Assembly (NCBI GenBank): GCA_903894955.1
Contig: CAITSA010000027.1
Coordinates: 1-54,044, forward strand
Length of the DNA stretch: 54,044 nucleotides
Source: an uncultured bacterium
Lineage (GTDB): Bacteria; Patescibacteriota; Minisyncoccia; Phycocordibacterales; UBA9973
Reading direction: 5' to 3'
In this document: positions 1 to 54,044 of the stretch, in pieces
Layout: each line of letters opens with the position of its first letter
Position numbering within the stretch: position 1 is the first letter of the stretch
Made by a program: the position numbers and the translations under genes
The notes under the pieces: generated by a model
What the model was told of the DNA's origin: nothing
The model's input: the letters and a program-made list of their open reading frames with translations, nothing else
Database searches by the model: none

Positions 1-343
1 ATCTTCTCGACGCTCGCACGCTTTCATTTTCTCCAAAAAAATCTTGGGAAATCCTTTTGAATGCTTGGGATTTTAATTCTCCCGCCACATTTACGCGCGA
101 AGCGCGCGATGCATTTTTGGGATGCTCTACTAACTGGCTCCCTCTATACGACAAACTCCGAACTTATTTTCAAAACAATACTGAAAGCTAATGTGTACGC
201 TCGACGTTTTTCTTAATTTTAATATTTCCACTACGCTCGGCTAATGTACTAATTCAAATGAACTCGGAAAATGGAAACAAAAGTTTTGGGGATTAGGATT
301 TTCATTTTCCTCGGCTGTATCTTTTGGCGAGATTTCAAATTCT

Positions 344-376
344 GCCCGCAAGAGGGGTTTGGGGAGGAATGCGGGC
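344..376. terminator. GC-rich hairpin immediately beyond the last gene of the R-M operon
   Basis: GCCCGCA (344-350) pairs with TGCGGGC (370-376). On the + strand it is followed by TTTATTTA. On the - strand it lies 6 nt after the DUF45 stop but has no clean T-tract. Confidence 0.35.
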
Positions 377-381
377 TTTAT

Positions 382-942
382 TTATCTTATATGCTTCCTT
401 AACATCTTACTTACCTGATTAAGATTCGGAATTTGAAGTTTCACTAAATCCCAGAATTTCTTTGAATGGTTAAATTCTTTTAAATGGCATAATTCATGAA
501 CGATCAGATAATCTTGTAGTTCTTTCGGAAGAAAGATAATTTTATAGTTAAAATTAAGATTTCCTTTTTTAGAACAACTACCCCAGCGTGTCTTTTGATT
601 TTTAATAGATATTTTGTTGTAATGAAATTTATAAAATTGATTAAAATACTCAACTCTGTTTTTAACTAATTCAAGAGATATATCTTTATTTTTTATATAC
701 TCTCTTTTTGTACCCTTAAAAACAGCAATATTTTGTTTTAAATTAAAAAAATCAATTTTTTCCTTAATCCAACTAATTTTATTTTCAATAACAGATAAAA
801 TTCGTGAAAAAAGGACATTTTCCGGATACACTGCCACGACTGAACCATCACAATATACTGCTATGCGCATACGCTTAGCTTTTTTACTTTTTTTGATATC
901 AACAGTTATGTTTTGATTTTTTATTAAAAGTTTTCTTTTCAT
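382..942 (-). CDS. DUF45/YgjP-like HExxH zinc metallopeptidase, terminal gene of the type I R-M operon
   Basis: 186-aa ORF. WGSCSKKGNLNFNYKIIFLP...LIVHELCHLKEFNHSKKFW matches the DUF45/YgjP signature with HExxH. The start lies 2 nt after the hsdR stop. Confidence 0.75.
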   Translation of the reverse strand: MKRKLLIKNQNITVDIKKSKKAKRMRIAVYCDGSVVAVYPENVLFSRILSVIENKISWIKEKIDFFNLKQNIAVFKGTKREYIKNKDISLELVKNRVEYFNQFYKFHYNKISIKNQKTRWGSCSKKGNLNFNYKIIFLPKELQDYLIVHELCHLKEFNHSKKFWDLVKLQIPNLNQVSKMLRKHIR

Positions 943-944
943 AA

Positions 945-3863
945 TTAAAACTTCTTAAGAATTACATCAATTAATCTGTTTAAATACTTTTGAAAATCAC
1001 GAACCATTAGACTGTCTTTATATTCTTGTAAGAGCATTTGTTGAACCTGTCTCTTTATGTCTTTTAGAAAATCTTCTCTGCGAGCTGTGTCTTGCCAGCC
1101 TTCGTCAAGCAAATCGTTTAAATATAGAGCTAAATCAATTGAAAATTGCTTTAGCGAATCTTTTTCAATTTCTCTGACATATCCTTCTTCTTTGGAAAGA
1201 GAATAGAGCGCAAATTGTTCCATATTGAGACCTAAATCTTTTGCTTCAAGATCAACTTTCTTAATATCTCCTGCCAAGTTATATAGTTTTTTTAATGTCT
1301 CTTGTAGTGTCGTCTGTCGTTTTTCAAACTCTGTTTTAATAATCATTAATCTTTCAGAAAACTTTTTAAATATCGGACTAGTGTCTAGGTTTATTGAGAT
1401 TTCATAATTCAAAGCTCGTTCAAGCATTCTAGCTTTGTCTTCATCCTGATCTTTGTATTTTTCAAGTTCTGCGAACTGGTCAAGCCGAACCGGAGTATAA
1501 TTTTTTGTGATTCCTTCAAAATCTACCTTAGATTGAATAATTCCTTTTAGTTTTGAACCATATTCAGAAAGTAGAGCGTAAACATCTCTAGTGTCGACTT
1601 CAAATTCTTTTTTAAATGCTATATAAAAACAAGCAAACCATTCTATCTGTCTTGTAAACGGCAAGAGATATGGGTCTGGAGAAATTATTTCATAAAAGAG
1701 TTTCAATTTATTCCATCCTTCTTTAAAATCTTCTTGTTTTTCAGGATTATCTCTAAAAATTTCAAAACATTTTCGCAAGTTTTCCATTGACGGATTTTCT
1801 GTATTTATTCCTTTGAAAATACTATCTACTTTTTCAAAGCTGGTTTCAAATTCTTTTTTAATAGAATTCATATCTATCATTGATTCCGCTATCTCGTCTT
1901 CGTCAAAATCCAACGCATCTTTTAAATTTTTAGTGATTCCATAATAATCAATTATCAAACCATTTGATTTTTGCGGATATGTTCTATTTGTACGAGCTAT
2001 CGCCTGCAAAAGGTTGTGATGTTGCAGTGGCTTATCTATATACATCGCTTGTTCAACTGGAGCATCAAAACCAGTCAAAAGCATATCGCACACAAGCAAA
2101 AATTTAAGCGGTTGATTTTTATCTTTGAATTTCTTTATAACATCTTTTATTTCGTTCTTAGTTTTATTGTATTTACTAAGTTCTTCTGTGTCGGTATTTA
2201 CTTCACCCGGAGAATAAATAACCTCCGAATATTCTTTCGGCATTATTTGGTCAAAAATTTCTTTATATCTAGCTGTTGTCTCTCGATCATAGCAAACGAC
2301 TTGAGCCTTAAACCCCGCAGGGGCAACATAGGTATTGTAATGCTCATAGATATCTCTAGCCACAGCTTGCATTCTTTTTTCTAGTTTAGTAAAGGCTTGT
2401 TTTCTGCTGTATTTTTTAGAAAGTAAATCTTTTTGTTCTACTGACAAATCACTTGTCGACAAGTCAAACTGTGCGTCAACTTCTTTCTCGTCTATAGAAA
2501 ATTTTGATAGTCTTGCCTCGTACACCACCGGAACCGTCGCATTGTCTTCTATTGCTTGTTTTATTGAATAATAATCAAGATATCTCTCTGGGTTACCAGA
2601 AGTCAAAAGACCAAATTCTTCGTGTGTTTTAGATATAGGAGTACCGGTAAAGCCTATCATACTAGCGTTTGGTAAAGAATGTCTTAGATATATTCCTAGG
2701 CTTCCATATTGAGTACGGTGCGCTTCATCAATTAAAACAATAATGTTTGAAGCCTCATTTTTTATATCTTTAATATTTTCATCAAACTTGTGAACTGTTG
2801 AAATAAAAATCCCAGCTTCCGGAGAACTGACGACTTTGAGTAATTGTTCCCTTGATGTCACACGTTCAACATTTTCTCCTCCGCAGTTTATGAAAGTCTC
2901 AAAAATCTGATCGTCCAAATCAACTCTATCTACGAGTATAAAAATTTTAGGATTTTCTAAAAGTTTTTCATAGCGTAATTTCCACGCTGTGAAAAACATC
3001 GTCAAACTCTTTCCAGACCCTTGAGTGTGCCAAACAAGCCCTCTCTTATGCTTGCCTTCTTTTATTCGTTCAAAAATTTTATTAGTTGCTCGAAATTGCT
3101 GATATCGCGCGATTTTTTTTACCAAACCATCATCTGTGGCTTCAAAAACTATAAAATTTTGAATAATATCTAATAAATTACGTCCAGCCAAAAGCGCAAC
3201 AAGAGTGCTTTCCAGTTTTCCCTTATATTCTTCTTCAATTTCCTTATCTTTCCATTCTAGAAAACCTTGCTCCGGTGAATATGTTGTTCCATATACAGTT
3301 TTAATTCCATCTGTGGCTATATTAAAACAATTAGGAATAAAAAGACTTTTAGCATTTCGCTCATAACGCTTTATCTGCCCTATGGCAATAAAATAATCAA
3401 CTTGTTCGGAAGCTGTCGGGCTTTTTGCCTCAATATCAATTATCGGGATTCCGTTCAAGAAAATTAAAATATCTGGTCTAATATTTTCAGCATTTCCGGC
3501 AAAATAAAATTGATTAGTAACGACAAAATGATTGCTATCTACATTATCAAAATCCACAATCTTATAATTTTTTGTCTTACGAGTTTCAGAATCAATCAAG
3601 TCAACGCCATTTCTCATTAGCTCCAAAAATTCCTTATTGGTTTCAATTCCACGAATTATCTGAACAATATTCCTCATTTCACCGCTTTCAACTTTGCCAT
3701 TAATCCGGCGAATAGCATCCTGCAAAAGTGGTTCGGCAATATACTCATTCTCGTAATGTCGCAATTTATCAAAAATCTCCGGCTTAATGTATTCAAAACC
3801 AAGTTCTTTTTGAATAAATGTAATAATGTGATTTTCTATTGTATATTGTTCGTTGAATTTCAT
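945..3863 (-). CDS. hsdR: Type I restriction enzyme R subunit (nuclease-helicase)
   Basis: 972-aa ORF with an N-terminal D...ExK nuclease region (RPDILIFLNGIPIIDIEAK). SF2 motifs: HTQGSGKSLTM (Walker A), VLIDEAHRTQYG (DEAH), GFTGTP and LQAIARTNR. Confidence 0.93.
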   Translation of the reverse strand: MKFNEQYTIENHIITFIQKELGFEYIKPEIFDKLRHYENEYIAEPLLQDAIRRINGKVESGEMRNIVQIIRGIETNKEFLELMRNGVDLIDSETRKTKNYKIVDFDNVDSNHFVVTNQFYFAGNAENIRPDILIFLNGIPIIDIEAKSPTASEQVDYFIAIGQIKRYERNAKSLFIPNCFNIATDGIKTVYGTTYSPEQGFLEWKDKEIEEEYKGKLESTLVALLAGRNLLDIIQNFIVFEATDDGLVKKIARYQQFRATNKIFERIKEGKHKRGLVWHTQGSGKSLTMFFTAWKLRYEKLLENPKIFILVDRVDLDDQIFETFINCGGENVERVTSREQLLKVVSSPEAGIFISTVHKFDENIKDIKNEASNIIVLIDEAHRTQYGSLGIYLRHSLPNASMIGFTGTPISKTHEEFGLLTSGNPERYLDYYSIKQAIEDNATVPVVYEARLSKFSIDEKEVDAQFDLSTSDLSVEQKDLLSKKYSRKQAFTKLEKRMQAVARDIYEHYNTYVAPAGFKAQVVCYDRETTARYKEIFDQIMPKEYSEVIYSPGEVNTDTEELSKYNKTKNEIKDVIKKFKDKNQPLKFLLVCDMLLTGFDAPVEQAMYIDKPLQHHNLLQAIARTNRTYPQKSNGLIIDYYGITKNLKDALDFDEDEIAESMIDMNSIKKEFETSFEKVDSIFKGINTENPSMENLRKCFEIFRDNPEKQEDFKEGWNKLKLFYEIISPDPYLLPFTRQIEWFACFYIAFKKEFEVDTRDVYALLSEYGSKLKGIIQSKVDFEGITKNYTPVRLDQFAELEKYKDQDEDKARMLERALNYEISINLDTSPIFKKFSERLMIIKTEFEKRQTTLQETLKKLYNLAGDIKKVDLEAKDLGLNMEQFALYSLSKEEGYVREIEKDSLKQFSIDLALYLNDLLDEGWQDTARREDFLKDIKRQVQQMLLQEYKDSLMVRDFQKYLNRLIDVILKKF

Positions 3864-4594
3864 ATCTTTTTTGATAGTTCGCTAATAATTACTTTTGCAA
3901 AGTCAAGAAACACACGCTTAAAATTCTCATACTCTTCTTTTTCTAATTTTATTTCTTCCTTATCTTTATATTTAGTTTTATAGGTAGTATCTCTTACTTG
4001 GTTCAAAAAACCATGATCAACTTTACTATTATTGTGAACAATAATATTTCTCAAGGCTTCTCCAAGAATCATTAAATCTTTTCCGGAATCTTCTAATTCG
4101 ATATTTATACTCAAATATTCTTCAAAAAATCTTAGTGTACTTTTTAAATCTTGAAAATTTACTTCACCCTTTAGCGAAGTCAAAACTAATTCACCAACAG
4201 TTGGAGCAGAGTATCTTAATAAAGTTACATCCACGGGTAATTTTTTCTTTGATTCTGGCCAAGTTATAATACTTGGATATTTATCTATTATATTTTTTAC
4301 CAAACTATTTAAAAAAGACTCAAAATTTTCAACAATTAACACCAATGCTTGATTGTGAATAATTTCATATTTCTTTTTTAAAGATTTATGCTCTTTTATA
4401 TTACGGATTGTTTCAATTGTAGTATTTAATTTGTTTTTATACTCAAGAAAAGCAGGCATATTCTCATACTTCTTTTCTAAACCTTCCAGAAGTGAAACAA
4501 CTAAATTACCCACATCATCACCAATATTTATAATTTGATCTATCATTTTTAGATTCTCCTCAAAATTTTCTTTTACAGAATTTAAGTTTTCCAT
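3860..4594 (-). CDS. Uncharacterised helical protein with HEPN-like R-x4-H motif, inserted between hsdS and hsdR
   Basis: 244-aa ORF with an ATGA overlap with hsdR and a 1-nt overlap with hsdS. GEALRNIIVHNNSKVD (nt 4031-4057) gives R-N-I-I-V-H in the C-terminal third. The family call is tentative. Confidence 0.5.
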   Translation of the reverse strand: MENLNSVKENFEENLKMIDQIINIGDDVGNLVVSLLEGLEKKYENMPAFLEYKNKLNTTIETIRNIKEHKSLKKKYEIIHNQALVLIVENFESFLNSLVKNIIDKYPSIITWPESKKKLPVDVTLLRYSAPTVGELVLTSLKGEVNFQDLKSTLRFFEEYLSINIELEDSGKDLMILGEALRNIIVHNNSKVDHGFLNQVRDTTYKTKYKDKEEIKLEKEEYENFKRVFLDFAKVIISELSKKI

Positions 4595-5736
4595 TATTTT
4601 ACTCTGACTTTTCCGTTCAAGAGATCCGACATTAATCCCTTTTTTAATTGGATAAGTTTTTCTTTTAACTTTTTGTTAACTGTAATTTTTTCATCTACAC
4701 TCGAAAGAATTTCTGTAATTTTTTCTTGTTCAGGTTTTTTGGGAACAGCAAAAATAGCTTGTTCCAAATATTTAAAATGACGATTATATCCTGTGTTTGG
4801 TATATCTAGTTTTAATAATGAATAAAATAAAAATTTAGGATCATTTTCTTTTTTTGCCCAAATTATTTTAGTTCCATCATTTCCTAATACATAAGGAAAA
4901 TCTATATATTTTAGTATTCTTGTGTGGTCACCAAAAATTATTGTGGGGATTTTTTCTTGAAGCAAATCATTGCTATCTGTGTATCCTGTAATAAAACTTT
5001 GTGCTTGGTCAATTATTGGATATCTCCCTTGTTCTTTGTAATCAGACTTTTTTAACCCTTGTAATTTAGAAGCAACGTCAAAACAATCATTAAATGATTT
5101 TACTTGCCAATTTTCTGGAATTTCTCCAAGTTTTGTTTTTTTGAATTTAGTATGTCCAATACCTTTTGTTAAAAGCTCTTGCATTAAACCTGACTTTATT
5201 TTTCCAGTTTCCTCAATAATTTTCTCCGTCTTTTCAATATCTTCATCCACCTTACTTAAAATTTCAGCAATTTTTTCTTGCTCAAGTTTTAATTTCGGCA
5301 AACAAACAGGTAATTCCATCAATACTTCTTTATTTAATTTTTTCCTAGTTCCACCAGTTGTGTAAATATCTAAATTTACCCAATTTAAATATTGTTCAAG
5401 GTAAATATTAGAAGATAATCCTTTTGCTTTTAAGACATGCGCATGATTATTTACCCAACTTTTACCTTTTACAATAAAAGACTTATTAACGAATGGTAAC
5501 CAATCAGCACCGTCCTCCCCAATAACAAGAATTTCTTCGTCAAAAATAAAATCACCAACATAATCAATAATTCCGGTTGCACCATAATAAGGAATATCCC
5601 CAGAAACTCTGTCAGATTTAGTAATAGGGATTCTTCTATTGTCTAAGTTGTTGCATAAATTAGAAAGTGGTAATATTTGCCACCCATCCGGAATATTTTT
5701 TTCTTTTAAATTAATCATTTTATATACTAAAAACAT
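4594..5736 (-). CDS. hsdS: Type I R-M specificity subunit
   Basis: 380-aa ORF with two target-recognition halves. Each half is followed by a conserved helical spacer (LEQEKIAEILSKVDEDIEKTEKII...LMQELLTKG and PEQEKITEILSSVDEKITVNKKL...LMSDLLNGK). An alternative start, MINLKEK at 5718, lies 1 nt after the upstream stop. Confidence 0.9.
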   Translation of the reverse strand: MFLVYKMINLKEKNIPDGWQILPLSNLCNNLDNRRIPITKSDRVSGDIPYYGATGIIDYVGDFIFDEEILVIGEDGADWLPFVNKSFIVKGKSWVNNHAHVLKAKGLSSNIYLEQYLNWVNLDIYTTGGTRKKLNKEVLMELPVCLPKLKLEQEKIAEILSKVDEDIEKTEKIIEETGKIKSGLMQELLTKGIGHTKFKKTKLGEIPENWQVKSFNDCFDVASKLQGLKKSDYKEQGRYPIIDQAQSFITGYTDSNDLLQEKIPTIIFGDHTRILKYIDFPYVLGNDGTKIIWAKKENDPKFLFYSLLKLDIPNTGYNRHFKYLEQAIFAVPKKPEQEKITEILSSVDEKITVNKKLKEKLIQLKKGLMSDLLNGKVRVK

Positions 5737-6571
5737 TATTGCCTATATCTTTACTACATTCATCACAATAACTATTGTGACCATAATTAGATGCTGATAA
5801 CCAGTTTCTTGTAAATTGCTTTCCGCATTTTATACACTTTTGAGATCCCAAAGATGCCAAGCGTATCCCATTATTAAGTTCTGCGGAAGTAACTATATTA
5901 ATAGGCTCACTCAACACACTTGACCCCCAAACAACACCATGGGTTGATTGAGAACGATCTTTTTTTATTTCCTTAATTTGTTTTTCTAAATCACTAATTT
6001 TTTTCTTTAATTCCTGTTCAATTTTCTCATCATTTGCAGAAGCTAACTCTTTTCTCTTTTCAAGAAGTTCAATCATCACAGATTGTGCTGCATCTTTATA
6101 TTTCTTTTCAATTTCAGCTTCTTTTTCACTTTTTTCTTTTAATTCTGGGACAATATCTATCCAATCTGCTAAACCAGAAGCAATATTGAGTTCAATTGTT
6201 GAAATATGCCTATTAATTTCTTCTAATATATTTTTACCCTCTGTTTTTTTAGTTTTTTTTAAAAAATCATCAACCCAAATTTTTACATTACAAAGCTGTG
6301 TACTAATACCTTGTAGATTACGAAGGGCAGATCTTCCTTTCTTTTCTAAAATATTTTGCCCGACTATTTTTTCATAATCATCCTTTACAAAACTTCCAGC
6401 AAAACCAGCAAAGAAGCTCCCGAGAACAGTAAGCAATGTTGAAAAAAGAGTATTGTCTTTAAAAAAGTATGCAAAAATCAAACTTAATACAGTAAAAAGA
6501 CTAAAAATAGCAGCCCCAGGACTAGAGGTAACGTTCCAAAATATTTTCCACTTTTCTTTTTGAGTTTTCAT
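5720..6571 (-). CDS. Uncharacterised 2-TM / coiled-coil / C-terminal zinc-ribbon protein inserted between hsdM and hsdS
   Basis: 283-aa ORF with two hydrophobic helices (AAIFSLFTVLSLIFAYFF, LLTVLGSFFAGFAGSF) and a long Lys/Glu heptad-like stretch. The C-terminus has CIKCGKQF...17 aa...CDECS (CxxC...CxxC). I recognise no family. Confidence 0.6.
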   Translation of the reverse strand: MKTQKEKWKIFWNVTSSPGAAIFSLFTVLSLIFAYFFKDNTLFSTLLTVLGSFFAGFAGSFVKDDYEKIVGQNILEKKGRSALRNLQGISTQLCNVKIWVDDFLKKTKKTEGKNILEEINRHISTIELNIASGLADWIDIVPELKEKSEKEAEIEKKYKDAAQSVMIELLEKRKELASANDEKIEQELKKKISDLEKQIKEIKKDRSQSTHGVVWGSSVLSEPINIVTSAELNNGIRLASLGSQKCIKCGKQFTRNWLSASNYGHNSYCDECSKDIGNNVFSI

Positions 6572-6575
6572 TTTT

Positions 6576-8273
6576 CTAATATTTTAATTCTTTTAAATAC
6601 CCCTCGACTTTTTTGTTAATTTCTTCTTTTTCTTTCTCAATTTGCTTTAATTCTTTCCACACGACTGAAACATCAATTTTTTCCTCTATTTCCGATGAGT
6701 CAATGTATCGGCGAACATTTAAGTTATAATCATTTTCTTTTATCTCTTCTGCACTGATTACTCGTGCATATTTATTTATATCCTTCCAGTTATCAAAAGC
6801 AGAAGCAATTTTTTCTATATCTTGGTTACGAAGCGAGTTTTGATTTTTTCCTTCTTGATAATCACGCTCGGCATCTATAAACAGAATTTTATTCTTGTGA
6901 TTTGCCGGTTTTGTTTTATTTAAGATTAACAAGGCTACAGGAATACCTACTCCGAAGAAAAGCTTGGAAGGCATAGCGATAACTGCTTCTATTAAGTCAT
7001 TTTTTAAAACTTGTTCACGAATTCTGCCAGAAGTGTCGGATTTAAAAAGCACGCCGTGGGGCACAACAATACCGGCTTTGCCATTTTCGTTTAAAGATTT
7101 AATGATGTGGAGAATAAAAGCATAATCAGCATTTTTCTTTGGTGGGAGTTCATATCCATCTGTGCGAGCGTGTTTATCATGCACAAAAGTGTCCCATTCC
7201 CATTCTTTTATAGAATAAGGGAAGTTTGCAACAACGTGGGAAAAAGTCTGCATTTTTCCAGCTTTGTCTAGAAATTGAGGGTCTGCAAGAGTATCTCCTC
7301 GGCGGATGTCGGTACTTTCAAGTCCGTGCAAGAACATATTTATTTTTGCAATTCCGAAAGTTCCAATTTCTATTTCTTGGCCAGACAAGTACATCTTGCG
7401 AGCTTCTTTATCACTAAATTTTTCACGAACATAATGATAAGCTTCAAGTAGAAAACCTCCCGAGCCACAGGTCGGATCATGGACATGACTTTTTGCATCC
7501 GGTTTTATTATTTTCATTATTACTCTTTCAATTTCTCTCGGACTGTAGAACTGGCCTCCTTTTTTGCCGGAGTCGGAAGCAAATTGCTTTATAAGATATT
7601 CATAAGCATCACCGAGAATATCAGAATTTATATAAGTGTTTCCAAAATTATATTTTGAAAAATGATTTACAAGACGTTGAAGTGTTTCATTGGGAAAACG
7701 GTCTTTGTCAGCAAAATTTAAATTATTAAAAATTTTATCAAGCTTTGGACTATTGGCGGTAGTTATTTTATCAAAAACATCATTAAACTTTGCGCCTATG
7801 TTGATAGCTTCTTTCTGAATCTCAGACCAACGACAATCTTTAGGAACTTGAAATTTATGATTGTAATCTGCGTGAGCAAGTTCTTCGTCGTGAAATTTTT
7901 CTAAAATACTTTCATATTCTTCATCCCAGACATCACTTATTCTTTTATAAAATAGAAGTCCGAAAATATAAGTCTTGTAATCTCCACTATCAATTTTCCC
8001 TCGGAGAATGTCTGCGCTTTTCCAAAGAAAAGATTTAAGAACTTCAAGCGACATTTTTTCTTCTTTCTCCGGTGCATCTTTGTCTAAATTCATAACAGGA
8101 TGGGCTAATCCTTTATCAACTATTTTATTTATGATATCTTGTGTATATCTTCGGTCTTGCCTTTTACCCACGCGTAGAGGTTTGATAAGACCCTGGTCTT
8201 CCCAATTACGGAGAGTATCTTCATGAACGCCTAAAATTTTCGCTGCTTCTTTTATTGAATAATTATTGGTCAT
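6576..8273 (-). CDS. hsdM: Type I R-M N6-adenine DNA methyltransferase subunit with fused N-terminal MerR/excisionase-type HTH
   Basis: 565-aa ORF with the SAM motif DPTCGSGGFLLEA and the catalytic motif VVANFPYS (NPPY-like). The first ~55 aa (YSIKEAAKILGVHEDTLRNWEDQGLIKPLRVGKRQDRRY) look like a MerR/excisionase HTH. Confidence 0.93.
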   Translation of the reverse strand: MTNNYSIKEAAKILGVHEDTLRNWEDQGLIKPLRVGKRQDRRYTQDIINKIVDKGLAHPVMNLDKDAPEKEEKMSLEVLKSFLWKSADILRGKIDSGDYKTYIFGLLFYKRISDVWDEEYESILEKFHDEELAHADYNHKFQVPKDCRWSEIQKEAINIGAKFNDVFDKITTANSPKLDKIFNNLNFADKDRFPNETLQRLVNHFSKYNFGNTYINSDILGDAYEYLIKQFASDSGKKGGQFYSPREIERVIMKIIKPDAKSHVHDPTCGSGGFLLEAYHYVREKFSDKEARKMYLSGQEIEIGTFGIAKINMFLHGLESTDIRRGDTLADPQFLDKAGKMQTFSHVVANFPYSIKEWEWDTFVHDKHARTDGYELPPKKNADYAFILHIIKSLNENGKAGIVVPHGVLFKSDTSGRIREQVLKNDLIEAVIAMPSKLFFGVGIPVALLILNKTKPANHKNKILFIDAERDYQEGKNQNSLRNQDIEKIASAFDNWKDINKYARVISAEEIKENDYNLNVRRYIDSSEIEEKIDVSVVWKELKQIEKEKEEINKKVEGYLKELKY

Positions 8274-8396
8274 AGGGGTAGTATATACCTATTCGTTTCA
8301 AATGTCAAGTGTATTACACTTTTTCCTAACTCTTCCTATGTTGCTAACCTAGGAATAGGTAAAAGTTAATAGTTTTATTAATATAAGGTATTTGCC

Positions 8397-8987
8397 TTGT
8401 TTAAATATATGCTACAATACCCATATATGTCCGACGAACCATTAAATAACGAGCAAATAGAGCCTTCTAGCCCATTACCCATAAATACAATGGGTTCTGA
8501 GCCTATTAATATGCCCCCTGAAGCCCCAGAATCCCCTAAAAACGCAGAGATACCCGTTTCCCTCAATAATGATAATCCAGAAAATGAGCCTATTTCCACC
8601 CCTAGCCCCGAGGAAGCCATCCCATTAGAATCAACGGATCTGCCAGCAAATCCTGCTTCAAACGGAACAAATGAACCCTTGGTTGAGCCAGTTTCCGAAA
8701 CCCGAACGGCTCAAGTACCAGTAAATGAGCCGTTGGTGAAAATATCTCTCGCTCGTGAACTTCTCGTTAAAGCTAGAAATATGATTCAATTTCGAAAAAG
8801 AAAGAAATTAGATCGTGTTATGACTTTGTTTTTGAAAAAATCTAAAATTACAAATGACGAAGTTAGAGAATTTTTGCACGTATCGGATGCAACGGCTGAA
8901 AGATATTTAAATGCTTTAGAAAAAGAAAATAAAATTAAACAAACCGGAAAAACTGGGCACTCGGTATTTTATCAAAAAGTAATATAA
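8397..8987 (+). CDS. Pro/Glu-rich protein with C-terminal winged-helix DNA-binding domain
   Basis: 196-aa ORF with a low-complexity N-terminal half. The C-terminus ITNDEVREFLHVSDATAERYLNALEKENKIKQTGKTGHSVFY looks like a DeoR/MarR-style wHTH. The true start is uncertain (Met at 8397, 8409 and 8427). Confidence 0.55.
   Translation: MFKYMLQYPYMSDEPLNNEQIEPSSPLPINTMGSEPINMPPEAPESPKNAEIPVSLNNDNPENEPISTPSPEEAIPLESTDLPANPASNGTNEPLVEPVSETRTAQVPVNEPLVKISLARELLVKARNMIQFRKRKKLDRVMTLFLKKSKITNDEVREFLHVSDATAERYLNALEKENKIKQTGKTGHSVFYQKVI
8702..8737. repeat. 36-nt hairpin-forming element inside the wHTH gene, inverted copy of 9777-9812
   Basis: ccgaacggctcaagtaccagtaaatgagccgttggt. The reverse complement of 9777-9812 matches at 34 of 36 positions by my manual alignment. 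Confidence 0.8.
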
Positions 8988-8998
8988 TTTATTTATTT

Positions 8999-9496
8999 AT
9001 GAAATGGGTCGCTATCGCCGGAGCTTGGAGAAAAACAAATAAGCAAGTCGAAGAAGACGTCAGAAAAACGGTTAAAGAAATAATTTCTCAAAGAAACGGA
9101 ATAATATCCGGCGGAGCTTTGGGAGTTGACTATTTTGCAACCGATGAAGCCTTGAAACTTGGCTGTGATTCAAAACAAATTAAAATTTTTATTCCCTCAA
9201 CTCTTGAAATTTATAAAACTCATTATTTTAATCGAGCCAAAGAAGGAGTTGTAACAGAAGAACAGGTAAAATCTCTTATTGCTCAATTAGAAAAAATAAA
9301 AGAGCTGAATGCATTAGTAGAAGGAAAAGATATTATTTTAAATAAAGAAATATATTTCAATAGAATTACGGAAATTATTAAAAATGCCGATGAATTGGTT
9401 GCTTTTCATGTAAATAAAACCGAAGGAACCCAAGACACGATTGATAAAGCAAACAAGAAAGGGATTTCTGTTAAGATATTTGAATATTCTATCTAA
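8999..9496 (+). CDS. SLOG/DprA-like Rossmann-fold protein (predicted nucleotide binding)
   Basis: 165-aa ORF. VAIAGAWR...GIISGGALGVDYFATDEAL resembles the GGxxGxD loop of DprA/YpsA/LOG-type SLOG domains. Tentative. Confidence 0.45.
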   Translation: MKWVAIAGAWRKTNKQVEEDVRKTVKEIISQRNGIISGGALGVDYFATDEALKLGCDSKQIKIFIPSTLEIYKTHYFNRAKEGVVTEEQVKSLIAQLEKIKELNALVEGKDIILNKEIYFNRITEIIKNADELVAFHVNKTEGTQDTIDKANKKGISVKIFEYSI

Positions 9497-9905
9497 GGGA
9501 GCAAGCCGTCCCCTCTTTTCCTCACGGCGGTTTTGTGCGCGAATGGGAGGGTGGGTCAAGCACATGCATTTTCCGCCTCGGGCATTTCCGCTAGGGTGTC
9601 CACGACTAAAGGACGAGTGCCTGACCCGAATTGCAATCCAGAAATCGAAAGCGAAAGCTACACACTAAACACAATATTGTAAAACGTAGAGTGGGGATGG
9701 CGAGGGCAGACTCCGACTCTGTCGGAGAGCCCGACCCGGGGAGAGGAAACTTCCTCTCCCCAAGAAGCGCGGAAATCCGAACGGCTCATTTACTGGTATT
9801 TGAGCCGTTCGGCTTTTCCGCTCATAGGCATCTAGGCACTCGTAGCCCTAGCAGAAATGCCCGAGGCGGATGCCGAGGGTGTACTCCTACCAACGTTGCA
9901 TAGCG
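9497..9905. ncRNA. GC-rich, heavily base-paired non-coding element (unclassified structured RNA or MITE-like insertion)
   Basis: G+C jumps sharply relative to the flanks. A long-range helix pairs 9573-9596 with 9846-9869 (24 nt, 1 mismatch), and 9613-9622 pairs with 9834-9843. Internal hairpins sit at 9711-9727, 9738-9761 (9 bp) and 9777-9812 (11 bp). Its ORFs are Arg/Gly/Pro junk. Confidence 0.45.
9777..9812. repeat. 36-nt hairpin, inverted partner of 8702-8737
   Basis: ccgaacggctcatttactggtatttgagccgttcgg, an 11-bp perfect stem. Confidence 0.8.
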
Positions 9906-9917
9906 AAAGGATTTTCT

Positions 9918-10280
9918 ATGAGAGTAGTTGGTGTAAATAAAAATAATAAAGAAATTCAGGGTGTTGAACTTGTCGATCTAGAAACATTGTTAAAAGAAAG
10001 TGATGTTATTGTAGTAACCGTTCCACTCACTAATAAAACAGAAAATCTATTATCTTCAAAAGAGTTTGATTTAATGAAAAAAGGGGCTATTCTTGTTTCT
10101 ATTTCTAGAGAGAAAATTATAAATAAAGACGCAGTGTTGAAGGCTATAGATACAGGAAGTATCGCTGGTTTCGGCATTGACGCAGATATTACGACCCCGA
10201 TTGCAAAAGATGATCCGTGGTTATTGTCTATTGTATCAAAAAATTTAAATTGCAGGTTTAAATATCCCTTTTTCTTCTAA
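9918..10280 (+). pseudogene. Fragment of a D-isomer-specific 2-hydroxyacid dehydrogenase (part of the NAD-binding domain only)
   Basis: ESDVIVVTVPLTNKTENLLSSKEFDLMKKGAILVSISREKIINKDAVLKAIDTGSIAGFGIDA is typical of this family. The N-terminal catalytic and GxGxxG part is missing, as is the C-terminal catalytic His region. The fragment abuts the GC-rich element. Confidence 0.6.
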
Positions 10281-10395
10281 TATACTCATTCGAACATCTC
10301 ATTCGAACCTGAAGACTCTCAGAGTCTGAATGACATCCCAGGTTCGGAGTAAACTATGATATAATTTACTTAATTATTATTTTAATTGTAAAAGT

Positions 10396-10551
10396 ATGAT
10401 AAAAGGAAATTTTCTTGGGGCGGCAATTGTTGCGATAGTTTACACAATCTATATTTTATGGAATCCCCTTCCACTAAAATGGCAAATGGCGTTAATCTTG
10501 GTGATTCTGAATGCTTTAACTATCATCTTAATGGCTTTTGCCTTCAAATAA
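10396..10551 (+). CDS. Possible 51-aa two-helix membrane peptide
   Basis: ATG...TAA ORF MIKGNFLGAAIVAIVYTIYILWNPLPLKWQMALILVILNALTIILMAFAFK. It is preceded by the extended -10-like tgatataat (10356-10364) and is below the ORF-track cutoff. Confidence 0.3.
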   Translation: MIKGNFLGAAIVAIVYTIYILWNPLPLKWQMALILVILNALTIILMAFAFK

Positions 10552-10569
10552 TTTGCCACCAATAAAAAT

Positions 10570-11292
10570 ATGAAATTAAAAATATTATCTTGGAATATTT
10601 GGTGTGGAACTTATTTAGATGAAGTAATTAAATTTTTAAAAACAGCAGAGGCTGATATTATCGCTCTGCAAGAAGTGTCAGAGGACAATAAGGGAAACAT
10701 TGCAGAACTCATTGCAAAGGAATTGGGATATAAGTATGTCTACACCACCGATATCGATATGCCATTTAAATACCTCCCAGGATACAAAAAAGATGACGAA
10801 CAAACTATAAAAATGGGAAATGCGATTTTGAGTAAATATGAGATTGTAAGTAGTAAAGAGCATCGATTAGTGGAGAATCAAAAACGCACCGTGATAGAAG
10901 CCAATATTAAAATAGGAGATAATATTTTAAATGTTTTTAGTATCCACCTAAGACACACTCATCAAAAACAATTAGAATTACAAGATTTACAAGCAGAAAA
11001 TTTATTGAAATTTTTACCCACCAAAAATACCATAGTGATGGGAGATTTTAATTCATTGCCAGAAAGTAGTGTGATAAAAAAAATGAATGACTCATTACAA
11101 GATATTGAAATGGGCTCAAGCACACCGACGTGGTCAGTTTACAAAGAAGGATGTACGTGTCTGGTAGAAGATAAGATTATATATAAACTAGATTATATAT
11201 TTACTAGCAAAGAGATGAAGGCTAGCTCGTTCAAAGTTTATGATTCAAAGGCCTCTGACCATTTACCAATTTCAGTAATTATAGAAATATAA
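10570..11292 (+). CDS. Endonuclease/exonuclease/phosphatase (EEP) family protein
   Basis: 240-aa ORF with LKILSWNIW...IIALQEV at the N-terminus, GDFNS, and the C-terminal SDHLPI motif. Confidence 0.8.
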   Translation: MKLKILSWNIWCGTYLDEVIKFLKTAEADIIALQEVSEDNKGNIAELIAKELGYKYVYTTDIDMPFKYLPGYKKDDEQTIKMGNAILSKYEIVSSKEHRLVENQKRTVIEANIKIGDNILNVFSIHLRHTHQKQLELQDLQAENLLKFLPTKNTIVMGDFNSLPESSVIKKMNDSLQDIEMGSSTPTWSVYKEGCTCLVEDKIIYKLDYIFTSKEMKASSFKVYDSKASDHLPISVIIEI

Positions 11293-11301
11293 AAAATATT
11301 T

Positions 11302-12195
11302 ATGCAAAAAAAGAACCAGGACCAATCAAAGAATATTCTAAGTGTAGTTGGTAATACTCCCCTATTAAAAATAGGAAATATTTTTGCCAAACTTGAAACC
11401 ACTAATCCTACAGGAAGCGTAAAAGACAGAATGGCATTCTACATGGTGAAAAAAGCAGAAGAAAGAGGTGAACTAAAATCAGGCTCTGAAATAATTGAAG
11501 TAACTTCCGGCAATACTGGAATTGCTTTTGCAATGATTTCAGCTATAAAAGGATATAAATTTACCGCAATAATGCCAGAATCAATGAGTATAGAGAGGCG
11601 AAGAATGATGAAGGCTTTTGGAGCCAGACTAGTACTGACTCCAGCCAGAGAAGACATGGCTGGAGCAATGAATAAATATAAAGAATTAATAAATAAAAAT
11701 AAAAAAGCATGGTTACCAAGTCAATTTGAAAACCCAGATAATATTGCAGCCCACAGGGAAGGTTTAGGTCAAGAAATTCTAAAACAAATGAATGGTAAAA
11801 TAGATGTTTTTGTGGCTGGTACAGGTACTGGAGGAACTCTGATAGGAGTGGCCCAAGCGCTTAAGAAAGTAAATCCGAAAGTAAAAATTATTGCAGTGGA
11901 GCCCAGCGAATCAGCTGTATTGTCTGGCAAGAAACCAAGAATACATAAAATTCAAGGAATAGGAGAAGGATTTATACCAAAAATATTAATGGATAATATT
12001 GGCTTGATTGATGGAGTTATTACTATTAAAAGTAAAGATGCCATAAATAAAAGAAAAGAATTGGCAACCAAAAATGGAATTTTAGTAGGAATAAGTTCGG
12101 GAGCCAATATTCTTGCAGCTTTAGCTTTAAGTAAAAAATATAAAAAAGTGGTAACAATTCTACCAGATAGAGGAGAGAGATATTTAAGTGAATAA
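11302..12195 (+). CDS. cysK: Cysteine synthase / O-acetylserine sulfhydrylase family (PLP-dependent)
   Basis: 297-aa ORF with NPTGSVKDRMA (PLP lysine), SGNTGIA and the GTGGT loop. Confidence 0.85.
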   Translation: MQKKNQDQSKNILSVVGNTPLLKIGNIFAKLETTNPTGSVKDRMAFYMVKKAEERGELKSGSEIIEVTSGNTGIAFAMISAIKGYKFTAIMPESMSIERRRMMKAFGARLVLTPAREDMAGAMNKYKELINKNKKAWLPSQFENPDNIAAHREGLGQEILKQMNGKIDVFVAGTGTGGTLIGVAQALKKVNPKVKIIAVEPSESAVLSGKKPRIHKIQGIGEGFIPKILMDNIGLIDGVITIKSKDAINKRKELATKNGILVGISSGANILAALALSKKYKKVVTILPDRGERYLSE

Positions 12196-12322
12196 ATTAT
12201 TTTATAATGGTTAATTTGCCCATCTCCTATAAAGTTTAAATTTTATCTTTTGATTTTTTAAATTTTGTAATATAATTCAGTTATTAATTGACTTATGGCT
12301 AGTTTGAATAAAAAATTAAATT

Positions 12323-13201
12323 ATGATACAAAAACAAGCGAAAGAGCAAATAGCAGTCAAGACAATATATTTCAGTATGCTAGGAAGTATGTTGCTGGCT
12401 ATTCTCAAATGGATGGCTGGTATTTTAGGAAACTCACATGCGATTATAGCCGATGCTGTTGAATCAACCACTGATGTGTTTTCCTCTGGCTTTGTTTTAT
12501 TTGGCATTAAATATTCAAACAAACCTGTCGACAAAAATCATCCATATGGGCATGGAAGAGCTGAAGCACTAATAACATTTATCGTGGCTGGCTTTTTAGC
12601 TGTTGCTGCTTTTATCATTATTTACCAAGGAATTAAAGGTATGGGAATGCCTCGCGTTTTACCAAAATCCTGGACACTTATTTTTCTGGCTGGAGTAATT
12701 ATTTGGAAAGAGATTTCTTATCGTTTGGTATTGAAAAAAAGTAAAGAGACCAATAGTTCTTCTCTGAAGGCAGATGCTTGGCACCATAGAAGTGATGCTG
12801 TTACCTCTCTAGCGGCATTTATAGGAATCTCAATAGCTTTAATCTTTGGTAATAATTTTAAATATGCAGACAACTGGGCTGCTATTTTTGCTGCTGGATT
12901 TATTTTATATAATAGTTATTTAATTTTTAGACCAGCTTTGGGAGAAATTATGGACGAACATTTATATGAAAATCTTGAGGTAGAAATCAGAAAAGTGTCG
13001 CTCGGTGTTCCAGGGATACTAGATATTAAAAAATGTTTTATTCGTAAGGTAGGAATGAAATATTATATTGATCTTTCTGTGGTTATGAACTCAAATATGA
13101 CAGTAAGACAGGGACACGACTTGGCGCATAAACTAAAAGATACCCTGCTAGAAAAAATTAATAATATCAGCGATGTTTTGATACACGTTGAGCCGAATTA
13201 A
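12323..13201 (+). CDS. Cation diffusion facilitator (CDF) family metal efflux transporter
   Basis: 292-aa ORF with six hydrophobic segments. It has HAIIADAVESTTD and HHRSDAVTS metal-site motifs and a C-terminal cytoplasmic domain. Confidence 0.85.
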   Translation: MIQKQAKEQIAVKTIYFSMLGSMLLAILKWMAGILGNSHAIIADAVESTTDVFSSGFVLFGIKYSNKPVDKNHPYGHGRAEALITFIVAGFLAVAAFIIIYQGIKGMGMPRVLPKSWTLIFLAGVIIWKEISYRLVLKKSKETNSSSLKADAWHHRSDAVTSLAAFIGISIALIFGNNFKYADNWAAIFAAGFILYNSYLIFRPALGEIMDEHLYENLEVEIRKVSLGVPGILDIKKCFIRKVGMKYYIDLSVVMNSNMTVRQGHDLAHKLKDTLLEKINNISDVLIHVEPN

Positions 13202-13303
13202 TTTGTGAATGAAAAACATCTTGGTAGAAGTTCAAATCTATGATATAATCTGGATTATTAGTAAAAGTTAGAAAGTTTATTTAATAAAGTAGTAAATAAT
13301 AAA

Positions 13304-13489
13304 ATGGATAAAATAATTATTAACAATCAAGAAGGTTTCTTTTGCTCATTGTGGTTTATTGGTTGGCTTTTTACGATAGGTTATTTAAAGCTTTCCTTCT
13401 GGAAAGGAGTTCTAGCCTTAATAATTTGGCCGTATTATTTGGGAGTAAAATTTCATCAAGAATATACGGACAAGAATCTTAATAAATAA
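13304..13489 (+). CDS. Small membrane protein, paralog A
   Basis: 61-aa ORF with the core FFCSLWFIGWLFTIGYLKLSFWKGVLALIIWPYYLG. Confidence 0.5.
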   Translation: MDKIIINNQEGFFCSLWFIGWLFTIGYLKLSFWKGVLALIIWPYYLGVKFHQEYTDKNLNK

Positions 13490-13490
13490 A

Positions 13491-13661
13491 ATGATTGATA
13501 TGCAAAAAATTAAAATTGAAAATCATATGTTTGCAGGAGGTTTCTGGTTTGCAGCTTGGCTTTTTACTATAGGCTTTTTACATTTAACTTTTTGGAAAGG
13601 AGTATTAGCACTAATTCTCTGGCCATATTATTTGGGTATTGCTTTGTCACTTTTTCATTAA
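13491..13661 (+). CDS. Small membrane protein, paralog B (not in ORF track)
   Basis: 56-aa ORF MIDMQKIKIENHMFAGGFWFAAWLFTIGFLHLTFWKGVLALILWPYYLGIALSLFH. It starts 1 nt after the paralog A stop and shares the WLFTIG(Y/F)L.L(S/T)FWKGVLALI.WPYYLG core. Confidence 0.5.
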   Translation: MIDMQKIKIENHMFAGGFWFAAWLFTIGFLHLTFWKGVLALILWPYYLGIALSLFH

Positions 13662-13677
13662 AATCTTTAGAAAATAC

Positions 13678-13887
13678 ATGGAAAATATGGGAAAATATTC
13701 GAATTTACGTAAATTCCCGACAGGGATTAATTTAGAGTTAAAACAATTACAAATATCAGAATTAAAATCTAAAAAATTAGAGGATAAGTCTAATAATGGA
13801 GAAGTAGTTAGTATATCAGAATTAAAAGAGAAAAGAGAAAAAGAAAGAATAAAAGAAAATTATAAAAAATTTTTAAAACCAGAGTAA
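13678..13887 (+). CDS. Possible small Lys/Glu-rich protein
   Basis: ORF 13639-13887, with MENMGKYS the likely start. Low complexity and no recognisable family. Confidence 0.25.
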   Translation: MENMGKYSNLRKFPTGINLELKQLQISELKSKKLEDKSNNGEVVSISELKEKREKERIKENYKKFLKPE

Positions 13888-13916
13888 AAGAAATGTTTCC
13901 TCCGAGATATTAGCAT

Positions 13917-15001
13917 CTAATAGTCAACAAATTTTGAAATAGTTTTCCAGATAAGAGGATCTTCCATCCCAACAATCCAAAGTGAAATACCTCTAATCTT
14001 GGCTGATTTAGCTAAAGAAAGTTTTGTTTTAAAACTCGCTGCATTTTCATACCAAAGTTTATAATGAACCAGACTTGTTCCTGTGCCTTGTGTATAAGTA
14101 ATCCAGGAAGTTTGCGAAGTCTTGTTAAAACCCTTACTTATATAGCTTTTACTATCAAGAAGATCTTGAACTTTTTGATAGGACATACTTCGGATCATCT
14201 TATTTGTATCGGTATTCCACAACCACCCATACGTCGGAATACCTAAAGAAATTTTAGATTTGGCAATGTGCTTTTCAGCATAAGTAAGAACTTTTTTAAC
14301 CCAGGGCAAGCTTGCAACCGGACCGATAGACGCTGGCTGGTCATATGCCATCAGGGTCACAAAATCTGCTACTTTGCCAATCCGAGTGTAATCAAAAACT
14401 CCTGCCCATTTATCCCACGATCCTGCAGGAAGATCGCTTGGTTTATCAGAGAAACGTGCAATCAACGCGACTGATAACTTGAGTTTTTCTTTATGGAGCT
14501 TTTTTGCAGTTAACTCGACAAATGAAGAGAAAAGATTCAGGTCTGTTGCCATAATATGTTCAAAGTCAAATTGCCAGCCAATATAATTTTTTGATTTTGC
14601 TTCTGCAATTAATTCTTTTATAATTTTATTTTGTAAATCAACTGATTTTAAAATTGTATGCATGGTGTATCAGGATCGAAATTTGCATTAGACACCAAAG
14701 GCATAATAGGCGTTTTGTTTTGGTTTACAACTTCAAGCGCTACATCAGAAATAGATCCAGTCAGTATGCCACTCGCATCAACTTTATAAACTTGGGGCGC
14801 AAAAATATTAGCTTTATTTCCATTTGCCTGCAAGGAATAGAAGGTTGAGAATCCAGGAACATAATAGAATAATTTTTCTAAAGGCTTTACAGCAGTAGTT
14901 TTTTTAGTAGTAGATACTGTAGAAACAGCAAAAGCTGGCATCGTCGTGCTAAGGAAAAAAATGATTATAGATATAAAAAATAGCATTCTTTTAGAGGTCA
15001 T
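13917..15001 (-). pseudogene. Glycoside hydrolase family 18 (YaaH/YdhD-like), split by a frameshift near 14648-14663
   Basis: The upstream ORF has a signal peptide (MTSKRMLFFISIIIFFLSTTMPAFA) plus the N-terminal barrel. The downstream ORF has the catalytic GWQFDFE, MAYD and LGIPTYGW motifs. The two ORFs overlap by 16 nt in different frames. Confidence 0.65.
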
Positions 15002-15107
15002 AACTTTATTATACACCCCTTTTGCCTTCTTGCCCCGCCTGCAAAAGTTATACTTTAGCATTGCGGGCAGGCTTAGTAAAAATTTTAACCTGTAGTATAA
15101 TTAAAGA

Positions 15108-15809
15108 ATGAAAAATTACTTAAAAATAATGGTGTTGGTGTTAATCGTAATTATTATAGGCGTTTTTGTTTATTGCCAAATATATATACAAAAGATTACA
15201 ACCGTTCCAGTAGTTAACCAAGTGAACAATGGGATTATAAATTCTGTAACTTTTAATTGTGCAGAAAATAAAACCATTCAAGCAATATTTTTTAAAGATA
15301 AAGTAGAACTTAATTTAAGTGACAAGAGAAGTATGTTACTCCTTCAGTCAATCTCGGCTTCTGGAGCACGTTATGCAAACTCAGATGAATCATTTGTTTT
15401 TTGGAATAAGGGAGATACCGCTTTTATTACCGAAGGAGATCAAACTACTTTTAAAGATTGTTCGATAACTCCAGTTGTCGATAACACTACAACAGGAATA
15501 GCTAACCCAGCCTCAGTTAATTGTACAAAAGTTGGAGGTAACTTAACAATAGAAAAAAATGGAACTGGAGGTGAATATGGCTTGTGCTATTTTGAAGATA
15601 ATAGAGCTTGTGAAGAGTGGGCGCTCTTACGTGGAGATTGCCCTGTGGGCGGAATGAAAACAACTGGATATGACACCATTGATCAAAAATATTGCGCATG
15701 GTCTGGAGGTCAGACATTTGCAGTACCTAATTCCGTATGCACTTTCAAAAATGGTTCTAAGTGTCCAACAATAGATTTCTATAACGGAAAATGCTCTGCC
15801 TCACAATAA
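15108..15809 (+). CDS. Secreted or anchored protein with MliC-like lysozyme-inhibitor domain plus DUF333-like Cys-rich domain
   Basis: 233-aa ORF with an N-terminal TM or signal segment. SISASGARYANSDESFVFWNKGDTAFI is MliC-like. IANPASVNCTKVGGNL...GLCYFEDNRACEEWALLRGDC is DUF333-like. Confidence 0.6.
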   Translation: MKNYLKIMVLVLIVIIIGVFVYCQIYIQKITTVPVVNQVNNGIINSVTFNCAENKTIQAIFFKDKVELNLSDKRSMLLLQSISASGARYANSDESFVFWNKGDTAFITEGDQTTFKDCSITPVVDNTTTGIANPASVNCTKVGGNLTIEKNGTGGEYGLCYFEDNRACEEWALLRGDCPVGGMKTTGYDTIDQKYCAWSGGQTFAVPNSVCTFKNGSKCPTIDFYNGKCSASQ

Positions 15810-15885
15810 AAATTAACTCATAAAAATCATTTTGTTAAATAAAAATATTTGTTTATAAAAACAATATAGTATATATTATTACTAT

Positions 15886-16641
15886 ATGAAATTTACAGTT
15901 AAAATAGCTTCTTTTGTGGGACTTTTTTCTTTAGTTTTTTATGCTCTCCACCAAAGTGATTTCTATAACAACAAAATAATCTTGGCTGACCTTGGGGGTG
16001 TCCCCTGGCTGTATGCTTCTATCGGGACGTTATTTAGTATTCTGGCTGGTTTTATTATTCAAAAGGAATGGGAAAACTGGAACAACCTCGTCGATGCTGT
16101 TAATGATGAGATAAACTCTCTTAGAGAAATGTGGTTATGGTCTCGATATTTACCTTCTGAAACTGGAAAAATATTTCATAATTCAATAAAATCCTACTTA
16201 GAAGAAATGTCTGATAACGGTCTTTATAAAGGAGAGCAGAAAATCCAAAGCGTTCGCATCAATGAATCTTTTTCTGTATTAAGTGCAACTATGTTTGATA
16301 TGTTTAAAAATCAGCCAGCCATTGCCACCAATGCATTTGCCTTCTTTACTAAATTGATTGAAGATCGCTCCCGAAGAATGCGCTACAGTTCACATCACGT
16401 ACCCCAATCCATTAAACGTATTATTATTCTAGCGACCTCCATGATGGTAGGCCTTTCCATGTTTATTGGTGTAAAAAATATTTGGCTTGATTATTCATAC
16501 ACCATGAGCGTATCTGTCCTTGCGTATGTGATTTATCTTGTCATTGACGACCTTGATTATCCCCTCAAACCCGGTGGATGGCATTTGACCGCTCGTCCTT
16601 ATCGTAAATTACTTGAAGAAATTTCCATTAATAAAAAATAA
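15886..16641 (+). CDS. Integral membrane protein of unknown function
   Basis: 251-aa ORF with hydrophobic helices at both ends and a soluble helical middle. No family recognised with confidence. Confidence 0.5.
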   Translation: MKFTVKIASFVGLFSLVFYALHQSDFYNNKIILADLGGVPWLYASIGTLFSILAGFIIQKEWENWNNLVDAVNDEINSLREMWLWSRYLPSETGKIFHNSIKSYLEEMSDNGLYKGEQKIQSVRINESFSVLSATMFDMFKNQPAIATNAFAFFTKLIEDRSRRMRYSSHHVPQSIKRIIILATSMMVGLSMFIGVKNIWLDYSYTMSVSVLAYVIYLVIDDLDYPLKPGGWHLTARPYRKLLEEISINKK

Positions 16642-16714
16642 AAGTTTTGCATTTAATCGTTTGGTTTGGTAATATGTAAAAGTTATATATTTTGGTCGTT
16701 AGACTTAGGTATAT

Positions 16715-16787
16715 GGGCCGTTAGCTCATCTGGTAGAGCACCTCATTTGCAATGAGGGGGTGGCAGGTTCGAGTCCTGTACGGTCCA
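16715..16787 (+). tRNA. tRNA-Ala (anticodon UGC)
   Basis: Manual cloverleaf: acceptor GGGCCGT/ACGGTCC with the G3:U70 Ala identity pair, D arm GCTC-ATCTGGTA-GAGC, anticodon arm CCTCA-TTTGCAA-TGAGG, and T arm GCAGG-TTCGAGT-CCTGT. CCA is not encoded. Confidence 0.92.
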
Positions 16788-18279
16788 CCCTAGAGTACGA
16801 AGACGCAGAAATTGCGTCTTTTACTTTGAAAACATTGGCTACTTCTTGTGTTCCAAATATTCTATTTTCAAATGTCAGACCTTGTGGAAATTGGAACCAC
16901 TGCAATTTAATTTTTATTCCTATCTTTTTTATTTCAGACCATGTTTTACTTGGTTGTTTTAAGTATTCTTCCATAAATTCAATCATCTTTTCATAGTCAG
17001 CATCACTGTTGGGAATATTAGAAAGGGTGGAACTTGTTTCCATTAGTTGAGTTTCAATAAGTTCTAGTTGTTGCTTCAACACGTTATCACTAATTACTCC
17101 ATCAAGATTTTTCTTAATTATTGCAGATTGTTTTTCATTTAATTCATTCACACGTTTTTCTAGTTGTTCTCTCTCTTTTCGTTTTTCTGCTGTTGCTTTT
17201 ATTAAGTTGTCTCGTACAAGTATTTTAAGTTTTTGATATTTTGTTTCATCTAGTTTATATCTATCCATATATTTTTTGAAGTCGTCTTCAAAAACATCTC
17301 TCCTTAAACTTGATTTATCATTACCAAAACGATAAAACGGATATCGATTTCCTTTACCATTAGTAGACCAACTTCCTGTTAACACCTTACCTTCACTACT
17401 CTTTACAAATTTGCGAAGAGGAAAATCTGGATTATCTGTAAGATAAGCTGAATGCTTTCTTCCTCTTCTTTTTAATATTCTTTGTACTTGATTAAAAAGC
17501 TCTTCTGATACAATTGGCTTAAAATTTCCCTTATGTTTTTCTCCAAACTTAATAATCCACCCTGCAAAAAGTTCATTGGTAAGCATTGAATAAAAATATG
17601 ATTTTGAAAAAGGGTTACCTTTTTTATTTAACAAACCTTCCTTTGTCATCATCCTTCTAATTTCTTCTGTTGGATAGGTATCCAAAGATATAAGCTCAAA
17701 TGTTTTTTGTATTAGAGGAGCCATTATTTCATCTTGCACAATAGTAGCCCTTCCAGCTATTGTGGTATTTTTATAACCAACTGTAGCCATCCACACATAG
17801 CGACCATCACGCATAGCATCCTTCATTCCCCCTGCACAGCGTTCAGAACGTATATCATTATCAAACTGTGCAATGTTTGCCATTGTATTTTCCATAAAAC
17901 GACCAGCAGGGTTGTCTCCGAAAAACTCCGAAGTGGATTTTATTTCTACTCCATATTTTTTTAATAAAATACGAAGATAGCTATAATCATCCACCCTGCG
18001 AGATAGACGGTCTAACTTATAAATTATAACTGCCCTTATTCCATTCTTTTTGTTTGCACAATAATTGAGTAATTTTTGAAGTTCTGTTCTGTCTGCTGTT
18101 TTTGCACTTTCTCCCTGTTCAATGAATATTTCAGCTATTTCATAATCATTTTTTAAACAATATTCTTTACAAATTTTTTCTTGAGTACTTAAACTGTTTC
18201 CCTCATCAACTTGTTCTTTAGTGGAAACTCTAACATAGATAACTGCTTTCTTTCTAGAAACATAATTTATTTCGTTCAT
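16726..18279 (-). CDS. Large serine recombinase (integrase type)
   Basis: Resolvase catalytic domain KAVIYVRVSTKEQ...(Ser nucleophile)...IIYKLDRLSRR, followed by a recombinase domain and a long coiled-coil C-terminus. The likely start is MNEINYV at 18279. The last ~20 codons are the antisense of tRNA-Ala. Confidence 0.85.
   Translation of the reverse strand: MNEINYVSRKKAVIYVRVSTKEQVDEGNSLSTQEKICKEYCLKNDYEIAEIFIEQGESAKTADRTELQKLLNYCANKKNGIRAVIIYKLDRLSRRVDDYSYLRILLKKYGVEIKSTSEFFGDNPAGRFMENTMANIAQFDNDIRSERCAGGMKDAMRDGRYVWMATVGYKNTTIAGRATIVQDEIMAPLIQKTFELISLDTYPTEEIRRMMTKEGLLNKKGNPFSKSYFYSMLTNELFAGWIIKFGEKHKGNFKPIVSEELFNQVQRILKRRGRKHSAYLTDNPDFPLRKFVKSSEGKVLTGSWSTNGKGNRYPFYRFGNDKSSLRRDVFEDDFKKYMDRYKLDETKYQKLKILVRDNLIKATAEKRKEREQLEKRVNELNEKQSAIIKKNLDGVISDNVLKQQLELIETQLMETSSTLSNIPNSDADYEKMIEFMEEYLKQPSKTWSEIKKIGIKIKLQWFQFPQGLTFENRIFGTQEVANVFKVKDAISASSYSRVDRTGLEPATPSLQMRCSTR
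16801..16822 (+). terminator. Intrinsic terminator after tRNA-Ala
   Basis: AGACGCA-GAAAT-TGCGTCT followed by TTT. Confidence 0.55.
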
Positions 18280-18472
18280 ATTCTTTTTTATCCAAAAATG
18301 CCTCAACTAAAATACTTGCCAAATAATCTAGTGATGCGTTTTCAGATAAGTTATTAATAATACCAAAAGAGGGACAACGAAGTGAGTTTTTACTGCTACG
18401 CAAAAGCTCTCGTTGCCCCTCTTTGGGTATAAAATTATTCTCACCTATTAAACTTTTGCGTAGCATTTCCAT
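18254..18472 (-). CDS. Hypothetical small protein upstream of the recombinase
   Basis: 72-aa ORF on the same strand, overlapping the recombinase start. No family recognised. Confidence 0.3.
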   Translation of the reverse strand: MEMLRKSLIGENNFIPKEGQRELLRSSKNSLRCPSFGIINNLSENASLDYLASILVEAFLDKKEYERNKLCF

Positions 18473-18476
18473 TATA

Positions 18477-18833
18477 TCAAATTTTCAAAGAAATTTCACC
18501 AATAACTAAACCTTTAATACTCTTATCGCATTCTTGATTTTGACACCCTTTAAATTGATTTTTCCCCTTTTTTTCGTTCTCCTCAAGGGTGTTTGTAGTG
18601 AGTTCTAAAAAATCAATAAGCCCTTTTTTATCAGCTTTATCATATTCCTCTTCAGGCATTAATTCCTTAAATGCCTTCAGTAAATTTTGACGTGAAAATC
18701 CTTGACCTCGAACCGCCCTAACGAGATTAATAGAGGCTCCATGAAATGGATTTTTATGTTCTTGTTCTTCAAACCTTGCTTTTATACTTCTCATACAGAC
18801 TATTATATGTGAATACGGACATCCCATGAACAA
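18477..18833 (-). CDS. Hypothetical protein
   Basis: 118-aa ORF (alternative start MRSIKARF at 18794) on the same strand as the recombinase. No family recognised. Confidence 0.4.
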   Translation of the reverse strand: MFMGCPYSHIIVCMRSIKARFEEQEHKNPFHGASINLVRAVRGQGFSRQNLLKAFKELMPEEEYDKADKKGLIDFLELTTNTLEENEKKGKNQFKGCQNQECDKSIKGLVIGEISLKI

Positions 18834-18885
18834 AAAGTGGATAACTTTTTGCTTTAAATTATGTTAGTATGTGCTTACAACTAAA

Positions 18886-19042
18886 TATGTATCAAGAGTG
18901 GCGGTAGAGAATTGGCTCGATAACCCCACAGCAACCTGCAAATGTAAGGTGCTAAATCCAACCAGACACGAAAGTGTCAGGAAAGATAAGTTTGCGTCTA
19001 GTCCACGTAAAAAATCTTTCCTCTTTATTAGAGGAATTTTTT
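18886..19042 (+). promoter_or_regulatory. SAM-I (S-box) riboswitch with terminator expression platform
   Basis: TATCAAGAG-TGGCGG-TAGAGA-ATTGGCTCGATAA-CCCCAC-AGCAACC...AAGGTGCTAAATCC...AAAGATAAG follows the SAM-I consensus blocks. Hairpin TTCCTCT-TTATT-AGAGGAA (19018-19036) plus TTTTTT precedes the ATG at 19053. Confidence 0.8.
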
Positions 19043-19052
19043 ATTTATAAGT

Positions 19053-19469
19053 ATGAACAATAAAGAACTTGTTAAAACACTTAATACAGAAACTCTTTTA
19101 ATCTCAAGAAAACATTTCGGTATGTTTGATGTTCAATATGAAATTGATGGTGTCTACGATGGATACATAACGATATTGGTATTTAGACCCAAAAACCATC
19201 ACACAACGATAGAACAACTCTCTAAGGATATACGAGAAGGTATAAAATATTCTTTACCAGTCAATCTTCTTAATAGTGTTATGATTTTTCATTTTATCGA
19301 TTTAGAAAAATGGAGTGTTTCAGAAAATAAAAACATAGAAAATCGAGAAAAAGAAGACTACCTTATCTGTACAATTGTTATTTCTGATAATGGACGGCTA
19401 ATTAAACAATACTCTAATAGTCGTTCGGTTTCAGAAATGAGTGAACTTGACTATTTTAGAAACAATTAA
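19053..19469 (+). CDS. Uncharacterised 138-aa soluble protein downstream of the SAM riboswitch
   Basis: ORF only. No motif recognised. Confidence 0.6.
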   Translation: MNNKELVKTLNTETLLISRKHFGMFDVQYEIDGVYDGYITILVFRPKNHHTTIEQLSKDIREGIKYSLPVNLLNSVMIFHFIDLEKWSVSENKNIENREKEDYLICTIVISDNGRLIKQYSNSRSVSEMSELDYFRNN

Positions 19470-19530
19470 TCTAGGTTAACAATAGGTCGAATTCTTGATA
19501 TGATGTACTTATAAAACTTAATATTAAAAG

Positions 19531-19694
19531 TAGCCTAAACCTTAAGTTTTCTTAGGGCATGGTGAGAATCCCGTGAAGCATAAAGAACTCTTAGTCAGAG
19601 TTCGCCTTCACGGGTCATACTTGGAAACGAGTATGGGTGGTCTAAAAAACCATCAATCTGGCTAAGAGCTTTTTGCGTTTTAGCCTATAAAATC
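19531..19694 (+). promoter_or_regulatory. Candidate structured 5' leader (unclassified)
   Basis: 9-bp helix CCCGTGAAG/CTTCACGGG enclosing AACTCT-TAGTC-AGAGTT. 8-bp helix CATACTTG-GAAA-CGAGTATG with a GNRA tetraloop. Further helices GGTGGT/ACCATC and GGCTAA/TTAGCC. It ends 10 nt before the ATG at 19695. Confidence 0.4.
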
Positions 19695-20153
19695 ATGAAA
19701 ACATTAGGAATAATTTGGAACGTGATTGTAAATATAATAACCGTAGCTATTGTTTGGGGTATTTTTTCTATTGCTTCAACTAATTTTGAAACTATTGTTA
19801 TAGCTGTCTTAGTTTTAATTTATCTAAGCATGCAAACTTTTGCGTCTGGGTTAAGTTTATCCCAATTAAAGTTTATGGAGGCACTTGATGCTGAATTTAG
19901 AAAGGTAAAAAAAATAATAAAAAATGACGTAGATAGAGAAGAATTAATGAAAGAAGCACAAACGCTTGACCAAATTAACAATATTATGACGACACCCTTA
20001 ACAGAAAAAGAAAAAGAAGAGAAAGAAGAAAGAGAAAAAATAACAAAAGTAATTCAAAAACAAACAACTGAGTTTTATATAAATGCTGTCTTTCAAGTCA
20101 TTATTTATATAATTGCTCTTTATCACATATTAACAGCTCTTTCAGTTTTATAA
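19695..20153 (+). CDS. Membrane protein with central Lys/Glu coiled-coil
   Basis: 152-aa ORF with two N-terminal helices, one C-terminal hydrophobic helix and a charged middle. Confidence 0.55.
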   Translation: MKTLGIIWNVIVNIITVAIVWGIFSIASTNFETIVIAVLVLIYLSMQTFASGLSLSQLKFMEALDAEFRKVKKIIKNDVDREELMKEAQTLDQINNIMTTPLTEKEKEEKEEREKITKVIQKQTTEFYINAVFQVIIYIIALYHILTALSVL

Positions 20154-20183
20154 TTTACGAAAAATTAGAAGGTTAACAAAATT

Positions 20184-20978
20184 ATGTGGCTTAAATTAAA
20201 AACAAAAAAGTTTTACATCCCTGCTATCTTAATAATAGTAATTATCGTTGTTGGTGTTTCCTTTCGTTTTCATAAAAAGAAAAATTGTTCCGAAAGTGTC
20301 GCTGTTATTCCCATTACTGGTTATCTGTATTCTTCACCTCAATACAATAGCGATGGTTCTGTTGATAAAAACAATGTAATTTCTCTCGACATAGTAGCTC
20401 AAATAAGAAAAGCTGATGAAGATAAAAGAGTTACAGCTCTAGTTTTTGTAATTGATTCTAGTGGAGGAGAAATATTTACTGCTGAAGAAATTACTAGAGC
20501 TATAAAAGAAGTAAGGAAGCCTACAGTAGCCTTGATTCGTGCCAGAGGTGTATCTTCAGCTTATTGGATTGCTTCGGCTACGGGACGCATATTTGCTTTA
20601 CCGGTATCGGAGGTTGCAGATATTGGGGTTACAAATTCTTACACCGATAATGCAAAACAAAATGCAGACAATGGCATAACCTTTCATCAATTATCTTACG
20701 GAAAATATAAGGATACATTTAATACCGACAAACCACTTACCCCAGATGAGGAAAAACTAATCATGGAGCAAACGACAGAGCAAGCTAATGTGTTTATTAA
20801 AGAAGTTTCAGAAAATAGACACTTGCCAATAGAGAAAGTCCAAGCCTTAGCTGACGGTTCTGAGATACTAGCCCAAGATGCTGTAAAAGACCGTCTAATT
20901 GACGAGATTGGAAGTTTTGCGGATGTTGATAGATACTTATCTAAAACACTTAAAAAGAACGTGGAAATGTGCATTTAA
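20184..20978 (+). CDS. sppA: Signal peptide peptidase SppA (S49 family, 36K type)
   Basis: 264-aa ORF with an N-terminal TM segment. VFVIDSSGGEIFTAEEI...ARGVSSAYWIASATGRIFA is typical of the S49/ClpP-fold SppA. Confidence 0.8.
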   Translation: MWLKLKTKKFYIPAILIIVIIVVGVSFRFHKKKNCSESVAVIPITGYLYSSPQYNSDGSVDKNNVISLDIVAQIRKADEDKRVTALVFVIDSSGGEIFTAEEITRAIKEVRKPTVALIRARGVSSAYWIASATGRIFALPVSEVADIGVTNSYTDNAKQNADNGITFHQLSYGKYKDTFNTDKPLTPDEEKLIMEQTTEQANVFIKEVSENRHLPIEKVQALADGSEILAQDAVKDRLIDEIGSFADVDRYLSKTLKKNVEMCI

Positions 20979-20986
20979 GAACTAAT

Positions 20987-21210
20987 GTTAAGTTATGTTA
21001 AGTTAGTAAAACTTAATAATTCTATTACTAAAAGCAAGGTTTTACTAGGTTCCCATAATTTTCAATAATGATAGGTTTTGATAGGTTGTAGGTTTTCGTA
21101 GGTTTTCGTAAGTTTTTCTTATTTGCGTACTTATCGCAAAACTCGACACAATCTTAGGTTTTCTTAGGTACATAACAATCCCTTAAATGTTAAGTTTTGT
21201 TAGGTTCTAA
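20987..21210. repeat. Iteron-like array of short direct repeats (TAGGTT / TTAAGTT family)
   Basis: atgttaagtt x2 in tandem (20987-21006). Then ctaggttc, gataggtttt, gataggttg, taggttttcg x2, taagtttttc, cttaggttttcttaggt, atgttaagttttgttaggttc. By eye there are at least 11 copies in about 225 bp of non-coding DNA. Confidence 0.7.
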
Positions 21211-21413
21211 TCATTAGTAGTAGTTAAAACAATTCTCTTTTATTTGTAATATTCAATTTTTGTCTATATAATTAACAAAACTTGACTGTTAATTAGACCT
21301 TATTCCTTAGCTTCCTTTAGGATACTGACTAGATATTCGCTTTCTCTGGCAAACCTGTTCCAAAAAACAATATCTAAGTCCACAAAAATTACATTTAGGT
21401 TGCTACCTAAACA

Positions 21414-21902
21414 TTATTTATTCTTTAAATGTTCTAAATCTGCAAGTATTTTTCTTAAGTCTTGCGCTAATTGTTCAATATTAATTGACCTTATTTTTAT
21501 ACGTTCTTCTTCGGTTTCTTCAGTAATTTCTTCGACATCTTCCTGAATTTCATCAACATCTTTTTGAATCTCATCAACATCTTCCTGAATTTCATCAACA
21601 TCTTTTTGAATCTCATCAACGTCTTGGCTAATCTCCTCAACGTCTTCCTGAATTTCATCAACATCTTCACTAACTTCTGCAAGTTCTTGTGCCTGCCTGT
21701 TTACAGATATTTGAATAAATATTGCTAGATAGATTGCCTCGAGCGACACGATTGTTGTTAAAGTAAGGAGCATTATATCCCAAGAAACAATGTGGCAAAC
21801 AGATAAAACAAAAGCCACAATAAATAAAAGTGTATGTGCAATAAGTGAAGGCACTGATCCAACACCAATAATTATTTTTTCTATAAATTTTTTCTGTTTC
21901 AT
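21414..21902 (-). CDS. DUF1003-like membrane protein with acidic tandem-repeat tail
   Basis: 162-aa ORF with two TM helices and SLEAIYLAIFIQISVNRQA (DUF1003-like). The tail is DVDEIQEDVEEISQDVDEIQKDVDEIQEDVDEIQKDVDEIQEDVEEI. Confidence 0.6.
   Translation of the reverse strand: MKQKKFIEKIIIGVGSVPSLIAHTLLFIVAFVLSVCHIVSWDIMLLTLTTIVSLEAIYLAIFIQISVNRQAQELAEVSEDVDEIQEDVEEISQDVDEIQKDVDEIQEDVDEIQKDVDEIQEDVEEITEETEEERIKIRSINIEQLAQDLRKILADLEHLKNK
21531..21668. repeat. Tandem 24-nt (alternating, 48-nt) coding repeat
   Basis: catcttcctgaatttcatcaacatctttttgaatctcatcaa is reiterated and encodes (D/E)V(D/E)EIQ(E/K)D octads. Confidence 0.8.
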
Positions 21903-21945
21903 AATTAAGCAATTAGTCTATGATGGTCATTAAAAATAAATTTAG

Positions 21946-22758
21946 CTACGGATAGTATATTTCTATATTTCTCTTATGCTCTTCATAAGTCTTGGAGCAA
22001 TGTATTTGTCCATGTTTGTCGTGTAAATAAAATAGGCAATCTGTTTTTTGTGGATTGTAAGCAGCTTCGATAGCGTCAAGACCCGGGTTATCAATAGCAC
22101 CTGGTGGAAGTCCTGCATACAGATAAGTATTATAAGGAGAATTTATTTTAGTATCCCCTTTATTAACTTGCTCCCACCAACCATCCTCTTCGTTCCCTTT
22201 CGCATATTGCACCGTAGCATCAATTTGTAATTTCATTCCACTCCAAATACGATTCCAAATAATACCAGAAATTAATTTCATATCAGCCTTACTACCGTTA
22301 CTCTCTCGCTGAATAATAGATGCAATTTTCAGAGCCGTATCTGGATTGACTATCTTTTTAGATATTGGCTGTTTAATATTTTCAGTTTTTTTTGAAAACT
22401 CATCGAACATAATAGTACTGACAGCTGATGGACCTTCGTCTTTATTGATCAAATAAGTCTCTGGAAAATAATGCCCTTCTTGATTGGTAGTGTTTAGGGC
22501 CAAATGCACATTGATAAAGTCATTTTTAGCGTTTGCGTCCCAGCCTAATTTATTAGCCATCACGTCCGCCACTTCTTCTTTACGCAAACCTTCTTGGATA
22601 CGAACTATTCGAACTGAAGGATTGGCTAAATCTAAATAAAAAGAAATCTTGGCAAGAAGTGCTGGATCTAGGCTGTAATAAAACAAGATAGACACTATTA
22701 CCCCAAAGCCCAAAACAATTAACACTAGAAAAACTTTAAATTTTTTTAATTTCTTCAT
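21946..22758 (-). CDS. mltG: Endolytic murein transglycosylase MltG (YceG-like)
   Basis: 270-aa ORF with an N-terminal TM segment. ASIIQRES..., PYNTYLYAGLPPGAIDNPG and FYLHD...H...TYEEH are typical YceG blocks. Confidence 0.85.
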   Translation of the reverse strand: MKKLKKFKVFLVLIVLGFGVIVSILFYYSLDPALLAKISFYLDLANPSVRIVRIQEGLRKEEVADVMANKLGWDANAKNDFINVHLALNTTNQEGHYFPETYLINKDEGPSAVSTIMFDEFSKKTENIKQPISKKIVNPDTALKIASIIQRESNGSKADMKLISGIIWNRIWSGMKLQIDATVQYAKGNEEDGWWEQVNKGDTKINSPYNTYLYAGLPPGAIDNPGLDAIEAAYNPQKTDCLFYLHDKHGQIHCSKTYEEHKRNIEIYYP

Positions 22759-22853
22759 GTCTCATAATTATAACATAAAAACCCGGTAGTGAGACTTTGT
22801 GACGCTCTGATTTTATCAGAGCATATTTTGATATATCACAAAGCTCTACTATC

Positions 22854-22890
22854 GGGAAAAAACAAACCCCGTCGCTCGCGAGCGACGGGG
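22854..22890 (-). terminator. Intrinsic terminator on the minus strand, upstream of mltG
   Basis: Perfect 24-nt palindrome CCCCGTCGCTCGCGAGCGACGGGG (22867-22890). On the minus strand it is followed by TTTGTTTTTTCCC. Confidence 0.55.
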
Positions 22891-23029
22891 TTTGCGGCAC
22901 TTATGTTGTTTGTCTACGACTACGATAAATGTAAGTCAAAAAATCTCTTGCCCTACACTCACGAGAGTAGTATAGCATATTAAAATAAAAAAGCAACTGT
23001 ACGACAAGAAGAAAAGATGTTATAGTGCA

Positions 23030-23352
23030 AGAGCAGGTATCGGATAACTACTCTTTTATTTGCTTAGGGCTTGCCCTGAGTTTGTCGAGGGGAGGAAAGT
23101 CCGAACACAGATCCCGCCATCGGCGGGAAAAAGTAAAGGGTAATTCCCTTCCATAGCGATATGGAGTTGCGAACAGAAACGACCCGGTTAAGTCCGGCTG
23201 AAACGGCTAAATACTTACTCCTGTGCAAGATCGTGCTCCGACTTTAGGTTGGAGAGAATCGCTTGAGTCCCGCAGTAATGCTGGACCTAGATAAATTGTT
23301 ATCGCTTTGACTTCGGTCAGAGAACAAAATTCGGCTTATAAATACCTGCAAG
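23030..23352 (+). ncRNA. rnpB: RNase P RNA
   Basis: Universally conserved GAGGAAAGTCCGAAC (CR-I) and ACAAAATTCGGCTTAT (CR-V-like). P1 pairing is GCAGGTAT (23033-23040) with ATACCTGC (23342-23349). Multiple GC-rich helices in an AT-rich context. Confidence 0.85.
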
Positions 23353-23360
23353 AAAACGAT

Positions 23361-23398
23361 AATCCCCTGCTCAAAATGCGGGGGATTTTCTTTTCTTT
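23361..23398 (+). terminator. Intrinsic terminator after rnpB
   Basis: AATCCCCTGC-TCAAAAT-GCGGGGGATT followed by a T-rich run. Confidence 0.7.
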
Positions 23399-23508
23399 AG
23401 TTCTCTTTGAATTTCCTTGACAATATTTTCAGTTGCCCTACAATAACACTATTATAATTATTTAGGTTTTAGAGAAATTTATATTTTTCTATTTTAAAAA
23501 AAATTAAA

Positions 23509-25002
23509 ATGAAGAAAAAATTTAATCACAAAATATTAATCATTGGTTACGGTTCGGTATCGCAATGCACCCTTCCGATTTTATTAGAAAAAATTGATGT
23601 TCCATTAAAAAATATCACCATCATCGATTTTGAAGATAAAGCTAAGGCTTTAAAGAAATACACAAGCAAAGGAATAAAATTTGTTCGAACCAAAATTACA
23701 GAGGAAAATATCAATAAAATCTTAGCCGAAAATGTAGATGATGGAGGACTCATCATTGATTTAGCTTGGAATATTGGTTGCAATACTATTCTAAAGTGGT
23801 GCCACGATCACCATGTTTTGTATGTGAATACTTCTGTTGAACAATGGGATCCAATGAAAGGAATAGATAAAAAAAGTCCCTTTGAAAAGTCCCTTTACTT
23901 CCGACAAATGCAAATGCGAGAAATGTCTAAGGCTTGGCCTAAAGATTCTACTTCCGCCGTAGTGGACCATGGCGCAAATCCTGGACTCATTTCACATTTC
24001 GTAAAGCAAGGTTTAGTAGATATAGCGACAAAATTAATTAAAGATAAAAAAGTATCCGCCAAAGGCGGACCAGCCTCTGGCTGGAAAGAAAGAGATATTG
24101 CGAAATTAAAAAATTATATAAAAAATAGAGAGTTTAATAAATTGGCCAAAGAGCTCAACGTAAAAGTTATTCATTGCAGTGAAAGAGATACCCAAATAAC
24201 TAATAGACCAAAAGAAGTAAATGAATTTGTCGGCACTTGGAGCATCGAAGGCCTCCGTGAGGAAGGCACTGCGCCAGCCGAAATGGGCTGGGGCACTCAC
24301 GAAAAGAAACTTCCTGCTTTAGCTCACATACCTAAAGTTGGTCCTAAAAATCAAATTTTCTTGGCACAAATGGGAATCAATACTTGGGTCAGATCTTGGA
24401 TACCTGATCAAGAAATCGTGGGAATGGTTATCCGACACGGTGAAGCCTTTGGACTTTCTGATCGCCTGACTGTTTGGCAAGATGAAAAAGCCAAAAAAAA
24501 TGCACTGTACCGACCAACCGTACATTATGCCTATATGCCCTGCCATGAGACATTGTCCAGTCTTTGCGAATTACGTGGACTCAATTACAATCTTCCATCC
24601 AAACTCCGAATTATGGGTGATGAGATTACCTCTGGAGCAGATATCTTGGGCGCACTTTTAATGGGACATCCATATAAATCTTGGTGGACCGGAAGTGATT
24701 TAAGTATCGAAGAAGCTCGACGCTTAGCTCCAGGACAAAATGCTACTACCCTACAAGTAGCCGCTGGGCTCATGGGAGCAGTTCTTTGGATGCTAGAAAA
24801 TCCAAAAATGGGAATTAATCTTCCTGATGATTTACCTCATGATTTTGTTCTAAAAGTTGCTAAGCCTTATCTCGGTAAATTTATTTCTACTCCTTCAGAC
24901 TGGACTCCTGTAAAAAATAAAACAGTTTATTTTAGAGAAAATCCAGCTAGTAAGCCAAACAAGGACGCTTGGCAATTTGAGAATTTTAAATTTTTACCAT
25001 AA
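23509..25002 (+). CDS. hss: Homospermidine synthase (bacterial Hss type)
   Basis: 497-aa ORF with the N-terminal Rossmann ILIIGYGSVSQ. Blocks HGANPGLISHFVKQ, SERDTQ, TWSIEG, AEMGWGTHE, YRPTVHYAY.PC and GQNATTLQVAAG match my recollection of bacterial Hss. Confidence 0.85.
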   Translation: MKKKFNHKILIIGYGSVSQCTLPILLEKIDVPLKNITIIDFEDKAKALKKYTSKGIKFVRTKITEENINKILAENVDDGGLIIDLAWNIGCNTILKWCHDHHVLYVNTSVEQWDPMKGIDKKSPFEKSLYFRQMQMREMSKAWPKDSTSAVVDHGANPGLISHFVKQGLVDIATKLIKDKKVSAKGGPASGWKERDIAKLKNYIKNREFNKLAKELNVKVIHCSERDTQITNRPKEVNEFVGTWSIEGLREEGTAPAEMGWGTHEKKLPALAHIPKVGPKNQIFLAQMGINTWVRSWIPDQEIVGMVIRHGEAFGLSDRLTVWQDEKAKKNALYRPTVHYAYMPCHETLSSLCELRGLNYNLPSKLRIMGDEITSGADILGALLMGHPYKSWWTGSDLSIEEARRLAPGQNATTLQVAAGLMGAVLWMLENPKMGINLPDDLPHDFVLKVAKPYLGKFISTPSDWTPVKNKTVYFRENPASKPNKDAWQFENFKFLP

Positions 25003-25018
25003 AAAAATAAATATTTAA

Positions 25019-25894
25019 ATGCCTTACTATTTAGGAATTATTTTTGCAGTTGTGGCTTTATTCTCTTGGGGATTTTCGGATTTCTATATTCAAAAATCTT
25101 CTAGGTCAGTGGGCATTTGGAAAACTCTCTTTACGGTGGGTGTTGTTGGTTGTATCGCCTTATTCCCTTTTATAAGAAATGAATTTTCTATCATAGAACT
25201 AAAAGACGTAATTCTTTTATCTATTTTAGGTATGGTGATTTTCTCTGCCTCATTGTTAAATTTCGCAGCACTTAAAAAAGGCAAGATCGCTATTGTAGAA
25301 CCTTTAATCGGAATGGAACTTCCTATCACCGTTGCTTTAAGTATTGGTTTTGGCAAAGAACATTTAACTTTGATTCAATTATTTTTAGTCGCAATTGTTT
25401 TCGTTGGTTTACTAATGGTTATTACCATGCACCATAAACACCTACACCAGACCCGAAGCACTATTGAGAAAGGCATCTTTCTCGCCCTAGGAGCAGCTAT
25501 TGGACTCGCTTTGACTAATTTCTTGGTTGGATTTTCCAGCAGGCAAATTTCTCCTCTAATGGTAATTTGGTTTGCTCAAACAATGTTATTTATTATTTCC
25601 ACAATATATTTAATATATACAAAACAATTCCACACAATGTTCTTGGATTTAAGATATCATTTAAAATCTACCTTGGGTCAAGGTGTGCTTTATAATTTAG
25701 GTTGGATTGCTTTTGCTTTTGCTACTACTATCCTCGCCACTTCCATCGTCACTGCCGTGAGTGAAAGTTATATTATTTTAGGTGTAATTCTTGGTATTTT
25801 TGTAAACCGCGAAAAATTGCGCCTGCATCAATTTATTGGTATTATTCTTGTTATCATTGGTATTCTTGGTCTTGCCGTATTAACAACTAGTTAA
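25019..25894 (+). CDS. EamA/DMT-family transporter
   Basis: 291-aa ORF with ten hydrophobic segments arranged as two EamA-like halves. Confidence 0.8.
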   Translation: MPYYLGIIFAVVALFSWGFSDFYIQKSSRSVGIWKTLFTVGVVGCIALFPFIRNEFSIIELKDVILLSILGMVIFSASLLNFAALKKGKIAIVEPLIGMELPITVALSIGFGKEHLTLIQLFLVAIVFVGLLMVITMHHKHLHQTRSTIEKGIFLALGAAIGLALTNFLVGFSSRQISPLMVIWFAQTMLFIISTIYLIYTKQFHTMFLDLRYHLKSTLGQGVLYNLGWIAFAFATTILATSIVTAVSESYIILGVILGIFVNREKLRLHQFIGIILVIIGILGLAVLTTS

Positions 25895-25900
25895 AAATTT

Positions 25901-26482
25901 ATGAAAGAATCATTAAACCAACCATCAAAACCAGAAACAATTTTTATTCATCTTACTGATGAAGAGGGGGCTTTAGGTAATCGAAAAACACTATCTAAGG
26001 TGGATAAAGATAAAAAAGGTATCGAAGAGCCATACATTTTTGAAGAGCCATTGAAAGGAATGCAAACCGTAGACTTTTTAGAAAAAACACCGGACAATAA
26101 AATACACGAACTTGGATTTTGCACTTTTAAGATTTACGAAAAACCAGTTCCCTTTGTCTATCTCTCTTGGACTGTTAAAGAAAATGACCCCTTGGCAAAA
26201 GAAGTCATCCCAGAAGATACAACAGTTGGAGATAAAATTATCCAAAAACTTAACTCTATTATAGAAGAAAAAAAATTATTTGGTGTTTTGGGAAGCATAA
26301 TTCCAAAAGGTACCTCTGCCTATAGTCTCTATGAAAGAAATGGATGGAAAGAACTCCGTGAAGATGCGGGTACTGTCTGGATGGGATATAATTTACCCGA
26401 AAACCTAGCTCCAGAACAAATAGCAGAAATTATAAAAGAAACTAAAGCTGACGATCCATATTTTGCCTCTCATGGAGGATAA
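25901..26482 (+). CDS. Uncharacterised protein, weakly GNAT-like
   Basis: 193-aa ORF inside the polyamine operon. The C-terminal SLYERNGWKE resembles the GNAT beta6-7 region. Weak. Confidence 0.45.
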   Translation: MKESLNQPSKPETIFIHLTDEEGALGNRKTLSKVDKDKKGIEEPYIFEEPLKGMQTVDFLEKTPDNKIHELGFCTFKIYEKPVPFVYLSWTVKENDPLAKEVIPEDTTVGDKIIQKLNSIIEEKKLFGVLGSIIPKGTSAYSLYERNGWKELREDAGTVWMGYNLPENLAPEQIAEIIKETKADDPYFASHGG

Positions 26483-26486
26483 TATA

Positions 26487-27434
26487 ATGACTGAAAAATT
26501 TACTAATAAAAAAATTTCTCCCGCTTCCTCTGTTAAATTAGAGGCAAACCAAACTGTTTTACAAGAAAAACTAAAGCAAGATTTTTCTGATTGTGCAACC
26601 ATCCAAAACTTAAATACTAATGAATTCCCTGGCAAAGAAGTATTTTCAATAGATGTAACAAATCCAGAAATTTGGAAATCGGCTGGTAAAGAAGAGCAAC
26701 TTTTAAAATATTTTGGTGAATTAAGTTTTATCGCTTTTGAACCACGAGACACCACTAGAGTATATAATTTACAAGACTCCGAAATTAAGAAGGACGCAAC
26801 CATAGATCTTGCAGAGGTAAAAGAATTTCAAAAGATATTAGTGATCGCAGAAAAAGAAAAAATTTTAGGATTTGCGGGAAGCCTTATGATACAAAAAGAC
26901 AATTTAAAGATGTCACTATTGTCTCTAATAGTAATAAATCCTGCACAACGTGGAGAACCTTTTTCAAAATTCTTAAATGAAAAATTTCTTTCCCAAGAAA
27001 ACATAGACGCTTATGGAGCTATAACCCATACCCCAGCCGCCATTAAAGCGCTCCTCAATGAAGGTCAAAGGCTAGGCAGAATTTCTTATTTTTGTGGACG
27101 AAAAGAAGGAGAATGGGGCAATTTGGGCAACAAGGAAGAACAAAATCGCATGCAATTTTTCGATAAAATTATACGAAATAACTACAAACTAGAATATGGA
27201 GACAGGTGCATAAGCGATATACCAGGATATTGTGGTATAAAAAAGTTAAATCAACCCGGAGTAATTGATCCTATCCCTCCGGTGAAAGAAGAAGAGTTAA
27301 AATTTGGAGGAAATAGTTTACTGGGACAAACATTTAGAAACGGACTATTAAAAATGAACGAAAAACATAAACCTCATACTATTTACGGGGTTTATGTTAG
27401 TTTTAAAAAGGACAAAATCATTGACAAACAGTAA
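26487..27434 (+). CDS. Uncharacterised protein, weakly GNAT-like
   Basis: The ORF track starts at 26463. ATG 26487 is preceded by GGAGGA at the proper spacing and follows the upstream stop. LIVINPAQRGEPFSKFLNEKF resembles GNAT motif A. Weak. Confidence 0.45.
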   Translation: MTEKFTNKKISPASSVKLEANQTVLQEKLKQDFSDCATIQNLNTNEFPGKEVFSIDVTNPEIWKSAGKEEQLLKYFGELSFIAFEPRDTTRVYNLQDSEIKKDATIDLAEVKEFQKILVIAEKEKILGFAGSLMIQKDNLKMSLLSLIVINPAQRGEPFSKFLNEKFLSQENIDAYGAITHTPAAIKALLNEGQRLGRISYFCGRKEGEWGNLGNKEEQNRMQFFDKIIRNNYKLEYGDRCISDIPGYCGIKKLNQPGVIDPIPPVKEEELKFGGNSLLGQTFRNGLLKMNEKHKPHTIYGVYVSFKKDKIIDKQ

Positions 27435-27498
27435 AATAAAAAATAAAATTAAGGCTCGTTATAAACTTATCAGTAAAAAACTTTAAACGAAAAAAGAA

Positions 27499-28854
27499 AT
27501 GATTAACGCTCAACAAAAAAAATTATTACAAGATCTCGCTGCCAAACATGGTACGCCTGTTTTGGTGGTGGATCATGAAAAGCTTCGGCAGAATTATTTA
27601 GAATTCAGAGAAAAATTACCAACAGTCCAAGCGTATTTTGCGGTCAAAGCTAATTCTGATCCAGCCATTATTAAAACAATGTATGACATGGGCGCTAGCT
27701 TTGACGTGGCTTCTTTTCAAGAATTCATGAAGGTCTACAACAACATCAAACATCTACCTGAAAAAGATCGACAACAATTTATTTGGGATAATATAATTTA
27801 CGCCAATACTATCAAACCAGCTTCTATTTTGAAAAAATTAAATATCTACAAGCCCTTAGTTACTTTTGATAACATTGAAGAATTAAAGAAAATAAAGAAA
27901 AACGCTCCGGATGTGCGTCTGGTCTTGCGAATTCGTGTACCCAACACTGGCTCGATGGTAGAACTATCTAGTAAATTTGGAGTTCATCCAGGCGAAGCAG
28001 TTGATTTAATGGAGGAAGCAATCAAAATGGGACTAGGAGTAGAAGGTATCAGCTTCCATGTGGGTAGCCAATGCAATAATTTTGAAAACTACGTCTTGGC
28101 TCTTTCCTTGTCTTCTTCTATTTTTAAAGAAGCAAAATTAAGAGGACTAGATATCGGCTTCACAGATAAAGACGGCAAGAGAATGAAAGTCTTAGACATT
28201 GGTGGCGGCTTCCCTGTCAAATATACACCGGATGTAAAGTCTTTCACCTTGCTCGCAAAAAAAATAAATTCAGAAATAAAAAGAATGTTTAATGGTGATG
28301 TCGACCCAATCGCCGAGCCAGGAAGATTCATGGTGGCCAATGCTTGTACTCTAGTTACAAAAATTATCGGCAAATCAATTCGCGACGGAAAAACTTGCTA
28401 TTATTTGGACGATGGAGTCTATAATACTTTTTCTGGCCAAATTTATGACCATCAGAGCTACCCTCTTCATTCTTTCAAAGATGGAGAGAAGAAAGTTTGT
28501 GCCACTTTTGGTCCCACTTGTGATGCCTTTGACACTATTTCCTTGTCAGATGAGTTGCCAGAAGATTTAGAAATTGGAGACTTGCTCTATGCAGAGAATA
28601 TGGGTGCTTACACCACTGCTTCTTCTTCTTTCTTTAATGGCTTTAAACCAACTAAAATTATTGCCATCAATAAATATGCTCCATTCGACCCATGTCCTTG
28701 TGGTAGCGGTAAACAATTTAAAGATTGTGGAATTCTAAATACAGAAGAACACACTTCCCTCCATCACTTGATGTCTAAAGACACAAATGGAAAGGAATCT
28801 AAAGAAAAGAAATCTGAAACCAAAGTTGTTGAAAAAGAAAAAGCACAAAAATAA
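27499..28854 (+). CDS. PLP-dependent ornithine (Orn/Lys/Arg group IV) decarboxylase with C-terminal SEC-C zinc motif and Lys/Glu tail
   Basis: YFAVKANSDP (PLP lysine), DIGGGFPV, EPGRFMVA and GPTCDAFD. The C-terminus adds PCPCGSGKQFKDCG (SEC-C motif) and a KE-rich tail. Confidence 0.85.
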   Translation: MINAQQKKLLQDLAAKHGTPVLVVDHEKLRQNYLEFREKLPTVQAYFAVKANSDPAIIKTMYDMGASFDVASFQEFMKVYNNIKHLPEKDRQQFIWDNIIYANTIKPASILKKLNIYKPLVTFDNIEELKKIKKNAPDVRLVLRIRVPNTGSMVELSSKFGVHPGEAVDLMEEAIKMGLGVEGISFHVGSQCNNFENYVLALSLSSSIFKEAKLRGLDIGFTDKDGKRMKVLDIGGGFPVKYTPDVKSFTLLAKKINSEIKRMFNGDVDPIAEPGRFMVANACTLVTKIIGKSIRDGKTCYYLDDGVYNTFSGQIYDHQSYPLHSFKDGEKKVCATFGPTCDAFDTISLSDELPEDLEIGDLLYAENMGAYTTASSSFFNGFKPTKIIAINKYAPFDPCPCGSGKQFKDCGILNTEEHTSLHHLMSKDTNGKESKEKKSETKVVEKEKAQK

Positions 28855-28890
28855 TTTATTTATTTAAACTCCAACTTTTTACGTACATTG

Positions 28891-28909
28891 GCCAAAGCCT
28901 TGCTTTGGC
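28891..28909. repeat. REP-like hairpin copy 1 (GCCAAAGC-CTT-GCTTTGGC)
   Basis: 8-bp perfect stem followed by AACTTTTT. It lies between the ODC stop and the transposase stop and could also act as a + strand terminator. Confidence 0.8.
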
Positions 28910-28915
28910 AACTTT

Positions 28916-29605
28916 TTATTCTTCAATTTTTATCCAATCAAAAATTTCTTTTTGAAAATCATGTTTAGTTTTAAAATAATCTAAAAAATTAATTCTATTT
29001 ATAATTTTATTTTCTGGTCTAATAATTTCTAAATAATCAGTGTAACTACTCCATTTATATGAATTCAAGAAAAATATAGCTTTCTTTTTATTTTTTATGC
29101 CCTTTTCTTTCCACTTAGAATCGATAAGCTTTAATGGATTAAGATGCATATATGAAAAAAGATATTTAGCTTGATTATCTTTGTTTATATGCACAGATTT
29201 AAATTTTCCTTCAAACAAAGATCCAGTTCTCTGGTATTTAGCATTAAAATATTTTGAATAAGCAGTTAAAACTTTATGCATAAAAATACTGATAGCATCA
29301 TCCTGCCAAAGCCTTGCTTTGGCAACTTCAACATTTGTTGTTAAATATAAATGAAAATGATTAGGCATAAGAACCCACGCACCGATAGAAACTATAGGTA
29401 TTCCCTTTTCAAAATCCCAAACATTAATCTTGGCTCTTATAATTTGTTCTCTAAAATTAACACTGCGTTCAGAATTACAAAGATATAAAAGTTGTAAAAA
29501 TCTTTCTCGGTCTTTATTATCTAAGAAAATTTTTTGCTTACTATTGCCTCTACTAAAGATATGATAGTATTCACCACCAACTAATGGTATTTTACGTATT
29601 GACAT
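28916..29605 (-). CDS. IS200/RAYT-like Y1 (HUH) transposase
   Basis: GEYYHIFSRGN..., the HUH motif in LMPNHFHLYL, and YSKYFN...GSLFEGKFKS...YMHLNP. The track start (29635, TTG) lies inside hairpin copy 3, so MSIRKIP at 29605 is the more likely start. Confidence 0.75.
   Translation of the reverse strand: MSIRKIPLVGGEYYHIFSRGNSKQKIFLDNKDRERFLQLLYLCNSERSVNFREQIIRAKINVWDFEKGIPIVSIGAWVLMPNHFHLYLTTNVEVAKARLWQDDAISIFMHKVLTAYSKYFNAKYQRTGSLFEGKFKSVHINKDNQAKYLFSYMHLNPLKLIDSKWKEKGIKNKKKAIFFLNSYKWSSYTDYLEIIRPENKIINRINFLDYFKTKHDFQKEIFDWIKIEE
29305..29323. repeat. REP-like hairpin copy 2, inside the transposase coding sequence
   Basis: Identical GCCAAAGCCTTGCTTTGGC followed by AACTT. It encodes AKARLWQ in frame. 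Confidence 0.8.
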
Positions 29606-29630
29606 AAAAGTATTGTAAACTATTCCATCT

Positions 29631-29649
29631 GCCAAAGCAAGGCTTTGGC
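29631..29649. repeat. REP-like hairpin copy 3 (loop inverted: GCCAAAGC-AAG-GCTTTGGC)
   Basis: Same stem with the loop complemented, followed by AACTTTTTT. It lies between the transposase start and the giant-gene stop. Confidence 0.8.
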
Positions 29650-29656
29650 AACTTTT

Positions 29657-32600
29657 TTAAGGTGTCAAAGTTGTTGAATCAGTGGAAGGAATTACTGCAG
29701 ATGTTGCTGGTAGTGAGCTTGTTTGCCCTGAGTCTGTCGAAGGCGTTGTCACTTCTGGCGTTGGAGTCTCCACTACTGGCTCGACCGCCGAAGCTGAAGT
29801 GGAGGGGGGAGTTGCTGGTTCTGTTGGTGCTGGAGTTTCAGCTGAAGGCTGGTCAGTCACTGGCTCTGACGTTGTACTTGGAGGATGTGCAAGCAAAAGC
29901 AGAGCGTGAACATCGTCTTTGGTTAAACACTCCCCATCCACACAAATTTTTTCTTTAGCATTAAATACATTTGCAAACACATTTCCGATACCATTCCCCG
30001 CATCCGCCAACCAAGTACCAATTTTAATTTTAATATTTGTAAAGAAAGCAGTCACAAAAGATTCCGAAGATGAACCAGGGATTGGGGTGACAGTGCCAGC
30101 CACTCCTTCTAAATTCAAATTCAATTCTTGAATAGCTTTAATAGCAATAGGAACCATTCCTATAGAATTTAAAGATTTCATTCCTTCTTCGTCAGTAGAA
30201 ACTAATTTAGGAACCAAGGCTTCAACTTCTTGAGCAATGAAACCGAGATTTTTAACTGAACCATCTGTTTCATAATTCCAGTTATACAACACAGGCCTTA
30301 AGGACATAACCGTACTTAATCCATAATTCATATCTTCAACATTTTTCTTTAATCGAGCATCGGAACTGCAAGCAATTAAACCTCCAGAAGAGAAAGTACA
30401 GCTAGTGGTATCACTAGCATCCGTAAATTTAGCAATAGTGGCATGAGTAACACTGCCTTTAACTTCTAAAGGAGCTCCGGGAGAGGTCGTCCCAATTCCG
30501 ACGTTGCCAGCAAAATAGTTTTTATCTGACGCACCGGCTTGATATAAACCAAATGGAGAATTTGTCTGTATGCCAGCTGTCTGCGACTCAATATAAACGC
30601 CATAGGTATTTGTCACTGTTCCTCCCGACCCATTATTTAAACCACCGGCATATAATGAATATGCGTTAGAAATTACAGCGCCAGCTACCGTCCCTTGATT
30701 CATCACAAAAGAATAAACTCCGTATGCATTTGTTAATACATTCGTATTTCCCGCACCTGGTGCATTGTATACAGCAAAATTGAGACCGTAAGCATTCGCC
30801 AAAGTGCCAGTTCCTTGGTGTTGGGCTTGCCCATTAATACCCATGATGTTTCCCGTATTATTATATGAACCCTGTTGCACTGCCTGAAAAACTCCAGCTC
30901 GATAGCTACCTGAGGTGCCTGCTGTCGGATTAGAATAGATTATAGGATTATCGGTCATGCTTGTCCCTGATGTAGTGGTATACGTTAGACTCGAAGTTAT
31001 CTTAGTAGCAGTGATTGCCCCAGCCGAAGTTACGTTAAATTGAGAAGATGAACCAACAGATAGCATTTGGGTTGGGCTTGTCGTCCCCACCCCCAATCTA
31101 TTATTTGTATTATCCCAGAAAAAATTAGCATTGTTCTGGGTCAGATATCCACTAGTTGTAGAAATAAAAGGTATTGAGCCAGCAGTTAAAGCAGTAGAAC
31201 CTGAAACTTGGGCTAAGATATTTCTAGTGGTCGAAGGGCTGAAATACAATTGTGTTCCATCATACTCCATTGCTCCAGCTTCGGCTGTTGTAAGATTTGT
31301 GCCGGATGTGAATTTGAGTGGAGCAGTAGAAGCAGTGGCTGTTCCAGCATTTAAATGAAGATAAGCAGTTGGAGAAGAGACTCCCACACCAACGGAACCT
31401 GTATTTGTTATTCTTAAACCATAATTACCCCAAGGTCCAATGACTAAATTACCAGTATTGACAGAGCCATTTGTAAAAATAAGTGCTGAATCGCCTGCTT
31501 GTGTAAGTCCGTTAAAAGAACCCACCGCAAGACTAGGATAAAGACGAATGGCATGACTATCAGAACCCGTAACTGAGAAAATACCTACAAATGATTGGCT
31601 TGCACCAGTGTCCAACGTCAAATTTCCCGAAAAATGACCAGCGCCAGCAACATCCAATTTATACCCTGGCGTCGCCGTCCCAATTCCGACGTTACCTCCA
31701 CTAAATGTAGCTGCATAATTAGTCGTACCTCCGGTTGCATTAACTACTAAACCAGTATTGACTGCAGAAGTCCCATTCCAAGTTCCAGTGCTTTCAATGT
31801 CCATTCCTATTTTGTTAATTGAAGCAGTACTTGAAGTATCGGTGACATTATGAAGGATACCAGTGTAGGCTGTGGTTTTTGCTGCTGAAGATACTGTGTG
31901 AAGTAGAGAGGTTGGAGAAGTGGTGCCGATACCGACGGAGCCGTTATTATTTATCGTCATTGCTAGTGTTGCACTACCAGCATTGTAAGGGTAGAAAACT
32001 AAATTTCCTGTATTGTCTGCCCCGTTTCTTACGGCTCCAATAGAACCAATTGGATTAATAACTCCTGCATCATCTTGAATATTAAAAGCTAATGCTGTCC
32101 CAAACCCATCTCCCATGTCAGAAGTTTTGGTTGTTAATACCCGAACACCCGCAAAAATAGAGTTCGATGTCTGACCACTTCTCTCAAATATTGCGGTGGA
32201 AGTAAGCGCTGAATTGACAGCGTGCAAAATTCCACTTGGCGTCGTCGTCCCAATCCCCACATTCCCACCACTAAAGGTTGCTGCATAATTGGTCGTACCT
32301 CCAGTGGCATTAACTACTAAACCAGTATTGACTGCAGAAGTTCCATTCCATGTACCAGTGCTTTCAATATCCATTCCTATTTTGTTAATTGAAGCAGTAC
32401 TTGAAGTGTCTGTGACACTGTGAAGGATGCCAGTGTAGGCTGTGGTTTTTGCTGCCGAGGAAACTGTGTGGAGCAGAGAGGTTGGAGCGGTTATGCCGAT
32501 GCCAACGTTGCCACCAAAATAATTAGTTCCACTAGATGAATAAAGTGCATAGTTAGCTGTAGCAGCTCCCGAGATATCCCCTATATACAATCCATATTTA

Positions 32601-35600
32601 TTCGTTCCGCTTGAAGCTGTATTAGAAGTTACATAAATTGCATAACTGTTCACTGGAGTACCACTGTCTGACATAGATGAGATGTCTAATCCTTTTATGG
32701 TATTTATTACTCCGGTTCCGGTTCCATAGGCTCCCAATTTCGCCAAACTTAAATTAGTAATATTCCCCGTACTCATAACTCCTCCGTAAAATAACATACC
32801 ATACCCATTTGTAATTGTGCCTGTCCCATAGTGATAAAGTGATCCGGCTATTCCTCTCACGCTCCCAGTATAATTTTGCGAACCATATGGGTTTATACCA
32901 AAATTTCCGGCAAAATGATCATACGTATCTGTGCTTAAATTATTGGTTATCTTAACATAGCTTCCGATACCTAGCACCGCGGATGTAGGATTTGTGACAT
33001 CATTATTAACATATAATTTATAAGTCGGCGTCACCGTTCCAATGCCGACGTTGCCTGAACTTAAAATTCTCATTCTCTCTGTCAGCGCCGTATCACCAGT
33101 AGCATTTCTGGTTGAAAATGCTAGATCTCCAATTGTATTTCCAGTTCCATTGGTAAGTAGCCCCTTTATAGCAGCATAACCGATGGAACTTACAGTTTCT
33201 GATTGAGAATTTCCAAAAACTATCGCACCACCCGCACCAGCAGAACCAGAATTTGAATTTATGGCGAGAGTTCCTGTTTTTACTCCCGCATCAGTTAGTG
33301 CAGCAGTTAATTGACCAGCTCCATATATTTCTGTTTGTGCCATAGGCGTCGCCGTCCCAATCCCCACATTCCCACCACTAAAGGTAGCCGCATAATTAGT
33401 CGTACCTCCGGTTGCATTAACTACTAAACCAGTATTGATTGCGGAAGTTCCATTCCAAGTTCCAGTGCTTTCAATATCCATGCCAATTTTGTTAATTGAA
33501 GCAGTACTTGAAGTGTCTGTGACACTGTGAAGGACGCCGGTGTAGGAAGTTGTCTTTGCTGCTGAAGATACTGTGTGAAGTAGAGAGGTTGGAGCGGTTA
33601 TGCCGATGCCAACAGAGCCGGCAGGTGTAAATGTTGCAATATCTATTTGACCTGTATTTTGTCCCTGTGAGGCATCTCCTGTGTATGTTCCTCCACGAAT
33701 TTTAAATCCACTTGAAACTGACGTGCCTGCTATAACACTATCAACATATGAGACAATGTTTGCTCCTTGTCTCCAAGTTGTCCCATCATAATAGAACGAG
33801 GACATTCCTTGACCGACATCATTTGCAACAACAGTAGTTGGCGATGCTTTTGTTCCTCCTGCAACCATAACATTAATCCCTTTTCCGCCATATGCTCCTG
33901 AACCGTAACTTTCAAATAATATTCCTCTATTGTAGCTTGCTGTAGCTTGCGATTGTGAAGCTAAAATATTCAAATTAGCCCCCGGACTCGTCGTTCCGAT
34001 CCCCACATTCCCACCACTAAAGGTAGCCGCATAATTAGTTGTACCTCCGGTAGCATTAACTACTAAACCAGTATTGACTGCAGAAGTTCCATTCCATGTA
34101 CCAGTGCTTTCAATATCCATTCCGATTTTGTTAATTGAAGCAGTGCTTGAAGTATCGGTGACACTGTGAAGGACGCCGGTGTAGGAAGTTGTCTTTGCAG
34201 CTGAAGATACTGTATGGAGTAAAGAGGTTGGAGAGGTTATACCGATGCCGACGGAGCCAGCATTATCAATACGCATTCGTTCAGTTAAGCTTGTCGCACC
34301 ATTAGTATTTGTAAAAAATGTTATGCGACTACCTTGTGCAGTATCAGTCCATGCTTCATCTGTCATAAAGTTAATCTGCGCTCGTGAACCCGAAGAATAA
34401 CCTGTTGTGCCGTATCCAAACATCCCGATAGAGCCAACTTGTGCTCCCGAAGCCAAAGCACTTGGACTTGCTGCCGTGCCAGCCGCTCGTCGAAAATCTA
34501 ATATTCCGATGCCAGAGTAGGTATCTATAACAGCACGGGTTGTTGCCGAGTCAGCTCCAACAAGGTGGAGATAAGTAGTTGCGGGTGGAGCAACGGGTGC
34601 GACCGTATTCGCATTTATTGTCATCAGAGAGTCCGGACTTGTCGTCCCCACCCCCACATTCCCACCTTTGAAATAGACACCCGTCGTGGATGAAGGTCCA
34701 ATCCAAGATTCAGCTAGAGTGGTTAAAGGATTGAGAGAAGTAGAGTTGGTAATACCTCCAGTCATCGTACCTCCAGCGAGCGGTAGGTCTAAAGAAGAAT
34801 GTCCGGTGAGAGAACCAGTAATCGTTCCAGCAGAGAAATTACCAGAAGCGTCACGAGCGACAATGGTGGAAGCAGTGTTAGCATCAGTGGCATCAGTTCC
34901 AAGAGTGACTCCAGTAGAACCGTTGTAAGAAGTTCCAGTCAGATGTGTGCCAAAAGTTAAGGTACTCAAGTTAGAACCGAGAGCGATGCCACTGATGGTG
35001 GAGTTGGCAAGCATTGCATTGGTGATGGAACTATTGGGTAAAGAAACTGTTCCAATAATGGTTAAGCCACCTGTCCCTTGAATAAGTCCGGATCCAGAAT
35101 TAACTCCGACTGCCGTGACCGCTCCTGCCGAAGAAACTTGAAACTGAGAAGTAGCACCGACAGAGAGAGGAGCAGAAGGCGTCGTCGTCCCAACCCCCAC
35201 ATTCCCATCTTTGAAATAGACACCCGTCGTGGATGAAGGTCCAATCCAAGATTCAGCTAGAGTGGTTAAAGGATTGAGAGAAGTAGAGTTGGTAATTCCT
35301 CCGGTCATGGTGCCTCCAGCGAGGGGTAGGTCTAAAGAAGAATGTCCGGTGAGAGAACCAGTAATCGTTCCAGCAGAGAAATTACCAGAAGCATCTCGAG
35401 CGACAATAGTGGAGGCAGTGTTGGCGTCAGTAGCATCAGTTCCAAGAGTGACTCCAGTGGAACCGTTGTAAGAAGTTCCAGTCAGATGTGTGCCAAAAGT
35501 TAAGGTACTCAAGTTAGAACCGAGAGCAATGCCACTGATGGTGGAGTTGGCAAGCATTGCATTGGTGATGGAACTATTGGGTAAAGAAACTGTTCCAGTA

Positions 35601-38446
35601 ATGGTTAAGCCACCAGTGCCTTGGATAAGTCCGGATTCAGAATTTAAACCAACAGCCGTGACTGCTCCAGTAGAAGAAACTTGAAATTGAGAAGTAGCAC
35701 CAACCGAGAGTGGAGCGGAAGGTGAAGTTGTCCCGAAGCCGACGTTGCCATCTTTAAAATAAATTCCAGTAGTGGAAGAAGGTCCAATCCAAGATTCAGC
35801 TAGAGTGGTTAAAGGATTGAGAGAAGTAGAGTTGGTAATTCCTCCGGTCATGGTGCCTCCAGCGAGGGGTAGATCTAAAGAAGCATTTCCGGTTAAAGAA
35901 CCGCTGAAAGTAGCCGCAGTAACAGTACCGCTCCCAGCATTAATAGAATTATTATTTGTTAAAAGTCCCGTCGTCCAAGTACCAGCTATTTCTATACCAG
36001 TTGTTCCAGTACCAGTGTTGTTTAAATAAATACCGTTTTCAGTTACGCCGGTACCAGTATTGGAAAGTGAAAGAAGTTTTTGGGTACCACTTGTAGTGTT
36101 GTTAGTTAAATTACCAGAAAGCAAATTAACATCTGCGCCTATGGAAGTATCGTCAACTGTGTAGCTAGCGTTAAAAGGATAATTAGTATTGAAATAACGC
36201 AAGTCAGAAAGACCAGAATTCCATTGAAGGGTCGCATTACCAGCTCCAAGATTATTTCTATAAAAAATTAAACTTTCTTTCACGTCAGAAGTTTGAGTAG
36301 AACCAATAGTCCAAGAAGTGGAAGAAGTAGCTCCACTGGCCACCACTCCTGCGATATTATTTGCAGTGATTTGGTCAAAGTATCCATTTTTCCAATAATA
36401 AGTTGGTGAACCAATCGTATTGGTATTTGATGTTGCTGAAGTAGTTGGTCGTAATGCTCCTGTGGAGTCAAAAACGATTCGTTGATTAACTCCTGGGTTA
36501 AGATCTAAAACATTTTTTTCTCCGCTTCCTGTTCCTGCTCCACTGACTGCTATTTTTAAACCGGTATAACCACCTCCGGCAGTCGTGGCATCAGTAACGG
36601 TGATGATTTGACCATTACTCATCTCTCCATTCCCTGCATTCGCCGTCAAAGTATTGCCAATCAGAGTTCCATTAGTGATAGCATTATCAGTCACTGAAAA
36701 AATAGTGCCAGTAGGAACAGATGAAGTGATGGATGATGTTCCACTATTTTGTTCGTAATTGGTAACATAGAGATTCGGAATAGTAATGTTGCCAGTACCA
36801 AATGTTACGGGTCTATTGTTCACTGTGTTAATGGAAAGAGTGGAAGCAGAATTTAAATCAATGATTGGATTAAAAGCGGAAATATTCGTACTAACGTTTT
36901 TTAATTCCACCGCTCCAGTGCCAGTACTGAAAGTATTACTACCAGTCACCGTCGTTGCTCCGTTTAAAGAAACTGCTCCGGTACCAGTACTGAAAGTTCC
37001 AATCCCTGTTTGAGAAAAATTAGAATCGTTTTGGATGGTAATTGCTCCGTTAGAAGTCAAACCAGAAGTAGCAGTGACCAATCCAGAAATAATCGGAGTG
37101 GCTGTCCAAGCGGTAGGATTAATTGTCAAAGTGGTAGCTACTTTACCCAAATTGGTAGCAGTGGAATTAACAGTACCAAGATTAAAAATTCCCGCTGAAT
37201 CAATTGCCATAGTTCCAGAGGTATTTGTCTGAATAGTTAAGTCACCTGCTGTATTCGTCCAACCTGACGCTCCGCCAGAAGCAAGATTTAAAATTCCCGT
37301 AGAGTTTCCAATATTGGTGGCTGCAGTTCCGGTAGCATTGATATTAGTTATTCCCGTTTGAGTAAAAGTATTATCAAGAGTGGTCGCTCCGTGAATCGTT
37401 ACCGTATCAGTTCCAGTATCTCCTAAAGTAGTATTACCAATGACAGTTAAAAGTTTTGTGCTGACTGCTTCGTGCAATGCGTCAGAAAGACTTTCGAGAT
37501 TGTTGCTTATAGAATCAAATATTCTGTTAACTTGCTTATTTAAAAAACTATTAGAAATAAAAGAAGATGTGTCAATGTTATTACTGCTACCAGCTGGACC
37601 CATAGGTCCTTGGGAACCTGTAGCTCCTTTAGGACCAGCAGGACCACGCAAGGTAATAATCTTCGCTGGAAGAGAGGAGGAAATCCCCGCCGTATTTTTA
37701 ATTCCAGGTTTAGAGATATAATTTTTAAAAAATGAATTTAGATCAGAGAGGGAGAGAGTGGCTTTGGGTGAAAGATAGTTTTTAAAAGCATTTGCCAAAG
37801 TATCGTAATTGAGGGGAGGATTAACTTCTGATTTAACTAAAATAGCAGACAATAAATTCCCTGGGAAGGAAGCAATTTTTTTAGAAAGAGCAGATAAATT
37901 AAAATTGCTTAAATATGAGATTCCAAGAATGAGAAGAAAAGTGAGAACGAGTTGCGCTCCTTTTCTTCTAATGAAAGAGATTTTTTTACTAGGAATTTTT
38001 GCAATCTCTGGTAGTTGAATTTTATCCGCTAAAACAGGTTCCGGCTCTGGGATTTTTTTATTTATACTATCTGAATCAGACTTAAACTCTAAAAGTGGTT
38101 CTAATTTAAGTGATGAACTATTATATTTAAGAATTGATTCTTCCCCGACGTACCAAACACGACCAACTCTTTTAGAGTCAACTTTATGATCTCTGGCTAG
38201 TTGGCCAATATAGTCTCTGGAGTAGCCCGTCAAGGCGCTAGCTTCCTTGGCAGAAATGTACTTCTTAAAATTATTATATTTAAGAATTGATTCTTCCCCG
38301 ACGTACCAAACACGACCAACTCTTTTAGAGTCAACTTTATTACCCCTTACCAATTGACCAATATAGTCTCTGGAGTAGCCTGTAAGAGCACTGGCCTCCT
38401 TGGCAGAAATATACTTCTTGTTATCAAAAAATAGACTAGGGCTCAT
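29657..38446 (-). CDS. Giant (2,929 aa) membrane-anchored tail-fibre-like surface protein
   Basis: Uninterrupted ORF. In order: two tandem 51-aa excisionase/MerR-like HTH copies, one TM helix (LVLTFLLILGISYL) and 7 collagen-like G-X-Y triplets (GPAGPKGATGSQGPMGPAGSS). Then more than 2,300 aa of G/T/S/N-rich repeats. An S74-like intramolecular chaperone segment follows (SDARLKKNVEDMNYGLSTVMSLRPVLYNWNYE...GFIAQEVEALVPKLV), and the protein ends in a Pro/Thr/Ser tail. Confidence 0.9.
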   Translation of the reverse strand: MSPSLFFDNKKYISAKEASALTGYSRDYIGQLVRGNKVDSKRVGRVWYVGEESILKYNNFKKYISAKEASALTGYSRDYIGQLARDHKVDSKRVGRVWYVGEESILKYNSSSLKLEPLLEFKSDSDSINKKIPEPEPVLADKIQLPEIAKIPSKKISFIRRKGAQLVLTFLLILGISYLSNFNLSALSKKIASFPGNLLSAILVKSEVNPPLNYDTLANAFKNYLSPKATLSLSDLNSFFKNYISKPGIKNTAGISSSLPAKIITLRGPAGPKGATGSQGPMGPAGSSNNIDTSSFISNSFLNKQVNRIFDSISNNLESLSDALHEAVSTKLLTVIGNTTLGDTGTDTVTIHGATTLDNTFTQTGITNINATGTAATNIGNSTGILNLASGGASGWTNTAGDLTIQTNTSGTMAIDSAGIFNLGTVNSTATNLGKVATTLTINPTAWTATPIISGLVTATSGLTSNGAITIQNDSNFSQTGIGTFSTGTGAVSLNGATTVTGSNTFSTGTGAVELKNVSTNISAFNPIIDLNSASTLSINTVNNRPVTFGTGNITIPNLYVTNYEQNSGTSSITSSVPTGTIFSVTDNAITNGTLIGNTLTANAGNGEMSNGQIITVTDATTAGGGYTGLKIAVSGAGTGSGEKNVLDLNPGVNQRIVFDSTGALRPTTSATSNTNTIGSPTYYWKNGYFDQITANNIAGVVASGATSSTSWTIGSTQTSDVKESLIFYRNNLGAGNATLQWNSGLSDLRYFNTNYPFNASYTVDDTSIGADVNLLSGNLTNNTTSGTQKLLSLSNTGTGVTENGIYLNNTGTGTTGIEIAGTWTTGLLTNNNSINAGSGTVTAATFSGSLTGNASLDLPLAGGTMTGGITNSTSLNPLTTLAESWIGPSSTTGIYFKDGNVGFGTTSPSAPLSVGATSQFQVSSTGAVTAVGLNSESGLIQGTGGLTITGTVSLPNSSITNAMLANSTISGIALGSNLSTLTFGTHLTGTSYNGSTGVTLGTDATDANTASTIVARDASGNFSAGTITGSLTGHSSLDLPLAGGTMTGGITNSTSLNPLTTLAESWIGPSSTTGVYFKDGNVGVGTTTPSAPLSVGATSQFQVSSAGAVTAVGVNSGSGLIQGTGGLTIIGTVSLPNSSITNAMLANSTISGIALGSNLSTLTFGTHLTGTSYNGSTGVTLGTDATDANTASTIVARDASGNFSAGTITGSLTGHSSLDLPLAGGTMTGGITNSTSLNPLTTLAESWIGPSSTTGVYFKGGNVGVGTTSPDSLMTINANTVAPVAPPATTYLHLVGADSATTRAVIDTYSGIGILDFRRAAGTAASPSALASGAQVGSIGMFGYGTTGYSSGSRAQINFMTDEAWTDTAQGSRITFFTNTNGATSLTERMRIDNAGSVGIGITSPTSLLHTVSSAAKTTSYTGVLHSVTDTSSTASINKIGMDIESTGTWNGTSAVNTGLVVNATGGTTNYAATFSGGNVGIGTTSPGANLNILASQSQATASYNRGILFESYGSGAYGGKGINVMVAGGTKASPTTVVANDVGQGMSSFYYDGTTWRQGANIVSYVDSVIAGTSVSSGFKIRGGTYTGDASQGQNTGQIDIATFTPAGSVGIGITAPTSLLHTVSSAAKTTSYTGVLHSVTDTSSTASINKIGMDIESTGTWNGTSAINTGLVVNATGGTTNYAATFSGGNVGIGTATPMAQTEIYGAGQLTAALTDAGVKTGTLAINSNSGSAGAGGAIVFGNSQSETVSSIGYAAIKGLLTNGTGNTIGDLAFSTRNATGDTALTERMRILSSGNVGIGTVTPTYKLYVNNDVTNPTSAVLGIGSYVKITNNLSTDTYDHFAGNFGINPYGSQNYTGSVRGIAGSLYHYGTGTITNGYGMLFYGGVMSTGNITNLSLAKLGAYGTGTGVINTIKGLDISSMSDSGTPVNSYAIYVTSNTASSGTNKYGLYIGDISGAATANYALYSSSGTNYFGGNVGIGITAPTSLLHTVSSAAKTTAYTGILHSVTDTSSTASINKIGMDIESTGTWNGTSAVNTGLVVNATGGTTNYAATFSGGNVGIGTTTPSGILHAVNSALTSTAIFERSGQTSNSIFAGVRVLTTKTSDMGDGFGTALAFNIQDDAGVINPIGSIGAVRNGADNTGNLVFYPYNAGSATLAMTINNNGSVGIGTTSPTSLLHTVSSAAKTTAYTGILHNVTDTSSTASINKIGMDIESTGTWNGTSAVNTGLVVNATGGTTNYAATFSGGNVGIGTATPGYKLDVAGAGHFSGNLTLDTGASQSFVGIFSVTGSDSHAIRLYPSLAVGSFNGLTQAGDSALIFTNGSVNTGNLVIGPWGNYGLRITNTGSVGVGVSSPTAYLHLNAGTATASTAPLKFTSGTNLTTAEAGAMEYDGTQLYFSPSTTRNILAQVSGSTALTAGSIPFISTTSGYLTQNNANFFWDNTNNRLGVGTTSPTQMLSVGSSSQFNVTSAGAITATKITSSLTYTTTSGTSMTDNPIIYSNPTAGTSGSYRAGVFQAVQQGSYNNTGNIMGINGQAQHQGTGTLANAYGLNFAVYNAPGAGNTNVLTNAYGVYSFVMNQGTVAGAVISNAYSLYAGGLNNGSGGTVTNTYGVYIESQTAGIQTNSPFGLYQAGASDKNYFAGNVGIGTTSPGAPLEVKGSVTHATIAKFTDASDTTSCTFSSGGLIACSSDARLKKNVEDMNYGLSTVMSLRPVLYNWNYETDGSVKNLGFIAQEVEALVPKLVSTDEEGMKSLNSIGMVPIAIKAIQELNLNLEGVAGTVTPIPGSSSESFVTAFFTNIKIKIGTWLADAGNGIGNVFANVFNAKEKICVDGECLTKDDVHALLLLAHPPSTTSEPVTDQPSAETPAPTEPATPPSTSASAVEPVVETPTPEVTTPSTDSGQTSSLPATSAVIPSTDSTTLTP
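31676..34260. repeat. Four dispersed ~270-nt near-identical coding repeats within the giant gene
   Basis: Protein module (G/S)VGIG(I/T)T(S/A)PTSLLHTVSSAAKTT.YTG(V/I)LH.VTDTSSTASINKIGMDIESTGTWNGTSA(V/I)NTGLVVNATGGTTNYAATFSGGNVGIGT occurs four times. The DNA copies start near 31676, 32247, 33352 and 33985. Confidence 0.8.
34625..35890. repeat. Tandem 543-nt (181-aa) coding repeat, about 2.3 units
   Basis: Shadow ORFs at 34686, 35229 and 35772 are spaced exactly 543 nt apart with near-identical translations. The protein unit is SLDLPLAGGTMTGGITNSTSLNPLTTLAESWIGPSSTTG...GSLTGHS. Confidence 0.85.
38120..38425. repeat. Tandem 153-nt duplication encoding the two N-terminal HTH copies
   Basis: ttaagaattgattcttccccgacgtaccaaacacgaccaactcttttagagtcaacttta occurs twice about 153 nt apart. 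Confidence 0.8.
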
Positions 38447-38508
38447 TAGTATTATTATACCTTTGGCAATTTTCTAAAAACATCAAAATAGGTGGAAAAC
38501 AAAAAACA

Positions 38509-38540
38509 TCTCGGCTAAATCTCGGGTAATCTCGGGTAAC
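38509..38540. promoter_or_regulatory. Triple direct repeat TCTCGG(C/G)TAA in the divergent intergenic region
   Basis: tctcggctaaa tctcgggtaa tctcgggtaac, three copies at 10-11-nt spacing between the giant gene and the MerR-like gene. Confidence 0.35.
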
Positions 38541-38820
38541 TTTTAATAGATAAAATTTATCTAAAAATAACATCGAGGCAACCTCTAAAAAATCTTCACT
38601 TTGGCAAAAAGAATATAATCTAAGTTATTAAATTATATTTAATGTTAAACCATAATTTATTGACCTAAAAATAGATAAAAATTAAGCTGAAATTTAAAAA
38701 TGTTCAGAATATAGACTGATCTGAAAGATATCTTTGTTATACACATCAAAGATTGCAAAACTTTACAAAAGTTTATATGATTAGGATGTACCTTTAGTAA
38801 GGTTTATAAAAGTAAAAATT

Positions 38821-39063
38821 ATGTCTGATCAATTTATTACAATAAAACAAGCCGCTAGTATTCTAGGAGTTTCTCCCCTGACCCTCCGTAATTGGGACAA
38901 GAATGGAAAGTTAAAAGCTTATAGACACCCTATGAATAATTATAGAGTTTACAAAATTGAAGACTTAGAAGCTGTTATCGGAGAGATAAAAAGTGGCACA
39001 GGATACAGAAAAAACGCAAAAAGAGAGTTCAGAAAAATCATTGTAAGGCATCTATCGGATTAA
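38821..39063 (+). CDS. Small MerR/excisionase-type HTH protein
   Basis: 80-aa ORF. ITIKQAASILGVSPLTLRNWDKNGKLKAYRHPMNNYRVYKIEDLEAVI matches the HTH found at the HsdM N-terminus. Confidence 0.7.
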   Translation: MSDQFITIKQAASILGVSPLTLRNWDKNGKLKAYRHPMNNYRVYKIEDLEAVIGEIKSGTGYRKNAKREFRKIIVRHLSD

Positions 39064-39110
39064 CAATACAAAATAAATATTTTTGGTTGTCAATGGTGAA
39101 ATAATAGGAA

Positions 39111-40487
39111 TTAGCCTAAATATTCTCTTAGGAATTTTTCTTTAAATTCAAAAAAGTTTTCTTCTAAAATTGATTGTCGAATTTTTTTTACTAAGTTAAC
39201 AATAAAATATAAATTGTGAATAGAGGCGAGTGTCCCCGCTAGCATTTCTTTCCCATGAAAAAGATGCGCGATGTATGCCCGAGAATACCCCGAACGAGAG
39301 CCTTCAGCTCCGTACGAGGCAAAATTCTTACAAGTAAAACAACCACACCCTTCATCTAGTGGACCGAAGTCATTTCTGAATTTTGTATTCATGATAATTA
39401 TTTTCCCATTTTTAGTATAAATAGTTCCATTCCTCCCCAACCGCGTCGGAGCCACACAATCAAAAAGATCCACTCCATTTTCAATCCCCATAAATAAATC
39501 TTCCGGTTCTCCAATGCCAAGCAAGTGACGAGGTTTTTCTTCCGGCAAAATTTCATTGACCCATTTTACAGCCGTAGACATATCCTCTTTCGCGAAACTC
39601 CCACCAATACCAAAACCATCAAAATATGTTCCATCTACATTTATTTCTGAAATAATTTTTGCAGATTTTTTCCTCAAACTCTCTTCCCTTCCCCCTTGCA
39701 CGATACCAAATAGCGCGGGAGAAAATTCTCTTTTTTGGGGTGTCTCGCAGGCTGACGAGCCGAGAGGCAGTGCTGGGACAGCAGTCCCAGACAGCGACCC
39801 CAAAGAAGAACCTTTTTCCTCTTCGCCTAATAATTTCTGATGCTCCATCAAACTCCTCTCTGCCCATCTGTGCGTCCTCTCTAATGCTTCTTCTTGATAT
39901 TTTAAATCTTCACTCGGAGAAGTACATTCATCAAAAGCAAAAATTATATCTGCTCCAAGGTTGTGCTGAATTTGAATTGATTTTTCGGGAGTGATGTAAT
40001 GAATAGAACCATCTAAATGTGACTTAAAAGAAACACCGTCTTGTCCAATCTTTGCTAAACGAGGAGCATCACTATCATCAAAACGTTCCGGAATTAACAA
40101 TGATGGATCGGTAATTTTGGAAAGATGAATCAATTTAGAAATATCTTTTCCGAAAGCAGCCCCCAAAGAAAATACTTGGAAACCCCCAGAATCAGTCATG
40201 GTGGGACCTTTCCAGTTCATAAATTTACCAATCCCACCTGCATCACGCACAATTTCATCTCCAGGCTGTAAATACAAATGATAAGTATTGCCAAGCACTA
40301 CTTGGGTACCAGCATCTTTCACCTGTTCAGGATTTAAAGATTTTACCGTAGCCTTGGTTCCGACTGCCACAAAAGCTGGAGTCAAAATATCTCCATGCGG
40401 AGTCTCTAAAACCCCTACCCTGCCCAGATATGTTTTACCGGCTTCGCCTTTGCTATTTGTTAACTTTTTTTGTATTTTAAATTTCAT
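39111..40487 (-). CDS. tgt: tRNA-guanine transglycosylase (queuine tRNA-ribosyltransferase) with two GC-rich in-frame insertions
   Basis: 458-aa ORF with GVLETPHG, TDSGGFQVFSL, GIVQGG and the zinc site CGCFTC...H. It carries the extra segments GSSLGSLSGTAVPALPLGSSACETPQ and ASYGAEGSRSG. Confidence 0.9.
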   Translation of the reverse strand: MKFKIQKKLTNSKGEAGKTYLGRVGVLETPHGDILTPAFVAVGTKATVKSLNPEQVKDAGTQVVLGNTYHLYLQPGDEIVRDAGGIGKFMNWKGPTMTDSGGFQVFSLGAAFGKDISKLIHLSKITDPSLLIPERFDDSDAPRLAKIGQDGVSFKSHLDGSIHYITPEKSIQIQHNLGADIIFAFDECTSPSEDLKYQEEALERTHRWAERSLMEHQKLLGEEEKGSSLGSLSGTAVPALPLGSSACETPQKREFSPALFGIVQGGREESLRKKSAKIISEINVDGTYFDGFGIGGSFAKEDMSTAVKWVNEILPEEKPRHLLGIGEPEDLFMGIENGVDLFDCVAPTRLGRNGTIYTKNGKIIIMNTKFRNDFGPLDEGCGCFTCKNFASYGAEGSRSGYSRAYIAHLFHGKEMLAGTLASIHNLYFIVNLVKKIRQSILEENFFEFKEKFLREYLG

Positions 40488-40518
40488 TTGATGTATATTT
40501 TTATACCTGTGGATAACT

Positions 40519-40548
40519 TTGACTTTACGAACGTTCGTATGTTATACT
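40519..40548 (+). promoter_or_regulatory. Near-consensus sigma-70-type promoter with a palindromic operator in the spacer
   Basis: TTGACT (40519-40524), an 18-nt spacer, then TATACT (40543-40548). The spacer contains the perfect 14-nt palindrome TACGAACGTTCGTA (40526-40539). Confidence 0.5.
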
Positions 40549-40554
40549 GGAAAT

Positions 40555-40652
40555 ACAAAGAATTGTTGACCGAACTGTTACCGGACGGTGGCGTGGCTGG
40601 GACAACCAGCATAGGAAACAATCCGAGAAAAAACCCTTCGGGGTTTTTTCTT
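40555..40652 (+). ncRNA. Candidate ~100-nt small RNA (promoter-to-terminator unit without an ORF)
   Basis: Bounded by the promoter above and the terminator below. It has a GC-rich core with hairpin GCTGG-GACAA-CCAGC and is antisense to the tgt upstream region. Confidence 0.3.
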
Positions 40653-40655
40653 TTA
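40626..40655. terminator. Bidirectional intrinsic terminator
   Basis: GAAAAAACCC-TTCG-GGGTTTTTTC, with an A-tract and a T-tract on either side, directly after the DUF3800 gene stop. Confidence 0.7.
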
Positions 40656-41309
40656 TTTAAATTCCCATTCATCGTCAATTTTTTTCTTAATAATATTTCT
40701 ATAAATTTCCACATCCATTTTCAATCCATTTCTAAATTCAAAATATCTTCTTTCACTACCCGCAACCATATCTGCAAGTTGAATCAAAACATTCTCTTTT
40801 GAATCGACAAAACGCAAATTTTGCATAATTTTCTTTTCATCAGAATTTAAGTTTTTTCTTAAATAAGTAGAAAAATTTCTTTTAAAAACTCTATCACCAC
40901 TTCCATCAATTTTTATTGATGCATTTAAAATACAGTTGTTGCTATATTTTAACAACATTTTAATAACATAACTAAAGAAAGAATTTTTGTTGTGCTTTAA
41001 TTCATTACTGTGTATTTTCCTTTTATCAACAATTAAATATCTAATCTTAAAATCAAAAGGGGTAATTGTTCTAAGAAATTTTTCTCTAATTTTTCTTTTT
41101 GAGTTATTAAATTTAAATTCAAAAGCATCAGGAAAATGTTCCTTTCTCCTCATATCTTTTATAGCAACAGCAGTTTTTTCAGCTTCAAGAAAATCATCAA
41201 ATACAACAGCTACTATTATAAAATAAATACTTGAACCTTTTTCAAGCTTAAAACCAGCATCACCAGACTCATCAATAAAAACTAAAGATTGTAAACCTTT
41301 TTTTATCAT
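40653..41309 (-). CDS. DUF3800-family protein
   Basis: 218-aa ORF with N-terminal VFIDESGD and C-terminal LIQLADMVAGS, the two DUF3800 hallmark blocks. Confidence 0.65.
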   Translation of the reverse strand: MIKKGLQSLVFIDESGDAGFKLEKGSSIYFIIVAVVFDDFLEAEKTAVAIKDMRRKEHFPDAFEFKFNNSKRKIREKFLRTITPFDFKIRYLIVDKRKIHSNELKHNKNSFFSYVIKMLLKYSNNCILNASIKIDGSGDRVFKRNFSTYLRKNLNSDEKKIMQNLRFVDSKENVLIQLADMVAGSERRYFEFRNGLKMDVEIYRNIIKKKIDDEWEFK

Positions 41310-41436
41310 AAAGTGATTTTGCCTTTTTCCCCAAGATTACAATCCCGACATAAAATAAATAAATTACTTATTTCATGTTTTTTCACTATTTTCCAGAGGA
41401 TTTTGTGATCTATATGTAATTCAATTACCATAAATT

Positions 41437-42267
41437 TTACTGCTCCACTTCGACAAACTTAAGCTCCTGTATGTTCACCAGACTCGTCAATAATACTTTT
41501 TTAACAGGATCTCGAAGGTCAGAAATTGTTACAACAACCTCAGCCAAAACATAAGGATAAATCCCTGGCATTACCACTTGATCTCCTTTTTGCAACGTAA
41601 AATCTCTAGGCAGAATCATTTCAAAATTTCCTCCACCTCGTCCGATTAATTCTAAAAAAACATCACGACCGGCTTGCCCCGCCGAGGCGGAAGACACAAC
41701 TACTTGTGTTTTCTCACCTGCACTAGAAAAGAGAGTTACTTTGGAAGAACTATCATAAGCGAGGCTCACCCGCCCGATCGGTACATTCCCCAGAGCAAAA
41801 ACGATGTCGCCTTCTTTTATTTCTTGTTTTGTGCCCGCATCAATAACGAGCGTATCGTAAATACTTTGATTTGGCTTAGATAAAATAGCCGACAAAACCA
41901 TATTTGCCCTGGAGTCTTTACCTGCCTGCGCAGGCAAGCGATTCAAAATTTCTTTCAGACTAGCATTTTCCGCTACGACAGAATCGTAATTAGAATTTCG
42001 CGCATTATTGAAATCCACCTCTGCCTGTAGTTTTTGATTTTGGTTATAAAGATAATTCTTAGAAAGAAAATACGAACCAATATTTTTAAATTTTTCACCC
42101 ACATTGTTTCCCGCAATTAAAATTGGACGAAAAATTACTTGACTCACACTAGAGAATCCATTGAAAATACCAACTCTAAAATAGAATAAAATAATTAAAA
42201 CAACAACAGAAAATGCAATGTTTAAAAACTTTTTTCTTTTTATTTTTTTATCTAGGAGGTAGCTCAT
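41437..42267 (-). CDS. mreC: Rod shape-determining protein MreC
   Basis: 276-aa ORF with an N-terminal TM segment, a coiled-coil, then beta-rich domains. It lies directly downstream of and overlapping mreB. Confidence 0.85.
   Translation of the reverse strand: MSYLLDKKIKRKKFLNIAFSVVVLIILFYFRVGIFNGFSSVSQVIFRPILIAGNNVGEKFKNIGSYFLSKNYLYNQNQKLQAEVDFNNARNSNYDSVVAENASLKEILNRLPAQAGKDSRANMVLSAILSKPNQSIYDTLVIDAGTKQEIKEGDIVFALGNVPIGRVSLAYDSSSKVTLFSSAGEKTQVVVSSASAGQAGRDVFLELIGRGGGNFEMILPRDFTLQKGDQVVMPGIYPYVLAEVVVTISDLRDPVKKVLLTSLVNIQELKFVEVEQ
41921..41938. repeat. 18-nt GC palindrome copy (CCTGCCTGCGCAGGCAAG) inside mreC
   Basis: Encodes LPAQAG(K) on the minus strand. Confidence 0.85.
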
Positions 42268-43294
42268 CTTGGTTGCCGATCAAAACATCTTTATAAAGTG
42301 GAAGATCAGCTAAAATTACCCCTGTTCCACGAGCCACAGCCGAAAGTGGATCTTCGACGACATAGACTGGAATTTTGAGAACTTTTTGTAAAAGTTGATC
42401 AAGCCCAGGAATTAAAGCTCCTCCCCCAGATAAAGTAATTCCGCGGTGCATTATGTCAGACAAAATTTCGGGTGGGGTCGTCTCCAACATATCTTTTATT
42501 CCTTCTACCAAATCCCTAATAGATAAAGAAAATGCTTCACGAATATCAGAATCGGTAACAACCACTTCCCGCGGGAGTCCAGTCAGAAGATCTCGCCCGT
42601 GAACTTCTGTTTCCATGTACTCTCCAGGGATGACTGAACCAATGGCAATTTTTACCATTTCCGCAGTTCTTTCTCCAATCAATATCTTAAATTCATCGCG
42701 CATGTATGAAATGATATCGTTGTTTAACCTATCACCAGCTATTTTTAAATTTTTTGACTTTACAATTCCACCCAAGGAAATCACAGCGATGTCTGTCGTC
42801 CCACCACCAATATCTATAACCATCGAACCCACTGGATCCTTTATGGGAAGTCTGACTCCGATAGCAGCGGCCATTGGCTCTTCCACTAAGAAAACTTCTC
42901 GGGCACCAGCAGAGCGTGCAGCATCATACACGGCCCGCGTCTCAACATTGGTGGTGCCTGAAGGTACGCCAATCAGCACTCTTGGGCGAGCTAATTTTTT
43001 AGATATTTTATCTGCTTTATTAATTAAATATGAAAGCATTTCTTCGGTTATTTCAAAATCAGAAATAACACCTTCCACTAAAGGACGAACAGCTTTGATG
43101 TGCCCCGGTGTTCGGCCGAGCATTTCTTTCGCCTGTGCACCGACCGCTAAAATTTGGTTCGTCTTAATATTTACCGCTACGACAGATGGTTCATTGATGA
43201 CAATCCCATGACCTTTTAAATACACTAAAGTATTGCTAGTACCCAAGTCGATGCCAATGTCGTTGCTAACTAATTTGTAAAATTTTTCAAACAT
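42248..43294 (-). CDS. mreB: Actin-like rod shape-determining protein MreB
   Basis: 348-aa ORF with IGIDLGTSNTLVY, DIGGGTTD and GITLSGGGA motifs. Confidence 0.95.
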   Translation of the reverse strand: MFEKFYKLVSNDIGIDLGTSNTLVYLKGHGIVINEPSVVAVNIKTNQILAVGAQAKEMLGRTPGHIKAVRPLVEGVISDFEITEEMLSYLINKADKISKKLARPRVLIGVPSGTTNVETRAVYDAARSAGAREVFLVEEPMAAAIGVRLPIKDPVGSMVIDIGGGTTDIAVISLGGIVKSKNLKIAGDRLNNDIISYMRDEFKILIGERTAEMVKIAIGSVIPGEYMETEVHGRDLLTGLPREVVVTDSDIREAFSLSIRDLVEGIKDMLETTPPEILSDIMHRGITLSGGGALIPGLDQLLQKVLKIPVYVVEDPLSAVARGTGVILADLPLYKDVLIGNQDELPPR

Positions 43295-44573
43295 TTTTTA
43301 ATATTTTTATTAATTCATCTTCCGAAACAATCTTTCCTTTTTCTTCTGTGCGTTTTTTCAACTCTATCCCTTTTCCTATCTGCGCAGGCAGGTCTTTCAA
43401 ACTACGCACTGAAACTACCGCCCTCCATGGCATCCCAAGTAAATCTGCATCCGAGAATTTCTCTCCAGCCGATAGACCAATCCGATCATCAAACAAAACT
43501 TCAACTCCAGCCTTTAATAAACTTTCATAAATTTTATCAGCTTCTTTTAAAACTGTTTCGTCATCTCCTAGTGCTAGTAGATGAACAGCAAATGGCGCAA
43601 TAGATTGCGGCCAAACTATACCCTTATCATCAGCCAAGACTTCTACCACTGTTCCCATCAACCTACCAAGTCCTATACCATAACTGCCCATGATTATTAA
43701 CTTTTCTTCCCCTTTTTCATTTTTATATTTTAAATCAAAAGGCGCTGAAAATTTTGTTCCAAGTGAAAAAATATTACCCACTTCTACGGCTCTTTTTTCT
43801 ACTAAATTTTCCTTTTTTAACTGAAGAGATTCTAATACTTCATCAGTATAAACTTCCTTGTTAACAGCAATGGCTTTGTTTTCATCAATATAAATAGTGT
43901 CTTCCCCTGCCCCTGTCAAGGTCTGAAATTCATGTGAAAATTTTGAGAAAGATCCACCTGAAGCAAAAGTCATGTATGTCAAATGCCCGATACCAACCCT
44001 CCCAAAAATACTTTTATACGCTTCTTTAGCTTTTTCGTAAAACATTTCATGTTCTCTCTCATCTTTGGAAAAAGAATAAAGCGCTTTCCAATAAAATTCT
44101 CTTCCCCTTAAAATTCCAGACTTGCTCCTTGTTTCATTTCTAAAAATATTTTTAAAATCATACGGATACAGAGGCAAGTCTTTATAAGAGTTTACATATT
44201 GCTTTAAAATATCAGAATAAGCTTCTTCATTAGTAAAAGATAAACCGACTTCTCCTCCATTTTTTAATTTTGTTTTAAACCAATTATCTACAACTGCATC
44301 ATCCCATCTATTTGATTTTTCCCAAATTTCTTTATTTTGAAGAACAGATGTTCTCATTTCTGTTCCACCAATTTTATCCATCTCTTCTCGAATTATATTT
44401 TCAATTTTTTTAAGAACCTTAAGCCCTAAAGGTAGATAACTATATACGCCGGCCATTTCCTTGTGAATAAAACCTCCACGGATAAGAAGTTCAGCATTTT
44501 TTGATGTCTCATCTGCTGGCATCTCTTTCCGTGTTTTAGTAAAAAGTTTAGATTGTCTCATACTATTAGTCAT
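43287..44573 (-). CDS. proS: Prolyl-tRNA synthetase, short form lacking the INS editing domain
   Basis: 428-aa ORF with an N-terminus typical of bacterial ProRS (MRQSKLFTKTRKE.PADETSKNAELLIRGGFIHK..AGVYSYLPLG). Class II motifs are present, and the length is too short for an INS domain. Confidence 0.88.
   Translation of the reverse strand: MTNSMRQSKLFTKTRKEMPADETSKNAELLIRGGFIHKEMAGVYSYLPLGLKVLKKIENIIREEMDKIGGTEMRTSVLQNKEIWEKSNRWDDAVVDNWFKTKLKNGGEVGLSFTNEEAYSDILKQYVNSYKDLPLYPYDFKNIFRNETRSKSGILRGREFYWKALYSFSKDEREHEMFYEKAKEAYKSIFGRVGIGHLTYMTFASGGSFSKFSHEFQTLTGAGEDTIYIDENKAIAVNKEVYTDEVLESLQLKKENLVEKRAVEVGNIFSLGTKFSAPFDLKYKNEKGEEKLIIMGSYGIGLGRLMGTVVEVLADDKGIVWPQSIAPFAVHLLALGDDETVLKEADKIYESLLKAGVEVLFDDRIGLSAGEKFSDADLLGMPWRAVVSVRSLKDLPAQIGKGIELKKRTEEKGKIVSEDELIKILKNV
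43375..43392. repeat. 18-nt GC palindrome copy (CCTATCTGCGCAGGCAGG) inside proS
   Basis: Encodes LPAQIG(K) on the minus strand. Confidence 0.8.
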
Positions 44574-44676
44574 ACTTGCATCTTACCCGAAAAAAGTCTT
44601 TTTAGCAAAGATAAACCGTCTCAGTAAAATATAAGAAATATTTGCAAAAAGACTCGCTTTCTGCTATATTATTCAT

Positions 44677-45399
44677 ATGCAAAAAGTAGAAAACAAGAAA
44701 GATGTGGATACAATTATAGAGAAAATGTTTAAGGCTGGGGCACATTATGGCTATAGTAAAACCAGAAGGCACCCTTCTGTTTCAAAGTATATATACACCA
44801 CCAAAAACAAGAGCGACATAATTAACCTTGAAAAAACAAGCTTATTATTAGACGAAGCAACTCTATTTATAAAAAATTTAGGAGCCCAAAATAAAGTTAT
44901 TCTTTTTGTTGGCACAAAGCCTGAAGCCAAAGTTGCCATAAAGAACGTAGCTGAATCTTTAAATATGCCTTACGTTGTAGAAAGATGGATTGGTGGAACA
45001 CTTTCAAATTTTACAGAAATAAAAAAGAGAATTACTGAGCTAGAAAATTATCAAAAAGATATAGAAAAAGGTGGACTTGATAAATATACCAAAAAAGAAA
45101 GAGTGGTTATGGCAAAGAAAATGGAAAAATTAGCAAGATATTATACTGGCTTATTAGGTCTAAAAAAGGCGCCAGATGCACTTTTTGTTATAGACGCAAA
45201 AAATGAACACATCGCAACCAACGAAGCTAGAAAATCTGGTATTACCGTAGTTTCTTTGGTAAATTCTGATTCGAACATAAAAGGAATTGATTACCCTATC
45301 ATTGCAAATGATTCAGGAATACCATCTATCAAATTTTTCGCTAACGCTATTATAGATGCTTATAAAGAAGGCCAAAGCTCTACACTAGAAAAAAAATAA
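44677..45399 (+). CDS. rpsB: 30S ribosomal protein S2
   Basis: 240-aa ORF. KAGAHYGYSKTRRHPSVSKYIY and the rpsB-tsf gene order. Confidence 0.95.
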   Translation: MQKVENKKDVDTIIEKMFKAGAHYGYSKTRRHPSVSKYIYTTKNKSDIINLEKTSLLLDEATLFIKNLGAQNKVILFVGTKPEAKVAIKNVAESLNMPYVVERWIGGTLSNFTEIKKRITELENYQKDIEKGGLDKYTKKERVVMAKKMEKLARYYTGLLGLKKAPDALFVIDAKNEHIATNEARKSGITVVSLVNSDSNIKGIDYPIIANDSGIPSIKFFANAIIDAYKEGQSSTLEKK

Positions 45400-45404
45400 T
45401 ATTT

Positions 45405-46202
45405 ATGTCAATTCAAATCACTACAGAGCAAGTAAAAGAGCTCCGAGATGCAACTGGTATTTCAGTGATGCAATGCAAGCGTGCCCTCATTGAGGCTGAA
45501 GGAGATATGAAAAAAGCTCTCGCTATTTTAAAAAAATCAAGCTCAGACATTGCACTTAAAAAAGCTGATAGATCTTTAAATAGTGGCTCAGTCATGATAA
45601 AAACTGAAAACCTGCCTGCGCAGACAGGTAAAAAAGCTGTTTTAGTGGGTTTACTCTGCGAAACCGATTTCGTTGCTAAAAATGAAGACTTTTTAAATTT
45701 ACTGGAAAATCTTCTTAACAAAACCTTAAAAGAAGGAGTAGGAAAAATGAAGGCAGAGGCTAAAGAGCTAATTGACCCCATAATTCAAAAGACTGGCGAA
45801 AATATTCAATTAGGTGATGTATATGAAGTATCTGGAGAAGTATTGGGGATTTATGTGCATAATAATAAATCTGGGGTTATTGTTAGCCTAGAGGGTGGAA
45901 ATGCAGAGCTTGCAAAAGACATTGCGATGCATATAACCGCCATGAAACCAGAATACATAAAAGAAGATGAGATCAGCGAGGATGCCAGAAAAACAATGAA
46001 GGAAGTTTTTGAAAAAGAAGTTGCTAGCGTAGACAAACCTGCAGAAATAAAAGAAAAAATGCTTCTTGGGAAGATGACAACCTACTTCAAAGAAAAAACT
46101 CTAATGAATCAAGCATTTATAAAAAATGGAGAGGAGACAGTCGGAAAACTTTTAGAAAAAGCCGGAGCAAAAATCAAAGAAGTTAAGGTTTGTTCAATAT
46201 AA
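45405..46202 (+). CDS. tsf: Translation elongation factor Ts
   Basis: 265-aa ORF with the N-terminal UBA-like ITTEQVKELRDATGISVMQCKRALIEAEGDMKKAL and CETDFVAKNEDF. Confidence 0.93.
   Translation: MSIQITTEQVKELRDATGISVMQCKRALIEAEGDMKKALAILKKSSSDIALKKADRSLNSGSVMIKTENLPAQTGKKAVLVGLLCETDFVAKNEDFLNLLENLLNKTLKEGVGKMKAEAKELIDPIIQKTGENIQLGDVYEVSGEVLGIYVHNNKSGVIVSLEGGNAELAKDIAMHITAMKPEYIKEDEISEDARKTMKEVFEKEVASVDKPAEIKEKMLLGKMTTYFKEKTLMNQAFIKNGEETVGKLLEKAGAKIKEVKVCSI
45611..45628. repeat. 18-nt GC palindrome copy (CCTGCCTGCGCAGACAGG) inside tsf
   Basis: Encodes LPAQTG(K) on the plus strand. Confidence 0.85.
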
Positions 46203-46216
46203 TAAGATAAAAAATT

Positions 46217-46624
46217 ATGTATTTTCTTTTAATTTTGTTTTTTAGTTCACTTATTGGAATTACTTTTATGATCGGTAATAAGCTCTTGATGCTCCAAAAT
46301 GGACAAATGACCTATGAGGAGAGTGCAGAAACTTTCTTAAAAGCTCAACATTTAGAAGAATTAAAGCATTCAGCTATAAAAACAATCAAAAAATACAGTT
46401 ATGCTGGGCTAGTAGCAACAATTAGATTTTATTTTCGGGGAATATTCTTTTTGAAAAAAAAATATCAGGAAATAAAAATTAAAGTAAAAAGTATGCATAA
46501 TAAAAATCCAATTAAAGATTCTGAAAACAAACAAGAAATTTCCAAATTCTTAAAAATCATTTCCGAATATAAACAAAAGATTAGAGCGATAAAACACCGA
46601 ATAAAAGAAGAAGAAAATTTGTAA
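46217..46624 (+). CDS. Small membrane-anchored basic protein of unknown function
   Basis: 135-aa ORF with an N-terminal TM helix and a Lys-rich remainder. Confidence 0.5.
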   Translation: MYFLLILFFSSLIGITFMIGNKLLMLQNGQMTYEESAETFLKAQHLEELKHSAIKTIKKYSYAGLVATIRFYFRGIFFLKKKYQEIKIKVKSMHNKNPIKDSENKQEISKFLKIISEYKQKIRAIKHRIKEEENL

Positions 46625-46636
46625 AAAATAACGCTG

Positions 46637-46709
46637 AGCCGGCACGAGGGATCGAACCCCGGACATTTCGCTTACAAAGCGAATGCTCTACCAACTGAGC
46701 TATGCCGGC
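46637..46709 (-). tRNA. tRNA-Thr (anticodon UGU)
   Basis: Manual cloverleaf on the reverse complement: GCCGGCA-TA-GCTC-AGTTGGTA-GAGC-A-TTCGC-TTTGTAA-GCGAA-ATGTC-CGGGG-TTCGATC-CCTCG-TGCCGGC-T. Confidence 0.92.
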
Positions 46710-46827
46710 TTACTGTCTTTTAGATTAGCATATATTACTCCAAAATCAAAATACTATTTAAAAAAAATAAATAAGTTTTATCCCTTGCAGACCATCATAT
46801 ACCCATTGGTTGTGGTATACTTAAGGA

Positions 46828-47247
46828 ATGAAAAATTTAAGATTTTGTGCTGGATGTGGAACTCAACTTTTAGTTAGACATAAAATAAAATTTTGTTCAA
46901 ATAAATGCCAGTGCGATTTGGAATATAGGGAAAATGTTGATTTGTGGAAGAAAGGAAAACTAAGCGGTGGAGTTGGAATAACTGCAAGAAATTTATCAAA
47001 CTGGCTTAGAAAATATTTGATTAAAAAATATGATAACAAGTGTTCTGTCTGCGGATGGAACAAAAAACACCCCCTAACGGGTGTGGTCCCACTTGAAGTG
47101 GATCATATCGACGGTAATTCAGAAAATAATAAAGAAGGCAACTTAAGATTATTGTGCCCAAATTGCCACGCATTAACACCTTATTATAAAAATATGAATA
47201 AAGGGAAAGGAAGAAAATGGAGAATGAAAAAATATATTAGAAATTAG
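46828..47247 (+). CDS. HNH endonuclease
   Basis: 139-aa ORF with an N-terminal Cys cluster (CAGCG...C..KC). The HNH core is CSVCGW...LEVDHIDGNSENNKEGNLRLLCPNCHAL. Confidence 0.8.
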   Translation: MKNLRFCAGCGTQLLVRHKIKFCSNKCQCDLEYRENVDLWKKGKLSGGVGITARNLSNWLRKYLIKKYDNKCSVCGWNKKHPLTGVVPLEVDHIDGNSENNKEGNLRLLCPNCHALTPYYKNMNKGKGRKWRMKKYIRN

Positions 47248-47254
47248 AAGCGAA

Positions 47255-47283
47255 GATCCTCAGTTCGAATCTGAGAGGCGGCT
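47255..47283 (+). other. Orphan tRNA 3'-half-like fragment (T arm plus acceptor 3' strand)
   Basis: CTCAG-TTCGAAT-CTGAG followed by AGGCGGC-T. No matching GCCGCCT 5' acceptor strand was found upstream. Confidence 0.4.
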
Positions 47284-47306
47284 CAAAGAATATCTAAATT
47301 TAGCAG

Positions 47307-47993
47307 TTAGTTTTTCTTTGCTGGTAGTGATGATGATGTCCCTTGAAGCTTAAAGGACTCCTTAATTCGAGATTCTAGATCATTTAAATCATGGAAACCA
47401 GTTAAGACATTGTCATCTATAACTAACGCCGGGAGTGCGGTATCTTTTATTTTATAAATTTGGAGCATTGAGGTAATAGCTGAAAGGTCAGTACTATAAT
47501 CAAAAGAATAAACACGAAGTTCTGGATATTCAGTACGTAGAGCTGAGAGGACTAAGCTTTCCTCTTGACACAAACTACAATTAGCCGCGGTGGTATAAAA
47601 ATAAAGAATAAAGGCAGACTTTACCCCACAACGCGTAGAAATCTTTCTGGCTAATAAATAATCTTTAATTTGTAGTAATGAGTAATATTTTCTTAAATAA
47701 GAAACTTCATCCGTAGCACCTAAATTTTCTTGACTCCAAGCTAGTTTGTTTCCTAGTTCTCCTAATTCACTAGAAAAAACAGAATCAGAAATATTTTTAC
47801 AAGAGAGTTCGGAAAGTAAAGAGAACTGAGTTTCAGAAGAGAGAATATCAATTGCTATTTTGTCTTGAATAGTTTTTAATTGATTGATCTTTTGATTGCC
47901 AAAATAATTACTTAAGTAACTAGCGCAAACAAAAAGACCTACGGTAATTAAAAAAACAATTAAATATTTTTTCCAATCAATATTGTTATTCAT
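47307..47993 (-). CDS. Membrane-anchored thioredoxin-fold-like protein (CxxC)
   Basis: 228-aa ORF with an N-terminal TM segment. CSLCQEE is followed by a beta-alpha pattern (LRVYSFDY...LPALVIDD). Confidence 0.5.
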   Translation of the reverse strand: MNNNIDWKKYLIVFLITVGLFVCASYLSNYFGNQKINQLKTIQDKIAIDILSSETQFSLLSELSCKNISDSVFSSELGELGNKLAWSQENLGATDEVSYLRKYYSLLQIKDYLLARKISTRCGVKSAFILYFYTTAANCSLCQEESLVLSALRTEYPELRVYSFDYSTDLSAITSMLQIYKIKDTALPALVIDDNVLTGFHDLNDLESRIKESFKLQGTSSSLPAKKN

Positions 47994-48000
47994 GAATTTC

Positions 48001-49266
48001 TTAAAAATTACTATTAACCCCCTGTCTCCAGTCAGGCTTTCTCTGTAAAATAGTATTATAAATTCCTTTTAAGAGTCCCAAGGGGGCGATCACCATAAAA
48101 ACTGGGAAAAAGTAGAGCATTTTATAAGAAAATAGTTTTTTTTCTTTGCTCATTTTACGTCCGAAAATTATTCCAAAAATAACTAAAACAGAGATGATCA
48201 AAGAAAGAAAAACAAGGGACTGAACGTTTATAAAAAATGGATCAAAAATAAAATTTTTAAGTTTAAAACTAAAACCAATTATTTTGTATTGAATAATTTT
48301 TAAATAAATAAAATTACCCAAATTATAAATCATTTTCCCAAAAAGGTAACTAACAGAAATAACTGAAACAGCCGCTAGGGGCAAGGTAAAGGTGGCAAAA
48401 TTGCCATATTTTTTACGAAAAATAACATCTCGATAATCGATTGAGTTGTTGATAAAACCATAGATCCAACGAAGTCTCTGGCCAAAAAGTTTCCTAAAGG
48501 TTTGAGGAGTGTTGGTGTGTACGAATGCATCATTACAATGATCTATCTTATAACCATTCTTCTGCATGCGAAAAGCCATTTCCATATCTTCGGTATTGTG
48601 ACCATTACGATAATAACCCAAATCATCAAAAACTTTTTTACGGAAAATTGTCAAAGGACCGGGCGTAACATTGATTGCGCCCAAAAATCCAAGCATTTTT
48701 TTAAGATAAACGCCCATATGATATTCTACTTTTTGTGCATTTTGAATAATATTTTTTGGATCTTCAACAAGCAAAGAAGGAGCTACAGCCATAACCTTAG
48801 GATCTTTTTCAAAATAACTCATAATGCGAACAAGTGATTCTCTATCTGCAAAAGAATCAGCATCCAAACATCCAAAAAAATCAGTCTCAGAATTTTTTAG
48901 CCCCAAATTAACTGCTGTGTATTTTCCACCATTTTCTTTATGAAAAATTTTTATATTCTCATAGGCTGTAAATTCATTTATAACATTCAAGGTATTGTCT
49001 GTGGATCCATCGTCCACCAGAAATATTTTAAGTTTATCTTGAGGATAATTTAAATTTAAAAGTGATTGTACTGTCCTCTCAACAGTAGTTTCCTCGTTCC
49101 AACAAGGAACCGTAATGGTCACTGATGGATAATCTTTTAATTTAATTATTCCATCTCTTACTACTATTTTTTTCCTATTTTCTAGAAAAGTAACAAAATA
49201 AAATACTTGTCCGTAAACAGACAAAAACACCAAAATATAGAAAATAATATCAAAAATTGAAGTCAT
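48001..49266 (-). CDS. Processive family-2 glycosyltransferase (membrane-embedded; cellulose/chitin/PNAG-synthase-like)
   Basis: VTITVPCWNEE, LVDDGSTD, CLDADS and Q(R)LRW (FGQRLRWIYG), plus N- and C-terminal TM helices. The likely start is MTSIFDII at 49266 (the track ORF extends to 49323). Confidence 0.8.
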   Translation of the reverse strand: MTSIFDIIFYILVFLSVYGQVFYFVTFLENRKKIVVRDGIIKLKDYPSVTITVPCWNEETTVERTVQSLLNLNYPQDKLKIFLVDDGSTDNTLNVINEFTAYENIKIFHKENGGKYTAVNLGLKNSETDFFGCLDADSFADRESLVRIMSYFEKDPKVMAVAPSLLVEDPKNIIQNAQKVEYHMGVYLKKMLGFLGAINVTPGPLTIFRKKVFDDLGYYRNGHNTEDMEMAFRMQKNGYKIDHCNDAFVHTNTPQTFRKLFGQRLRWIYGFINNSIDYRDVIFRKKYGNFATFTLPLAAVSVISVSYLFGKMIYNLGNFIYLKIIQYKIIGFSFKLKNFIFDPFFINVQSLVFLSLIISVLVIFGIIFGRKMSKEKKLFSYKMLYFFPVFMVIAPLGLLKGIYNTILQRKPDWRQGVNSNF

Positions 49267-49357
49267 ATAATTCGCCTTAATATAGCATTTCCTGACTAAA
49301 ATGTAAATAACCCAATCGCCCACAAACGACAGGGTTATTTAACAAAATGCATGTAGA

Positions 49358-49642
49358 CTAAACCTTTCCTTCCTTGTTTTCTACGGCACAACAATTAGCT
49401 TTTGCCTCCTTACACTTCTGGCAACAACAACCAAAAATTCCCCAAATTGCTGCAATGCCCACCAGCACATAAATTATGGCTTCGACAATTGGAAGAGAAC
49501 CAAAAATTATTTTCACAACATTCCAATTACTATTCATCAACATTCCAATACCAACTAAACCCCAATTCAAACCTCCTATAATCAATAATATTTTGGCAAT
49601 CTTTTTCCCAATACAACATCCTGCACATTGTTTATTACACAT
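49358..49642 (-). CDS. DUF378-like small membrane protein with Cys-rich termini
   Basis: 94-aa ORF with LIIGGLNWGLVG (DUF378 signature). The termini are MCNKQCAGCC and CCCQKCKEAKANCC. Confidence 0.65.
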   Translation of the reverse strand: MCNKQCAGCCIGKKIAKILLIIGGLNWGLVGIGMLMNSNWNVVKIIFGSLPIVEAIIYVLVGIAAIWGIFGCCCQKCKEAKANCCAVENKEGKV

Positions 49643-49766
49643 ATATTTTTGTTGCCCTGCTAAAACTTCAGCACAGGCAAATCAATTAAATTAATAATGT
49701 ATTAATTATATCATATTTCTAAAATATGCTATAATAGCACATTACAAATTATAACCAATAAAAGAT

Positions 49767-50516
49767 ATGCAAATTAATGATCAAAAACCAATAGTTGGGG
49801 CAATACTTGTAGTAGGATTACTAATCGCTGGAGCCATTTTATTAAAGGGTAATTCCAATTCCACACCTAAAAATGACAATGCAAATGGAATTCCAGTAAC
49901 TACAACCACCTTATCCCCCGTCGGAGCCCTTGATAGAACACTTGGAAATCCAAATGCAAAAGTCACCGTTATTATGTATGCTGATTTTCAATGTCCGTTT
50001 TGTGGGGCAGTTTCTGGTTTAATGCCATCTAACTCATCTCTAATCCAATCCTTAAAACAAAGAGATCCAAATTGGACTCCTTCTACCTCGGGGATTATTG
50101 ATAATTATGTAAAAAATGGAAGTGTGTTATTTGTTTATAGAGACTGGGCATTCTTAGGGCCAGAATCAGTAAAAGCCGCAGAAGCTGCACGATGCGCCGG
50201 AGATCAAGGAAAATTCTGGGAATATCATGATTATCTTTATTCTCACCAAAATGGAGAAAATCAAGGAAACTTTTCTGATCCACACTTAAAATCTTTTGCC
50301 AAAGAGCTTGGTTTAGACACCTCTAGTTTTGATAAGTGTTTAGATGGTAATAAATACACACAGGCTGTCACTGATTCTAAAAATGAGGGCACTACGGCTG
50401 GAGTCAATGGCACACCGAAAGGATTCATCTTAAAAAATGGAAAACTTGTGGGAACAATTGAGGGTGCAGAACCATTTTCTTCAGTAAAAACAAAAATTGA
50501 TGCTGCGTTGAAATAA
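49767..50516 (+). CDS. DsbA-family thiol:disulfide oxidoreductase (membrane-anchored)
   Basis: 249-aa ORF with an N-terminal TM segment, the active site FQCPFCG, and GTPKGFIL near the C-terminus (cis-Pro loop). Confidence 0.8.
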   Translation: MQINDQKPIVGAILVVGLLIAGAILLKGNSNSTPKNDNANGIPVTTTTLSPVGALDRTLGNPNAKVTVIMYADFQCPFCGAVSGLMPSNSSLIQSLKQRDPNWTPSTSGIIDNYVKNGSVLFVYRDWAFLGPESVKAAEAARCAGDQGKFWEYHDYLYSHQNGENQGNFSDPHLKSFAKELGLDTSSFDKCLDGNKYTQAVTDSKNEGTTAGVNGTPKGFILKNGKLVGTIEGAEPFSSVKTKIDAALK

Positions 50517-50588
50517 AACCACCTCGGCTTTTGAATTTAATTCCGCTCTTGAGGAATACTCACTACTGTTGGGAAGATGGATGTGTTT

Positions 50589-50633
50589 ATCCACCCCGCC
50601 TCGGATTACCGAGCCACCCCTCAAGAGGGGAAT
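50589..50633. repeat. Left ~45-nt inverted repeat flanking the DUF559 gene
   Basis: atccaccccgcctcggattaccgagccacccctcaagaggggaat. It contains nested palindromes and supplies the last 5 codons and the stop. Confidence 0.75.
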
Positions 50634-51094
50634 AATTCTAATTCCGCTTTCCTTTTGTGTATTGTTTCCAAAACTAATTTATAGACACTAGCTAAATTTT
50701 TCTTTACATCAGTATCAAGTATTCTAATAACTTTTAAATTTAAATCTTTCATAAAAGCATCTCTTTCAGTGTCATATTCTAGTTTATTATTATGACTAGA
50801 TCCATCTATTTCAAAGACTAAACCTAACTCTGGAATAAAAAAATCAACAATATAGTTACCCACAATAACTTGTCTATCTATATCAAAACCTAACTTATTT
50901 TTATTCTTAAAAGTTTGCCAAAATAAAACTTCAGATAAATTACCTGCTTTTCTTAAATCTTTTGCTCTATCTTTTAAAAGTTTATTCTTAGGAATTTCCC
51001 AATATGGATATAGAGATTTTGGATTCCAAAATTCCCCTCTTGAGGGGTGTCTCGATTTTAATCGAGACGGGGTGGATGATTTCTTTTTAAGCAT
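50621..51094 (-). CDS. DUF559 (Vsr-like endonuclease fold) protein
   Basis: 157-aa ORF. SEVLFWQ...FDIDRQVIVGNYIVDFFIPELGLVFEIDGSSH is the DUF559 core. The first ~20 aa are encoded by the right inverted repeat, so the true start is uncertain. Confidence 0.75.
   Translation of the reverse strand: MLKKKSSTPSRLKSRHPSRGEFWNPKSLYPYWEIPKNKLLKDRAKDLRKAGNLSEVLFWQTFKNKNKLGFDIDRQVIVGNYIVDFFIPELGLVFEIDGSSHNNKLEYDTERDAFMKDLNLKVIRILDTDVKKNLASVYKLVLETIHKRKAELELFPS
51031..51077. repeat. Right ~47-nt inverted repeat flanking the DUF559 gene
   Basis: The reverse complement atccaccccgtctcgattaaaatcgagacacccctcaagaggggaat aligns with 50589-50633. It shares GGGGTGTCTCG with the tgt insertion at 39737. Confidence 0.75.
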
Positions 51095-51451
51095 TTTGAG
51101 TTATATTTAAAACCATTTTTACTCTAGGAGTTCCGTCACCAAAATAATTTTCTTTTCTTTCTGTAATTTTAAAACCAAATGATTCATAAAATTTAACTGC
51201 TTTATTTTCTGGATGAGTCACAAGCCAGATTTTTGATGCGCCTGATACTTTGGCTATAAATTGTTTCATAATTTCTCTACTTAGTCCCTTCCCTTGAAAA
51301 TCTGGATTGACTGCCAACACATTTAAATAAACTTTGGTCCAGCTAGTTTTTTATCTAAAGCAAAAAAAGTTTCAAGATCTGCATCAGTGCCTTCTACTAA
51401 AGTAACTGGTCCTAGTTCTTGAGTATGTTTTATTTCATCTAAATTATCCAT
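51087..51451 (-). pseudogene. GNAT acetyltransferase interrupted by a frameshift
   Basis: The N-terminal piece (51323-51451; MDNLDEIKHTQELGPVTLVEGTDADLETFFALDKKLAGPKFI) ends in TAA. The downstream frame continues ...YLNVLAVNPDFQGKGLSREIMKQF...FYESFGFK (GNAT motif A). Confidence 0.55.
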
Positions 51452-51472
51452 ATATTTATTACAATTGCTTGT

Positions 51473-52732
51473 TTAGTCAAAATAGTTTTTAAGTCTCGCA
51501 ATTTTTTCGTGCTGGCGAAGTTTTTCATGAACCTTCGCTTCAATTTGACGAATACGCTCACGAGTTACACCAAACTCTTCCCCTACCCGCTCAAGGGTGT
51601 GCTGAATACCATCAAGAAGCCCGTAGCGCATTTCTAAAATTTTGCGTTCTTTTGGATTAAGCTCATCTAAAACTTCCCGAATCTGATCAGAGAGAATTCG
51701 GCGAGAAGATTCTTGGTCTGGACGTAAAATTTTATCATCTGGAATAAAATTCTCTAAGGTTGATTTATCGTCATCATCTCCCACTGGTTGCTCTAAGGAA
51801 ACAGTTTCTTGACTAATATTTTCAATCACGTGAATTTTTTCTACTGGAATACCCATTTCTGTTGCAATCTCTTCGGCTAATGGTTCACGACCCAAGTCCT
51901 GACTGAGGCGACGATGAGTTTGTTTATATTTGGAAATTGTTTCAACCATATGAACTGGAATACGGATGGTTCTAGATTGATCAGCCAAGGCACGAGTGAT
52001 TGATTGACGAATCCACCAAGTGGCGTAAGTGGAAAATTTATATCCTTTTGTCCAATCAAATTTCTCAACCGCTTTAAATAATCCTAAATTTCCTTCTTGG
52101 ATCAAATCAAGCAGAGTTAAGTTTGCACTTCTACCCACATATTTTTTTGCGATAGAAACCACCAAGCGAAGATTGGCGCGGGCTAATAAATTTTTTGCTT
52201 CTATGTCCCCACGTTCAATACGCTTGGCCAAATCTTTTTCATCGTTCGCCCGAATTAAAGCATACTGCCCTATTTCCTTTAGATACATCTGGATAGAATC
52301 ATGAATGCTTCCTTTGTTTAAATCTTTGTCGTTCAAATCAAGGTCTAAATTGAGCAAATTTCCCCCTTCTAATACATCGATAGACGCGGTTGAAAACTTT
52401 TCATAAAGTTCATCTAAGAATAAAATATTGTTTTCTATGTCAGGAAAAGTTTTTAATATCTCATCATAAGTAATAAACCCGCGCTTTCTTCCTTTTTCTA
52501 TGAGTACATTGGCCAAGCGATTTAACCCTTCTGCTTTTTTTTCAGCATAAGACAATTTCTTTGCCTGCCTCTTCGAACCAAGACGGGATTTTTTAACTTT
52601 TCCGCCTCTTCGGCGGATCGCCGTTGAGGCGATTTTCTTTTTCTTAATTTTCTTTTTTATTTTTTTCTTTTTCTGAATCTTTTTAACTCTTTTTACTGCT
52701 TTCTTTTTTATTTTTTTATTTTTCTTTTTCAT
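51473..52732 (-). CDS. rpoD: Primary RNA polymerase sigma factor (sigma-70 family) with poly-lysine N-terminal extension
   Basis: 419-aa ORF with region 2 ([16 protein letters not shown]), region 3, and region 4.2 ([23 protein letters not shown]). The first ~60 aa are almost entirely K/R. Confidence 0.93.
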
Positions 52733-54044
52733 GTTTTTGTTTGTTTAATTCTTGTATTTCTATTAAAAGCTTCGTTTCCCTGTCCTTATCTTTGATACTA
52801 CGCAATTCTTGCATCTTTCGCAAGAGCTCTTCATTTATGCGTTCTTTATCTAAATTAGCTAGTAATTCTCGTATTTCTTTTTCTAAATTCTCATGATCAC
52901 CGTAAAACACTTCCGCTTCAAATATTAAATCATTTTCTGAATCCTTGTATTTTTCTAAAAGTCCAGGAAGTAATTTTTCAAGTTCTTTGTCCTTCCTCCA
53001 TAAAGCTATGCCCAGTAATTTACGTTCGATATAATCCTTCCGGTGCAAAGTACTCAAGGCTTCTTTGGCTTCTTTTATTTCTTCCTTTTCATATTTAAAT
53101 TCTTTTTCAATTTTTTGCAAATCATCCTGCAAAGCATTAATCGGTATGCTTGACTGATCACTGATTATTTTTATAAAATGCATTTTTTCTATCGAGCTGT
53201 CTAGTGCATTCACGAAAGGTAATATTTTTTCTCTTATTTCCTTGCCTACTTTTCTCGCATCGTTGCCAAAATTCTTAAGAGCTTTATTCAAAAGAAATTC
53301 AATGATATGTTTAGAGTTTTTTATCGCTTCGCGCCAAGCATCCGCTCCATTTTTACTAATTAAATCAGCCGGATCTACACCTTCCGGCATTTCCACAACT
53401 TTCACGTCCATACCGAGAGATAAAGCAATCTTGCCTGCTCGGATTGTAGCATTGGCCCCAGCCTTATCCGCGTCAAAAGAGAGCACGATGTTGGAAGAGA
53501 GACGACGCACCAACCCAAGATTGGAAACGACATTTTCTTTGGAAACAGTCGAATCAGAAAGAGCCGTACCAGAAGTGGCTATTGTATTCTTATATCCCGC
53601 TTGATGTGACAAAATAAGGTCCATTTGCCCTTCCACCAATATGGAGAAATTATTCTTGCGGATGGAATCCTTGGCTTGGTCGATGCCATAGAGCACTGCG
53701 TGCTTGCTGAAAATCGGGGTCTCGGGACTATTTAGATATTTTGCCGACTTGCCGTCATCTGTGAAAATCCTACCAGAAAATGCCACAACGCGACCACTTG
53801 AATCCATAATCGGAAACATGATTCGTCCACGAAAACGGTCATAATATCCCTTATCTGTCTTTTTAACCAATCCTACTTTCTCTATTTCATTATCTGTAAA
53901 ACCTTTTTTCTGCAAATAAAAATACAACAACCGCCAATCATTGAGAGCGAAACCAATGCGGAAATCTCTAATACTCTTCTCCACTAGCCCACGGGATTTC
54001 AGATATTCCTCTACTTCTTTGTTGCCTTTTAAATTATTTTCATA
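52716..54044 (-). CDS. dnaG: DNA primase, partial (N-terminus beyond the window edge)
   Basis: The reading frame stays open to the window end (upstream of the track Met it reads ...[24 protein letters not shown]). TOPRIM motifs are [10 protein letters not shown] and [10 protein letters not shown]. It overlaps rpoD by 17 nt. Confidence 0.9.

Follow-up and report, generated by a model that had tools for sequence, protein, structure and literature searches.

The window analysed here is a stretch of 54,044 nucleotides from an uncultured bacterium of the Patescibacteriota, and its positions 382–8,273 hold six open reading frames (ORFs), all on the minus strand, at the coordinates and with the junctions given in the original prediction, all of which were re-found in the sequence. 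Along the transcript the genes lie in the order hsdM, p283, hsdS, p244 (HEPN), hsdR and ygjP-like, preceded by two putative expression signals:

8319..8357, minus strand: upstream block of 39 nt containing TTCCTA-N11-TAGGAA, conserved in sister operons; candidate operator
8280..8308, minus strand: promoter-like site TTGACA-N17-TATACT, directly upstream of hsdM; near-consensus (11 of 12 matches) and the top score in 9 kb
6576..8273, minus strand: hsdM, 565 aa; MerR-type HTH (residues 5–49), HsdM_N, then N6_Mtase
5720..6571, minus strand: p283, 283 aa, unannotated family; predicted transmembrane hairpin, helical core, coiled coil, disordered linker and C4 zinc ribbon
4594..5736, minus strand: hsdS, 380 aa (374 aa from the alternative start at 5718); two target-recognition domains
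3860..4594, minus strand: p244, 244 aa; divergent RiboL-PSP-type HEPN with the predicted RNase motif R182-N-I-I-V-H187
945..3863, minus strand: hsdR, 972 aa; TIGR00348 (5.9e-161) together with PF04313, PF18766, PF22679 and PF11867
382..942, minus strand: YgjP-like (DUF45/M48-type) zinc metallopeptidase, 186 aa; PF01863 (5.8e-38)

HsdM carries both the HsdM_N domain and the gamma-class N6-adenine methylase domain that a type I enzyme requires (profile matches PF02384, 2.4e-103; PF12161, 1e-25; PF13411, 6e-11) and scores 265.8 bits against TIGR00497, for which the cut-off is 242.75. Its motif I reads DPTCGSGGF (expected xxGxGxF), whereas motif IV takes the unusual form NFPY, found in the window and two sisters, where 28 of 28 other relatives have NPP[YF]; full methylase activity is predicted on the assumption that this departure from the expected NPP[YF] is tolerated. 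HsdS matches PF01420 in two stretches (5.4e-35) as well as many PADLOC Specificity_I models, and because one half of the protein is 80% identical to the HsdS of the sister operon L070 and the other half only 38%, target-recognition-domain swapping is indicated. In HsdR, the PD...ExK nuclease motif (PD...EAK), GSGKS and DEAH are all intact, in keeping with a PD-(D/E)xK nuclease joined to an SF2 translocase. The region thus apparently forms one operon with a complete type I restriction-modification (R-M) enzyme (MerR-HTH-HsdM, HsdS and HsdR) that is predicted to be active. The peptidase exceeds the PF01863 cut-off of 26 with 131.4 bits, has its HExxH motif as HELCH at residue 149, and is encoded directly 3′ of hsdR in most sister cassettes; judged by this distribution it is a regular cassette member and not a passenger. 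The three passengers originally proposed are accordingly reduced to p283 and p244, which do occupy accessory slots.

The junctions between the genes are tight: a gap of 4 nt between hsdM and p283 (6571/6576), a 17-nt overlap between p283 and hsdS (5720–5736) that becomes a 1-nt gap if hsdS begins at the ATG at 5718, a single base in common between hsdS and p244 (4594, −1 nt), an ATGA overlap of p244 with hsdR (3860–3863, −4 nt), and a gap of 2 nt between hsdR and the ygjP-like gene (942/945). A scan of the operon for minus-strand terminators gave no convincing candidate, and it is reasonable to infer from the sequence that the six genes are transcribed together and their translation coupled. 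The end of the −10 box lies 6 nt from the hsdM ATG, and therefore the transcript is probably leaderless; the promoter hexamers and a −10-to-ATG spacing of 6–7 nt are kept in the sister operons L070 and L071. L070 has an identical copy of the 39-nt upstream block, and L071 and L072 preserve 20 of its nucleotides unchanged, although synonymous coding sites are saturated between the window and its sisters. This block is possibly an operator for the MerR HTH of HsdM. Another palindrome, AGTGTA-A-TACACT at the −35 box, was rejected as an operator, being conserved in neither L070 nor L071. All six ORFs are taken to be real genes and not chance ORFs, because four have strong family matches and two belong to conserved homologue families under purifying selection, with dN/dS values of 0.19 for p283 and 0.16 for p244. 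The corresponding value is 0.04 for each of HsdM and HsdR, which for HsdM indicates that the gene is maintained; by this comparison p283 is functional yet evolving faster than HsdM and HsdR, as is common for conflict genes.

The p283 family comprises 99 clusters, nearly all from bacteria of the Candidate Phyla Radiation (CPR) and all without annotation. The membrane hairpin, coiled coil and zinc ribbon originally described for this ORF were each found. A conserved hydrophobic hairpin, with segments at about residues 17–37 and 42–62 separated by a 5-residue loop and preceded by a K-rich N-terminus, leads into a conserved helical core (63–145) with the invariant residues L75, K77, K78, G79, S81, A82, R84, Q92, E118, R121, H122, D136, W137 and D139. 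A coiled coil (142–210) and a disordered linker (211–240) follow, and the protein ends in a C4 zinc ribbon formed by C246, C249, C270 and C273. The four cysteines occur in 41 of 48 family members. Since several members embedded in R-M operons are without the ribbon (L002, L008, L009, L018, L045, L051 and L075), it is not an obligatory sensor. Short forms of ~210 aa sit outside any defence context (L012 and L025), and the core module may therefore serve a purpose other than defence.

As the original prediction had it, p283 is not a recognised protein: it has no recognised match in Pfam, NCBIfam, PHROGs or the PDB, and in PADLOC-DB v2.0.0, the only defence database searched, it gave coiled-coil noise alone (LmuB, 0.0018, 15.5 bits). 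Foldseek of its AF2 model against the PDB returned nothing below E = 0.5 (best E = 1.3), a profile search of the PDB gave nothing beyond a weak match to the XPA zinc finger, and a Pfam search of the 48 family members found no family recurring across them. Several candidate identities were rejected. Alignment of the p283 and HEPN families with hhalign gave a probability of 0.2%, which argues against a hidden HEPN domain. Membership of SLATT fails likewise, as the hhalign match to a SLATT_4 protein covers 18 transmembrane residues at a probability of 3% and none of the 48 members matches SLATT. A phage origin or anti-restriction role is unsupported, no relatives having been found among the IMG/VR viral contigs. 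The JGI label ‘ElaB/YqjD/DUF883 ribosome-binding protein’ on one relative was treated as coiled-coil noise, as it lacks Pfam support and implies another topology.

The p283 gene is kept inside many related and unrelated R-M operons, contrary to the outcome that was named as refuting the original prediction, namely passengers conserved in no related R-M operon. In ~80% of the assessable loci it lies between M and S in a type I or fused R-M system. A census of 47 distinct loci comprised ~19 type I operons and 13 of the arrangement LexA-[HSDR_N_2+N6_Mtase]-p283-S, with junctions usually of −30 to +15 nt, and apparent ‘orphans’ proved on inspection to lie in type III (L003) and type II (L006 and L052) operons. 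The position after the methylase gene is fixed. One relative is found beside a SMODS+SLATT_4 pair, the sole locus near SMODS or SLATT. As read from these neighbourhoods, the family rides in four types of R-M operon (type I, fused nuclease-methylase plus S, type II and type III), and p283, as a previously unannotated and almost CPR-restricted family, is the new part of the locus.

The p244 protein has no significant Pfam match of its own, and its assignment comes from its family. In 128 diverse relatives with a mean column identity of 26%, R182 and H187 are the sole invariant columns and form an R-x4-H motif, within the R-x4-6-H pattern of the HEPN superfamily, and in p244 the polar residue expected after R is N; 25 of the 128 match PF18735 at E ≤ 0.01 (best 1.5e-6, all under the Pfam gathering score), and no other family is matched by more than one, a single relative matching HEPN_Apea. 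This bears out the ‘HEPN-like’ label that the ORF originally received. The AF2 model is all-helical (pLDDT 85.8, pTM 0.80); Foldseek against the PDB gave no match below E = 0.5 and no significant solved HEPN structure, the HEPN toxin 7ae6 standing at rank 10 with E = 1.3, and against BFVD it gave as sole match an uncharacterised Siphoviridae protein (E = 1e-5). A profile search of the PDB with the HEPN family returned only an artefactual designed repeat protein, no PADLOC-DB v2.0.0 model and nothing meaningful in PHROGs was matched, and no antitoxin or regulator partner for p244 is evident. Close relatives are the immediate downstream neighbours of a type ISP-like enzyme and of an MmeI-type methylase–helicase pair, and also occur at a locus without any R-M system (L026). 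On the strength of the motif and the family matches, p244 is assigned to the divergent RiboL-PSP-type HEPN proteins, a kind described before, with predicted RNase activity.

Comparison with sister loci places the operon in a family of mobile CPR/Patescibacteria cassettes, often beside a serine recombinase, whose layout is HsdM – [slot 1] – HsdS – [slot 2] – HsdR – YgjP, the slots holding interchangeable accessory genes. The window, L070 and L071 have in common HsdM at 89–90% and HsdR at 89–93% identity. Their slots hold p283 and HEPN in the window, p283 and an apparently unrelated 170-aa gene in L070, and Bro-N, a 48-aa gene, a 275-aa gene and HEPN in L071, while L075 and L076 have further slot contents and adjoining serine recombinases. 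Because a ~90% identical backbone does without it, p283 ranks from these comparisons as an accessory gene rather than as one of the core subunits. Recurrence of the six genes in this order as a unit is not upheld: both slots vary, HEPN and p283 occur together only in the window among the loci compared, and a fixed six-gene system was rejected, given that ~90% identical backbones hold other genes in both slots. The slot-2 170-aa gene of L070 has an RNQVMH motif and gave no profile match when compared with p244.

We put at slightly better than even the chance that the locus is a type I operon equipped with a HEPN back-up RNase in slot 2 and with p283 as a membrane sensor or effector in slot 1. 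If it behaves like PrrC and the other HEPN proteins encoded within R-M operons, p244 would be a metal-independent RNase that is silent while restriction works; were a phage to neutralise or overwhelm restriction, p244 would be released and impose a second-line arrest of translation (abortive infection). Our best guess for p283 is a membrane effector or sensor, as predicted from its architecture. Its N-terminal hairpin would anchor it in the membrane with both ends cytoplasmic, and contacts along the coiled coil and along a small-xxx-small zipper of transmembrane helix 2 would join copies into oligomers. Its conserved charged juxtamembrane core and C-terminal zinc ribbon would detect a cue shared by R-M systems of every type, such as foreign or cleaved DNA or the failure of restriction. 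Once signalled, p283 may act on the membrane as an effector; this mechanism is the weakest step of the proposal. The stronger version, that the p283 family is a new, essentially CPR/Patescibacteria-specific class of membrane protein coupled to restriction, which plugs into any R-M type and links restriction to a membrane event (abortive infection of the pore or depolarisation type, or control of DNA entry), is put forward tentatively and at well below an even chance.

A membrane protein at this position might instead be harmless. As a non-toxic tether or organiser, p283 would hold R-M enzymes, or incoming DNA bound to its zinc ribbon, at the inner membrane face where foreign DNA enters, an arrangement useful to CPR cells, with their extensive uptake of external DNA. 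Its hairpin, its long coiled-coil spacer and, at the end, a C4 finger of the nucleic-acid type that weakly resembles XPA suit such a role, as do its near restriction to CPR and the tight translational coupling to M and S, which suggests co-assembly. A specific docking partner is, however, hard to reconcile with four mechanistically different R-M types and unrelated methylases (gamma-class HsdM, EcoRI-type, and N6_N4 of types II and III), and the tether also has to contend with the ~90% identical backbone without p283 and with the frequent loss of the ribbon; we consider it unlikely. A regulator of R-M that delays or dampens restriction at establishment or after DNA damage (restriction alleviation), possibly with the YgjP peptidase, is very unlikely. 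The gene does lie towards the methylase end of its operon, other family members belong to operons led by LexA-like HTH-S24 repressors, a hint of damage-linked control, and the terminal peptidase is conserved; but p283 lacks a DNA-binding HTH and resembles none of the known control proteins or anti-restriction factors, the role is already filled by the MerR fusion or the LexA-like gene, and p283 and YgjP are not linked in their presence, the RM650 operons having p283 without YgjP.

It is also conceivable that the passengers have no functional coupling to restriction, being selfish cargo at a recombination hotspot of a mobile R-M cassette or, in the case of an independent membrane protein, serving superinfection exclusion. 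The swapping of both slots among near-identical backbones, the serine recombinases adjoining the cassettes and the close HEPN relatives without any R-M system are what this explanation would lead one to expect, and the junction of hsdS and hsdR has been termed a recombination hotspot (PMC12255303). Against it stand the very strong and repeated preference of p283 for R-M operons of several types, its fixed spot after the methylase gene, its absence from viral contigs and the purifying selection acting on it, and we regard the cargo explanation as distinctly improbable.

R-M systems are regarded as the principal defence against phages in CPR bacteria, in whose small genomes CRISPR is rare (PMC6509639). 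The cassette delineated here is conserved and has two accessory slots with exchangeable contents, and near-identical backbones with and without each passenger provide natural experimental controls. Unannotated, absent from PADLOC-DB v2.0.0 and faithful to four R-M types, p283 is a testable candidate for a new R-M-coupled function. If it does couple restriction to a membrane event, a defence layer missing from current catalogues would exist in a huge radiation largely without CRISPR.

Set against known systems, the HEPN gene, the YgjP peptidase and the operon layout fit published models and are not new in kind. The suggestion that the whole locus is an undescribed system does not stand, since a type I operon with an insert between hsdS and hsdR and a terminal M48/YgjP-type peptidase has already been published and tested. 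This is the RRDM island of EPEC, with the order RptR – HsdM – HsdS – DarT – DarG – HsdR – M48 peptidase, which is experimentally anti-phage (PMC12255303). Both are single-promoter type I operons with a regulator in front, and in both hsdR has a defence module on its hsdS side and an M48/YgjP-type peptidase gene on the other. The two differ in that RptR is separate in EPEC, whereas a MerR HTH is fused to HsdM here, and in that the embedded module is DarTG there and HEPN here, with p283 in addition between hsdM and hsdS. Layered defence, the other part of the original prediction, is not new in the case of a HEPN gene: at least 16 HEPN clades show a link to R-M systems, and the embedding of such genes in R-M operons, with PrrC as the model, is established (PMC3710099). 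As in the EcoprrI type Ic operon that encodes PrrC (PMC3710099), a gene for a HEPN-type RNase lies between hsdS and hsdR, and the proposed logic is alike, with the RNase dormant as long as restriction functions and set free once a phage has disabled it. Unlike PrrC, p244 has no N-terminal ABC ATPase in its 244 aa and belongs to the RiboL-PSP branch, not to PrrC/RloC. With PF18735 (HEPN_RiboL-PSP) it shares the R-x4-H motif and, judged by its model, the all-helical fold, about residues 60–240 aligning with profile positions 10–190 in the 25 matching relatives, but the p244 family has an extra N-terminal region of ~60 residues.

Genomes of CPR bacteria are scarce in RefSeq. The search for defence genes by ‘guilt-by-embedding’ is a published approach that yielded the PDC/HEC candidates in PADLOC and for which RefSeq was screened (bioRxiv 10.1101/2024.01.29.577857). 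Those candidates are likewise uncharacterised same-strand genes nested in type I R-M operons and proposed as new defences, but p283 and p244 match none of the PADLOC-DB v2.0.0 models. For p283, a parallel in design is offered by SLATT and other 2TM effectors of CBASS, Pycsar and retron systems, which also combine a two-helix membrane hairpin with a cytoplasmic helical domain in defence operons. SLATT proteins lack the coiled coil and zinc ribbon of p283, the p283 operon has no nucleotide-signal synthase, and the similarity does not extend beyond the transmembrane segment; p283 may nevertheless be a functional analogue of SLATT-like effectors.

The six minus-strand genes match the ORF list coordinate for coordinate, and the tight same-strand junctions described in the original prediction were recovered as given:

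6576–8273, minus strand: hsdM
5720–6571, minus strand: p283, the 283-aa membrane/zinc-ribbon passenger (slot 1, between hsdM and hsdS)
4594–5736, minus strand: hsdS
3860–4594, minus strand: p244, the 244-aa HEPN passenger (slot 2, between hsdS and hsdR)
945–3863, minus strand: hsdR
382–942, minus strand: ygjP-like gene, 186 aa

Read from the sequence in the direction hsdM to ygjP, the junctions measure +4, −17, −1, −4 (ATGA) and +2 nt, with the p283/hsdS junction being +1 nt instead of −17 if hsdS starts at ATG 5718. Across the first 9 kb, the sequence that best resembles a promoter is TTGACA-N17-TATACT (11/12) at 8308–8280, directly 5′ of hsdM, and no convincing minus-strand terminator was found within the six genes, which can soundly be inferred to form a single transcript. 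Both in the window and in the sister operons L070 and L071, 6–7 nt separate the end of the −10 box from the hsdM ATG, suggesting that the hsdM message is leaderless. A 39-nt block at 8319–8357 (minus strand), which holds TTCCTA-N11-TAGGAA, is identical in L070 and partly kept in L071/L072 at saturated synonymous divergence, and is a candidate operator for the MerR-type HTH fused to HsdM. For lack of conservation, the palindrome at the −35 box was dropped as an operator. On the plus strand, a perfect GC palindrome at 94–108 (CGCGCGAAGCGCGCG) followed by a T run looks like the terminator of a plus-strand gene entering from outside the window and is not that of the R-M operon. Two plus-strand genes (8397–9496) diverge from the operon promoter. 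One encodes 196 aa, rich in Pro/Glu at the N-terminus and weakly matching a winged HTH at the C-terminus, and the other a Rossmann protein of 165 aa that is DprA/SLOG-like (PF02481, score equal to the cut-off). SLOG domains are known to pair with 2TM effectors; the pairing of the SLOG-like gene with the operon is not conserved in the sister loci.

Comparison of the products with Pfam, NCBIfam and PADLOC assigned four of the six. HsdM matches N6_Mtase (2.4e-103), HsdM_N and TIGR00497 (above cut-off) and carries the MerR-type HTH at residues 5–49; HsdS matches Methylase_S in two stretches; HsdR matches TIGR00348 (5.9e-161), with HSDR_N, SWI2_SNF2, T1R_D3 and C-terminal T1RH domains; and the YgjP-like metallopeptidase matches PF01863 (5.8e-38). 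Catalytic motifs are present in HsdR (PD...EAK, GSGKS, DEAH), the peptidase (HELCH) and HsdM (motif I, DPTCGSGGF). HsdM motif IV reads NFPY (residues 350–353; 7215–7226, minus strand), as it does in L070 and L071, versus NPPY or NPPF in 28/28 other HsdM or fused R-M relatives examined. These matches show that the operon has the predicted coding capacity for a complete type I R-M enzyme and a terminal peptidase.

The p283 family grew from 84 to 99 clusters in successive searches, all unannotated, and is sharply bounded, its E-values ending near 1e-36. Nearly all hosts are CPR/Patescibacteria MAGs, the exceptions being one Melioribacteraceae MAG and one labelled Gammaproteobacteria. A K-rich N-terminus precedes hydrophobic helices at ~17–37 and ~42–62, with a loop of 5 residues between them; in the second helix the small residues S52 and G59 are conserved. 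The juxtamembrane region is highly conserved (invariant L75, K77, K78, G79, S81, A82, R84, Q92, E118, R121, H122, D136, W137 and D139) and leads into long helices that run as far as residue 210, then a disordered linker that varies between members and, in 41 of the 48 aligned, a CxxC...CxxC zinc ribbon. No Pfam family recurs in these 48 members, and no match was found in PADLOC, NCBIfam or PHROGs, by Foldseek of the model against the PDB, or among viral contigs; the sequence profile gave only a weak XPA-like zinc-finger match in the PDB. By hhalign, p283 could be tied neither to the HEPN family nor to a SLATT_4 protein, and both were rejected as relatives. Judged by these comparisons, p283 resembles nothing known.

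We then surveyed 47 distinct p283 loci from reference genomes and metagenomes, with Pfam-annotated neighbourhoods. About 19 are type I operons ordered hsdM-(0–2 genes)-p283-hsdS-(0–2 genes)-hsdR-(ygjP). About 13 lack hsdR and are ordered LexA-like HTH/S24, a ~650-aa HSDR_N_2 + N6_Mtase + Eco57I protein, p283 and a ~450-aa S-like protein, an arrangement read from its domains as a fused nuclease-methylase with a specificity subunit. This four-gene operon recurs in CPR (L011, L013, L014, L017, L018, L019, L021, L054, L057 and L060) and its S-like protein has only faint Methylase_S similarity; the operon may be a type IIB system similar to BcgI, with control of the SOS type. Pfam also resolved three apparent orphans: in L003 a type III mod-res pair has its start overlapped by p283, in L006 p283 lies 4 nt after an EcoRI-type methylase and before GmrSD/HNH, and in L052 it ends a LexA, N6_N4 methylase, 259-aa, HNH series. 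Junctions of p283 usually span −30 to +15 nt. Most R-M-embedded members keep the zinc ribbon (L002, L008, L009, L018, L045, L051 and L075 are without it), and the true non-R-M loci are mostly ~210-aa short forms lacking it (L012, L015, L025), plus L016. In L023 the p283 relative adjoins a SMODS+SLATT_4 pair.

Occupancy of the two slots in the window operon and related operons.
Window: slot 1, p283; slot 2, HEPN (p244)
L070: slot 1, p283 (70% identical); slot 2, unrelated 170-aa gene
L071: slot 1, Bro-N protein + 48 aa + 275 aa; slot 2, HEPN (71% identical)
L075: slot 1, p283 (no zinc ribbon) + 285 aa + 158 aa; slot 2, 99 aa + 95 aa
L076: slot 1, p283; slot 2, 340-aa unknown

The window backbone is 89–90% (HsdM) and 89–93% (HsdR) identical to those of L070 and L071. 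Replacing p283 in L071 (1768–3689) are the Bro-N protein, a 48-aa ORF and a 275-aa unknown. The 170-aa slot-2 protein of L070 (12001–12513) has its own RNQVMH (R-x4-H) motif and does not match the p244 family profile. RhuM, Bro-N or DUF4145, the last a HEPN clan member (PMC3710099), occupy slots in other p283 operons, and among the p283 loci in the census HEPN and p283 occur together only in the window. This comparison shows two interchangeable accessory slots. Against the sister operons, dN/dS values, approximate because dS is near saturation, were 0.04 for hsdM (strong purifying selection), 0.03–0.04 for hsdR and 0.07 for ygjP, versus 0.19 for p283, 0.20 for hsdS and 0.16 for HEPN, so that p283 and HEPN evolve 4–5 times faster than the enzymes. 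Together, the slot swaps and dN/dS values indicate that both passengers are functional genes and that neither is required for the backbone to exist.

Large serine recombinases adjoin hsdM in L070, L075 and L076. Elsewhere in the window, a 526-aa large serine recombinase (16714–18306, minus strand) abuts tRNA-Ala(TGC) with its 3′ end, a junction that may bound an integrated element. A giant 2,929-aa ORF (29657–38446, minus strand) with N-terminal HTH_17 and C-terminal Peptidase_S74 (endosialidase/tail-fibre chaperone), in a region of raised GC (0.41–0.47 vs ~0.33), may be a prophage tail fibre or surface protein. Three RNAs scored above the Rfam gathering score:

18886–18992: SAM riboswitch
19532–19654: LOOT RNA
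40560–40628: DUF3800-IX RNA, directly adjoining a DUF3800 gene (40653–41309) and a tRNA-guanine transglycosylase gene (39111–40487)

The window p244 itself matched no curated family in Pfam, NCBIfam or PADLOC. Relatives numbered 13 by word-indexed search and 502 cluster representatives by exhaustive profile search. Among 128 diverse relatives with 26% mean column identity, R182 and H187 (R-N-I-I-V-H) are the sole invariant columns; catalytic HEPN domains are defined by R-x4-6-H with a polar residue after R (PMC3710099). PF18735 HEPN_RiboL-PSP was matched by 25 of the 128 over a consistent region (best 1.5e-6), and no other Pfam family by more than one. AF2 gives a confident model made up entirely of helices (pLDDT 85.8, pTM 0.80), with no significant solved relative by Foldseek. 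Because motif and family-level (PF18735) evidence agree, p244 is filed as a putative divergent branch near RiboL-PSP HEPN. In some relatives (P0164, P0195) a zinc finger of the CHC2 DnaG-primase type lies at the N-terminus (PF01807, E = 1e-29 to 1e-34), hinting that these versions include a module for sensing nucleic acids. Close relatives (54–71% identity) occupy several contexts: between hsdS and hsdR in the sister type I operon (L071/L072), directly 3′ of a 1030-aa N6_Mtase/Type_ISP_C enzyme (L028), after an MmeI-type methylase and helicase (L029–31), and alongside Vsr, SLFN/AlbA_2 and a LexA-fused C5 methylase in a small island (L073), with L026 the single case lacking a nearby R-M system. 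This is the behaviour reported for R-M-linked HEPN clades, of which there are at least 16, with PrrC, between hsdS and hsdR, the worked example (PMC3710099).

HEPN genes in R-M operons have been proposed to work like PrrC (PMC3710099), and p244 would likewise be a latent RNase freed once restriction is neutralised. In the weakest step of this scheme, p283 would be a membrane-inserted oligomeric accessory that uses its charged conserved core and zinc ribbon to detect a signal shared by all R-M types, and that acts on the membrane. A dedicated enzyme subunit is disfavoured, since p283 occurs with four R-M types and a backbone 90% identical does without it. Caution about this mechanism is called for because some members have lost the zinc ribbon and the short forms lie in a non-defence context; alternatively, p283 might tether the enzyme or DNA to the membrane, regulate restriction, or be either unrelated cargo or a protein of superinfection exclusion.

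Taken together, the locus belongs to a known kind, the type I R-M operon that has accessory genes embedded in it and includes a YgjP/M48 peptidase, and p244 is a new divergent HEPN of a known kind. The interest of the locus is driven by p283, which is new both as a family of proteins and as a rider in R-M operons; no description of the family was found in the literature and no match among PADLOC-DB v2.0.0 models. Defence genes are enriched among those nested within type I R-M systems (bioRxiv 10.1101/2024.01.29.577857). The layout of the window operon is shared by an EPEC island, active against phage, in which hsdS and hsdR flank DarTG and an M48 peptidase comes last, and whose authors regard the S/R junction as a probable hotspot at which defence genes recombine (PMC12255303).

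What the first reader, a model, noticed from the sequence alone, without database searches (positions are those of the whole stretch)
5720..6571. Membrane-anchored coiled-coil protein with C-terminal zinc ribbon inside the R-M operon
Seen: two N-terminal hydrophobic helices, about 120 aa of heptad-like Lys/Glu sequence (EKEAEIEKKYKDAAQSVMIELLEKRKELASANDEKIEQELKKKISDLEKQIKEIKK), then CIKCGKQF...CDECS. Inference: the topology puts a nucleic-acid or protein-binding zinc ribbon in the cytoplasm, tethered to the membrane. That would suit a sensor-effector that permeabilises the membrane, or a scaffold localising the R-M complex. I cannot assign any family.
Basis: inference. Interest (0 to 1): 0.6.

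Follow-up and report, generated by a model that had tools for sequence, protein, structure and literature searches.

The report
Unnamed membrane protein embedded in restriction operons
A real, conserved but unnamed membrane protein with a zinc ribbon sits between the methylase and specificity genes of this restriction-modification operon; relatives occupy the same slot in at least five kinds of restriction system, so it is probably an optional add-on defence gene, but nobody has tested what it does.

Summary
The ORF is real. It lies at window 5720-6571 on the minus strand (283 aa), between hsdM and hsdS of a six-gene type I R-M operon.

**Architecture.** It has a two-helix membrane hairpin with both ends in the cytoplasm, about 150 residues of helical hairpins, a disordered linker and a C4 zinc ribbon. 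The AlphaFold2 mean pLDDT is 87.

**Family.** Pfam, NCBIfam, PADLOC and PHROGs give no credible match. It still belongs to a sizeable family: 321 representative clusters, all metagenomic "hypothetical" proteins, mostly Patescibacteria. The conserved core is the membrane hairpin plus the first cytoplasmic hairpin, not the zinc ribbon.

**Context.**
- Of 60 non-redundant loci, 37 lie in R-M operons of five kinds.
- The gene usually sits directly upstream of the S gene.
- A distant branch lies outside defence contexts.

**Optional and mobile.**
- It occurs in 1 of 400 sampled genomes of the phylum, against 44 with an HsdM homologue.
- The closest related R-M operon found in the genome sample carries other genes in its slot.
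- Its similarity pattern does not follow that of M, S or R.

**Best reading (about 0.4).** It is a cargo-type backup defence gene that acts on the membrane, with the logic of PrrC or RonA. Function is untested.

The scan has reported this same family before on other DNA (e1-2033527, e1-1543214, e1-3840778).

The parts
8280..8308 (-). Promoter-like site (TTGACA-17-TATACT, 11 of 12 matches) just upstream of the hsdM start codon; probable operon promoter
   Evidence: This is a consensus match only: the total number of promoter-like sites in the region equals the number expected from shuffles.
6576..8273 (-). hsdM, the type I N6-adenine DNA methyltransferase, with an N-terminal MerR-type HTH
   Evidence: N6_Mtase 2.4e-103, HsdM_N 1e-25, MerR_1 6e-11. 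MTase_I 3e-127.
5720..6571 (-). The finding: a 283-aa membrane / helical-stalk / zinc-ribbon protein (called T here). It starts 4 nt after the hsdM stop. Its stop lies 1 nt before, or 17 nt inside, the hsdS start, depending on which ATG hsdS uses.
6386..6517 (-). Membrane hairpin: TM1 (residues 19-36), a 5-residue loop, TM2 (residues 42-62). TM2 carries a conserved stripe of small residues at S52, A55, G56, G59 and S60.
   Evidence: The G/A/S/T fraction is 0.89-1.0 at positions 52, 55, 56, 59 and 60. G59 is kept in 127 of 139 representatives.
6143..6385 (-). Conserved cytoplasmic core: the first helical hairpin (residues 63-143), with near-invariant [KR]78-G79-x-S81-A82-x-R84-N85-L86, E118 and W137-x-D139-x-x-P142
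   Evidence: AF2 pLDDT is 93-98 over this stretch.
5930..6142 (-). Second helical hairpin (residues 144-214), Lys/Glu-rich and coiled-coil-like, moderately conserved
   Evidence: It draws spurious coiled-coil matches in Pfam, PADLOC and PHROGs.
5843..5929 (-). Variable, low-confidence linker (residues 215-243)
   Evidence: pLDDT below 50 for residues 216-240. (poorly aligned).
5723..5842 (-). C-terminal C4 zinc ribbon (C246, C249, C269, C272) with a short, mildly basic tail
   Evidence: Mean net charge is +1.6 in the 98 members that have the motif.
4594..5736 (-). hsdS, the specificity subunit
   Evidence: Methylase_S 5e-35. (Specificity_I 2e-54).
3860..4594 (-). ORF244, a second passenger gene with no library match. 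It contains an R-x4-H spacing (RNIIVH). It is not a fixed partner of T.
945..3863 (-). hsdR, the restriction subunit
   Evidence: SWI2_SNF2 4e-71, HSDR_N 6e-33. (REase_I 1e-138).
382..942 (-). YgjP-like metallopeptidase, which commonly trails hsdR in these type I operons
   Evidence: YgjP-like 6e-38. It is also present in L007-L010, L024, L025 and L041.

Best explanation
T is an optional, horizontally exchanged cargo gene of restriction-modification operons.

**Shown.**
- It encodes an inner-membrane protein.
- An N-terminal two-helix hairpin anchors it in the membrane.
- A conserved helical core, a second helical hairpin, a flexible linker and a zinc ribbon all face the cytoplasm.

**Inferred, not shown.**
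- It is a second-line (abortive-infection or backup) defence module working alongside restriction.
- At rest the cytoplasmic stalk keeps the membrane hairpin inactive.
- A cue linked to failed or overwhelmed restriction releases it. The cue could be an anti-restriction protein, phage DNA at the membrane, or loss of the M-S complex. It would be sensed through the variable linker and zinc ribbon, or through contact with the co-translated M-S proteins.
- The hairpins then oligomerise through the small-residue face of TM2 and depolarise the membrane, stopping phage growth.

This is the logic of PrrC with EcoprrI and of RonA with HsdMS in Ronin, carried out by an unrelated and much larger protein.
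For: **Real and conserved.** 84 close homologues and 321 representative clusters were found, with near-invariant polar motifs. Only 1 of 60 copies is frameshifted.

**Topology and fold.** AF2 gives pLDDT 87, with both ends in the cytoplasm by the positive-inside rule.

**TM2 face.** A conserved face of G/A/S/T sits at positions 52, 55, 56, 59 and 60, and Ser/Thr at 44 and 48. From general knowledge, such faces drive helix oligomerisation in pinholins and channels.

**Context in 60 non-redundant loci.**
- 20 type I loci.
- 12 BcgI-like loci (nuclease-MTase plus S).
- 3 with an N6_N4 Mod (one with Res).
- 1 with EcoRI-MTase plus GmrSD/HNH.
- 1 with an Eco57I-like MTase plus Tsp45I.
- Further copies sit beside AbiTii or near SMODS+SLATT_4.
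- By Pfam, the upstream neighbour is N6_Mtase in 18 of 45 loci and the downstream neighbour is Methylase_S in 22 of 40.
- Gaps to both neighbours are mostly under 10 nt or overlapping.

**Cargo behaviour.**
- Similarity of T between loci tracks M, S and R poorly (Spearman 0.32, 0.25, 0.14).
- The core subunits track each other (M-S 0.78, M-R 0.68, S-R 0.68).
- Known defence-island passengers (RhuM, Fic/DOC, Bro-N, RadC-like) share the slot.
- The gene is rare and patchy.

**Precedents.** RonA is a small TM effector held in check by HsdMS and released by Ocr/ArdA (bioRxiv 10.1101/2023.04.06.535777). Genes embedded in type I R-M, BREX and DISARM are enriched for defence functions (bioRxiv 10.1101/2024.01.29.577857).
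Against: - No experiment exists, and there is no homology to any known effector, pore former or sensor.
- The most conserved part is a polar cytoplasmic motif cluster whose role is unknown. A plain pore former would not need it.
- The gene accompanies methyltransferases of three unrelated families. Direct caging by one partner, as for RonA, is therefore unlikely to hold in all contexts.
- A distant branch (about 25% identity) and short forms lacking the C-terminal half lie in non-defence neighbourhoods.
- The small-residue stripe could equally serve intramolecular packing of TM1 against TM2.
- Position in a general cargo slot does not by itself show functional coupling to R-M.
Confidence: 0.4

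Rival explanations
1. T is a membrane tether or recruiter. It holds the M-S or R-M complex, or incoming DNA via the zinc ribbon, at the cytoplasmic face of the membrane, so that restriction acts where foreign DNA enters. It does not kill the cell.
For: - T sits between M and S, nearly always directly upstream of S and tightly packed with it, in both type I and BcgI-like operons.
- A long cytoplasmic stalk ends in a mildly basic zinc ribbon on a flexible linker.
- From my own knowledge, not checked here: membrane association of EcoKI-type enzymes has been reported, and Kiwa is a membrane complex that captures entering phage DNA.
- Patescibacteria depend on DNA uptake, which would make the entry site a sensible place for R-M.
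Against: - Most type I systems in the phylum lack T (44 of 400 genomes have an HsdM homologue, 1 of 400 has T).
- T is swapped between R-M lineages with little co-variation with M, S or R.
- It accompanies five architectures with unrelated methyltransferases, some without any S subunit.
- 9 of the 37 R-M-linked members lack the zinc ribbon; two of these are cut by a contig end.
- No similarity to HsdS was found.
Confidence: 0.2
2. T is a stand-alone membrane defence, either superinfection exclusion (an injection block) or an autonomous Abi. It only hitchhikes in the cargo slot of R-M operons for expression and co-transfer, and has no functional link to restriction.
For: - The M-S and S-R junctions hold many unrelated passengers (RhuM, Fic/DOC, Bro-N, unknowns).
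- Earlier notes from this scan list DUF2130, OLD, HEPN and PIN-like genes in the same slot.
- T's history is independent of the R-M core.
- Some copies sit beside other defence genes: AbiTii, and SMODS+SLATT_4.
Against: - Linkage to R-M is strong (37 of 60 loci, five kinds). Where S exists, T almost always directly precedes it, even when other cargo is present.
- No homologue was found in the viral contig collection or in PHROGs, where exclusion genes usually reside.
Confidence: 0.15
3. T is not an immune gene. It could be a housekeeping or regulatory membrane protein (for example envelope- or stress-related), or a selfish stabilising element, recruited to some R-M operons.
For: - A distant branch has conserved synteny with a metalloenzyme, an IS200-like gene and Lnt.
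- Other copies lie next to Ddl/UvrC, glycosyltransferase and response-regulator genes, CobA, a cation-efflux gene, or dnaK/grpE.
- The core motif is conserved across all contexts.
Against: - The gene is very rare and patchy.
- It is absent from same-genus genomes.
- The close subfamily to which the window's gene belongs is overwhelmingly R-M-embedded.
Confidence: 0.1

Closest known systems
RonA of the Ronin system (E. coli ECOR55; Silas et al., bioRxiv 10.1101/2023.04.06.535777)
   Same: It is a membrane protein encoded tightly next to hsdS and hsdM. RonA is lethal alone, is silenced by HsdMS and is released by anti-restriction proteins. This is the best functional analogy for a membrane protein in this slot.
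   Different: RonA is 61 aa with one predicted TM helix and no cytoplasmic domain. Ronin lacks hsdR (it is a decoy R-M). T is 283 aa with two TM helices, a conserved stalk and a zinc ribbon. T sits in complete R-M systems, and also with BcgI-like, type III-like and type II systems. Sequence relatedness could not be tested because no RonA sequence was at hand.
PrrC / RloC anticodon nucleases embedded in type I hsd loci
   Same: They are accessory genes nested inside a type I R-M operon that provide backup immunity when restriction is blocked (named). They are optional and laterally mobile.
   Different: PrrC and RloC are soluble ABC-ATPase plus HEPN-type RNases. T has no ATPase or nuclease domain and is membrane-anchored.
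'Guilt-by-embedding' defence candidates (Payne et al., bioRxiv 10.1101/2024.01.29.577857)
   Same: This is the same general phenomenon: genes nested in type I R-M, BREX, DISARM and Hma systems are enriched for new defence functions.
   Different: That paper's text contains no occurrence of 'transmembrane' or 'membrane', so no membrane family like T is described there. T's family is almost entirely from uncultivated Patescibacteria metagenomes.
Class II holins / pinholins, and 2TM effectors such as SLATT
   Same: They share a two-helix hairpin with both ends in the cytoplasm and a small-residue face on a TM helix. This rests on general knowledge of pinholin S21 and of SLATT effectors.
   Different: - No sequence relation was found: there are no holin or SLATT hits in Pfam for 139 members.
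- hhalign probability against one SLATT_4 protein is 3%.
- T is not phage-encoded.
- T carries a cytoplasmic extension of about 220 residues.
HP0958 / CT398-type coiled-coil hairpin plus C4 zinc ribbon proteins
   Same: The C-terminal half of T is also an antiparallel helical hairpin followed by a C4 zinc ribbon. The family profile hits CT398 (PDB 4ilo) at E 7.7e-4.
   Different: The hit is weak, is probably driven by composition, and was not recovered with the closer alignment A1. Those proteins are soluble and lack T's conserved core.

Membership tests
PrrC/RloC anticodon nucleases | N-terminal ABC-type ATPase domain | tested here: not met
   No ATPase family hit in Pfam or NCBIfam. The model is all-helical hairpins.
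PrrC/RloC anticodon nucleases | C-terminal HEPN-type RNase with an R-x4-6-H motif | tested here: not met
   No HEPN hit. The R121-H122 pair is adjacent, not an Rx4-6H spacing.
PrrC/RloC anticodon nucleases | Embedded in a type I hsd operon | tested here: met
Ronin RonA | Small (about 61 aa) single-TM protein | tested here: not met
   T is 283 aa with two TM helices plus a cytoplasmic domain. RonA is as described.
Ronin RonA | Linked to hsdS and hsdM in a locus lacking hsdR | tested here: not met
   hsdR is present in the window and in L001, L002, L007-L010, L024, L025, L041, L045 and L046.
Ronin RonA | Toxic alone, silenced by HsdMS, triggered by Ocr/ArdA | not testable with these tools
   Needs expression experiments.
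SLATT 2TM effectors | Sequence or profile match to a SLATT family | tested here: inconclusive
   No SLATT family appears among the 25 families most often hit by the 139 members at E<=0.1. hhalign against a single SLATT_4 protein gives probability 3%.
SLATT 2TM effectors | Association with SMODS/SLOG nucleotide-signalling genes | tested here: not met
   Only L005/L032 has SMODS+SLATT_4 nearby, and there the SLATT is a separate gene.
Holins (class II / pinholin) | Phage lysis-cassette gene of about 70-100 aa | tested here: not met
   No hit in viral contigs or PHROGs. T is 283 aa and lies in an R-M operon.
Holins (class II / pinholin) | Two TM helices, N-in and C-in | tested here: met
   (charge distribution and hydropathy)..
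Zinc ribbon (Pfam Zn_ribbon_8 and related) | CxxC...CxxC in a short beta-hairpin element | tested here: met
   Four Cys are kept in about 100 of 139 members. Zn_ribbon_8 is hit by 11 members, best E 2e-6. Short strands are modelled at residues 243-254. Metal binding itself was not tested.
Type I R-M core subunit (an obligatory fourth subunit) | Present wherever the R-M system is present, and co-inherited with M, S and R | tested here: not met
   T is in 1 of 400 genomes against 44 of 400 with an HsdM homologue. It is replaced by other genes in G142 C58. Spearman T-M 0.32, T-S 0.25 and T-R 0.14, against 0.68-0.78 among the core subunits.
Alpha-pore-forming toxins of the XaxA/YaxB (ClyA-like) kind | Significant sequence or fold match | tested here: inconclusive
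   NCBIfam alph_xenorhab_A gives E 0.0055 at 16 bits against a cut-off of 125. YaxB gives Z 9.8 but rmsd 8.2 A over 131 residues, below the stated noise level for helical models.

The most novel reading that the evidence does not exclude
T founds an undescribed class of restriction-coupled membrane checkpoint proteins. It would be a membrane-anchored stalk that reads out DNA entry or the integrity of M-S-type methyltransferase complexes through its zinc ribbon or core. It would answer by depolarising the cell, and it could plug into at least five R-M architectures. This would be the main backup immunity of CRISPR-poor ultra-small bacteria.
Probability: 0.2. Interest if true: 0.75.

Novelty: new variant of a known kind. 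Interest (0 to 1): 0.5.

Why it matters
Patescibacteria have tiny genomes and few recognised defences beyond R-M. A recurrent, conserved and confidently modelled membrane protein that travels between R-M operons is a concrete candidate for their missing second line of immunity.

If it proves to be an R-M-coupled membrane effector, the PrrC/Ronin principle (backup killing when restriction is neutralised) would gain a new protein family, and its coupling to type I systems would extend to type IIB-like, type III-like and type II systems. The family would also deserve a model in Pfam, PADLOC or DefenseFinder.

If it proves to be a tether, it would give a genetic handle on the old question of where in the cell restriction acts.

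Tried and rejected
**Library searches.**
- Pfam, NCBIfam, PADLOC and PHROGs on the protein gave only sub-threshold coiled-coil noise: UvrD_C, LmuB, an SMC-related family and tape-measure proteins.
- Scanning 139 family members against Pfam added only zinc-ribbon families and coiled-coil noise.

**Structure searches.**
- Foldseek against PDB and BFVD gave nothing at E<=0.001.
- The VIA-align wide search gave generic 70-residue helical hairpins at Z about 10 (ESCRT-III/Snf7, bMERB, designed bundles). That is below the noise level stated for helical models, so no fold assignment was made.
- PDB sequence-profile searches gave the XPA zinc finger and coiled-coil proteins only.

**Specific ideas tested.**
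- XaxA/YaxB pore-toxin lead: too weak.
- SLATT relationship: hhalign probability 3%.
- Mimicry of the HsdS coiled coil: hhalign probability 0.5%.
- Fused, longer forms: none found.
- Phage-borne copies: none in viral contigs.
- A fixed partner gene: none. The neighbours cluster into many small unrelated families, and the S-R slot passengers do not align with each other.
- Compositional anomaly of the operon: none.

**Other.**
- The ESM Atlas did not hold the query. Homologue P0057 gave only sub-0.9 leads and zinc-ribbon look-alikes.
Genomic context therefore comes from the search for related loci and the genome search, with my own simple longest-ORF calls labelled by BLAST against Pfam-checked references.
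- Alignment A2 was too diverse for the search for related loci, so A1 was used instead.
Full report
**1. What is there.**
Window 5720-6571 holds an intact 283-aa ORF on the minus strand, starting with ATG. It is the second gene of a six-gene minus-strand cluster:
- hsdM with an N-terminal MerR-type HTH (6576-8273);
- the ORF, here called T;
- hsdS (4594-5736);
- an unassigned 244-aa ORF (3860-4594);
- hsdR (945-3863);
- a YgjP-like metallopeptidase (382-942).

T starts 4 nt after the hsdM stop. It ends 1 nt before, or 17 nt inside, hsdS, depending on which ATG hsdS uses. A near-consensus promoter-like site lies just upstream of hsdM, at 8308-8280. No terminator-like hairpin lies on the minus strand between hsdM and hsdS.

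**2. Anatomy of the protein.**
AlphaFold2 run with a 139-sequence alignment gives mean pLDDT 87, and above 90 for residues 1-200. The elements are:
- a short N-terminal helix (4-15);
- TM1 (18-36) and a four- to five-residue loop;
- TM2 (from 41), which continues as one helix to residue 106;
- a return helix (110-137);
- a second hairpin (142-178 and 182-212);
- a disordered linker (216-240);
- a small zinc-ribbon element (243-280).

Both hydrophobic segments are conserved family-wide (mean Kyte-Doolittle 2.16 and 1.83). Lys+Arg counts are 4.1 before TM1, 0.7 in the loop and 4.1 in the 19 residues after TM2. By the positive-inside rule, both ends are cytoplasmic.

TM2 carries a conserved face of small residues. 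The G/A/S/T fraction is 0.89-1.0 at positions 52, 55, 56, 59 and 60, and G59 is kept in 127 of 139 sequences.

The zinc ribbon with its tail is mildly basic, at +1.6 on average.

**3. It is a real family without a name.**
Pfam, NCBIfam, PADLOC and PHROGs give only sub-threshold coiled-coil noise.

The word-indexed search found 84 proteins, with E-values from 1e-121 down to 2e-35. All are 180-300 aa. Where named, all are "hypothetical protein". They come from Paceibacterota, Gribaldobacteria, Nomurabacteria, Daviesbacteria, Parcubacteria, and one Melioribacteraceae.

The exhaustive search of cluster representatives found 321 at E<=1e-3. Ten distant representatives are metagenome singletons or doubletons without names.

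The most conserved part is not the zinc ribbon. It is the membrane hairpin plus the first cytoplasmic hairpin: W8, P18, G59, [KR]78-G79-x-S81-A82-x-R84-N85-L86, E118, and W137-x-D139-x-x-P142. In the model's helix register, the 78-86 and 136-143 motifs should face each other across the first hairpin. This is an inference, because no coordinates were available. The four cysteines are kept in about 100 of 139 representatives.

**4. Where the family lives.**
I therefore fetched 23 loci from GTDB species genomes and 52 from metagenomes. I called ORFs myself and labelled them against references checked with Pfam.

After collapsing near-identical copies, 60 loci remain:
- 20 are type I operons, drawn from three HsdM lineages.
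- 12 have a 650-aa HSDR_N_2-nuclease/N6_Mtase protein plus a separate S protein of about 450 aa. I read this as a BcgI-like type IIB arrangement from its domains. These loci are usually preceded by a LexA-like gene.
- 3 have an N6_N4 methyltransferase, one of them with a Res helicase.
- 1 has an EcoRI-type methylase and a GmrSD/HNH enzyme.
- 1 has an Eco57I-like methylase and a Tsp45I endonuclease.
- Others sit beside AbiTii, or two genes from SMODS+SLATT_4.

Independent Pfam tallies support this. The immediate upstream neighbour is N6_Mtase in 18 of 45 loci, and the downstream neighbour is Methylase_S in 22 of 40. Where an S gene exists, T nearly always directly precedes it, with a gap under 10 nt or an overlap. 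This holds even when other passengers lie between M and T.

Not all members are defence-linked:
- A branch at about 25% identity has the conserved neighbourhood metalloenzyme - T - IS200-like gene - Lnt.
- The only other hit in the phylum sample (G142) lies beside a RAYT-like gene and dnaK/grpE/hrcA.
- Short forms without the C-terminal half sit next to glycosyltransferase and response-regulator genes.

**5. It is optional, mobile cargo, not a core subunit.**
In 400 other genomes sampled evenly from the phylum, 44 have an HsdM homologue at E<=1e-60. Only one has any T relative. The two same-genus genomes have neither.

G142 contig 58 is the closest R-M relative in the genome sample, with HsdM 68% and HsdR 57% identical. 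In place of T it has a 281-aa and a 148-aa ORF in the M-S slot, and a 293-aa ORF in the S-R slot. Other passengers of these slots are RhuM, Fic/DOC, Bro-N and RadC-like proteins. No passenger co-occurs regularly with T.

I compared 22 loci pairwise by bit score per residue:

| Pair | Spearman correlation |
|---|---|
| M-S | 0.78 |
| M-R | 0.68 |
| S-R | 0.68 |
| T-M | 0.32 |
| T-S | 0.25 |
| T-R | 0.14 |

The core subunits co-vary with each other, and T does not co-vary with them. For example, the T closest to the window's (L024) sits behind an HsdM of another lineage, and a fairly close T (L004) sits in a BcgI-like system. The pairs are not independent, so these are descriptive numbers, not tests.

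No copy was found in the viral contig collection. No fused longer form was found.

**6. What it resembles.**
- Foldseek found nothing in PDB or BFVD.
- The exhaustive structural search returned only generic helical hairpins at Z about 10. This is below the tool's stated noise level for helical models.
- PDB profile searches found the XPA zinc finger, and weakly CT398, a coiled-coil hairpin plus zinc ribbon.
- Neither SLATT nor HsdS is detectably related.

**7. How it most likely works.**
Three things are shown:
- It is a cytoplasm-facing, membrane-anchored helical protein.
- It is tightly embedded in R-M operons of several kinds.
- It is optional and laterally exchanged.

The rest is inferred. 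It is a second-line defence gene of the "embedded" kind. Embedded genes in type I R-M, BREX and DISARM are enriched for defence functions (bioRxiv 10.1101/2024.01.29.577857). The closest worked example is RonA, a small membrane protein next to hsdS/hsdM that kills when anti-restriction proteins engage HsdMS (bioRxiv 10.1101/2023.04.06.535777).

I propose that the conserved stalk keeps the hairpin quiescent, and that a cue tied to failing restriction lets the hairpins oligomerise through the small-residue face of TM2 and depolarise the membrane. I give this about 0.4.

Three points count against it. The conserved polar core has no assigned role. The accompanying methyltransferases are too diverse for one direct caging partner. 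A non-defence branch exists.

The rivals are:
- a non-lethal membrane tether for R-M or incoming DNA (0.2), weakened by dispensability and by the lack of co-variation;
- an autonomous membrane defence that merely hitchhikes in the slot (0.15);
- a non-immune membrane function (0.1).

**8. Novelty.**
The phenomenon of an accessory gene nested in an R-M operon is known. The protein family is not in any library searched, and I found no paper describing it.

This scan has already reported the same family on other DNA, with similar conclusions: e1-2033527, e1-1543214 and e1-3840778. I reached the same descriptive result independently.

New here are the confident model, the motif map, the TM2 small-residue face, the frequency estimate, the decoupling of T from the R-M core, and the distant non-defence branch.

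I class it as a new variant of a known kind, with interest 0.5.

Noticed in passing
L004, L011, L013, L018, L049, L056 (and L047), upstream of the 650-aa nuclease-methyltransferase gene: BcgI-like R-M operons in Patescibacteria MAGs consist of an HSDR_N_2 nuclease fused to N6_Mtase plus a separate S gene. They are regularly preceded by a LexA-like gene (LexA DNA-binding domain plus S24 peptidase). This suggests SOS-type or C-protein-like control of an R-M operon.
   Followed up: partly
L066, L069, L071, L075; L108 5741-7255 (G142 contig 22): Distant family members (about 25% identity) lie next to IS200-like Y1/RAYT-type genes in two different arrangements. Both are outside any R-M context: one is beside Lnt, the other beside dnaK/grpE/hrcA.
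   Followed up: partly
L109 455-1835 and 2913-3794 (G142 contig 58); L009 5865-6803; L002 2311-3453; L010 8464-9285: The M-S and S-R junctions of this type I lineage act as cargo slots. In different genomes they hold RhuM, Fic/DOC, Bro-N-like and unknown genes.
   Followed up: partly
window 3860-4594 (-): The 244-aa ORF between hsdS and hsdR matches no library. It contains an R-x4-H spacing (RNIIVH), which would fit a HEPN-like RNase. Proteins in the same slot of related operons do not align with it convincingly.
   Followed up: partly
window 8109-8273 (-); also 3 of 45 upstream neighbours of T homologues: HsdM of this lineage carries an N-terminal MerR-type HTH. This is unusual for a type I methyltransferase.
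   Followed up: no
window 8280-8308 (-): A near-consensus sigma-70-type promoter-like site (TTGACA-17-TATACT) lies immediately upstream of hsdM.
   Followed up: no
window 8397-9496 (+): A winged-helix protein and a short DprA/SLOG-like protein are encoded divergently, next to the R-M operon.
   Followed up: no
L059 200-1118: The T homologue on this short, low-coverage metagenome contig is split by a frameshift. It is the only disrupted copy among the 60 non-redundant loci, and it may be an assembly error.
   Followed up: partly

What the first reader, a model, noticed from the sequence alone, without database searches (positions are those of the whole stretch)
9497..9905. About 400-nt GC-rich, multiply base-paired non-coding element of unknown class
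Seen: G+C rises abruptly in an AT-rich genome. A closing helix pairs 9573-9596 with 9846-9869 (24 nt, one mismatch) and is extended by 9613-9622 pairing with 9834-9843. Three strong internal hairpins follow: CTCCGAC-TCT-GTCGGAG, GGGGAGAGG-AAACTT-CCTCTCCCC, and the 11-bp stem at 9777-9812. The only ORFs translate to Arg/Gly/Pro-rich junk. Established: in AT-rich genomes, GC-rich intergenic islands are classic signatures of structured RNAs. Long terminal inverted repeats are equally typical of MITEs. Inference: it is either a large unclassified ncRNA functionally linked to the upstream wHTH/SLOG pair, or a foreign non-autonomous element whose insertion truncated the dehydrogenase gene at 9918.
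Basis: partly seen in the sequence, partly recalled or inferred. Interest (0 to 1): 0.7.

Follow-up and report, generated by a model that had tools for sequence, protein, structure and literature searches.

The report
New structured RNA framing defence islands
The GC-rich stretch is a real, evolutionarily conserved folded RNA of a previously undescribed family that sits at one edge of inverted-repeat-bounded, highly variable anti-phage gene islands in ultra-small (CPR-type) bacteria, and its function is still unknown.

Summary
It is not a one-off. On their alignment 104 base pairs are 92.5% paired, against 34-48% when partners are slid. 44 pairs show compensatory changes, and G-U wobbles place the RNA on the + strand. 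No Rfam 15 family matches, and I found no paper describing it.

I call it module A. It almost always starts within about 20 nt of the stop codon of a co-oriented gene. That gene is the wHTH gene in about 45% of loci and never the SLOG gene, which is a window-specific insertion.

Module A is normally followed by a linker and a second structured module, B. An inverted copy of B lies 2-9 kb upstream, so the two copies bracket hypervariable, defence-rich cargo. In the window only the inverted left copy of B is present (about 36-372, minus strand). The linker and right copy are missing, and A abuts a dehydrogenase gene fragment.

The MITE reading is rejected. The function of A is inferred only: a 3'-UTR-derived or processed RNA, possibly working with the wHTH protein.

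The parts
9496..9901 (+). Module A: the structured RNA, which is the finding. It begins at the conserved AGGGAG that overlaps the SLOG stop codon. Similarity to the family ends after ...GTTGCATA.
   Evidence: Homologous over 9494-9902 to L034, L136 and others. 99 of the 104 consensus pairs are formed in the window copy. The breakpoint was mapped.
9553..9563 (+). 5' strand of the outer helix (GGG...GCAC). It pairs with 9879-9887.
   Evidence: Helices 3 and 4 are 94% and 88% paired, with G-U variants on the + strand.
9571..9597 (+). 5' strand of the 25-bp closing helix. It pairs with 9845-9870 and carries a window-specific C9589.A9853 mismatch.
   Evidence: This is helix 5, for example cols 195-545 GC:53/UA:30 and cols 182-557 GC:81/AU:5.
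9598..9614 (+). Small hairpin GUCC-loop-GGAC.
   Evidence: Helix 6. Cols 200-230 show GC:45/GU:43, a wobble on the + strand only.
9617..9621 (+). 5' strand of the helix pairing with 9835-9839.
   Evidence: Helix 7, where cols 234-535 show CG:42/UA:42. Also.
9687..9737 (+). Conserved core GUAGAGUGGGGAUGGCGAGGGC plus the variable hairpin 9711-9727. Helices are 9687-9693/9829-9834, 9694-9696/9735-9737 and 9704-9707/9729-9732.
   Evidence: In helix 13 all 7 pairs show compensatory changes. Helices 9-11 are nearly invariant.
9738..9761 (+). Invariant hairpin GGGGAGAGGAAACUUCCUCUCCCC.
   Evidence: Helix 14 is 99.7% paired, and 6 of its 10 pairs never vary in 88 sequences. Invariance suggests sequence-specific recognition, which is an inference.
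9767..9823 (+). Optional extension helix ending in the hairpin AACGGCUCA-loop-UGAGCCGUU (9778-9811).
   Evidence: It is present in about half of the family and replaced by a short GCGGGC hairpin in the rest. Its presence tracks the wHTH gene. Compensatory variants are seen in L069, L125 and L093.
8397..8987 (+). Gene for a protein with a disordered Pro/Glu-rich N-terminus and a C-terminal winged helix. It is the usual upstream partner of module A.
   Evidence: Pfam HTH_24 at E = 1.4e-4. tblastn homologues lie directly upstream of A in 44 of 101 loci, and the ORF cluster covers 51 loci.
8698..8734 (+). Inverted copy, inside the wHTH ORF, of the hairpin at 9780-9816. 35 of 37 bases match.
   Evidence: The feature is conserved in 36 loci that have both the wHTH gene and the RNA hairpin.
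8999..9496 (+). SLOG/DprA-like gene. It is a window-specific occupant of the slot between the wHTH gene and module A.
   Evidence: Pfam DNA_processg_A at E = 4.9e-7. It is absent from all related loci. In relatives the slot is empty or holds a 55-aa ORF.
36..372 (-). Module B, left inverted copy. It holds hairpin GCCCGCA-loop-UGCGGGC, the long hairpin GCCGAGGAAAAUG...CAUUUUCCGAG, and the blocks GAGCGUAGUGG and GUCGAGCGU.
   Evidence: 83-93% identical to the sequence that follows module A in L026, L116 and L060. The long hairpin has 13 of 13 pairs with compensatory changes.
382..8273 (-). Island cargo in the window: YgjP-like peptidase (382-942), HsdR (945-3863), unknown (3860-4594), HsdS (4594-5736), unknown (5720-6571) and HsdM (6576-8273).
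   Evidence: Pfam results and the ORF list. HsdM and HsdS were named from their translations and from homologous cargo in L026 and L029.
9918..10280 (+). Fragment of a D-2-hydroxyacid dehydrogenase gene. It covers positions 60-166 of the 178-position NAD-binding domain and abuts the 3' breakpoint of module A.
   Evidence: Pfam 2-Hacid_dh_C at E = 2.2e-25.

Best explanation
**What it is (shown).** Window 9496-9901 is a copy of a conserved, about 400-nt structured RNA encoded on the + strand. I call it module A. It belongs to an undescribed family found in many groundwater and lake metagenome contigs. These contigs look like candidate-phyla-radiation (Patescibacteria) bacteria.

**Where it sits (shown).** Module A is part of a conserved non-coding frame laid out as follows:
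- an inverted copy of a second structured module (B, 300-500 nt);
- then 2-9 kb of hypervariable cargo rich in anti-phage genes;
- often a small winged-helix gene;
- then A, beginning within about 20 nt of the last gene's stop codon;
- then a linker with a TGnTATAAT promoter-like box;
- then the forward copy of B.

**How it may work (inferred).**
- A is made as the structured 3' end of the cargo operon transcript.
- It is either kept as a 3' UTR or cut out at its long closing helices.
- It acts as an RNA through its invariant core and hairpin.
- In the half of the family that has the extension hairpin, it is probably bound by the co-encoded winged-helix protein.
- That protein's own mRNA carries an inverted copy of the same hairpin, which could give feedback control.

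**State of the window copy.** It is structurally intact but incomplete in context. A SLOG gene has been inserted between the wHTH gene and A. The linker and right-hand B are missing. Only the left inverted B (about 36-372) remains.
For: A further 9 loci came from homologues of the spurious ORF. 88 copies are under 98% identical to one another.

**Conserved structure.**
- 104 pairs are 92.5% paired, against 34-48% when partners are slid.
- 568 cells show compensatory changes, against 186 +/- 18 in shuffles (0 of 500 shuffles reached the observed value).
- 44 pairs have double changes.

**Strand.** G-U/U-G alternates occur at many pairs, for example cols 199-542 CG:44/UG:42, 200-230 GC:45/GU:43 and 317-528 GU:42/GC:41. 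On the - strand these would be A.C mismatches.

**No known family.** Rfam 15 finds nothing on the window at gathering score, nothing believable at E <= 10, and nothing on 12 full-length loci. ARAGORN finds no tmRNA.

**Position.** A co-oriented ORF ends within 60 nt of the start of A in 73 of 93 loci, and most of the rest have a 55-aa ORF there.

**wHTH link.** The gene lies upstream in 44 of 101 loci. Counts for wHTH gene, hairpin in A and hairpin in the gene are 36 loci with all three and 40 with none, with about 11 exceptions.

**Frame.** Inverted B copies of 120-508 nt and 85-100% identity flank 2-9 kb in at least 24 loci. Promoter-like boxes lie at the inner edges. The long hairpin of B covaries.

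**Cargo.** 260 ORFs fall into 155 clusters. They include Type I, II and III restriction-modification, Shedu, AriA/AbiL-like ATPases, MADS components and DGR reverse transcriptase.

**Window copy.** 99 of 104 consensus pairs are intact. The left B copy was located.
Against: - No transcript data exist. The RNA ends, any processing and even co-transcription with the upstream gene are all inferred.
- No protein is universally associated with A. More than half of the loci lack the wHTH gene, so the wHTH part of the model can hold for only a subfamily.
- Loop complementarity between the two hairpins is not locus-specific (permutation 1164/5000). There is therefore no covariation evidence for an RNA-RNA contact between them. 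A palindromic double-stranded DNA operator would fit equally well.
- The window copy lacks the linker and right B, so it may be a non-functional remnant.
- The homologue set was collected with a pattern inside the core. Invariance of those 24 bases is therefore built in.
- CPR taxonomy of the A-bearing contigs was not tested directly.
Confidence: 0.55

Rival explanations
1. A, the linker and the forward B form one about 750-nt chromosomal RNA gene. It would be a lineage-specific housekeeping RNA. Because it is conserved, mobile islands and serine-recombinase elements insert next to it, as they do at tRNA and tmRNA genes. The inverted upstream B would then be a by-product of island insertion or rearrangement.
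For: - A, linker and B are contiguous in 70 of 88 loci with enough downstream sequence.
- Conservation runs uninterrupted from -200 to about +540.
- A large-serine-recombinase element joins exactly at the outer end of B (...AAAAGAYACUCC|GCAAUCAAA) in L033, L065, L089, L121 and L117.
- tRNA genes often follow the outer end.
- The linker repeats AAUGCCCGAG from the closing helix, which would allow alternative pairing.
- A 21-mer of A's invariant hairpin has no hit in 2.9 million viral contigs.
Against: - B occurs on its own, inverted, far from A, and some copies have promoter-like boxes of their own.
- The inverted repeat starts after the linker, so A and B behave as separable modules.
- A always abuts the stop codon of variable cargo genes, which is odd for a housekeeping RNA gene.
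- Copy number per genome and presence across complete CPR genomes were not measured.
Confidence: 0.2
2. The functional unit is DNA, not RNA. The whole stretch from left B to right B would be a transposon-like or invertible segment, with the B copies as its terminal inverted repeats. Module A and the AACGGCTCA palindromes would be protein-binding or recombination sites.
For: - Long inverted repeats bracket variable cargo in at least 24 loci.
- Many contigs begin and end inside B, and the window itself starts there.
- The AACGGCTCA...TGAGCCGTT sites form an inverted pair with conserved arms, next to a gene for a DNA-binding fold.
Against: - No transposase or recombinase is shared by the islands. 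The largest shared cluster is the wHTH gene, in 51 loci.
- No target-site duplication was seen at the outer ends that I inspected.
- A shows strand-specific G-U pairs and compensatory changes throughout, which DNA sites do not need.
- None of the 44 wHTH genes is split or inverted between the two palindromes.
Confidence: 0.12
3. The element is a MITE, a non-autonomous transposable element. Its terminal inverted repeats would be 9572-9596 and 9846-9870, and its insertion truncated the dehydrogenase gene.
For: The inverted repeat is 25 nt long with one mismatch. The element lies next to a truncated gene.
Against: - The repeat is internal. Conserved sequence and further helices extend 75 nt to its left and 30 nt to its right.
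- The arms covary and use G-U pairs on one strand only.
- The window holds no second copy of the element. Each of the 129 fetched loci has one pattern match, always in the same position after an ORF.
- There are no target-site duplications.
Confidence: 0.02
4. It encodes a small GC-rich protein, either the 90-aa ORF 9631-9903 or the 49-aa ORF 9533-9682.
For: Ten database 'proteins' resemble the 90-aa ORF.
Against: - All ten are gene calls on the same element in other contigs. They range from 54 to 150 aa and have no Pfam domain.
- Homologues differ by 1- and 2-nt indels inside the conserved core, and one hairpin is present or absent as a whole.
- The substitutions are compensatory across helices, not patterned by codon.
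Confidence: 0.01

Closest known systems
Large ornate bacterial ncRNAs of unknown function linked to mobile DNA (GOLLD RF01998, ROOL RF03087, HEARO/omega RNA)
   Same: It is several hundred nucleotides long, GC-rich relative to its host and multi-branched, with strong covariation. It was found through metagenomes, lies in mobile or variable regions and sometimes sits beside tRNA genes. Its function is unknown.
   Different: cmscan detects no sequence or structure similarity to any of them. The host range appears to be CPR-like. It sits directly after the stop codon of cargo genes. It has no IscB/TnpB-type partner, and its invariant hairpin occurs in no IMG/VR viral contig. A unique feature is its pairing with a second module that is duplicated in inverted orientation around the island.
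Defence-gene hotspots framed by conserved sequences (for example the hotspots of P2/P4-like elements, the E. coli immigration control region, and integron or SCCmec-type cassette sites)
   Same: A conserved frame encloses highly variable cargo dominated by restriction-modification and other anti-phage genes. A serine-recombinase element docks at a fixed point of the frame.
   Different: The frame here is made of structured non-coding modules, not core protein genes. Its two ends are inverted copies of the same module. No dedicated integrase is part of the frame. This comparison rests on my knowledge of those systems, not on a test.
Composite or TIR-bounded transposons (Tn10/Tn5 type), including IS10 RNA-OUT/RNA-IN hairpin control
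   Same: Inverted repeats bracket the cargo, and promoter-like boxes face outward at the repeat edges. A hairpin in an RNA is complementary to a hairpin in a neighbouring mRNA.
   Different: No transposase was found and no target-site duplication was seen. The repeats are 300-500 nt structured modules rather than IS copies.
RNA-binding proteins that bind both their RNA partner and a mimic in their own mRNA (for example ribosomal proteins L1, S8 and L20)
   Same: The same hairpin stem sequence occurs in the ncRNA and inside the mRNA of the adjacent small protein. The hairpin and the gene are gained or lost together.
   Different: The mRNA copy is inverted, so only the palindromic stem is shared, not the loop. 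The protein fold (winged helix) is more often a DNA binder. Binding is untested.

Membership tests
Any Rfam 15 family (including GOLLD, ROOL, OLE, HEARO, raiA, RNase P, tmRNA, 6S, SRP, group I/II introns, riboswitches) | A covariance-model match at the family's gathering score. | tested here: not met
   There was no hit over 9300-10100 at gathering score. At E <= 10 only chance-level matches appeared, the best being BjrC80 at 19.7 bits against a gathering score of 80. Nothing was found over the element in 12 full-length related loci.
tmRNA / tRNA-like | A tRNA-like domain and tag reading frame detectable by ARAGORN. | tested here: not met
   ARAGORN finds only two tRNAs in the window, at 16714 and 46636. 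In related loci, tRNAs lie outside the element.
MITE | Terminal inverted repeats lie at the very ends of the element. | tested here: not met
   The 25-nt repeat is internal. Conserved sequence and the outer helix 9553-9563/9879-9887 lie outside it.
MITE | Many dispersed copies in a genome, each flanked by target-site duplications. | tested here: not met
   The 54-kb window holds one copy. Each of the 129 loci has one pattern match. The position is fixed after an ORF. Whole-genome copy number was not testable.
MITE | Conservation is at the DNA level, symmetric between the strands. | tested here: not met
   G-U alternates at many pairs are compatible with the + strand only.
Cis-regulatory leader / riboswitch | It lies in the 5' UTR of the regulated gene and associates with a consistent gene family. 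| tested here: not met
   It lies 3' of a co-oriented ORF in at least 73 of 93 loci. Downstream genes are not conserved.
Group II intron | A 5' GUGYG, a domain V hairpin (AGC triad), and a match to Intron_gpII or the group-II-D1D4 models. | tested here: not met
   There is no Rfam hit. The element starts with AGGGAG. The GAACGGCUC...GAGCCGUUC hairpin is optional and lacks domain V polarity, as read from the sequence.
TIR-bounded or composite transposon (the island as a whole) | Inverted repeats lie at both ends of the cargo. | tested here: met
   This holds in at least 24 related loci. In the window only the left repeat (about 36-372) is present.
TIR-bounded or composite transposon (the island as a whole) | An element-encoded transposase or recombinase shared by members. 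| tested here: not met
   No ORF cluster is shared by the islands apart from the wHTH gene (51 loci). Serine recombinase (10 loci) and IS110 (6 loci) are separate insertions.
TIR-bounded or composite transposon (the island as a whole) | Target-site duplication at the outer ends. | tested here: inconclusive
   None was seen at the 9 pairs of outer ends inspected. The repeat ends were defined only by BLAST and are imprecise.
Invertible DNA segment | Both orientations are found between the same flanks. | not testable with these tools
   This needs reads or long-read assemblies. The flank comparison was inconclusive.

The most novel reading that the evidence does not exclude
Modules A and B together define a new kind of gene-cassette frame in CPR bacteria. 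Two inverted copies of a transcribed structured module (B) and a 400-nt ornate RNA (A) would bracket and service interchangeable anti-phage cargo. The RNAs themselves would take part in capturing, flipping, expressing or silencing that cargo, together with the small winged-helix protein. In short, this would be an RNA-framed defence-island system with no described counterpart.
Probability: 0.3. Interest if true: 0.9.

Novelty: categorically new. Interest (0 to 1): 0.78.

Why it matters
Large, highly conserved structured RNAs are rare, and each new class has tended to reveal new biochemistry. CPR/Patescibacteria make up a large share of bacterial diversity, yet few RNA families specific to them have been described, to my knowledge.

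This family is abundant and covaries strongly. It also has an unusual genomic grammar: it is fused to the 3' end of whatever cargo gene comes last, it is paired with a second module duplicated in inverted orientation, and it encloses a fast-turnover set of defence genes.

If the RNAs act in cassette exchange, inversion or expression control, that would be a new mechanism of defence-island organisation. Even if they do not, module A gives a sequence marker for finding defence islands in CPR genomes. It is also a well-defined target for structure determination.

Tried and rejected
1. **SLOG link.** I fetched 24 SLOG loci from CPR genomes. None has the element or a comparable GC island downstream, so the link is rejected.
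2. **Phage and plasmid collections.** blastn found no meaningful hit.
3. **Exact-protein look-ups.** The window's SLOG and CysK proteins are not on record.
4. **Hairpin pattern in viral contigs.** There was one hit, an unrelated terminator.
5. **A looser core pattern in viral contigs.** Four hits, all in coding sequence of high-GC genomes, so chance matches. The specific 21-mer gave 0 hits.
6. **Simple inversion that also split the dehydrogenase gene.** Rejected, because ORF 382-942 is a complete YgjP-like peptidase, not the missing dehydrogenase half.
7. **Loop-loop covariation between the wHTH-gene hairpin and the RNA hairpin.** Not significant (1164/5000), so the claim was withdrawn.
8. **A conserved promoter upstream of A.** None was found, because A abuts coding sequence.
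9. **Inversion evidence from outer flanks and from the related locus L060.** Inconclusive.
10. **Literature.** Four full-text searches and one preprint check found no description of this RNA.

Full report
**1. The observation**

The stretch 9400-9900 has 46-59% G+C in a 35% G+C window.
- 9572-9596 / 9846-9870, 25 nt with one mismatch;
- 9613-9622 / 9834-9843, 10 of 10;
- hairpins at 9711-9727, 9738-9761 and 9773-9816.

Either strand folds far better than shuffled sequence, with z = -8.1 and -8.9. The internal ORFs have no Pfam match.

**2. Known families**

cmscan against Rfam 15 finds LOOT, SAM, DUF3800-IX and two tRNAs elsewhere in the window. It finds nothing in this region at gathering score, and only chance-level matches at E <= 10. 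ARAGORN finds no tmRNA. blastn against the phage and plasmid collections finds nothing.

**3. Finding relatives**

The downstream regions of 24 SLOG homologue loci, all from CPR genomes, lack the element. I then searched the protein database with the spurious 90-aa ORF. This returned ten 'proteins' that are gene calls on homologous elements. Their contigs (L026-L034) align with the window at 77-89% over 9494-9902.

From the invariant blocks I built the pattern GGGGATGGCGAGG-N15-40-GACCCGGGGAG. A 21-mer of the invariant hairpin has no hit in IMG/VR. After removing near-duplicates, 88 full copies are under 98% identical to one another. The closest relative, L136, is 92% identical to the window copy.

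**4. It is an RNA, on the + strand**

I tested a 104-pair consensus structure on the 88-sequence alignment (A2).
- 92.5% of cells are paired, against 34-48% when partners are slid by 1-3 columns.
- 44 pairs have changes on both sides.
- 568 compensated cells are observed, against 186 +/- 18 in column shuffles. None of 500 shuffles reaches the observed value.

Examples are cols 234-535 CG:42/UA:42, cols 195-545 GC:53/UA:30, and all seven pairs of the 9711-9727 hairpin.

Many pairs alternate between Watson-Crick and G-U, for example CG:44/UG:42, GC:45/GU:43 and GU:42/GC:41. These would be A.C mismatches on the minus strand, so the RNA is on the + strand, the same strand as the upstream genes.

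The hairpin GGGGAGAGGAAACUUCCUCUCCCC (9738-9761) is practically invariant.

The window copy forms 99 of the 104 consensus pairs. The C.A mismatch at 9589/9853 is its own. Indels of 1-2 nt inside the core, together with a hairpin that is present or absent as a whole, exclude a conserved reading frame.

**5. Upstream context**

The element, which I call module A, starts at a conserved AGGGAG. In the window this is 9496-9501, overlapping the SLOG stop codon. A co-oriented ORF of at least 70 aa ends within 60 nt of that point in 73 of 93 loci. Most of the remaining loci have a 55-aa ORF there. I saw no conserved promoter upstream.

The ORF is a homologue of the window's winged-helix gene (8397-8987) in 44 of 101 loci. 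It is never a SLOG gene. In the window the SLOG gene therefore fills a variable slot between the wHTH gene and A.

The hairpin AACGGCUCA-loop-UGAGCCGUU (9778-9811) is an optional extension of one helix, present in about half of the family. An inverted copy lies inside the wHTH ORF, at window 8698-8734, matching 35 of 37 bases.

The wHTH gene, the hairpin in A and the hairpin in the gene go together. 36 loci have all three and 40 have none, with about 11 exceptions. The copy in A shows compensatory stem variants. The loops of the two copies are roughly reverse complements everywhere, but not in a locus-specific way (permutation 1164/5000). I therefore make no claim of an RNA-RNA contact.

**6. 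Downstream context and the frame**

In relatives, conservation continues for about 330 nt beyond A. It comprises two parts:
- a linker carrying AAAAUGGUAUAAU-GCCCGAGACAAUG;
- a second structured module, B, with the hairpin GCCCGCA-loop-UGCGGGC and a long hairpin in which all 13 pairs show compensatory changes (85.6% paired against 29-54% when slid).

The window lacks this sequence after 9901. BLAST of B against the whole window finds it instead at about 36-372 on the minus strand, 9.1 kb to the left.

This arrangement is the rule rather than an accident. In at least 24 loci a copy of B lies inverted 2-9 kb upstream of A, in addition to the forward copy after A. These pairs are 120-508 nt long and 85-100% identical. 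Many contigs begin and end inside B, as the window itself does.

The inverted repeat starts just after the linker. TATAAT-type boxes face outward at the inner edge of the right copy and of about half of the left copies inspected.

The outer end of B (...AAAAGAYACUCC) is the junction for a large-serine-recombinase element in five loci. It often neighbours tRNA genes.

**7. Cargo**

Between the B copies the content is hypervariable. 260 ORFs of at least 150 aa fall into 155 clusters. Pfam and PADLOC scans of 147 representatives find:
- Type I, II and III restriction-modification components;
- Shedu SduA;
- AAA_21/AAA_15 ATPases of the AbiEii/AriA/AbiL type;
- MADS components;
- a DGR reverse transcriptase cluster in seven loci.

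In the window the cargo is a Type I restriction-modification operon plus a YgjP-like peptidase at 382-8273.

**8. The window locus**

The layout, left to right, is:
- left B (about 36-372, minus strand);
- Type I R-M cargo (382-8273, minus strand);
- wHTH gene (8397-8987);
- SLOG gene (8999-9496);
- module A (9496-9901);
- a fragment of a 2-hydroxyacid dehydrogenase gene (9918-10280, domain positions 60-166 of 178).

About 75 nt of linker and the whole right copy of B are absent. The simplest reading is a deletion that removed them together with the 5' part of the dehydrogenase gene. That in turn suggests the island once sat in or next to that gene. This cannot be checked, because the window begins at the left repeat. 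My first idea, a single inversion splitting both genes, fails because ORF 382-942 is a complete peptidase gene.

**9. Interpretation**

*Shown:* module A is a genuine, conserved, strand-specific structured RNA of a family absent from Rfam 15. I found no description of it in the literature searched. It is one component of a conserved non-coding frame around variable defence cargo.

*Inferred:*
- A is transcribed as the 3' end of the cargo operon.
- It acts as an RNA through its invariant core.
- In the hairpin-bearing subfamily it works with the wHTH protein.

*Rivals:*
- one 750-nt chromosomal RNA gene used as an insertion hotspot (0.2);
- a DNA-level transposon-like or invertible unit (0.12);
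- a MITE (0.02);
- a small protein (0.01).

The CPR assignment rests on three things: the SLOG relatives, the AT-rich small-genome context with LOOT and DUF3800-IX RNAs, and the groundwater ultra-small-fraction origin of many contigs. It was not tested directly.

**10. Verdict**

It is a new RNA family with an unusual genomic architecture. The window copy is intact in structure but incomplete in context. Mechanism and function remain open.

Noticed in passing
window 36-372 (minus strand); the window's first ~140 nt are also repeated in L060: This is a second conserved structured module, B. In relatives it follows the finding directly and is duplicated in inverted orientation on the far side of the island. 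The contig starts inside this repeat. The loop of its first hairpin is C-rich (UUCCUCCCCAAACCCCUC) and resembles an anti-Shine-Dalgarno sequence.
   Followed up: partly
L033 1348-2886, L065, L089, L121, L117 (junction ...AAAAGAYACTCC|GCAATCAAA...AAAATTTTCG): An element encoding a large serine recombinase (Resolvase + Recombinase + Zn_ribbon_recom) is joined at exactly the same point of module B's outer end in five loci. It can join either B copy. This suggests the end of module B serves as its attachment site.
   Followed up: partly
L030/L031/L099 3805-5801; L104: A diversity-generating retroelement (bAvd, reverse transcriptase, and a 1130-aa target protein with a PemK gene between) ends directly at the start of module A. 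In these loci it takes the place of the wHTH gene.
   Followed up: no
L080 (+335..+1300), L062 (-1323..-109) and four other loci: IS110-family transposase genes are inserted into or next to the A/B frame at different points. In L062 the insertion lies between the wHTH gene and module A.
   Followed up: no
L060 2974-3114 and 4545-4685: The sequence just outside module B is itself repeated in inverted orientation 1.4 kb further on. B-type repeats may therefore occur in arrays, with more than two copies per genome.
   Followed up: no
window 19532-19654 (+), 18886-18992 (+), 40560-40628 (+): Rfam finds LOOT RNA (86 bits), a SAM-I riboswitch (61 bits) and DUF3800-IX RNA (44 bits). The related locus L060 also has a LOOT RNA.
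   Followed up: no
window 29657-38446 (minus strand): A single ORF of 2929 aa, with a GC-rich patch at its 3' end (29656-29951). I did not examine it.
   Followed up: no
window 8397-8740: The N-terminal half of the wHTH protein is a Pro/Glu/Ser/Asn-rich low-complexity region. It is encoded by unusually GC-rich, C-skewed DNA. It is conserved as protein in relatives, yet it carries the embedded 37-nt palindrome.
   Followed up: partly
window 9902-9925: The dehydrogenase fragment has its own AAAGGA ribosome-binding site and an ATG at 9918, immediately after the breakpoint. The truncated product might therefore still be translated.
   Followed up: no

Follow-up and report, generated by a model that had tools for sequence, protein, structure and literature searches.

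Genetic organization of the locus

The window, i.e. the whole stretch of 54,044 nucleotides that was analysed, contains a compact group of genes and RNA elements which begins at a tRNA-Ala gene and ends with a LOOT RNA. The features are listed below by their coordinates and strand.

16714-16790, + strand: tRNA-Ala (TGC), the left edge of the module conserved with locus L001 (ARAGORN; Rfam tRNA, 63.6 bits)
16726-18306, - strand: large serine recombinase (PF00239 Resolvase, 1.8e-32; PF07508 Recombinase, 1.5e-12), with a likely ATG start near 18279
18254-18472, - strand: ORF72, whose 3' end overlaps the start of the recombinase gene
18477-18794, - strand: ORF118, the first gene of the leftward recombinase operon; homology to L001 ends at 18794
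18862-18870, + strand: predicted extended -10 promoter element TGtTAGTAT of the SAM-I leader, followed by the motif TTACAACTAAATA (read from the sequence)
18886-18992, + strand: SAM-I (S-box) aptamer with a P1-P4 four-way junction and a pseudoknot (RF00162)
18980-19021, + strand: antiterminator, in which GGAAAGAT (18980-18987) is complementary to ATCTTTCC (19014-19021)
19018-19042, + strand: intrinsic terminator with a 7-bp stem, a 5-nt loop and T6 (terminator scan, sequence and fold)
19053-19469, + strand: ORF138, 138 aa, the predicted regulated gene (ORF list)
19476-19504, + strand: LOOT promoter, consisting of TTAACA, 17 nt and a TGtTATGAT-type extended -10 element (promoter scan)
19532-19654, + strand: LOOT RNA (RF03000; 86.3 bits in Rfam against a threshold of 46.4)

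The blastn comparison showed that L001, a locus from another metagenome, is homologous to the window from 16714 on and matches exactly 16714-18794 and 18876-19678, the latter segment ending past LOOT, while the flanks differ on both sides. The conserved module comprises the tRNA-Ala gene, the large serine recombinase, two small ORFs, SAM-I, ORF138 and the LOOT RNA. Its presence in different flanks agrees with the preliminary description, which had placed the switch inside a putative integrated element and ORF138 next to a recombinase gene; the recombinase gene is about 750 nt away, the two small ORFs lying between them. The tRNA-Ala gene is the presumed integration target of the element. The 3' end of the recombinase gene runs antisense through it, and in all 15 of the related loci that were scanned there is likewise a tRNA overlapping this end of the gene. 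The recombinase shares 78% identity with the copy in L001 and 39-82% with those in 32 genome loci. ORF72 is located directly upstream of the recombinase gene in 19 of these 32 loci (tblastn), its L001 copy is 94% identical, and judged by this synteny it is a conserved partner of the recombinase lineage; no family match was found for it. ORF118 probably has a true length of 105 aa, starting with MRSIKARF; its L001 homologue has 105 aa (88% identity), and weaker homologues are present in G210, L104, L109 and L123. The sequence is carried only by lake-water DNA metagenomes, and no RNA run containing it was found.

Four other genomes (G210, G096, G220 and G063) have the same layout, with a tRNA or tmRNA, the serine recombinase, small ORFs, SAM-I, a small ORF and LOOT. 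Two of them, G220 and G063, possess a further, divergent SAM-I, complete with a terminator, at the head of the recombinase operon. Among the 32 loci with related recombinases, SAM-I is present at one. The switch is an occasional add-on and not a core part of the element family, an idea that was given up on this count, and a life-cycle role of the switch cannot be general, because only one of 32 related loci has it. No empty site was found, ORF152 being unique in the genus and the contigs of four lake metagenomes lacking the joints, nor did repeat searches reveal a second copy of the tRNA or of an attachment sequence. Since LOOT heads cargo genes in related elements, ORF152 and an SppA-like gene may also belong to the element. 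The type I restriction-modification (R-M) system at about 382-8273 is more than 10 kb from the switch and outside the conserved module, so the connection with it that had been suggested at first has no positional support in the window.

The SAM-I riboswitch and its expression platform

The segment 18886-18992 is a full-length SAM-I riboswitch, as the preliminary description had proposed from a set of aptamer blocks (TATCAAGAG, GGCTCGATAA, AGCAACC, AAGGTGCTAAATCC and AAAGATAAG), all of which were found in the window sequence. The cmscan match to RF00162 scores 61.4 bits (E = 7e-12 for the whole window), above the gathering score of 44.4, and covers model positions 1-108 of 108 without truncation. 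A pseudoknot joins the P2 loop with J3/4, UUGG (18912-18915) pairing with CCAA (18958-18961). RNAalifold on a MAFFT alignment mis-folded the aptamer, and a covariance-model alignment was used instead, which comprises 17 non-metK SAM-I copies, including those of L001 and L006 and omitting a weak hit in G034. Standard pairs occupy 85.2% of the cells in this structural alignment, a value to be read in view of its being fitted to the model; this level was equalled by none of 500 shuffles, and slid controls were 30-58% paired. Moreover, 18 of the 34 pairs are altered on both sides across the 17 copies, and the pseudoknot, whose pairs are retained in 13-15 of them, covaries as well, with compensatory variants such as CUGA with UCAG in G096. 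As far as the aligned copies can tell, these compensatory substitutions show that the fold of the non-metK copies is under continued selection. In the copy studied here two of the eight P1 pairs are non-standard, and the 3' strand of the K-turn in P2 is GAUAAC, as against GAUGAC in most copies; this UAA variant (UGA in most copies) is common to the metK leader of the same genome and three other copies.

The predicted promoter stretch (18862-18870) is conserved with L001, and TTACAACTAAATA also follows the -10 element upstream of the genome's own metK aptamer and of several LOOT copies. In the expression platform, GGAAAGAT overlaps the 3' strand of P1 and ATCTTTCC overlaps the 5' arm of the terminator, and by the latter overlap the antiterminator and the terminator are mutually exclusive. 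The antiterminator encloses a conserved hairpin (18991-19011) with the loop CTAGTCC. The minimum-free-energy fold contains AAGAU (18983-18987) paired with AUCUU (19013-19017) together with this nested hairpin, and the antiterminator helix would have eight pairs at full length. The stem of the nested hairpin varies compensatorily across species, four of its pairs are also changed in this way in a lake-metagenome variant, and the antiterminator/terminator platform is common to the metK leaders of the genus. The terminator consists of TTCCTCT-TTATT-AGAGGAA (19018-19036) and T6 (19037-19042); between the T-run and the ATG of ORF138 at 19053 there are exactly 10 nt, ATTTATAAGT, the same stem and spacing as first described. 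The region contains three terminator-like sites, whereas shuffles predict 0.2. Upstream of ORF138, AGAGGAA, i.e. the 3' arm of the terminator, is the only sequence that resembles a Shine-Dalgarno element; it is 16 nt from the ATG and thus farther than in related leaders.

ORF138, the gene behind the riboswitch

ORF138 encodes a soluble, mildly acidic protein (pI 5.8). Its dN/dS is 0.14 against L001 and 0.53 against L006, and the former value indicates a real gene. A word-indexed search of about 5.8 billion proteins, a phmmer search of 1.84 billion representatives and a profile search found only two homologues, P0002 (77% identity) and P0003 (50%), and there is none in the 200 other genomes of the genus. 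Every known member of the family, three in all, is located behind SAM-I, which scores 53.3 bits at L001 and L002 and 58.9 bits at L006, and in comparison with L006 the identity is 90% in the leader but only 70% in the coding sequence. The association of switch and gene thus appears conserved in the ORF138 family, three members giving almost no comparative power.

SAM-I riboswitches normally gate genes for the synthesis or transport of methionine, cysteine or SAM, and as OFF switches they induce SAM-raising functions at low SAM. ORF138 was originally noted to lie outside this regulon, and this holds in that it has no match in Pfam, PHROGs, PADLOC or a PDB profile search. Its AlphaFold2 model (pLDDT 74.5, pTM 0.71) has the order helix, two strands, helix, strand, helices, two strands, and this predicted structure has no fold match in PDB or BFVD, where the best E-values are 0.014 and 0.012 and the query-normalised TM-scores reach 0.46. 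The SAM-related function suggested for it (binding, degradation, salvage or transport) found no backing: the protein is soluble, has no family, motif or fold match, and is absent from the other genomes of the genus. Two more specific assignments were rejected. A nucleotidyltransferase-like protein was considered on weak fold hits only, with no matching catalytic motif. A SAM lyase has no fold match in its favour, and the regulatory logic is wrong, since a SAM-degrading enzyme fits an OFF switch poorly when the protein is made only at low SAM.

SAM-I leaders in the genus and their relation to metK

The only other SAM-I in the genome (contig C1:67805-67901) is located ahead of metK. The survey of the genes that follow SAM-I, which the preliminary description had recommended, covered 201 genomes of the genus, a sample to which L001 and L006 do not belong. 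Of 59 copies, 43 are followed by metK (directly in 41 cases, after an inserted ORF in two), whereas the remaining 16 are not. The leader in the window has its highest similarities with other non-metK leaders (0.86-0.92) and with the metK leader of G027 (0.89), while its similarity to the metK leader of its own genome is below 0.80, and its closest relatives are leaders that belong, in other species, to small accessory genes of unrelated kinds. Small ORFs of at least four unrelated families are found behind this same leader. In other genomes the slot behind the switch is filled by the YYF family, which is unrelated to ORF138 (hhalign probability 0.15%) and has no Pfam or fold match. By these similarities, the ORF138 leader belongs to the metK-leader lineage of the genus, and the unit of about 190 nt, containing promoter, aptamer and terminator, is in all appearance a portable copy of a metK leader that has been recruited repeatedly before unrelated small accessory genes. 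Its recruitment sites, as read from the surrounding genes, are serine-recombinase elements and defence islands.

Proposed mechanism and alternative explanations

We consider it probable that the SAM-I element is a functional OFF riboswitch and that the gene it precedes is an orphan accessory gene carried by a mobile element. The following steps are deduced from the sequence and the established S-box mechanism. The leader unit is placed between the leftward operon (ORF118, ORF72 and the recombinase) and LOOT, in an element at tRNA-Ala, and transcription would start a few bases upstream of the aptamer from the extended -10 promoter. When SAM is bound, P1 would form and sequester AAAGATA, leaving ATCTTTCC free to complete the terminator at 19018-19036; transcripts would then stop at the T-run, and the Shine-Dalgarno-like AGAGGAA would be hidden in the terminator stem. 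At low SAM, GGAAAGAT would pair with ATCTTTCC, the terminator would be blocked and ORF138 would be transcribed and translated, with transcripts probably extending through LOOT. In this way ORF138 would be a protein that the element makes only when the SAM pool of the host is low. Our best guess, held with low confidence, is that it serves a starvation or stress programme of the element itself and not SAM metabolism.

Since SAM-I OFF switches normally induce SAM-raising functions, ORF138 might instead be an unrecognised member of the SAM/methionine regulon (salvage, uptake-accessory or one-carbon) that serves classical homeostasis. Non-metK one-carbon targets of SAM-I do exist, as G041 from another family of the same order shows, where a 180-aa ORF, a SAM-dependent methyltransferase-like gene and a FolD-like gene form an operon behind SAM-I, the last two calls being judged from N-terminal sequences only. 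However, the lack of a family, motif or fold match, the three members in all among 5.8 billion proteins with none in 200 genomes of the genus, the location in a module that moves between genomes and the unrelated ORF families behind the same leader speak against such a role, which we regard as quite unlikely. Another view is that the leader is a decaying, or just convenient, promoter cassette which no longer senses SAM, so that ORF138 is expressed constitutively. The weak P1 with its two mismatches and the non-consensus K-turn would fit this, and a repeated leader sequence could spread by recombination alone; but the score is far above the threshold, the core, pseudoknot, antiterminator and terminator are intact, the non-metK copies carry compensatory substitutions, and the functional-looking metK leader of the same genome has the same K-turn variant, which together make decay very unlikely indeed.

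Several non-metK SAM-I copies are found in defence contexts, and the leader could be a low-SAM alarm that senses a collapse of SAM, caused by starvation or by a SAM-degrading enzyme of a phage, with ORF138 and the other small ORFs as effectors or protectors of defence and mobile islands. In G033 the switch comes after two DNA methyltransferase-like genes (by sequence motifs) and a PD-T4-1-like gene (PADLOC). In G018 the gene behind it encodes an SbcB-like exonuclease (PADLOC, 2e-109); next come an SNF2 helicase-like gene and, on the opposite strand, a C5-methyltransferase-like gene, and in G210 a C5-methyltransferase-like gene is located downstream of LOOT. The conserved module itself, however, has no R-M or defence gene, the type I operon being distant, ORF138 has no PADLOC hit, and the co-location of SAM-I with R-M genes may be due to chance because such genes are common in all Patescibacteria islands; we also know of no phage SAM lyase from phages infecting this lineage, and an alarm of this kind seems unlikely. 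ORF138 could also be an accessory or regulator of recombination, e.g. a directionality factor, that couples excision or transfer to low SAM. It is divergent from the recombinase operon in a module of about 3 kb with only four ORFs, SAM-I leads the recombinase operon in G220 (recombinase 76-78% identical) and G063, and the directionality factors of serine integrases are small and varied proteins that are not known to be homologous to each other. But L104 and L105, with recombinases of 80-82% identity, have neither the switch nor ORF138, the slot behind the switch holds either ORF138 or the unrelated YYF family, and better candidates exist in ORF72, the conserved partner of the recombinase, and in an excisionase-type HTH-like small ORF of the operon in G096, which leaves this role quite improbable for ORF138. 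A wider scenario is that the cassette of about 190 nt lets mobile elements and defence islands of ultra-small bacteria read the SAM of their host, so that a fall in SAM, brought about by starvation or by a SAM-degrading phage enzyme, would turn on effectors like ORF138 and, in sister elements, the serine recombinase operon, and defence or excision would thereby depend on the supply of methyl donor; as a whole we rate it as unlikely.

Comparison with known systems

The S-box leaders of metK, yitJ and metI in Bacillus subtilis have the same four-helix aptamer with pseudoknot and the same antiterminator/terminator OFF logic, and there, as here, the Shine-Dalgarno sequence is in the 3' arm of the terminator; the paralogue in the genome studied here likewise controls metK. 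In contrast to them, the leader in the window precedes an orphan gene without a link to sulfur or SAM metabolism; moreover, it is carried by an integrating element, further copies of it precede unrelated accessory genes, and in two relatives the switch also leads the serine recombinase operon. The element resembles phiC31, Bxb1, A118, TP901-1 and SPbeta SprA in its resolvase and recombinase domains, in the small accessory ORFs beside the recombinase and in its presumed integration at a specific gene, here a tRNA. Unlike these elements, it has a very small conserved module of about 3 kb and a recombinase gene whose 3' end overlaps the oppositely oriented tRNA gene, and it carries a LOOT RNA and, sporadically, a metabolite riboswitch. 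Literature searches returned no report of a riboswitch on a large serine recombinase element.

Riboswitches are usually seen in a housekeeping role, in which they regulate the synthesis or import of their own ligand. In the present case SAM-I appears to have left metK and to act as a movable control cassette ahead of orphan genes that integrating elements carry. Provided that the switch works as predicted, mobile DNA of Patescibacteria would monitor a central metabolite directly through RNA, and low SAM would be a defined condition for inducing the ORF138 family and with it a handle on the function of the family. Under the same premise, this compact native ligand-responsive switch would be a candidate genetic tool, and inducible systems are needed in organisms that currently do not have them (PMC11665869).

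The LOOT RNA downstream of ORF138

The structured RNA located just downstream of ORF138 had been missed in the preliminary description. It is a full-length member of the LOOT RNA (RF03000; Weinberg et al. 2017, PMC5737381), which is present in 99 of the 201 genomes of the genus. Its promoter is conserved in L001, a -10-like element is found at the same distance in most of the 21 LOOT loci inspected, and the hairpin and T-run that follow downstream, to about 19684, look like the terminator of LOOT. Direct control of LOOT by SAM-I was set aside, LOOT having its own promoter-like element in most of the loci inspected. LOOT is here a separate gene with its own predicted promoter and a terminator-like hairpin and is not part of the riboswitch. 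There is no terminator between ORF138 and LOOT, so the transcripts of ORF138 probably continue through it, and only upon such read-through would LOOT join them as their 3' part.

SAM-I riboswitch and its expression platform

Running cmscan with Rfam 15 over the entire window placed a SAM-I riboswitch (RF00162) at 18886-18992 on the forward strand (61.4 bits, E = 7e-12; gathering score 44.4), the match spanning positions 1-108 of the 108 in the model. The preliminary description had recognised a SAM-I element from its aptamer sequence blocks, all of which are present, and had placed a terminator hairpin and T-run 10 nt ahead of an ATG; both readings are borne out. The terminator scan found TTCCTCT-TTATT-AGAGGAA at 19018-19036 followed by T6, with 10 nt between the T-run and the ATG (19053) of ORF138, the 138-aa ORF behind the switch, and three terminator-like sites were observed in the region against 0.2 expected from shuffles. 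GGAAAGAT (18980-18987) shares bases with the 3' strand of P1, and ATCTTTCC (19014-19021) shares bases with the 5' arm of the terminator. The two are perfect complements, and their pairing is predicted to form a classical S-box antiterminator arrangement. Nested inside the antiterminator helix is a further hairpin (18991-19011, loop CTAGTCC), which is also drawn in the minimum-free-energy fold. Since AGAGGAA in the terminator 3' arm is the sole Shine-Dalgarno-like sequence upstream of ORF138, the switch may control both transcription and translation. The RNA itself is an ordinary SAM-I riboswitch; the departure from the known pattern lies in its use, as a metK leader that has become a movable cassette.

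A conserved module on a putative integrated element

By blastn, homology to L001, a contig carrying an ORF138 homologue, covers exactly 16714-18794 and 18876-19678 and nothing else nearby, and the genes flanking the shared module differ on both sides. The features of the module are:

tRNA-Ala
large serine recombinase, which with tRNA-Ala covers 16714-18306, its 3' end running antisense through the tRNA
ORF72, overlapping the recombinase start
ORF118, with a real length of 105 aa
divergent promoters
18886-18992, forward strand: SAM-I riboswitch
19053-19469, forward strand: ORF138
19532-19654, forward strand: LOOT RNA (RF03000; 86.3 bits), preceded by a promoter of its own and followed by a terminator-like hairpin

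A module shared between unlike flanks, with tRNA-Ala at the recombinase 3' end, supports the earlier placing of the switch within a putative integrated serine-recombinase element. Relatives of the recombinase carry the labels Paceibacterota or Patescibacteria. As to LOOT, it occurs in 99 of the 201 genus genomes. In most loci inspected a -10-like element precedes it and a T-run hairpin follows, and a serine recombinase lies within 1.5 kb of 7 of 29 other copies; the paper that reported LOOT does not discuss it in its main text.

ORF138, the regulated gene

Three protein searches, namely one of about 5.8 billion clustered proteins, a full phmmer search over 1.84 billion representatives and a profile search, returned only two homologues of ORF138: P0002, which is 77% identical and comes from one JGI and one Logan contig, and P0003, which is 50% identical and comes from an NCBI metagenome assembly. 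Nothing matched when 200 other same-genus genomes were searched with a six-frame profile, nor in Pfam, PHROG, PADLOC or PDB sequences; ORF138 is thus an extreme orphan. Its dN/dS of 0.14 against the 77% identical homologue of L001 marks it as a real coding gene. With pLDDT 74.5 and pTM 0.71, the AlphaFold2 model is of fair confidence; it predicts the order helix, two strands, helix, strand, helices, two strands, and searches of PDB and BFVD gave no significant neighbour (best E-values 0.014 and 0.012; query-normalised TM-scores at most 0.46). A SAM-I switch precedes all three members of the family, scoring 53.3 bits in L001 and L002 and 58.9 bits in L006, where an extra 93-aa ORF separates the switch from the homologue. 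Nucleotide identity to L006 is 90% in the leader versus 70% in the gene. Sequence and comparative evidence shows that the pairing of switch and gene is conserved, with purifying selection on both.

Origin of the leader

The genome of the window (627 kb in 31 contigs, 77% complete) has exactly two SAM-I riboswitches, and the second precedes a short-form metK. Across the 201 genomes of the genus there are 59 copies in 52 genomes; classified by the downstream ORF, 41 stand directly ahead of metK, 2 ahead of metK with an inserted ORF, and 16, including that of the window, ahead of non-metK genes. The insert, at L101 and L102 (genomes G111 and G187), is a 211-aa cysteine-rich ORF (MKKKCSKCKREKSLDKFF...) between SAM-I and metK, and resembles a gene that has intruded into the metK leader. 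Non-metK copies and metK leaders have a genus-specific platform in common, consisting of the nested hairpin loop YUAGUC and the ATCTTTCC strand. Over aptamer and platform, the leaders most similar to that of the window are other non-metK leaders (identity 0.86-0.92) and a metK leader of genome G027 (0.89), with less than 0.80 to the metK leader of its own genome. The shared platform and these similarities suggest that the unit of about 190 nt, comprising promoter, aptamer and terminator, is a metK leader turned portable. On one contig of genome G027 (C3; L031), two metK genes lie 8 kb apart, each with its own SAM-I leader (76164-76294 and 84008-84114). Of the metK leaders, the second of these is most like the leader of ORF138, and the portable cassette may therefore stem from it.

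To assess the fold, a covariance model was built from six gap-free SAM-I copies with the Rfam structure and then used to align 17 non-metK copies, a set that includes L001 and L006, both from outside the 201-genome sample, and leaves out a weak match in G034 (33 bits). In this alignment, fitted to the model, standard pairs fill 85.2% of cells and both-sided changes occur in 18 of 34 pairs; none of 500 shuffles reached any of five pairing measures, and pairing dropped to 30-58% once the 3' partners were slid as a control. The P2 loop and J3/4 pair as a pseudoknot, UUGG with CCAA in the window, and 13-15 of the 17 copies retain it, with compensatory variants. A variant contig from a lake metagenome has compensatory alterations at four pairs in the stem of the platform hairpin. 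The window copy has two non-standard P1 pairs, and its K-turn strand is UAA versus UGA in most copies, UAA being found also in its own metK leader.

The cassette in related genomes

The module layout recurs beside other tRNAs or tmRNA in G210, G096, G220 and G063, where the ORF behind the switch belongs to a 72-97-aa family unrelated to ORF138, called YYF after its motif NPYLYYFSTALKLH; YYF also lies behind SAM-I in G033, G029 and G110. A second SAM-I, divergent and with a terminator of its own, heads the operon of a small ORF and the recombinase in G220 and G063. The second switches and the other non-metK targets are:

G220, L065 3251-3353, reverse strand: second SAM-I, 44.6 bits with Rfam and 56 bits with the custom covariance model
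G063, L066 3168-3273, reverse strand: second SAM-I, 41.3 bits with Rfam and 38 bits with the custom model
G062 and G166: zinc-ribbon ORF, then zeta-type P-loop-like and GIY-YIG nuclease-like genes
G075: 140-aa ORF
G018: 55-aa ORF, then SbcB-like exonuclease (PADLOC, 2e-109) and SNF2 helicase-like genes

The switch of G033 lies just downstream of two DNA methyltransferase-like genes and a gene that PADLOC labels PD-T4-1-like. This label and the SbcB-like one are the only two from a library search, the other neighbour labels resting on sequence motifs read in ORF listings. The G220 recombinase, 76-78% identical to that of the window, is split into two frames, and a group I intron (RF00028, 68 bits; L125 5994-6290, forward strand) lies just past the tRNA that its element abuts. 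The G210 element (L063 117-517) abuts tmRNA rather than tRNA, the recombinase gene overlapping the tmRNA 3' end.

A scan of 185,579 species genomes gave 32 loci with relatives of the recombinase (39-82% identity). SAM-I lies within 4 kb in one of them, G220 again, and L104, whose recombinase is 82% identical, has neither the switch nor ORF138, its LOOT directly heading a leftward membrane-protein cargo. This points to SAM-I and ORF138 as an optional cassette between the recombinase operon and a LOOT-led cargo slot. Among 15 related loci scanned with Rfam, a tRNA overlaps the recombinase 3' end on the opposite strand in all, and LOOT is found in 6. ORF72 is a constant partner, overlapping the recombinase start in 19 of the 32 loci, and may be an obligatory partner protein. 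The metK-leader cassette fronts orphan genes on serine-recombinase elements and in defence islands of Patescibacteria. Full-text literature searches gave nothing relevant on SAM riboswitches with integrases or mobile elements, on riboswitches in Patescibacteria or on riboswitch-controlled prophage excision.

Proposed mechanism and function

Judging from the aptamer, the mutually exclusive helices and the terminator, and by analogy with the established S-box mechanism, bound SAM would stabilise P1 and let the terminator form, turning ORF138 off, whereas at low SAM the antiterminator would form and ORF138 would be made. With no terminator between ORF138 and LOOT, transcription would then probably continue through LOOT. 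Such an OFF switch is evidence against ORF138 consuming or degrading SAM. A hidden metabolic role in raising SAM seems improbable to us, and we hold a recombination accessory and a low-SAM alarm or defence protein to be equally unlikely; the remaining and larger share of probability goes to an accessory protein made under SAM limitation. The preliminary interpretation is supported as far as a SAM-I switch before an uncharacterised protein on a putative integrated element. Its suggested link to the neighbouring type I restriction-modification operon finds no support, that operon being more than 10 kb off and outside the conserved module, with nothing in the window connecting the two. The value of the system lies mainly in the portable use of the switch by mobile elements and in the experimental handle it would offer on an orphan protein.

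Element borders and other observations

No empty site or right-hand attachment site was found in genus genomes, lake-metagenome contigs or repeat searches. The element probably extends beyond 19678 into ORF152, the gene past LOOT, which is unique in the genus, and perhaps further into the S49 peptidase gene. In the gene desert past the latter (20987-21210), short repeats (TTAGGTTTTCTTAGG and similar) resemble, on comparison with 19526-19556, the first LOOT hairpin, and 30 nt at 21061-21090 match, at 93% identity, a stretch immediately upstream of LOOT in G018; either the right end of the element or an array of binding sites may lie here. Recombinase relatives of 44-65% identity occur in Bacteroidota-labelled records (L113, L116, L118, L124, L128, L129, L131 and L132), which include the isolate Niastella vici DJ57, so the lineage reaches beyond Patescibacteria, unless mixed MAG bins are involved. 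The window also contains, at 40560-40628 on the forward strand, a DUF3800-IX RNA (RF02968; 44.2 bits, threshold 36.8), a further orphan structured RNA from the 2017 survey that described LOOT.
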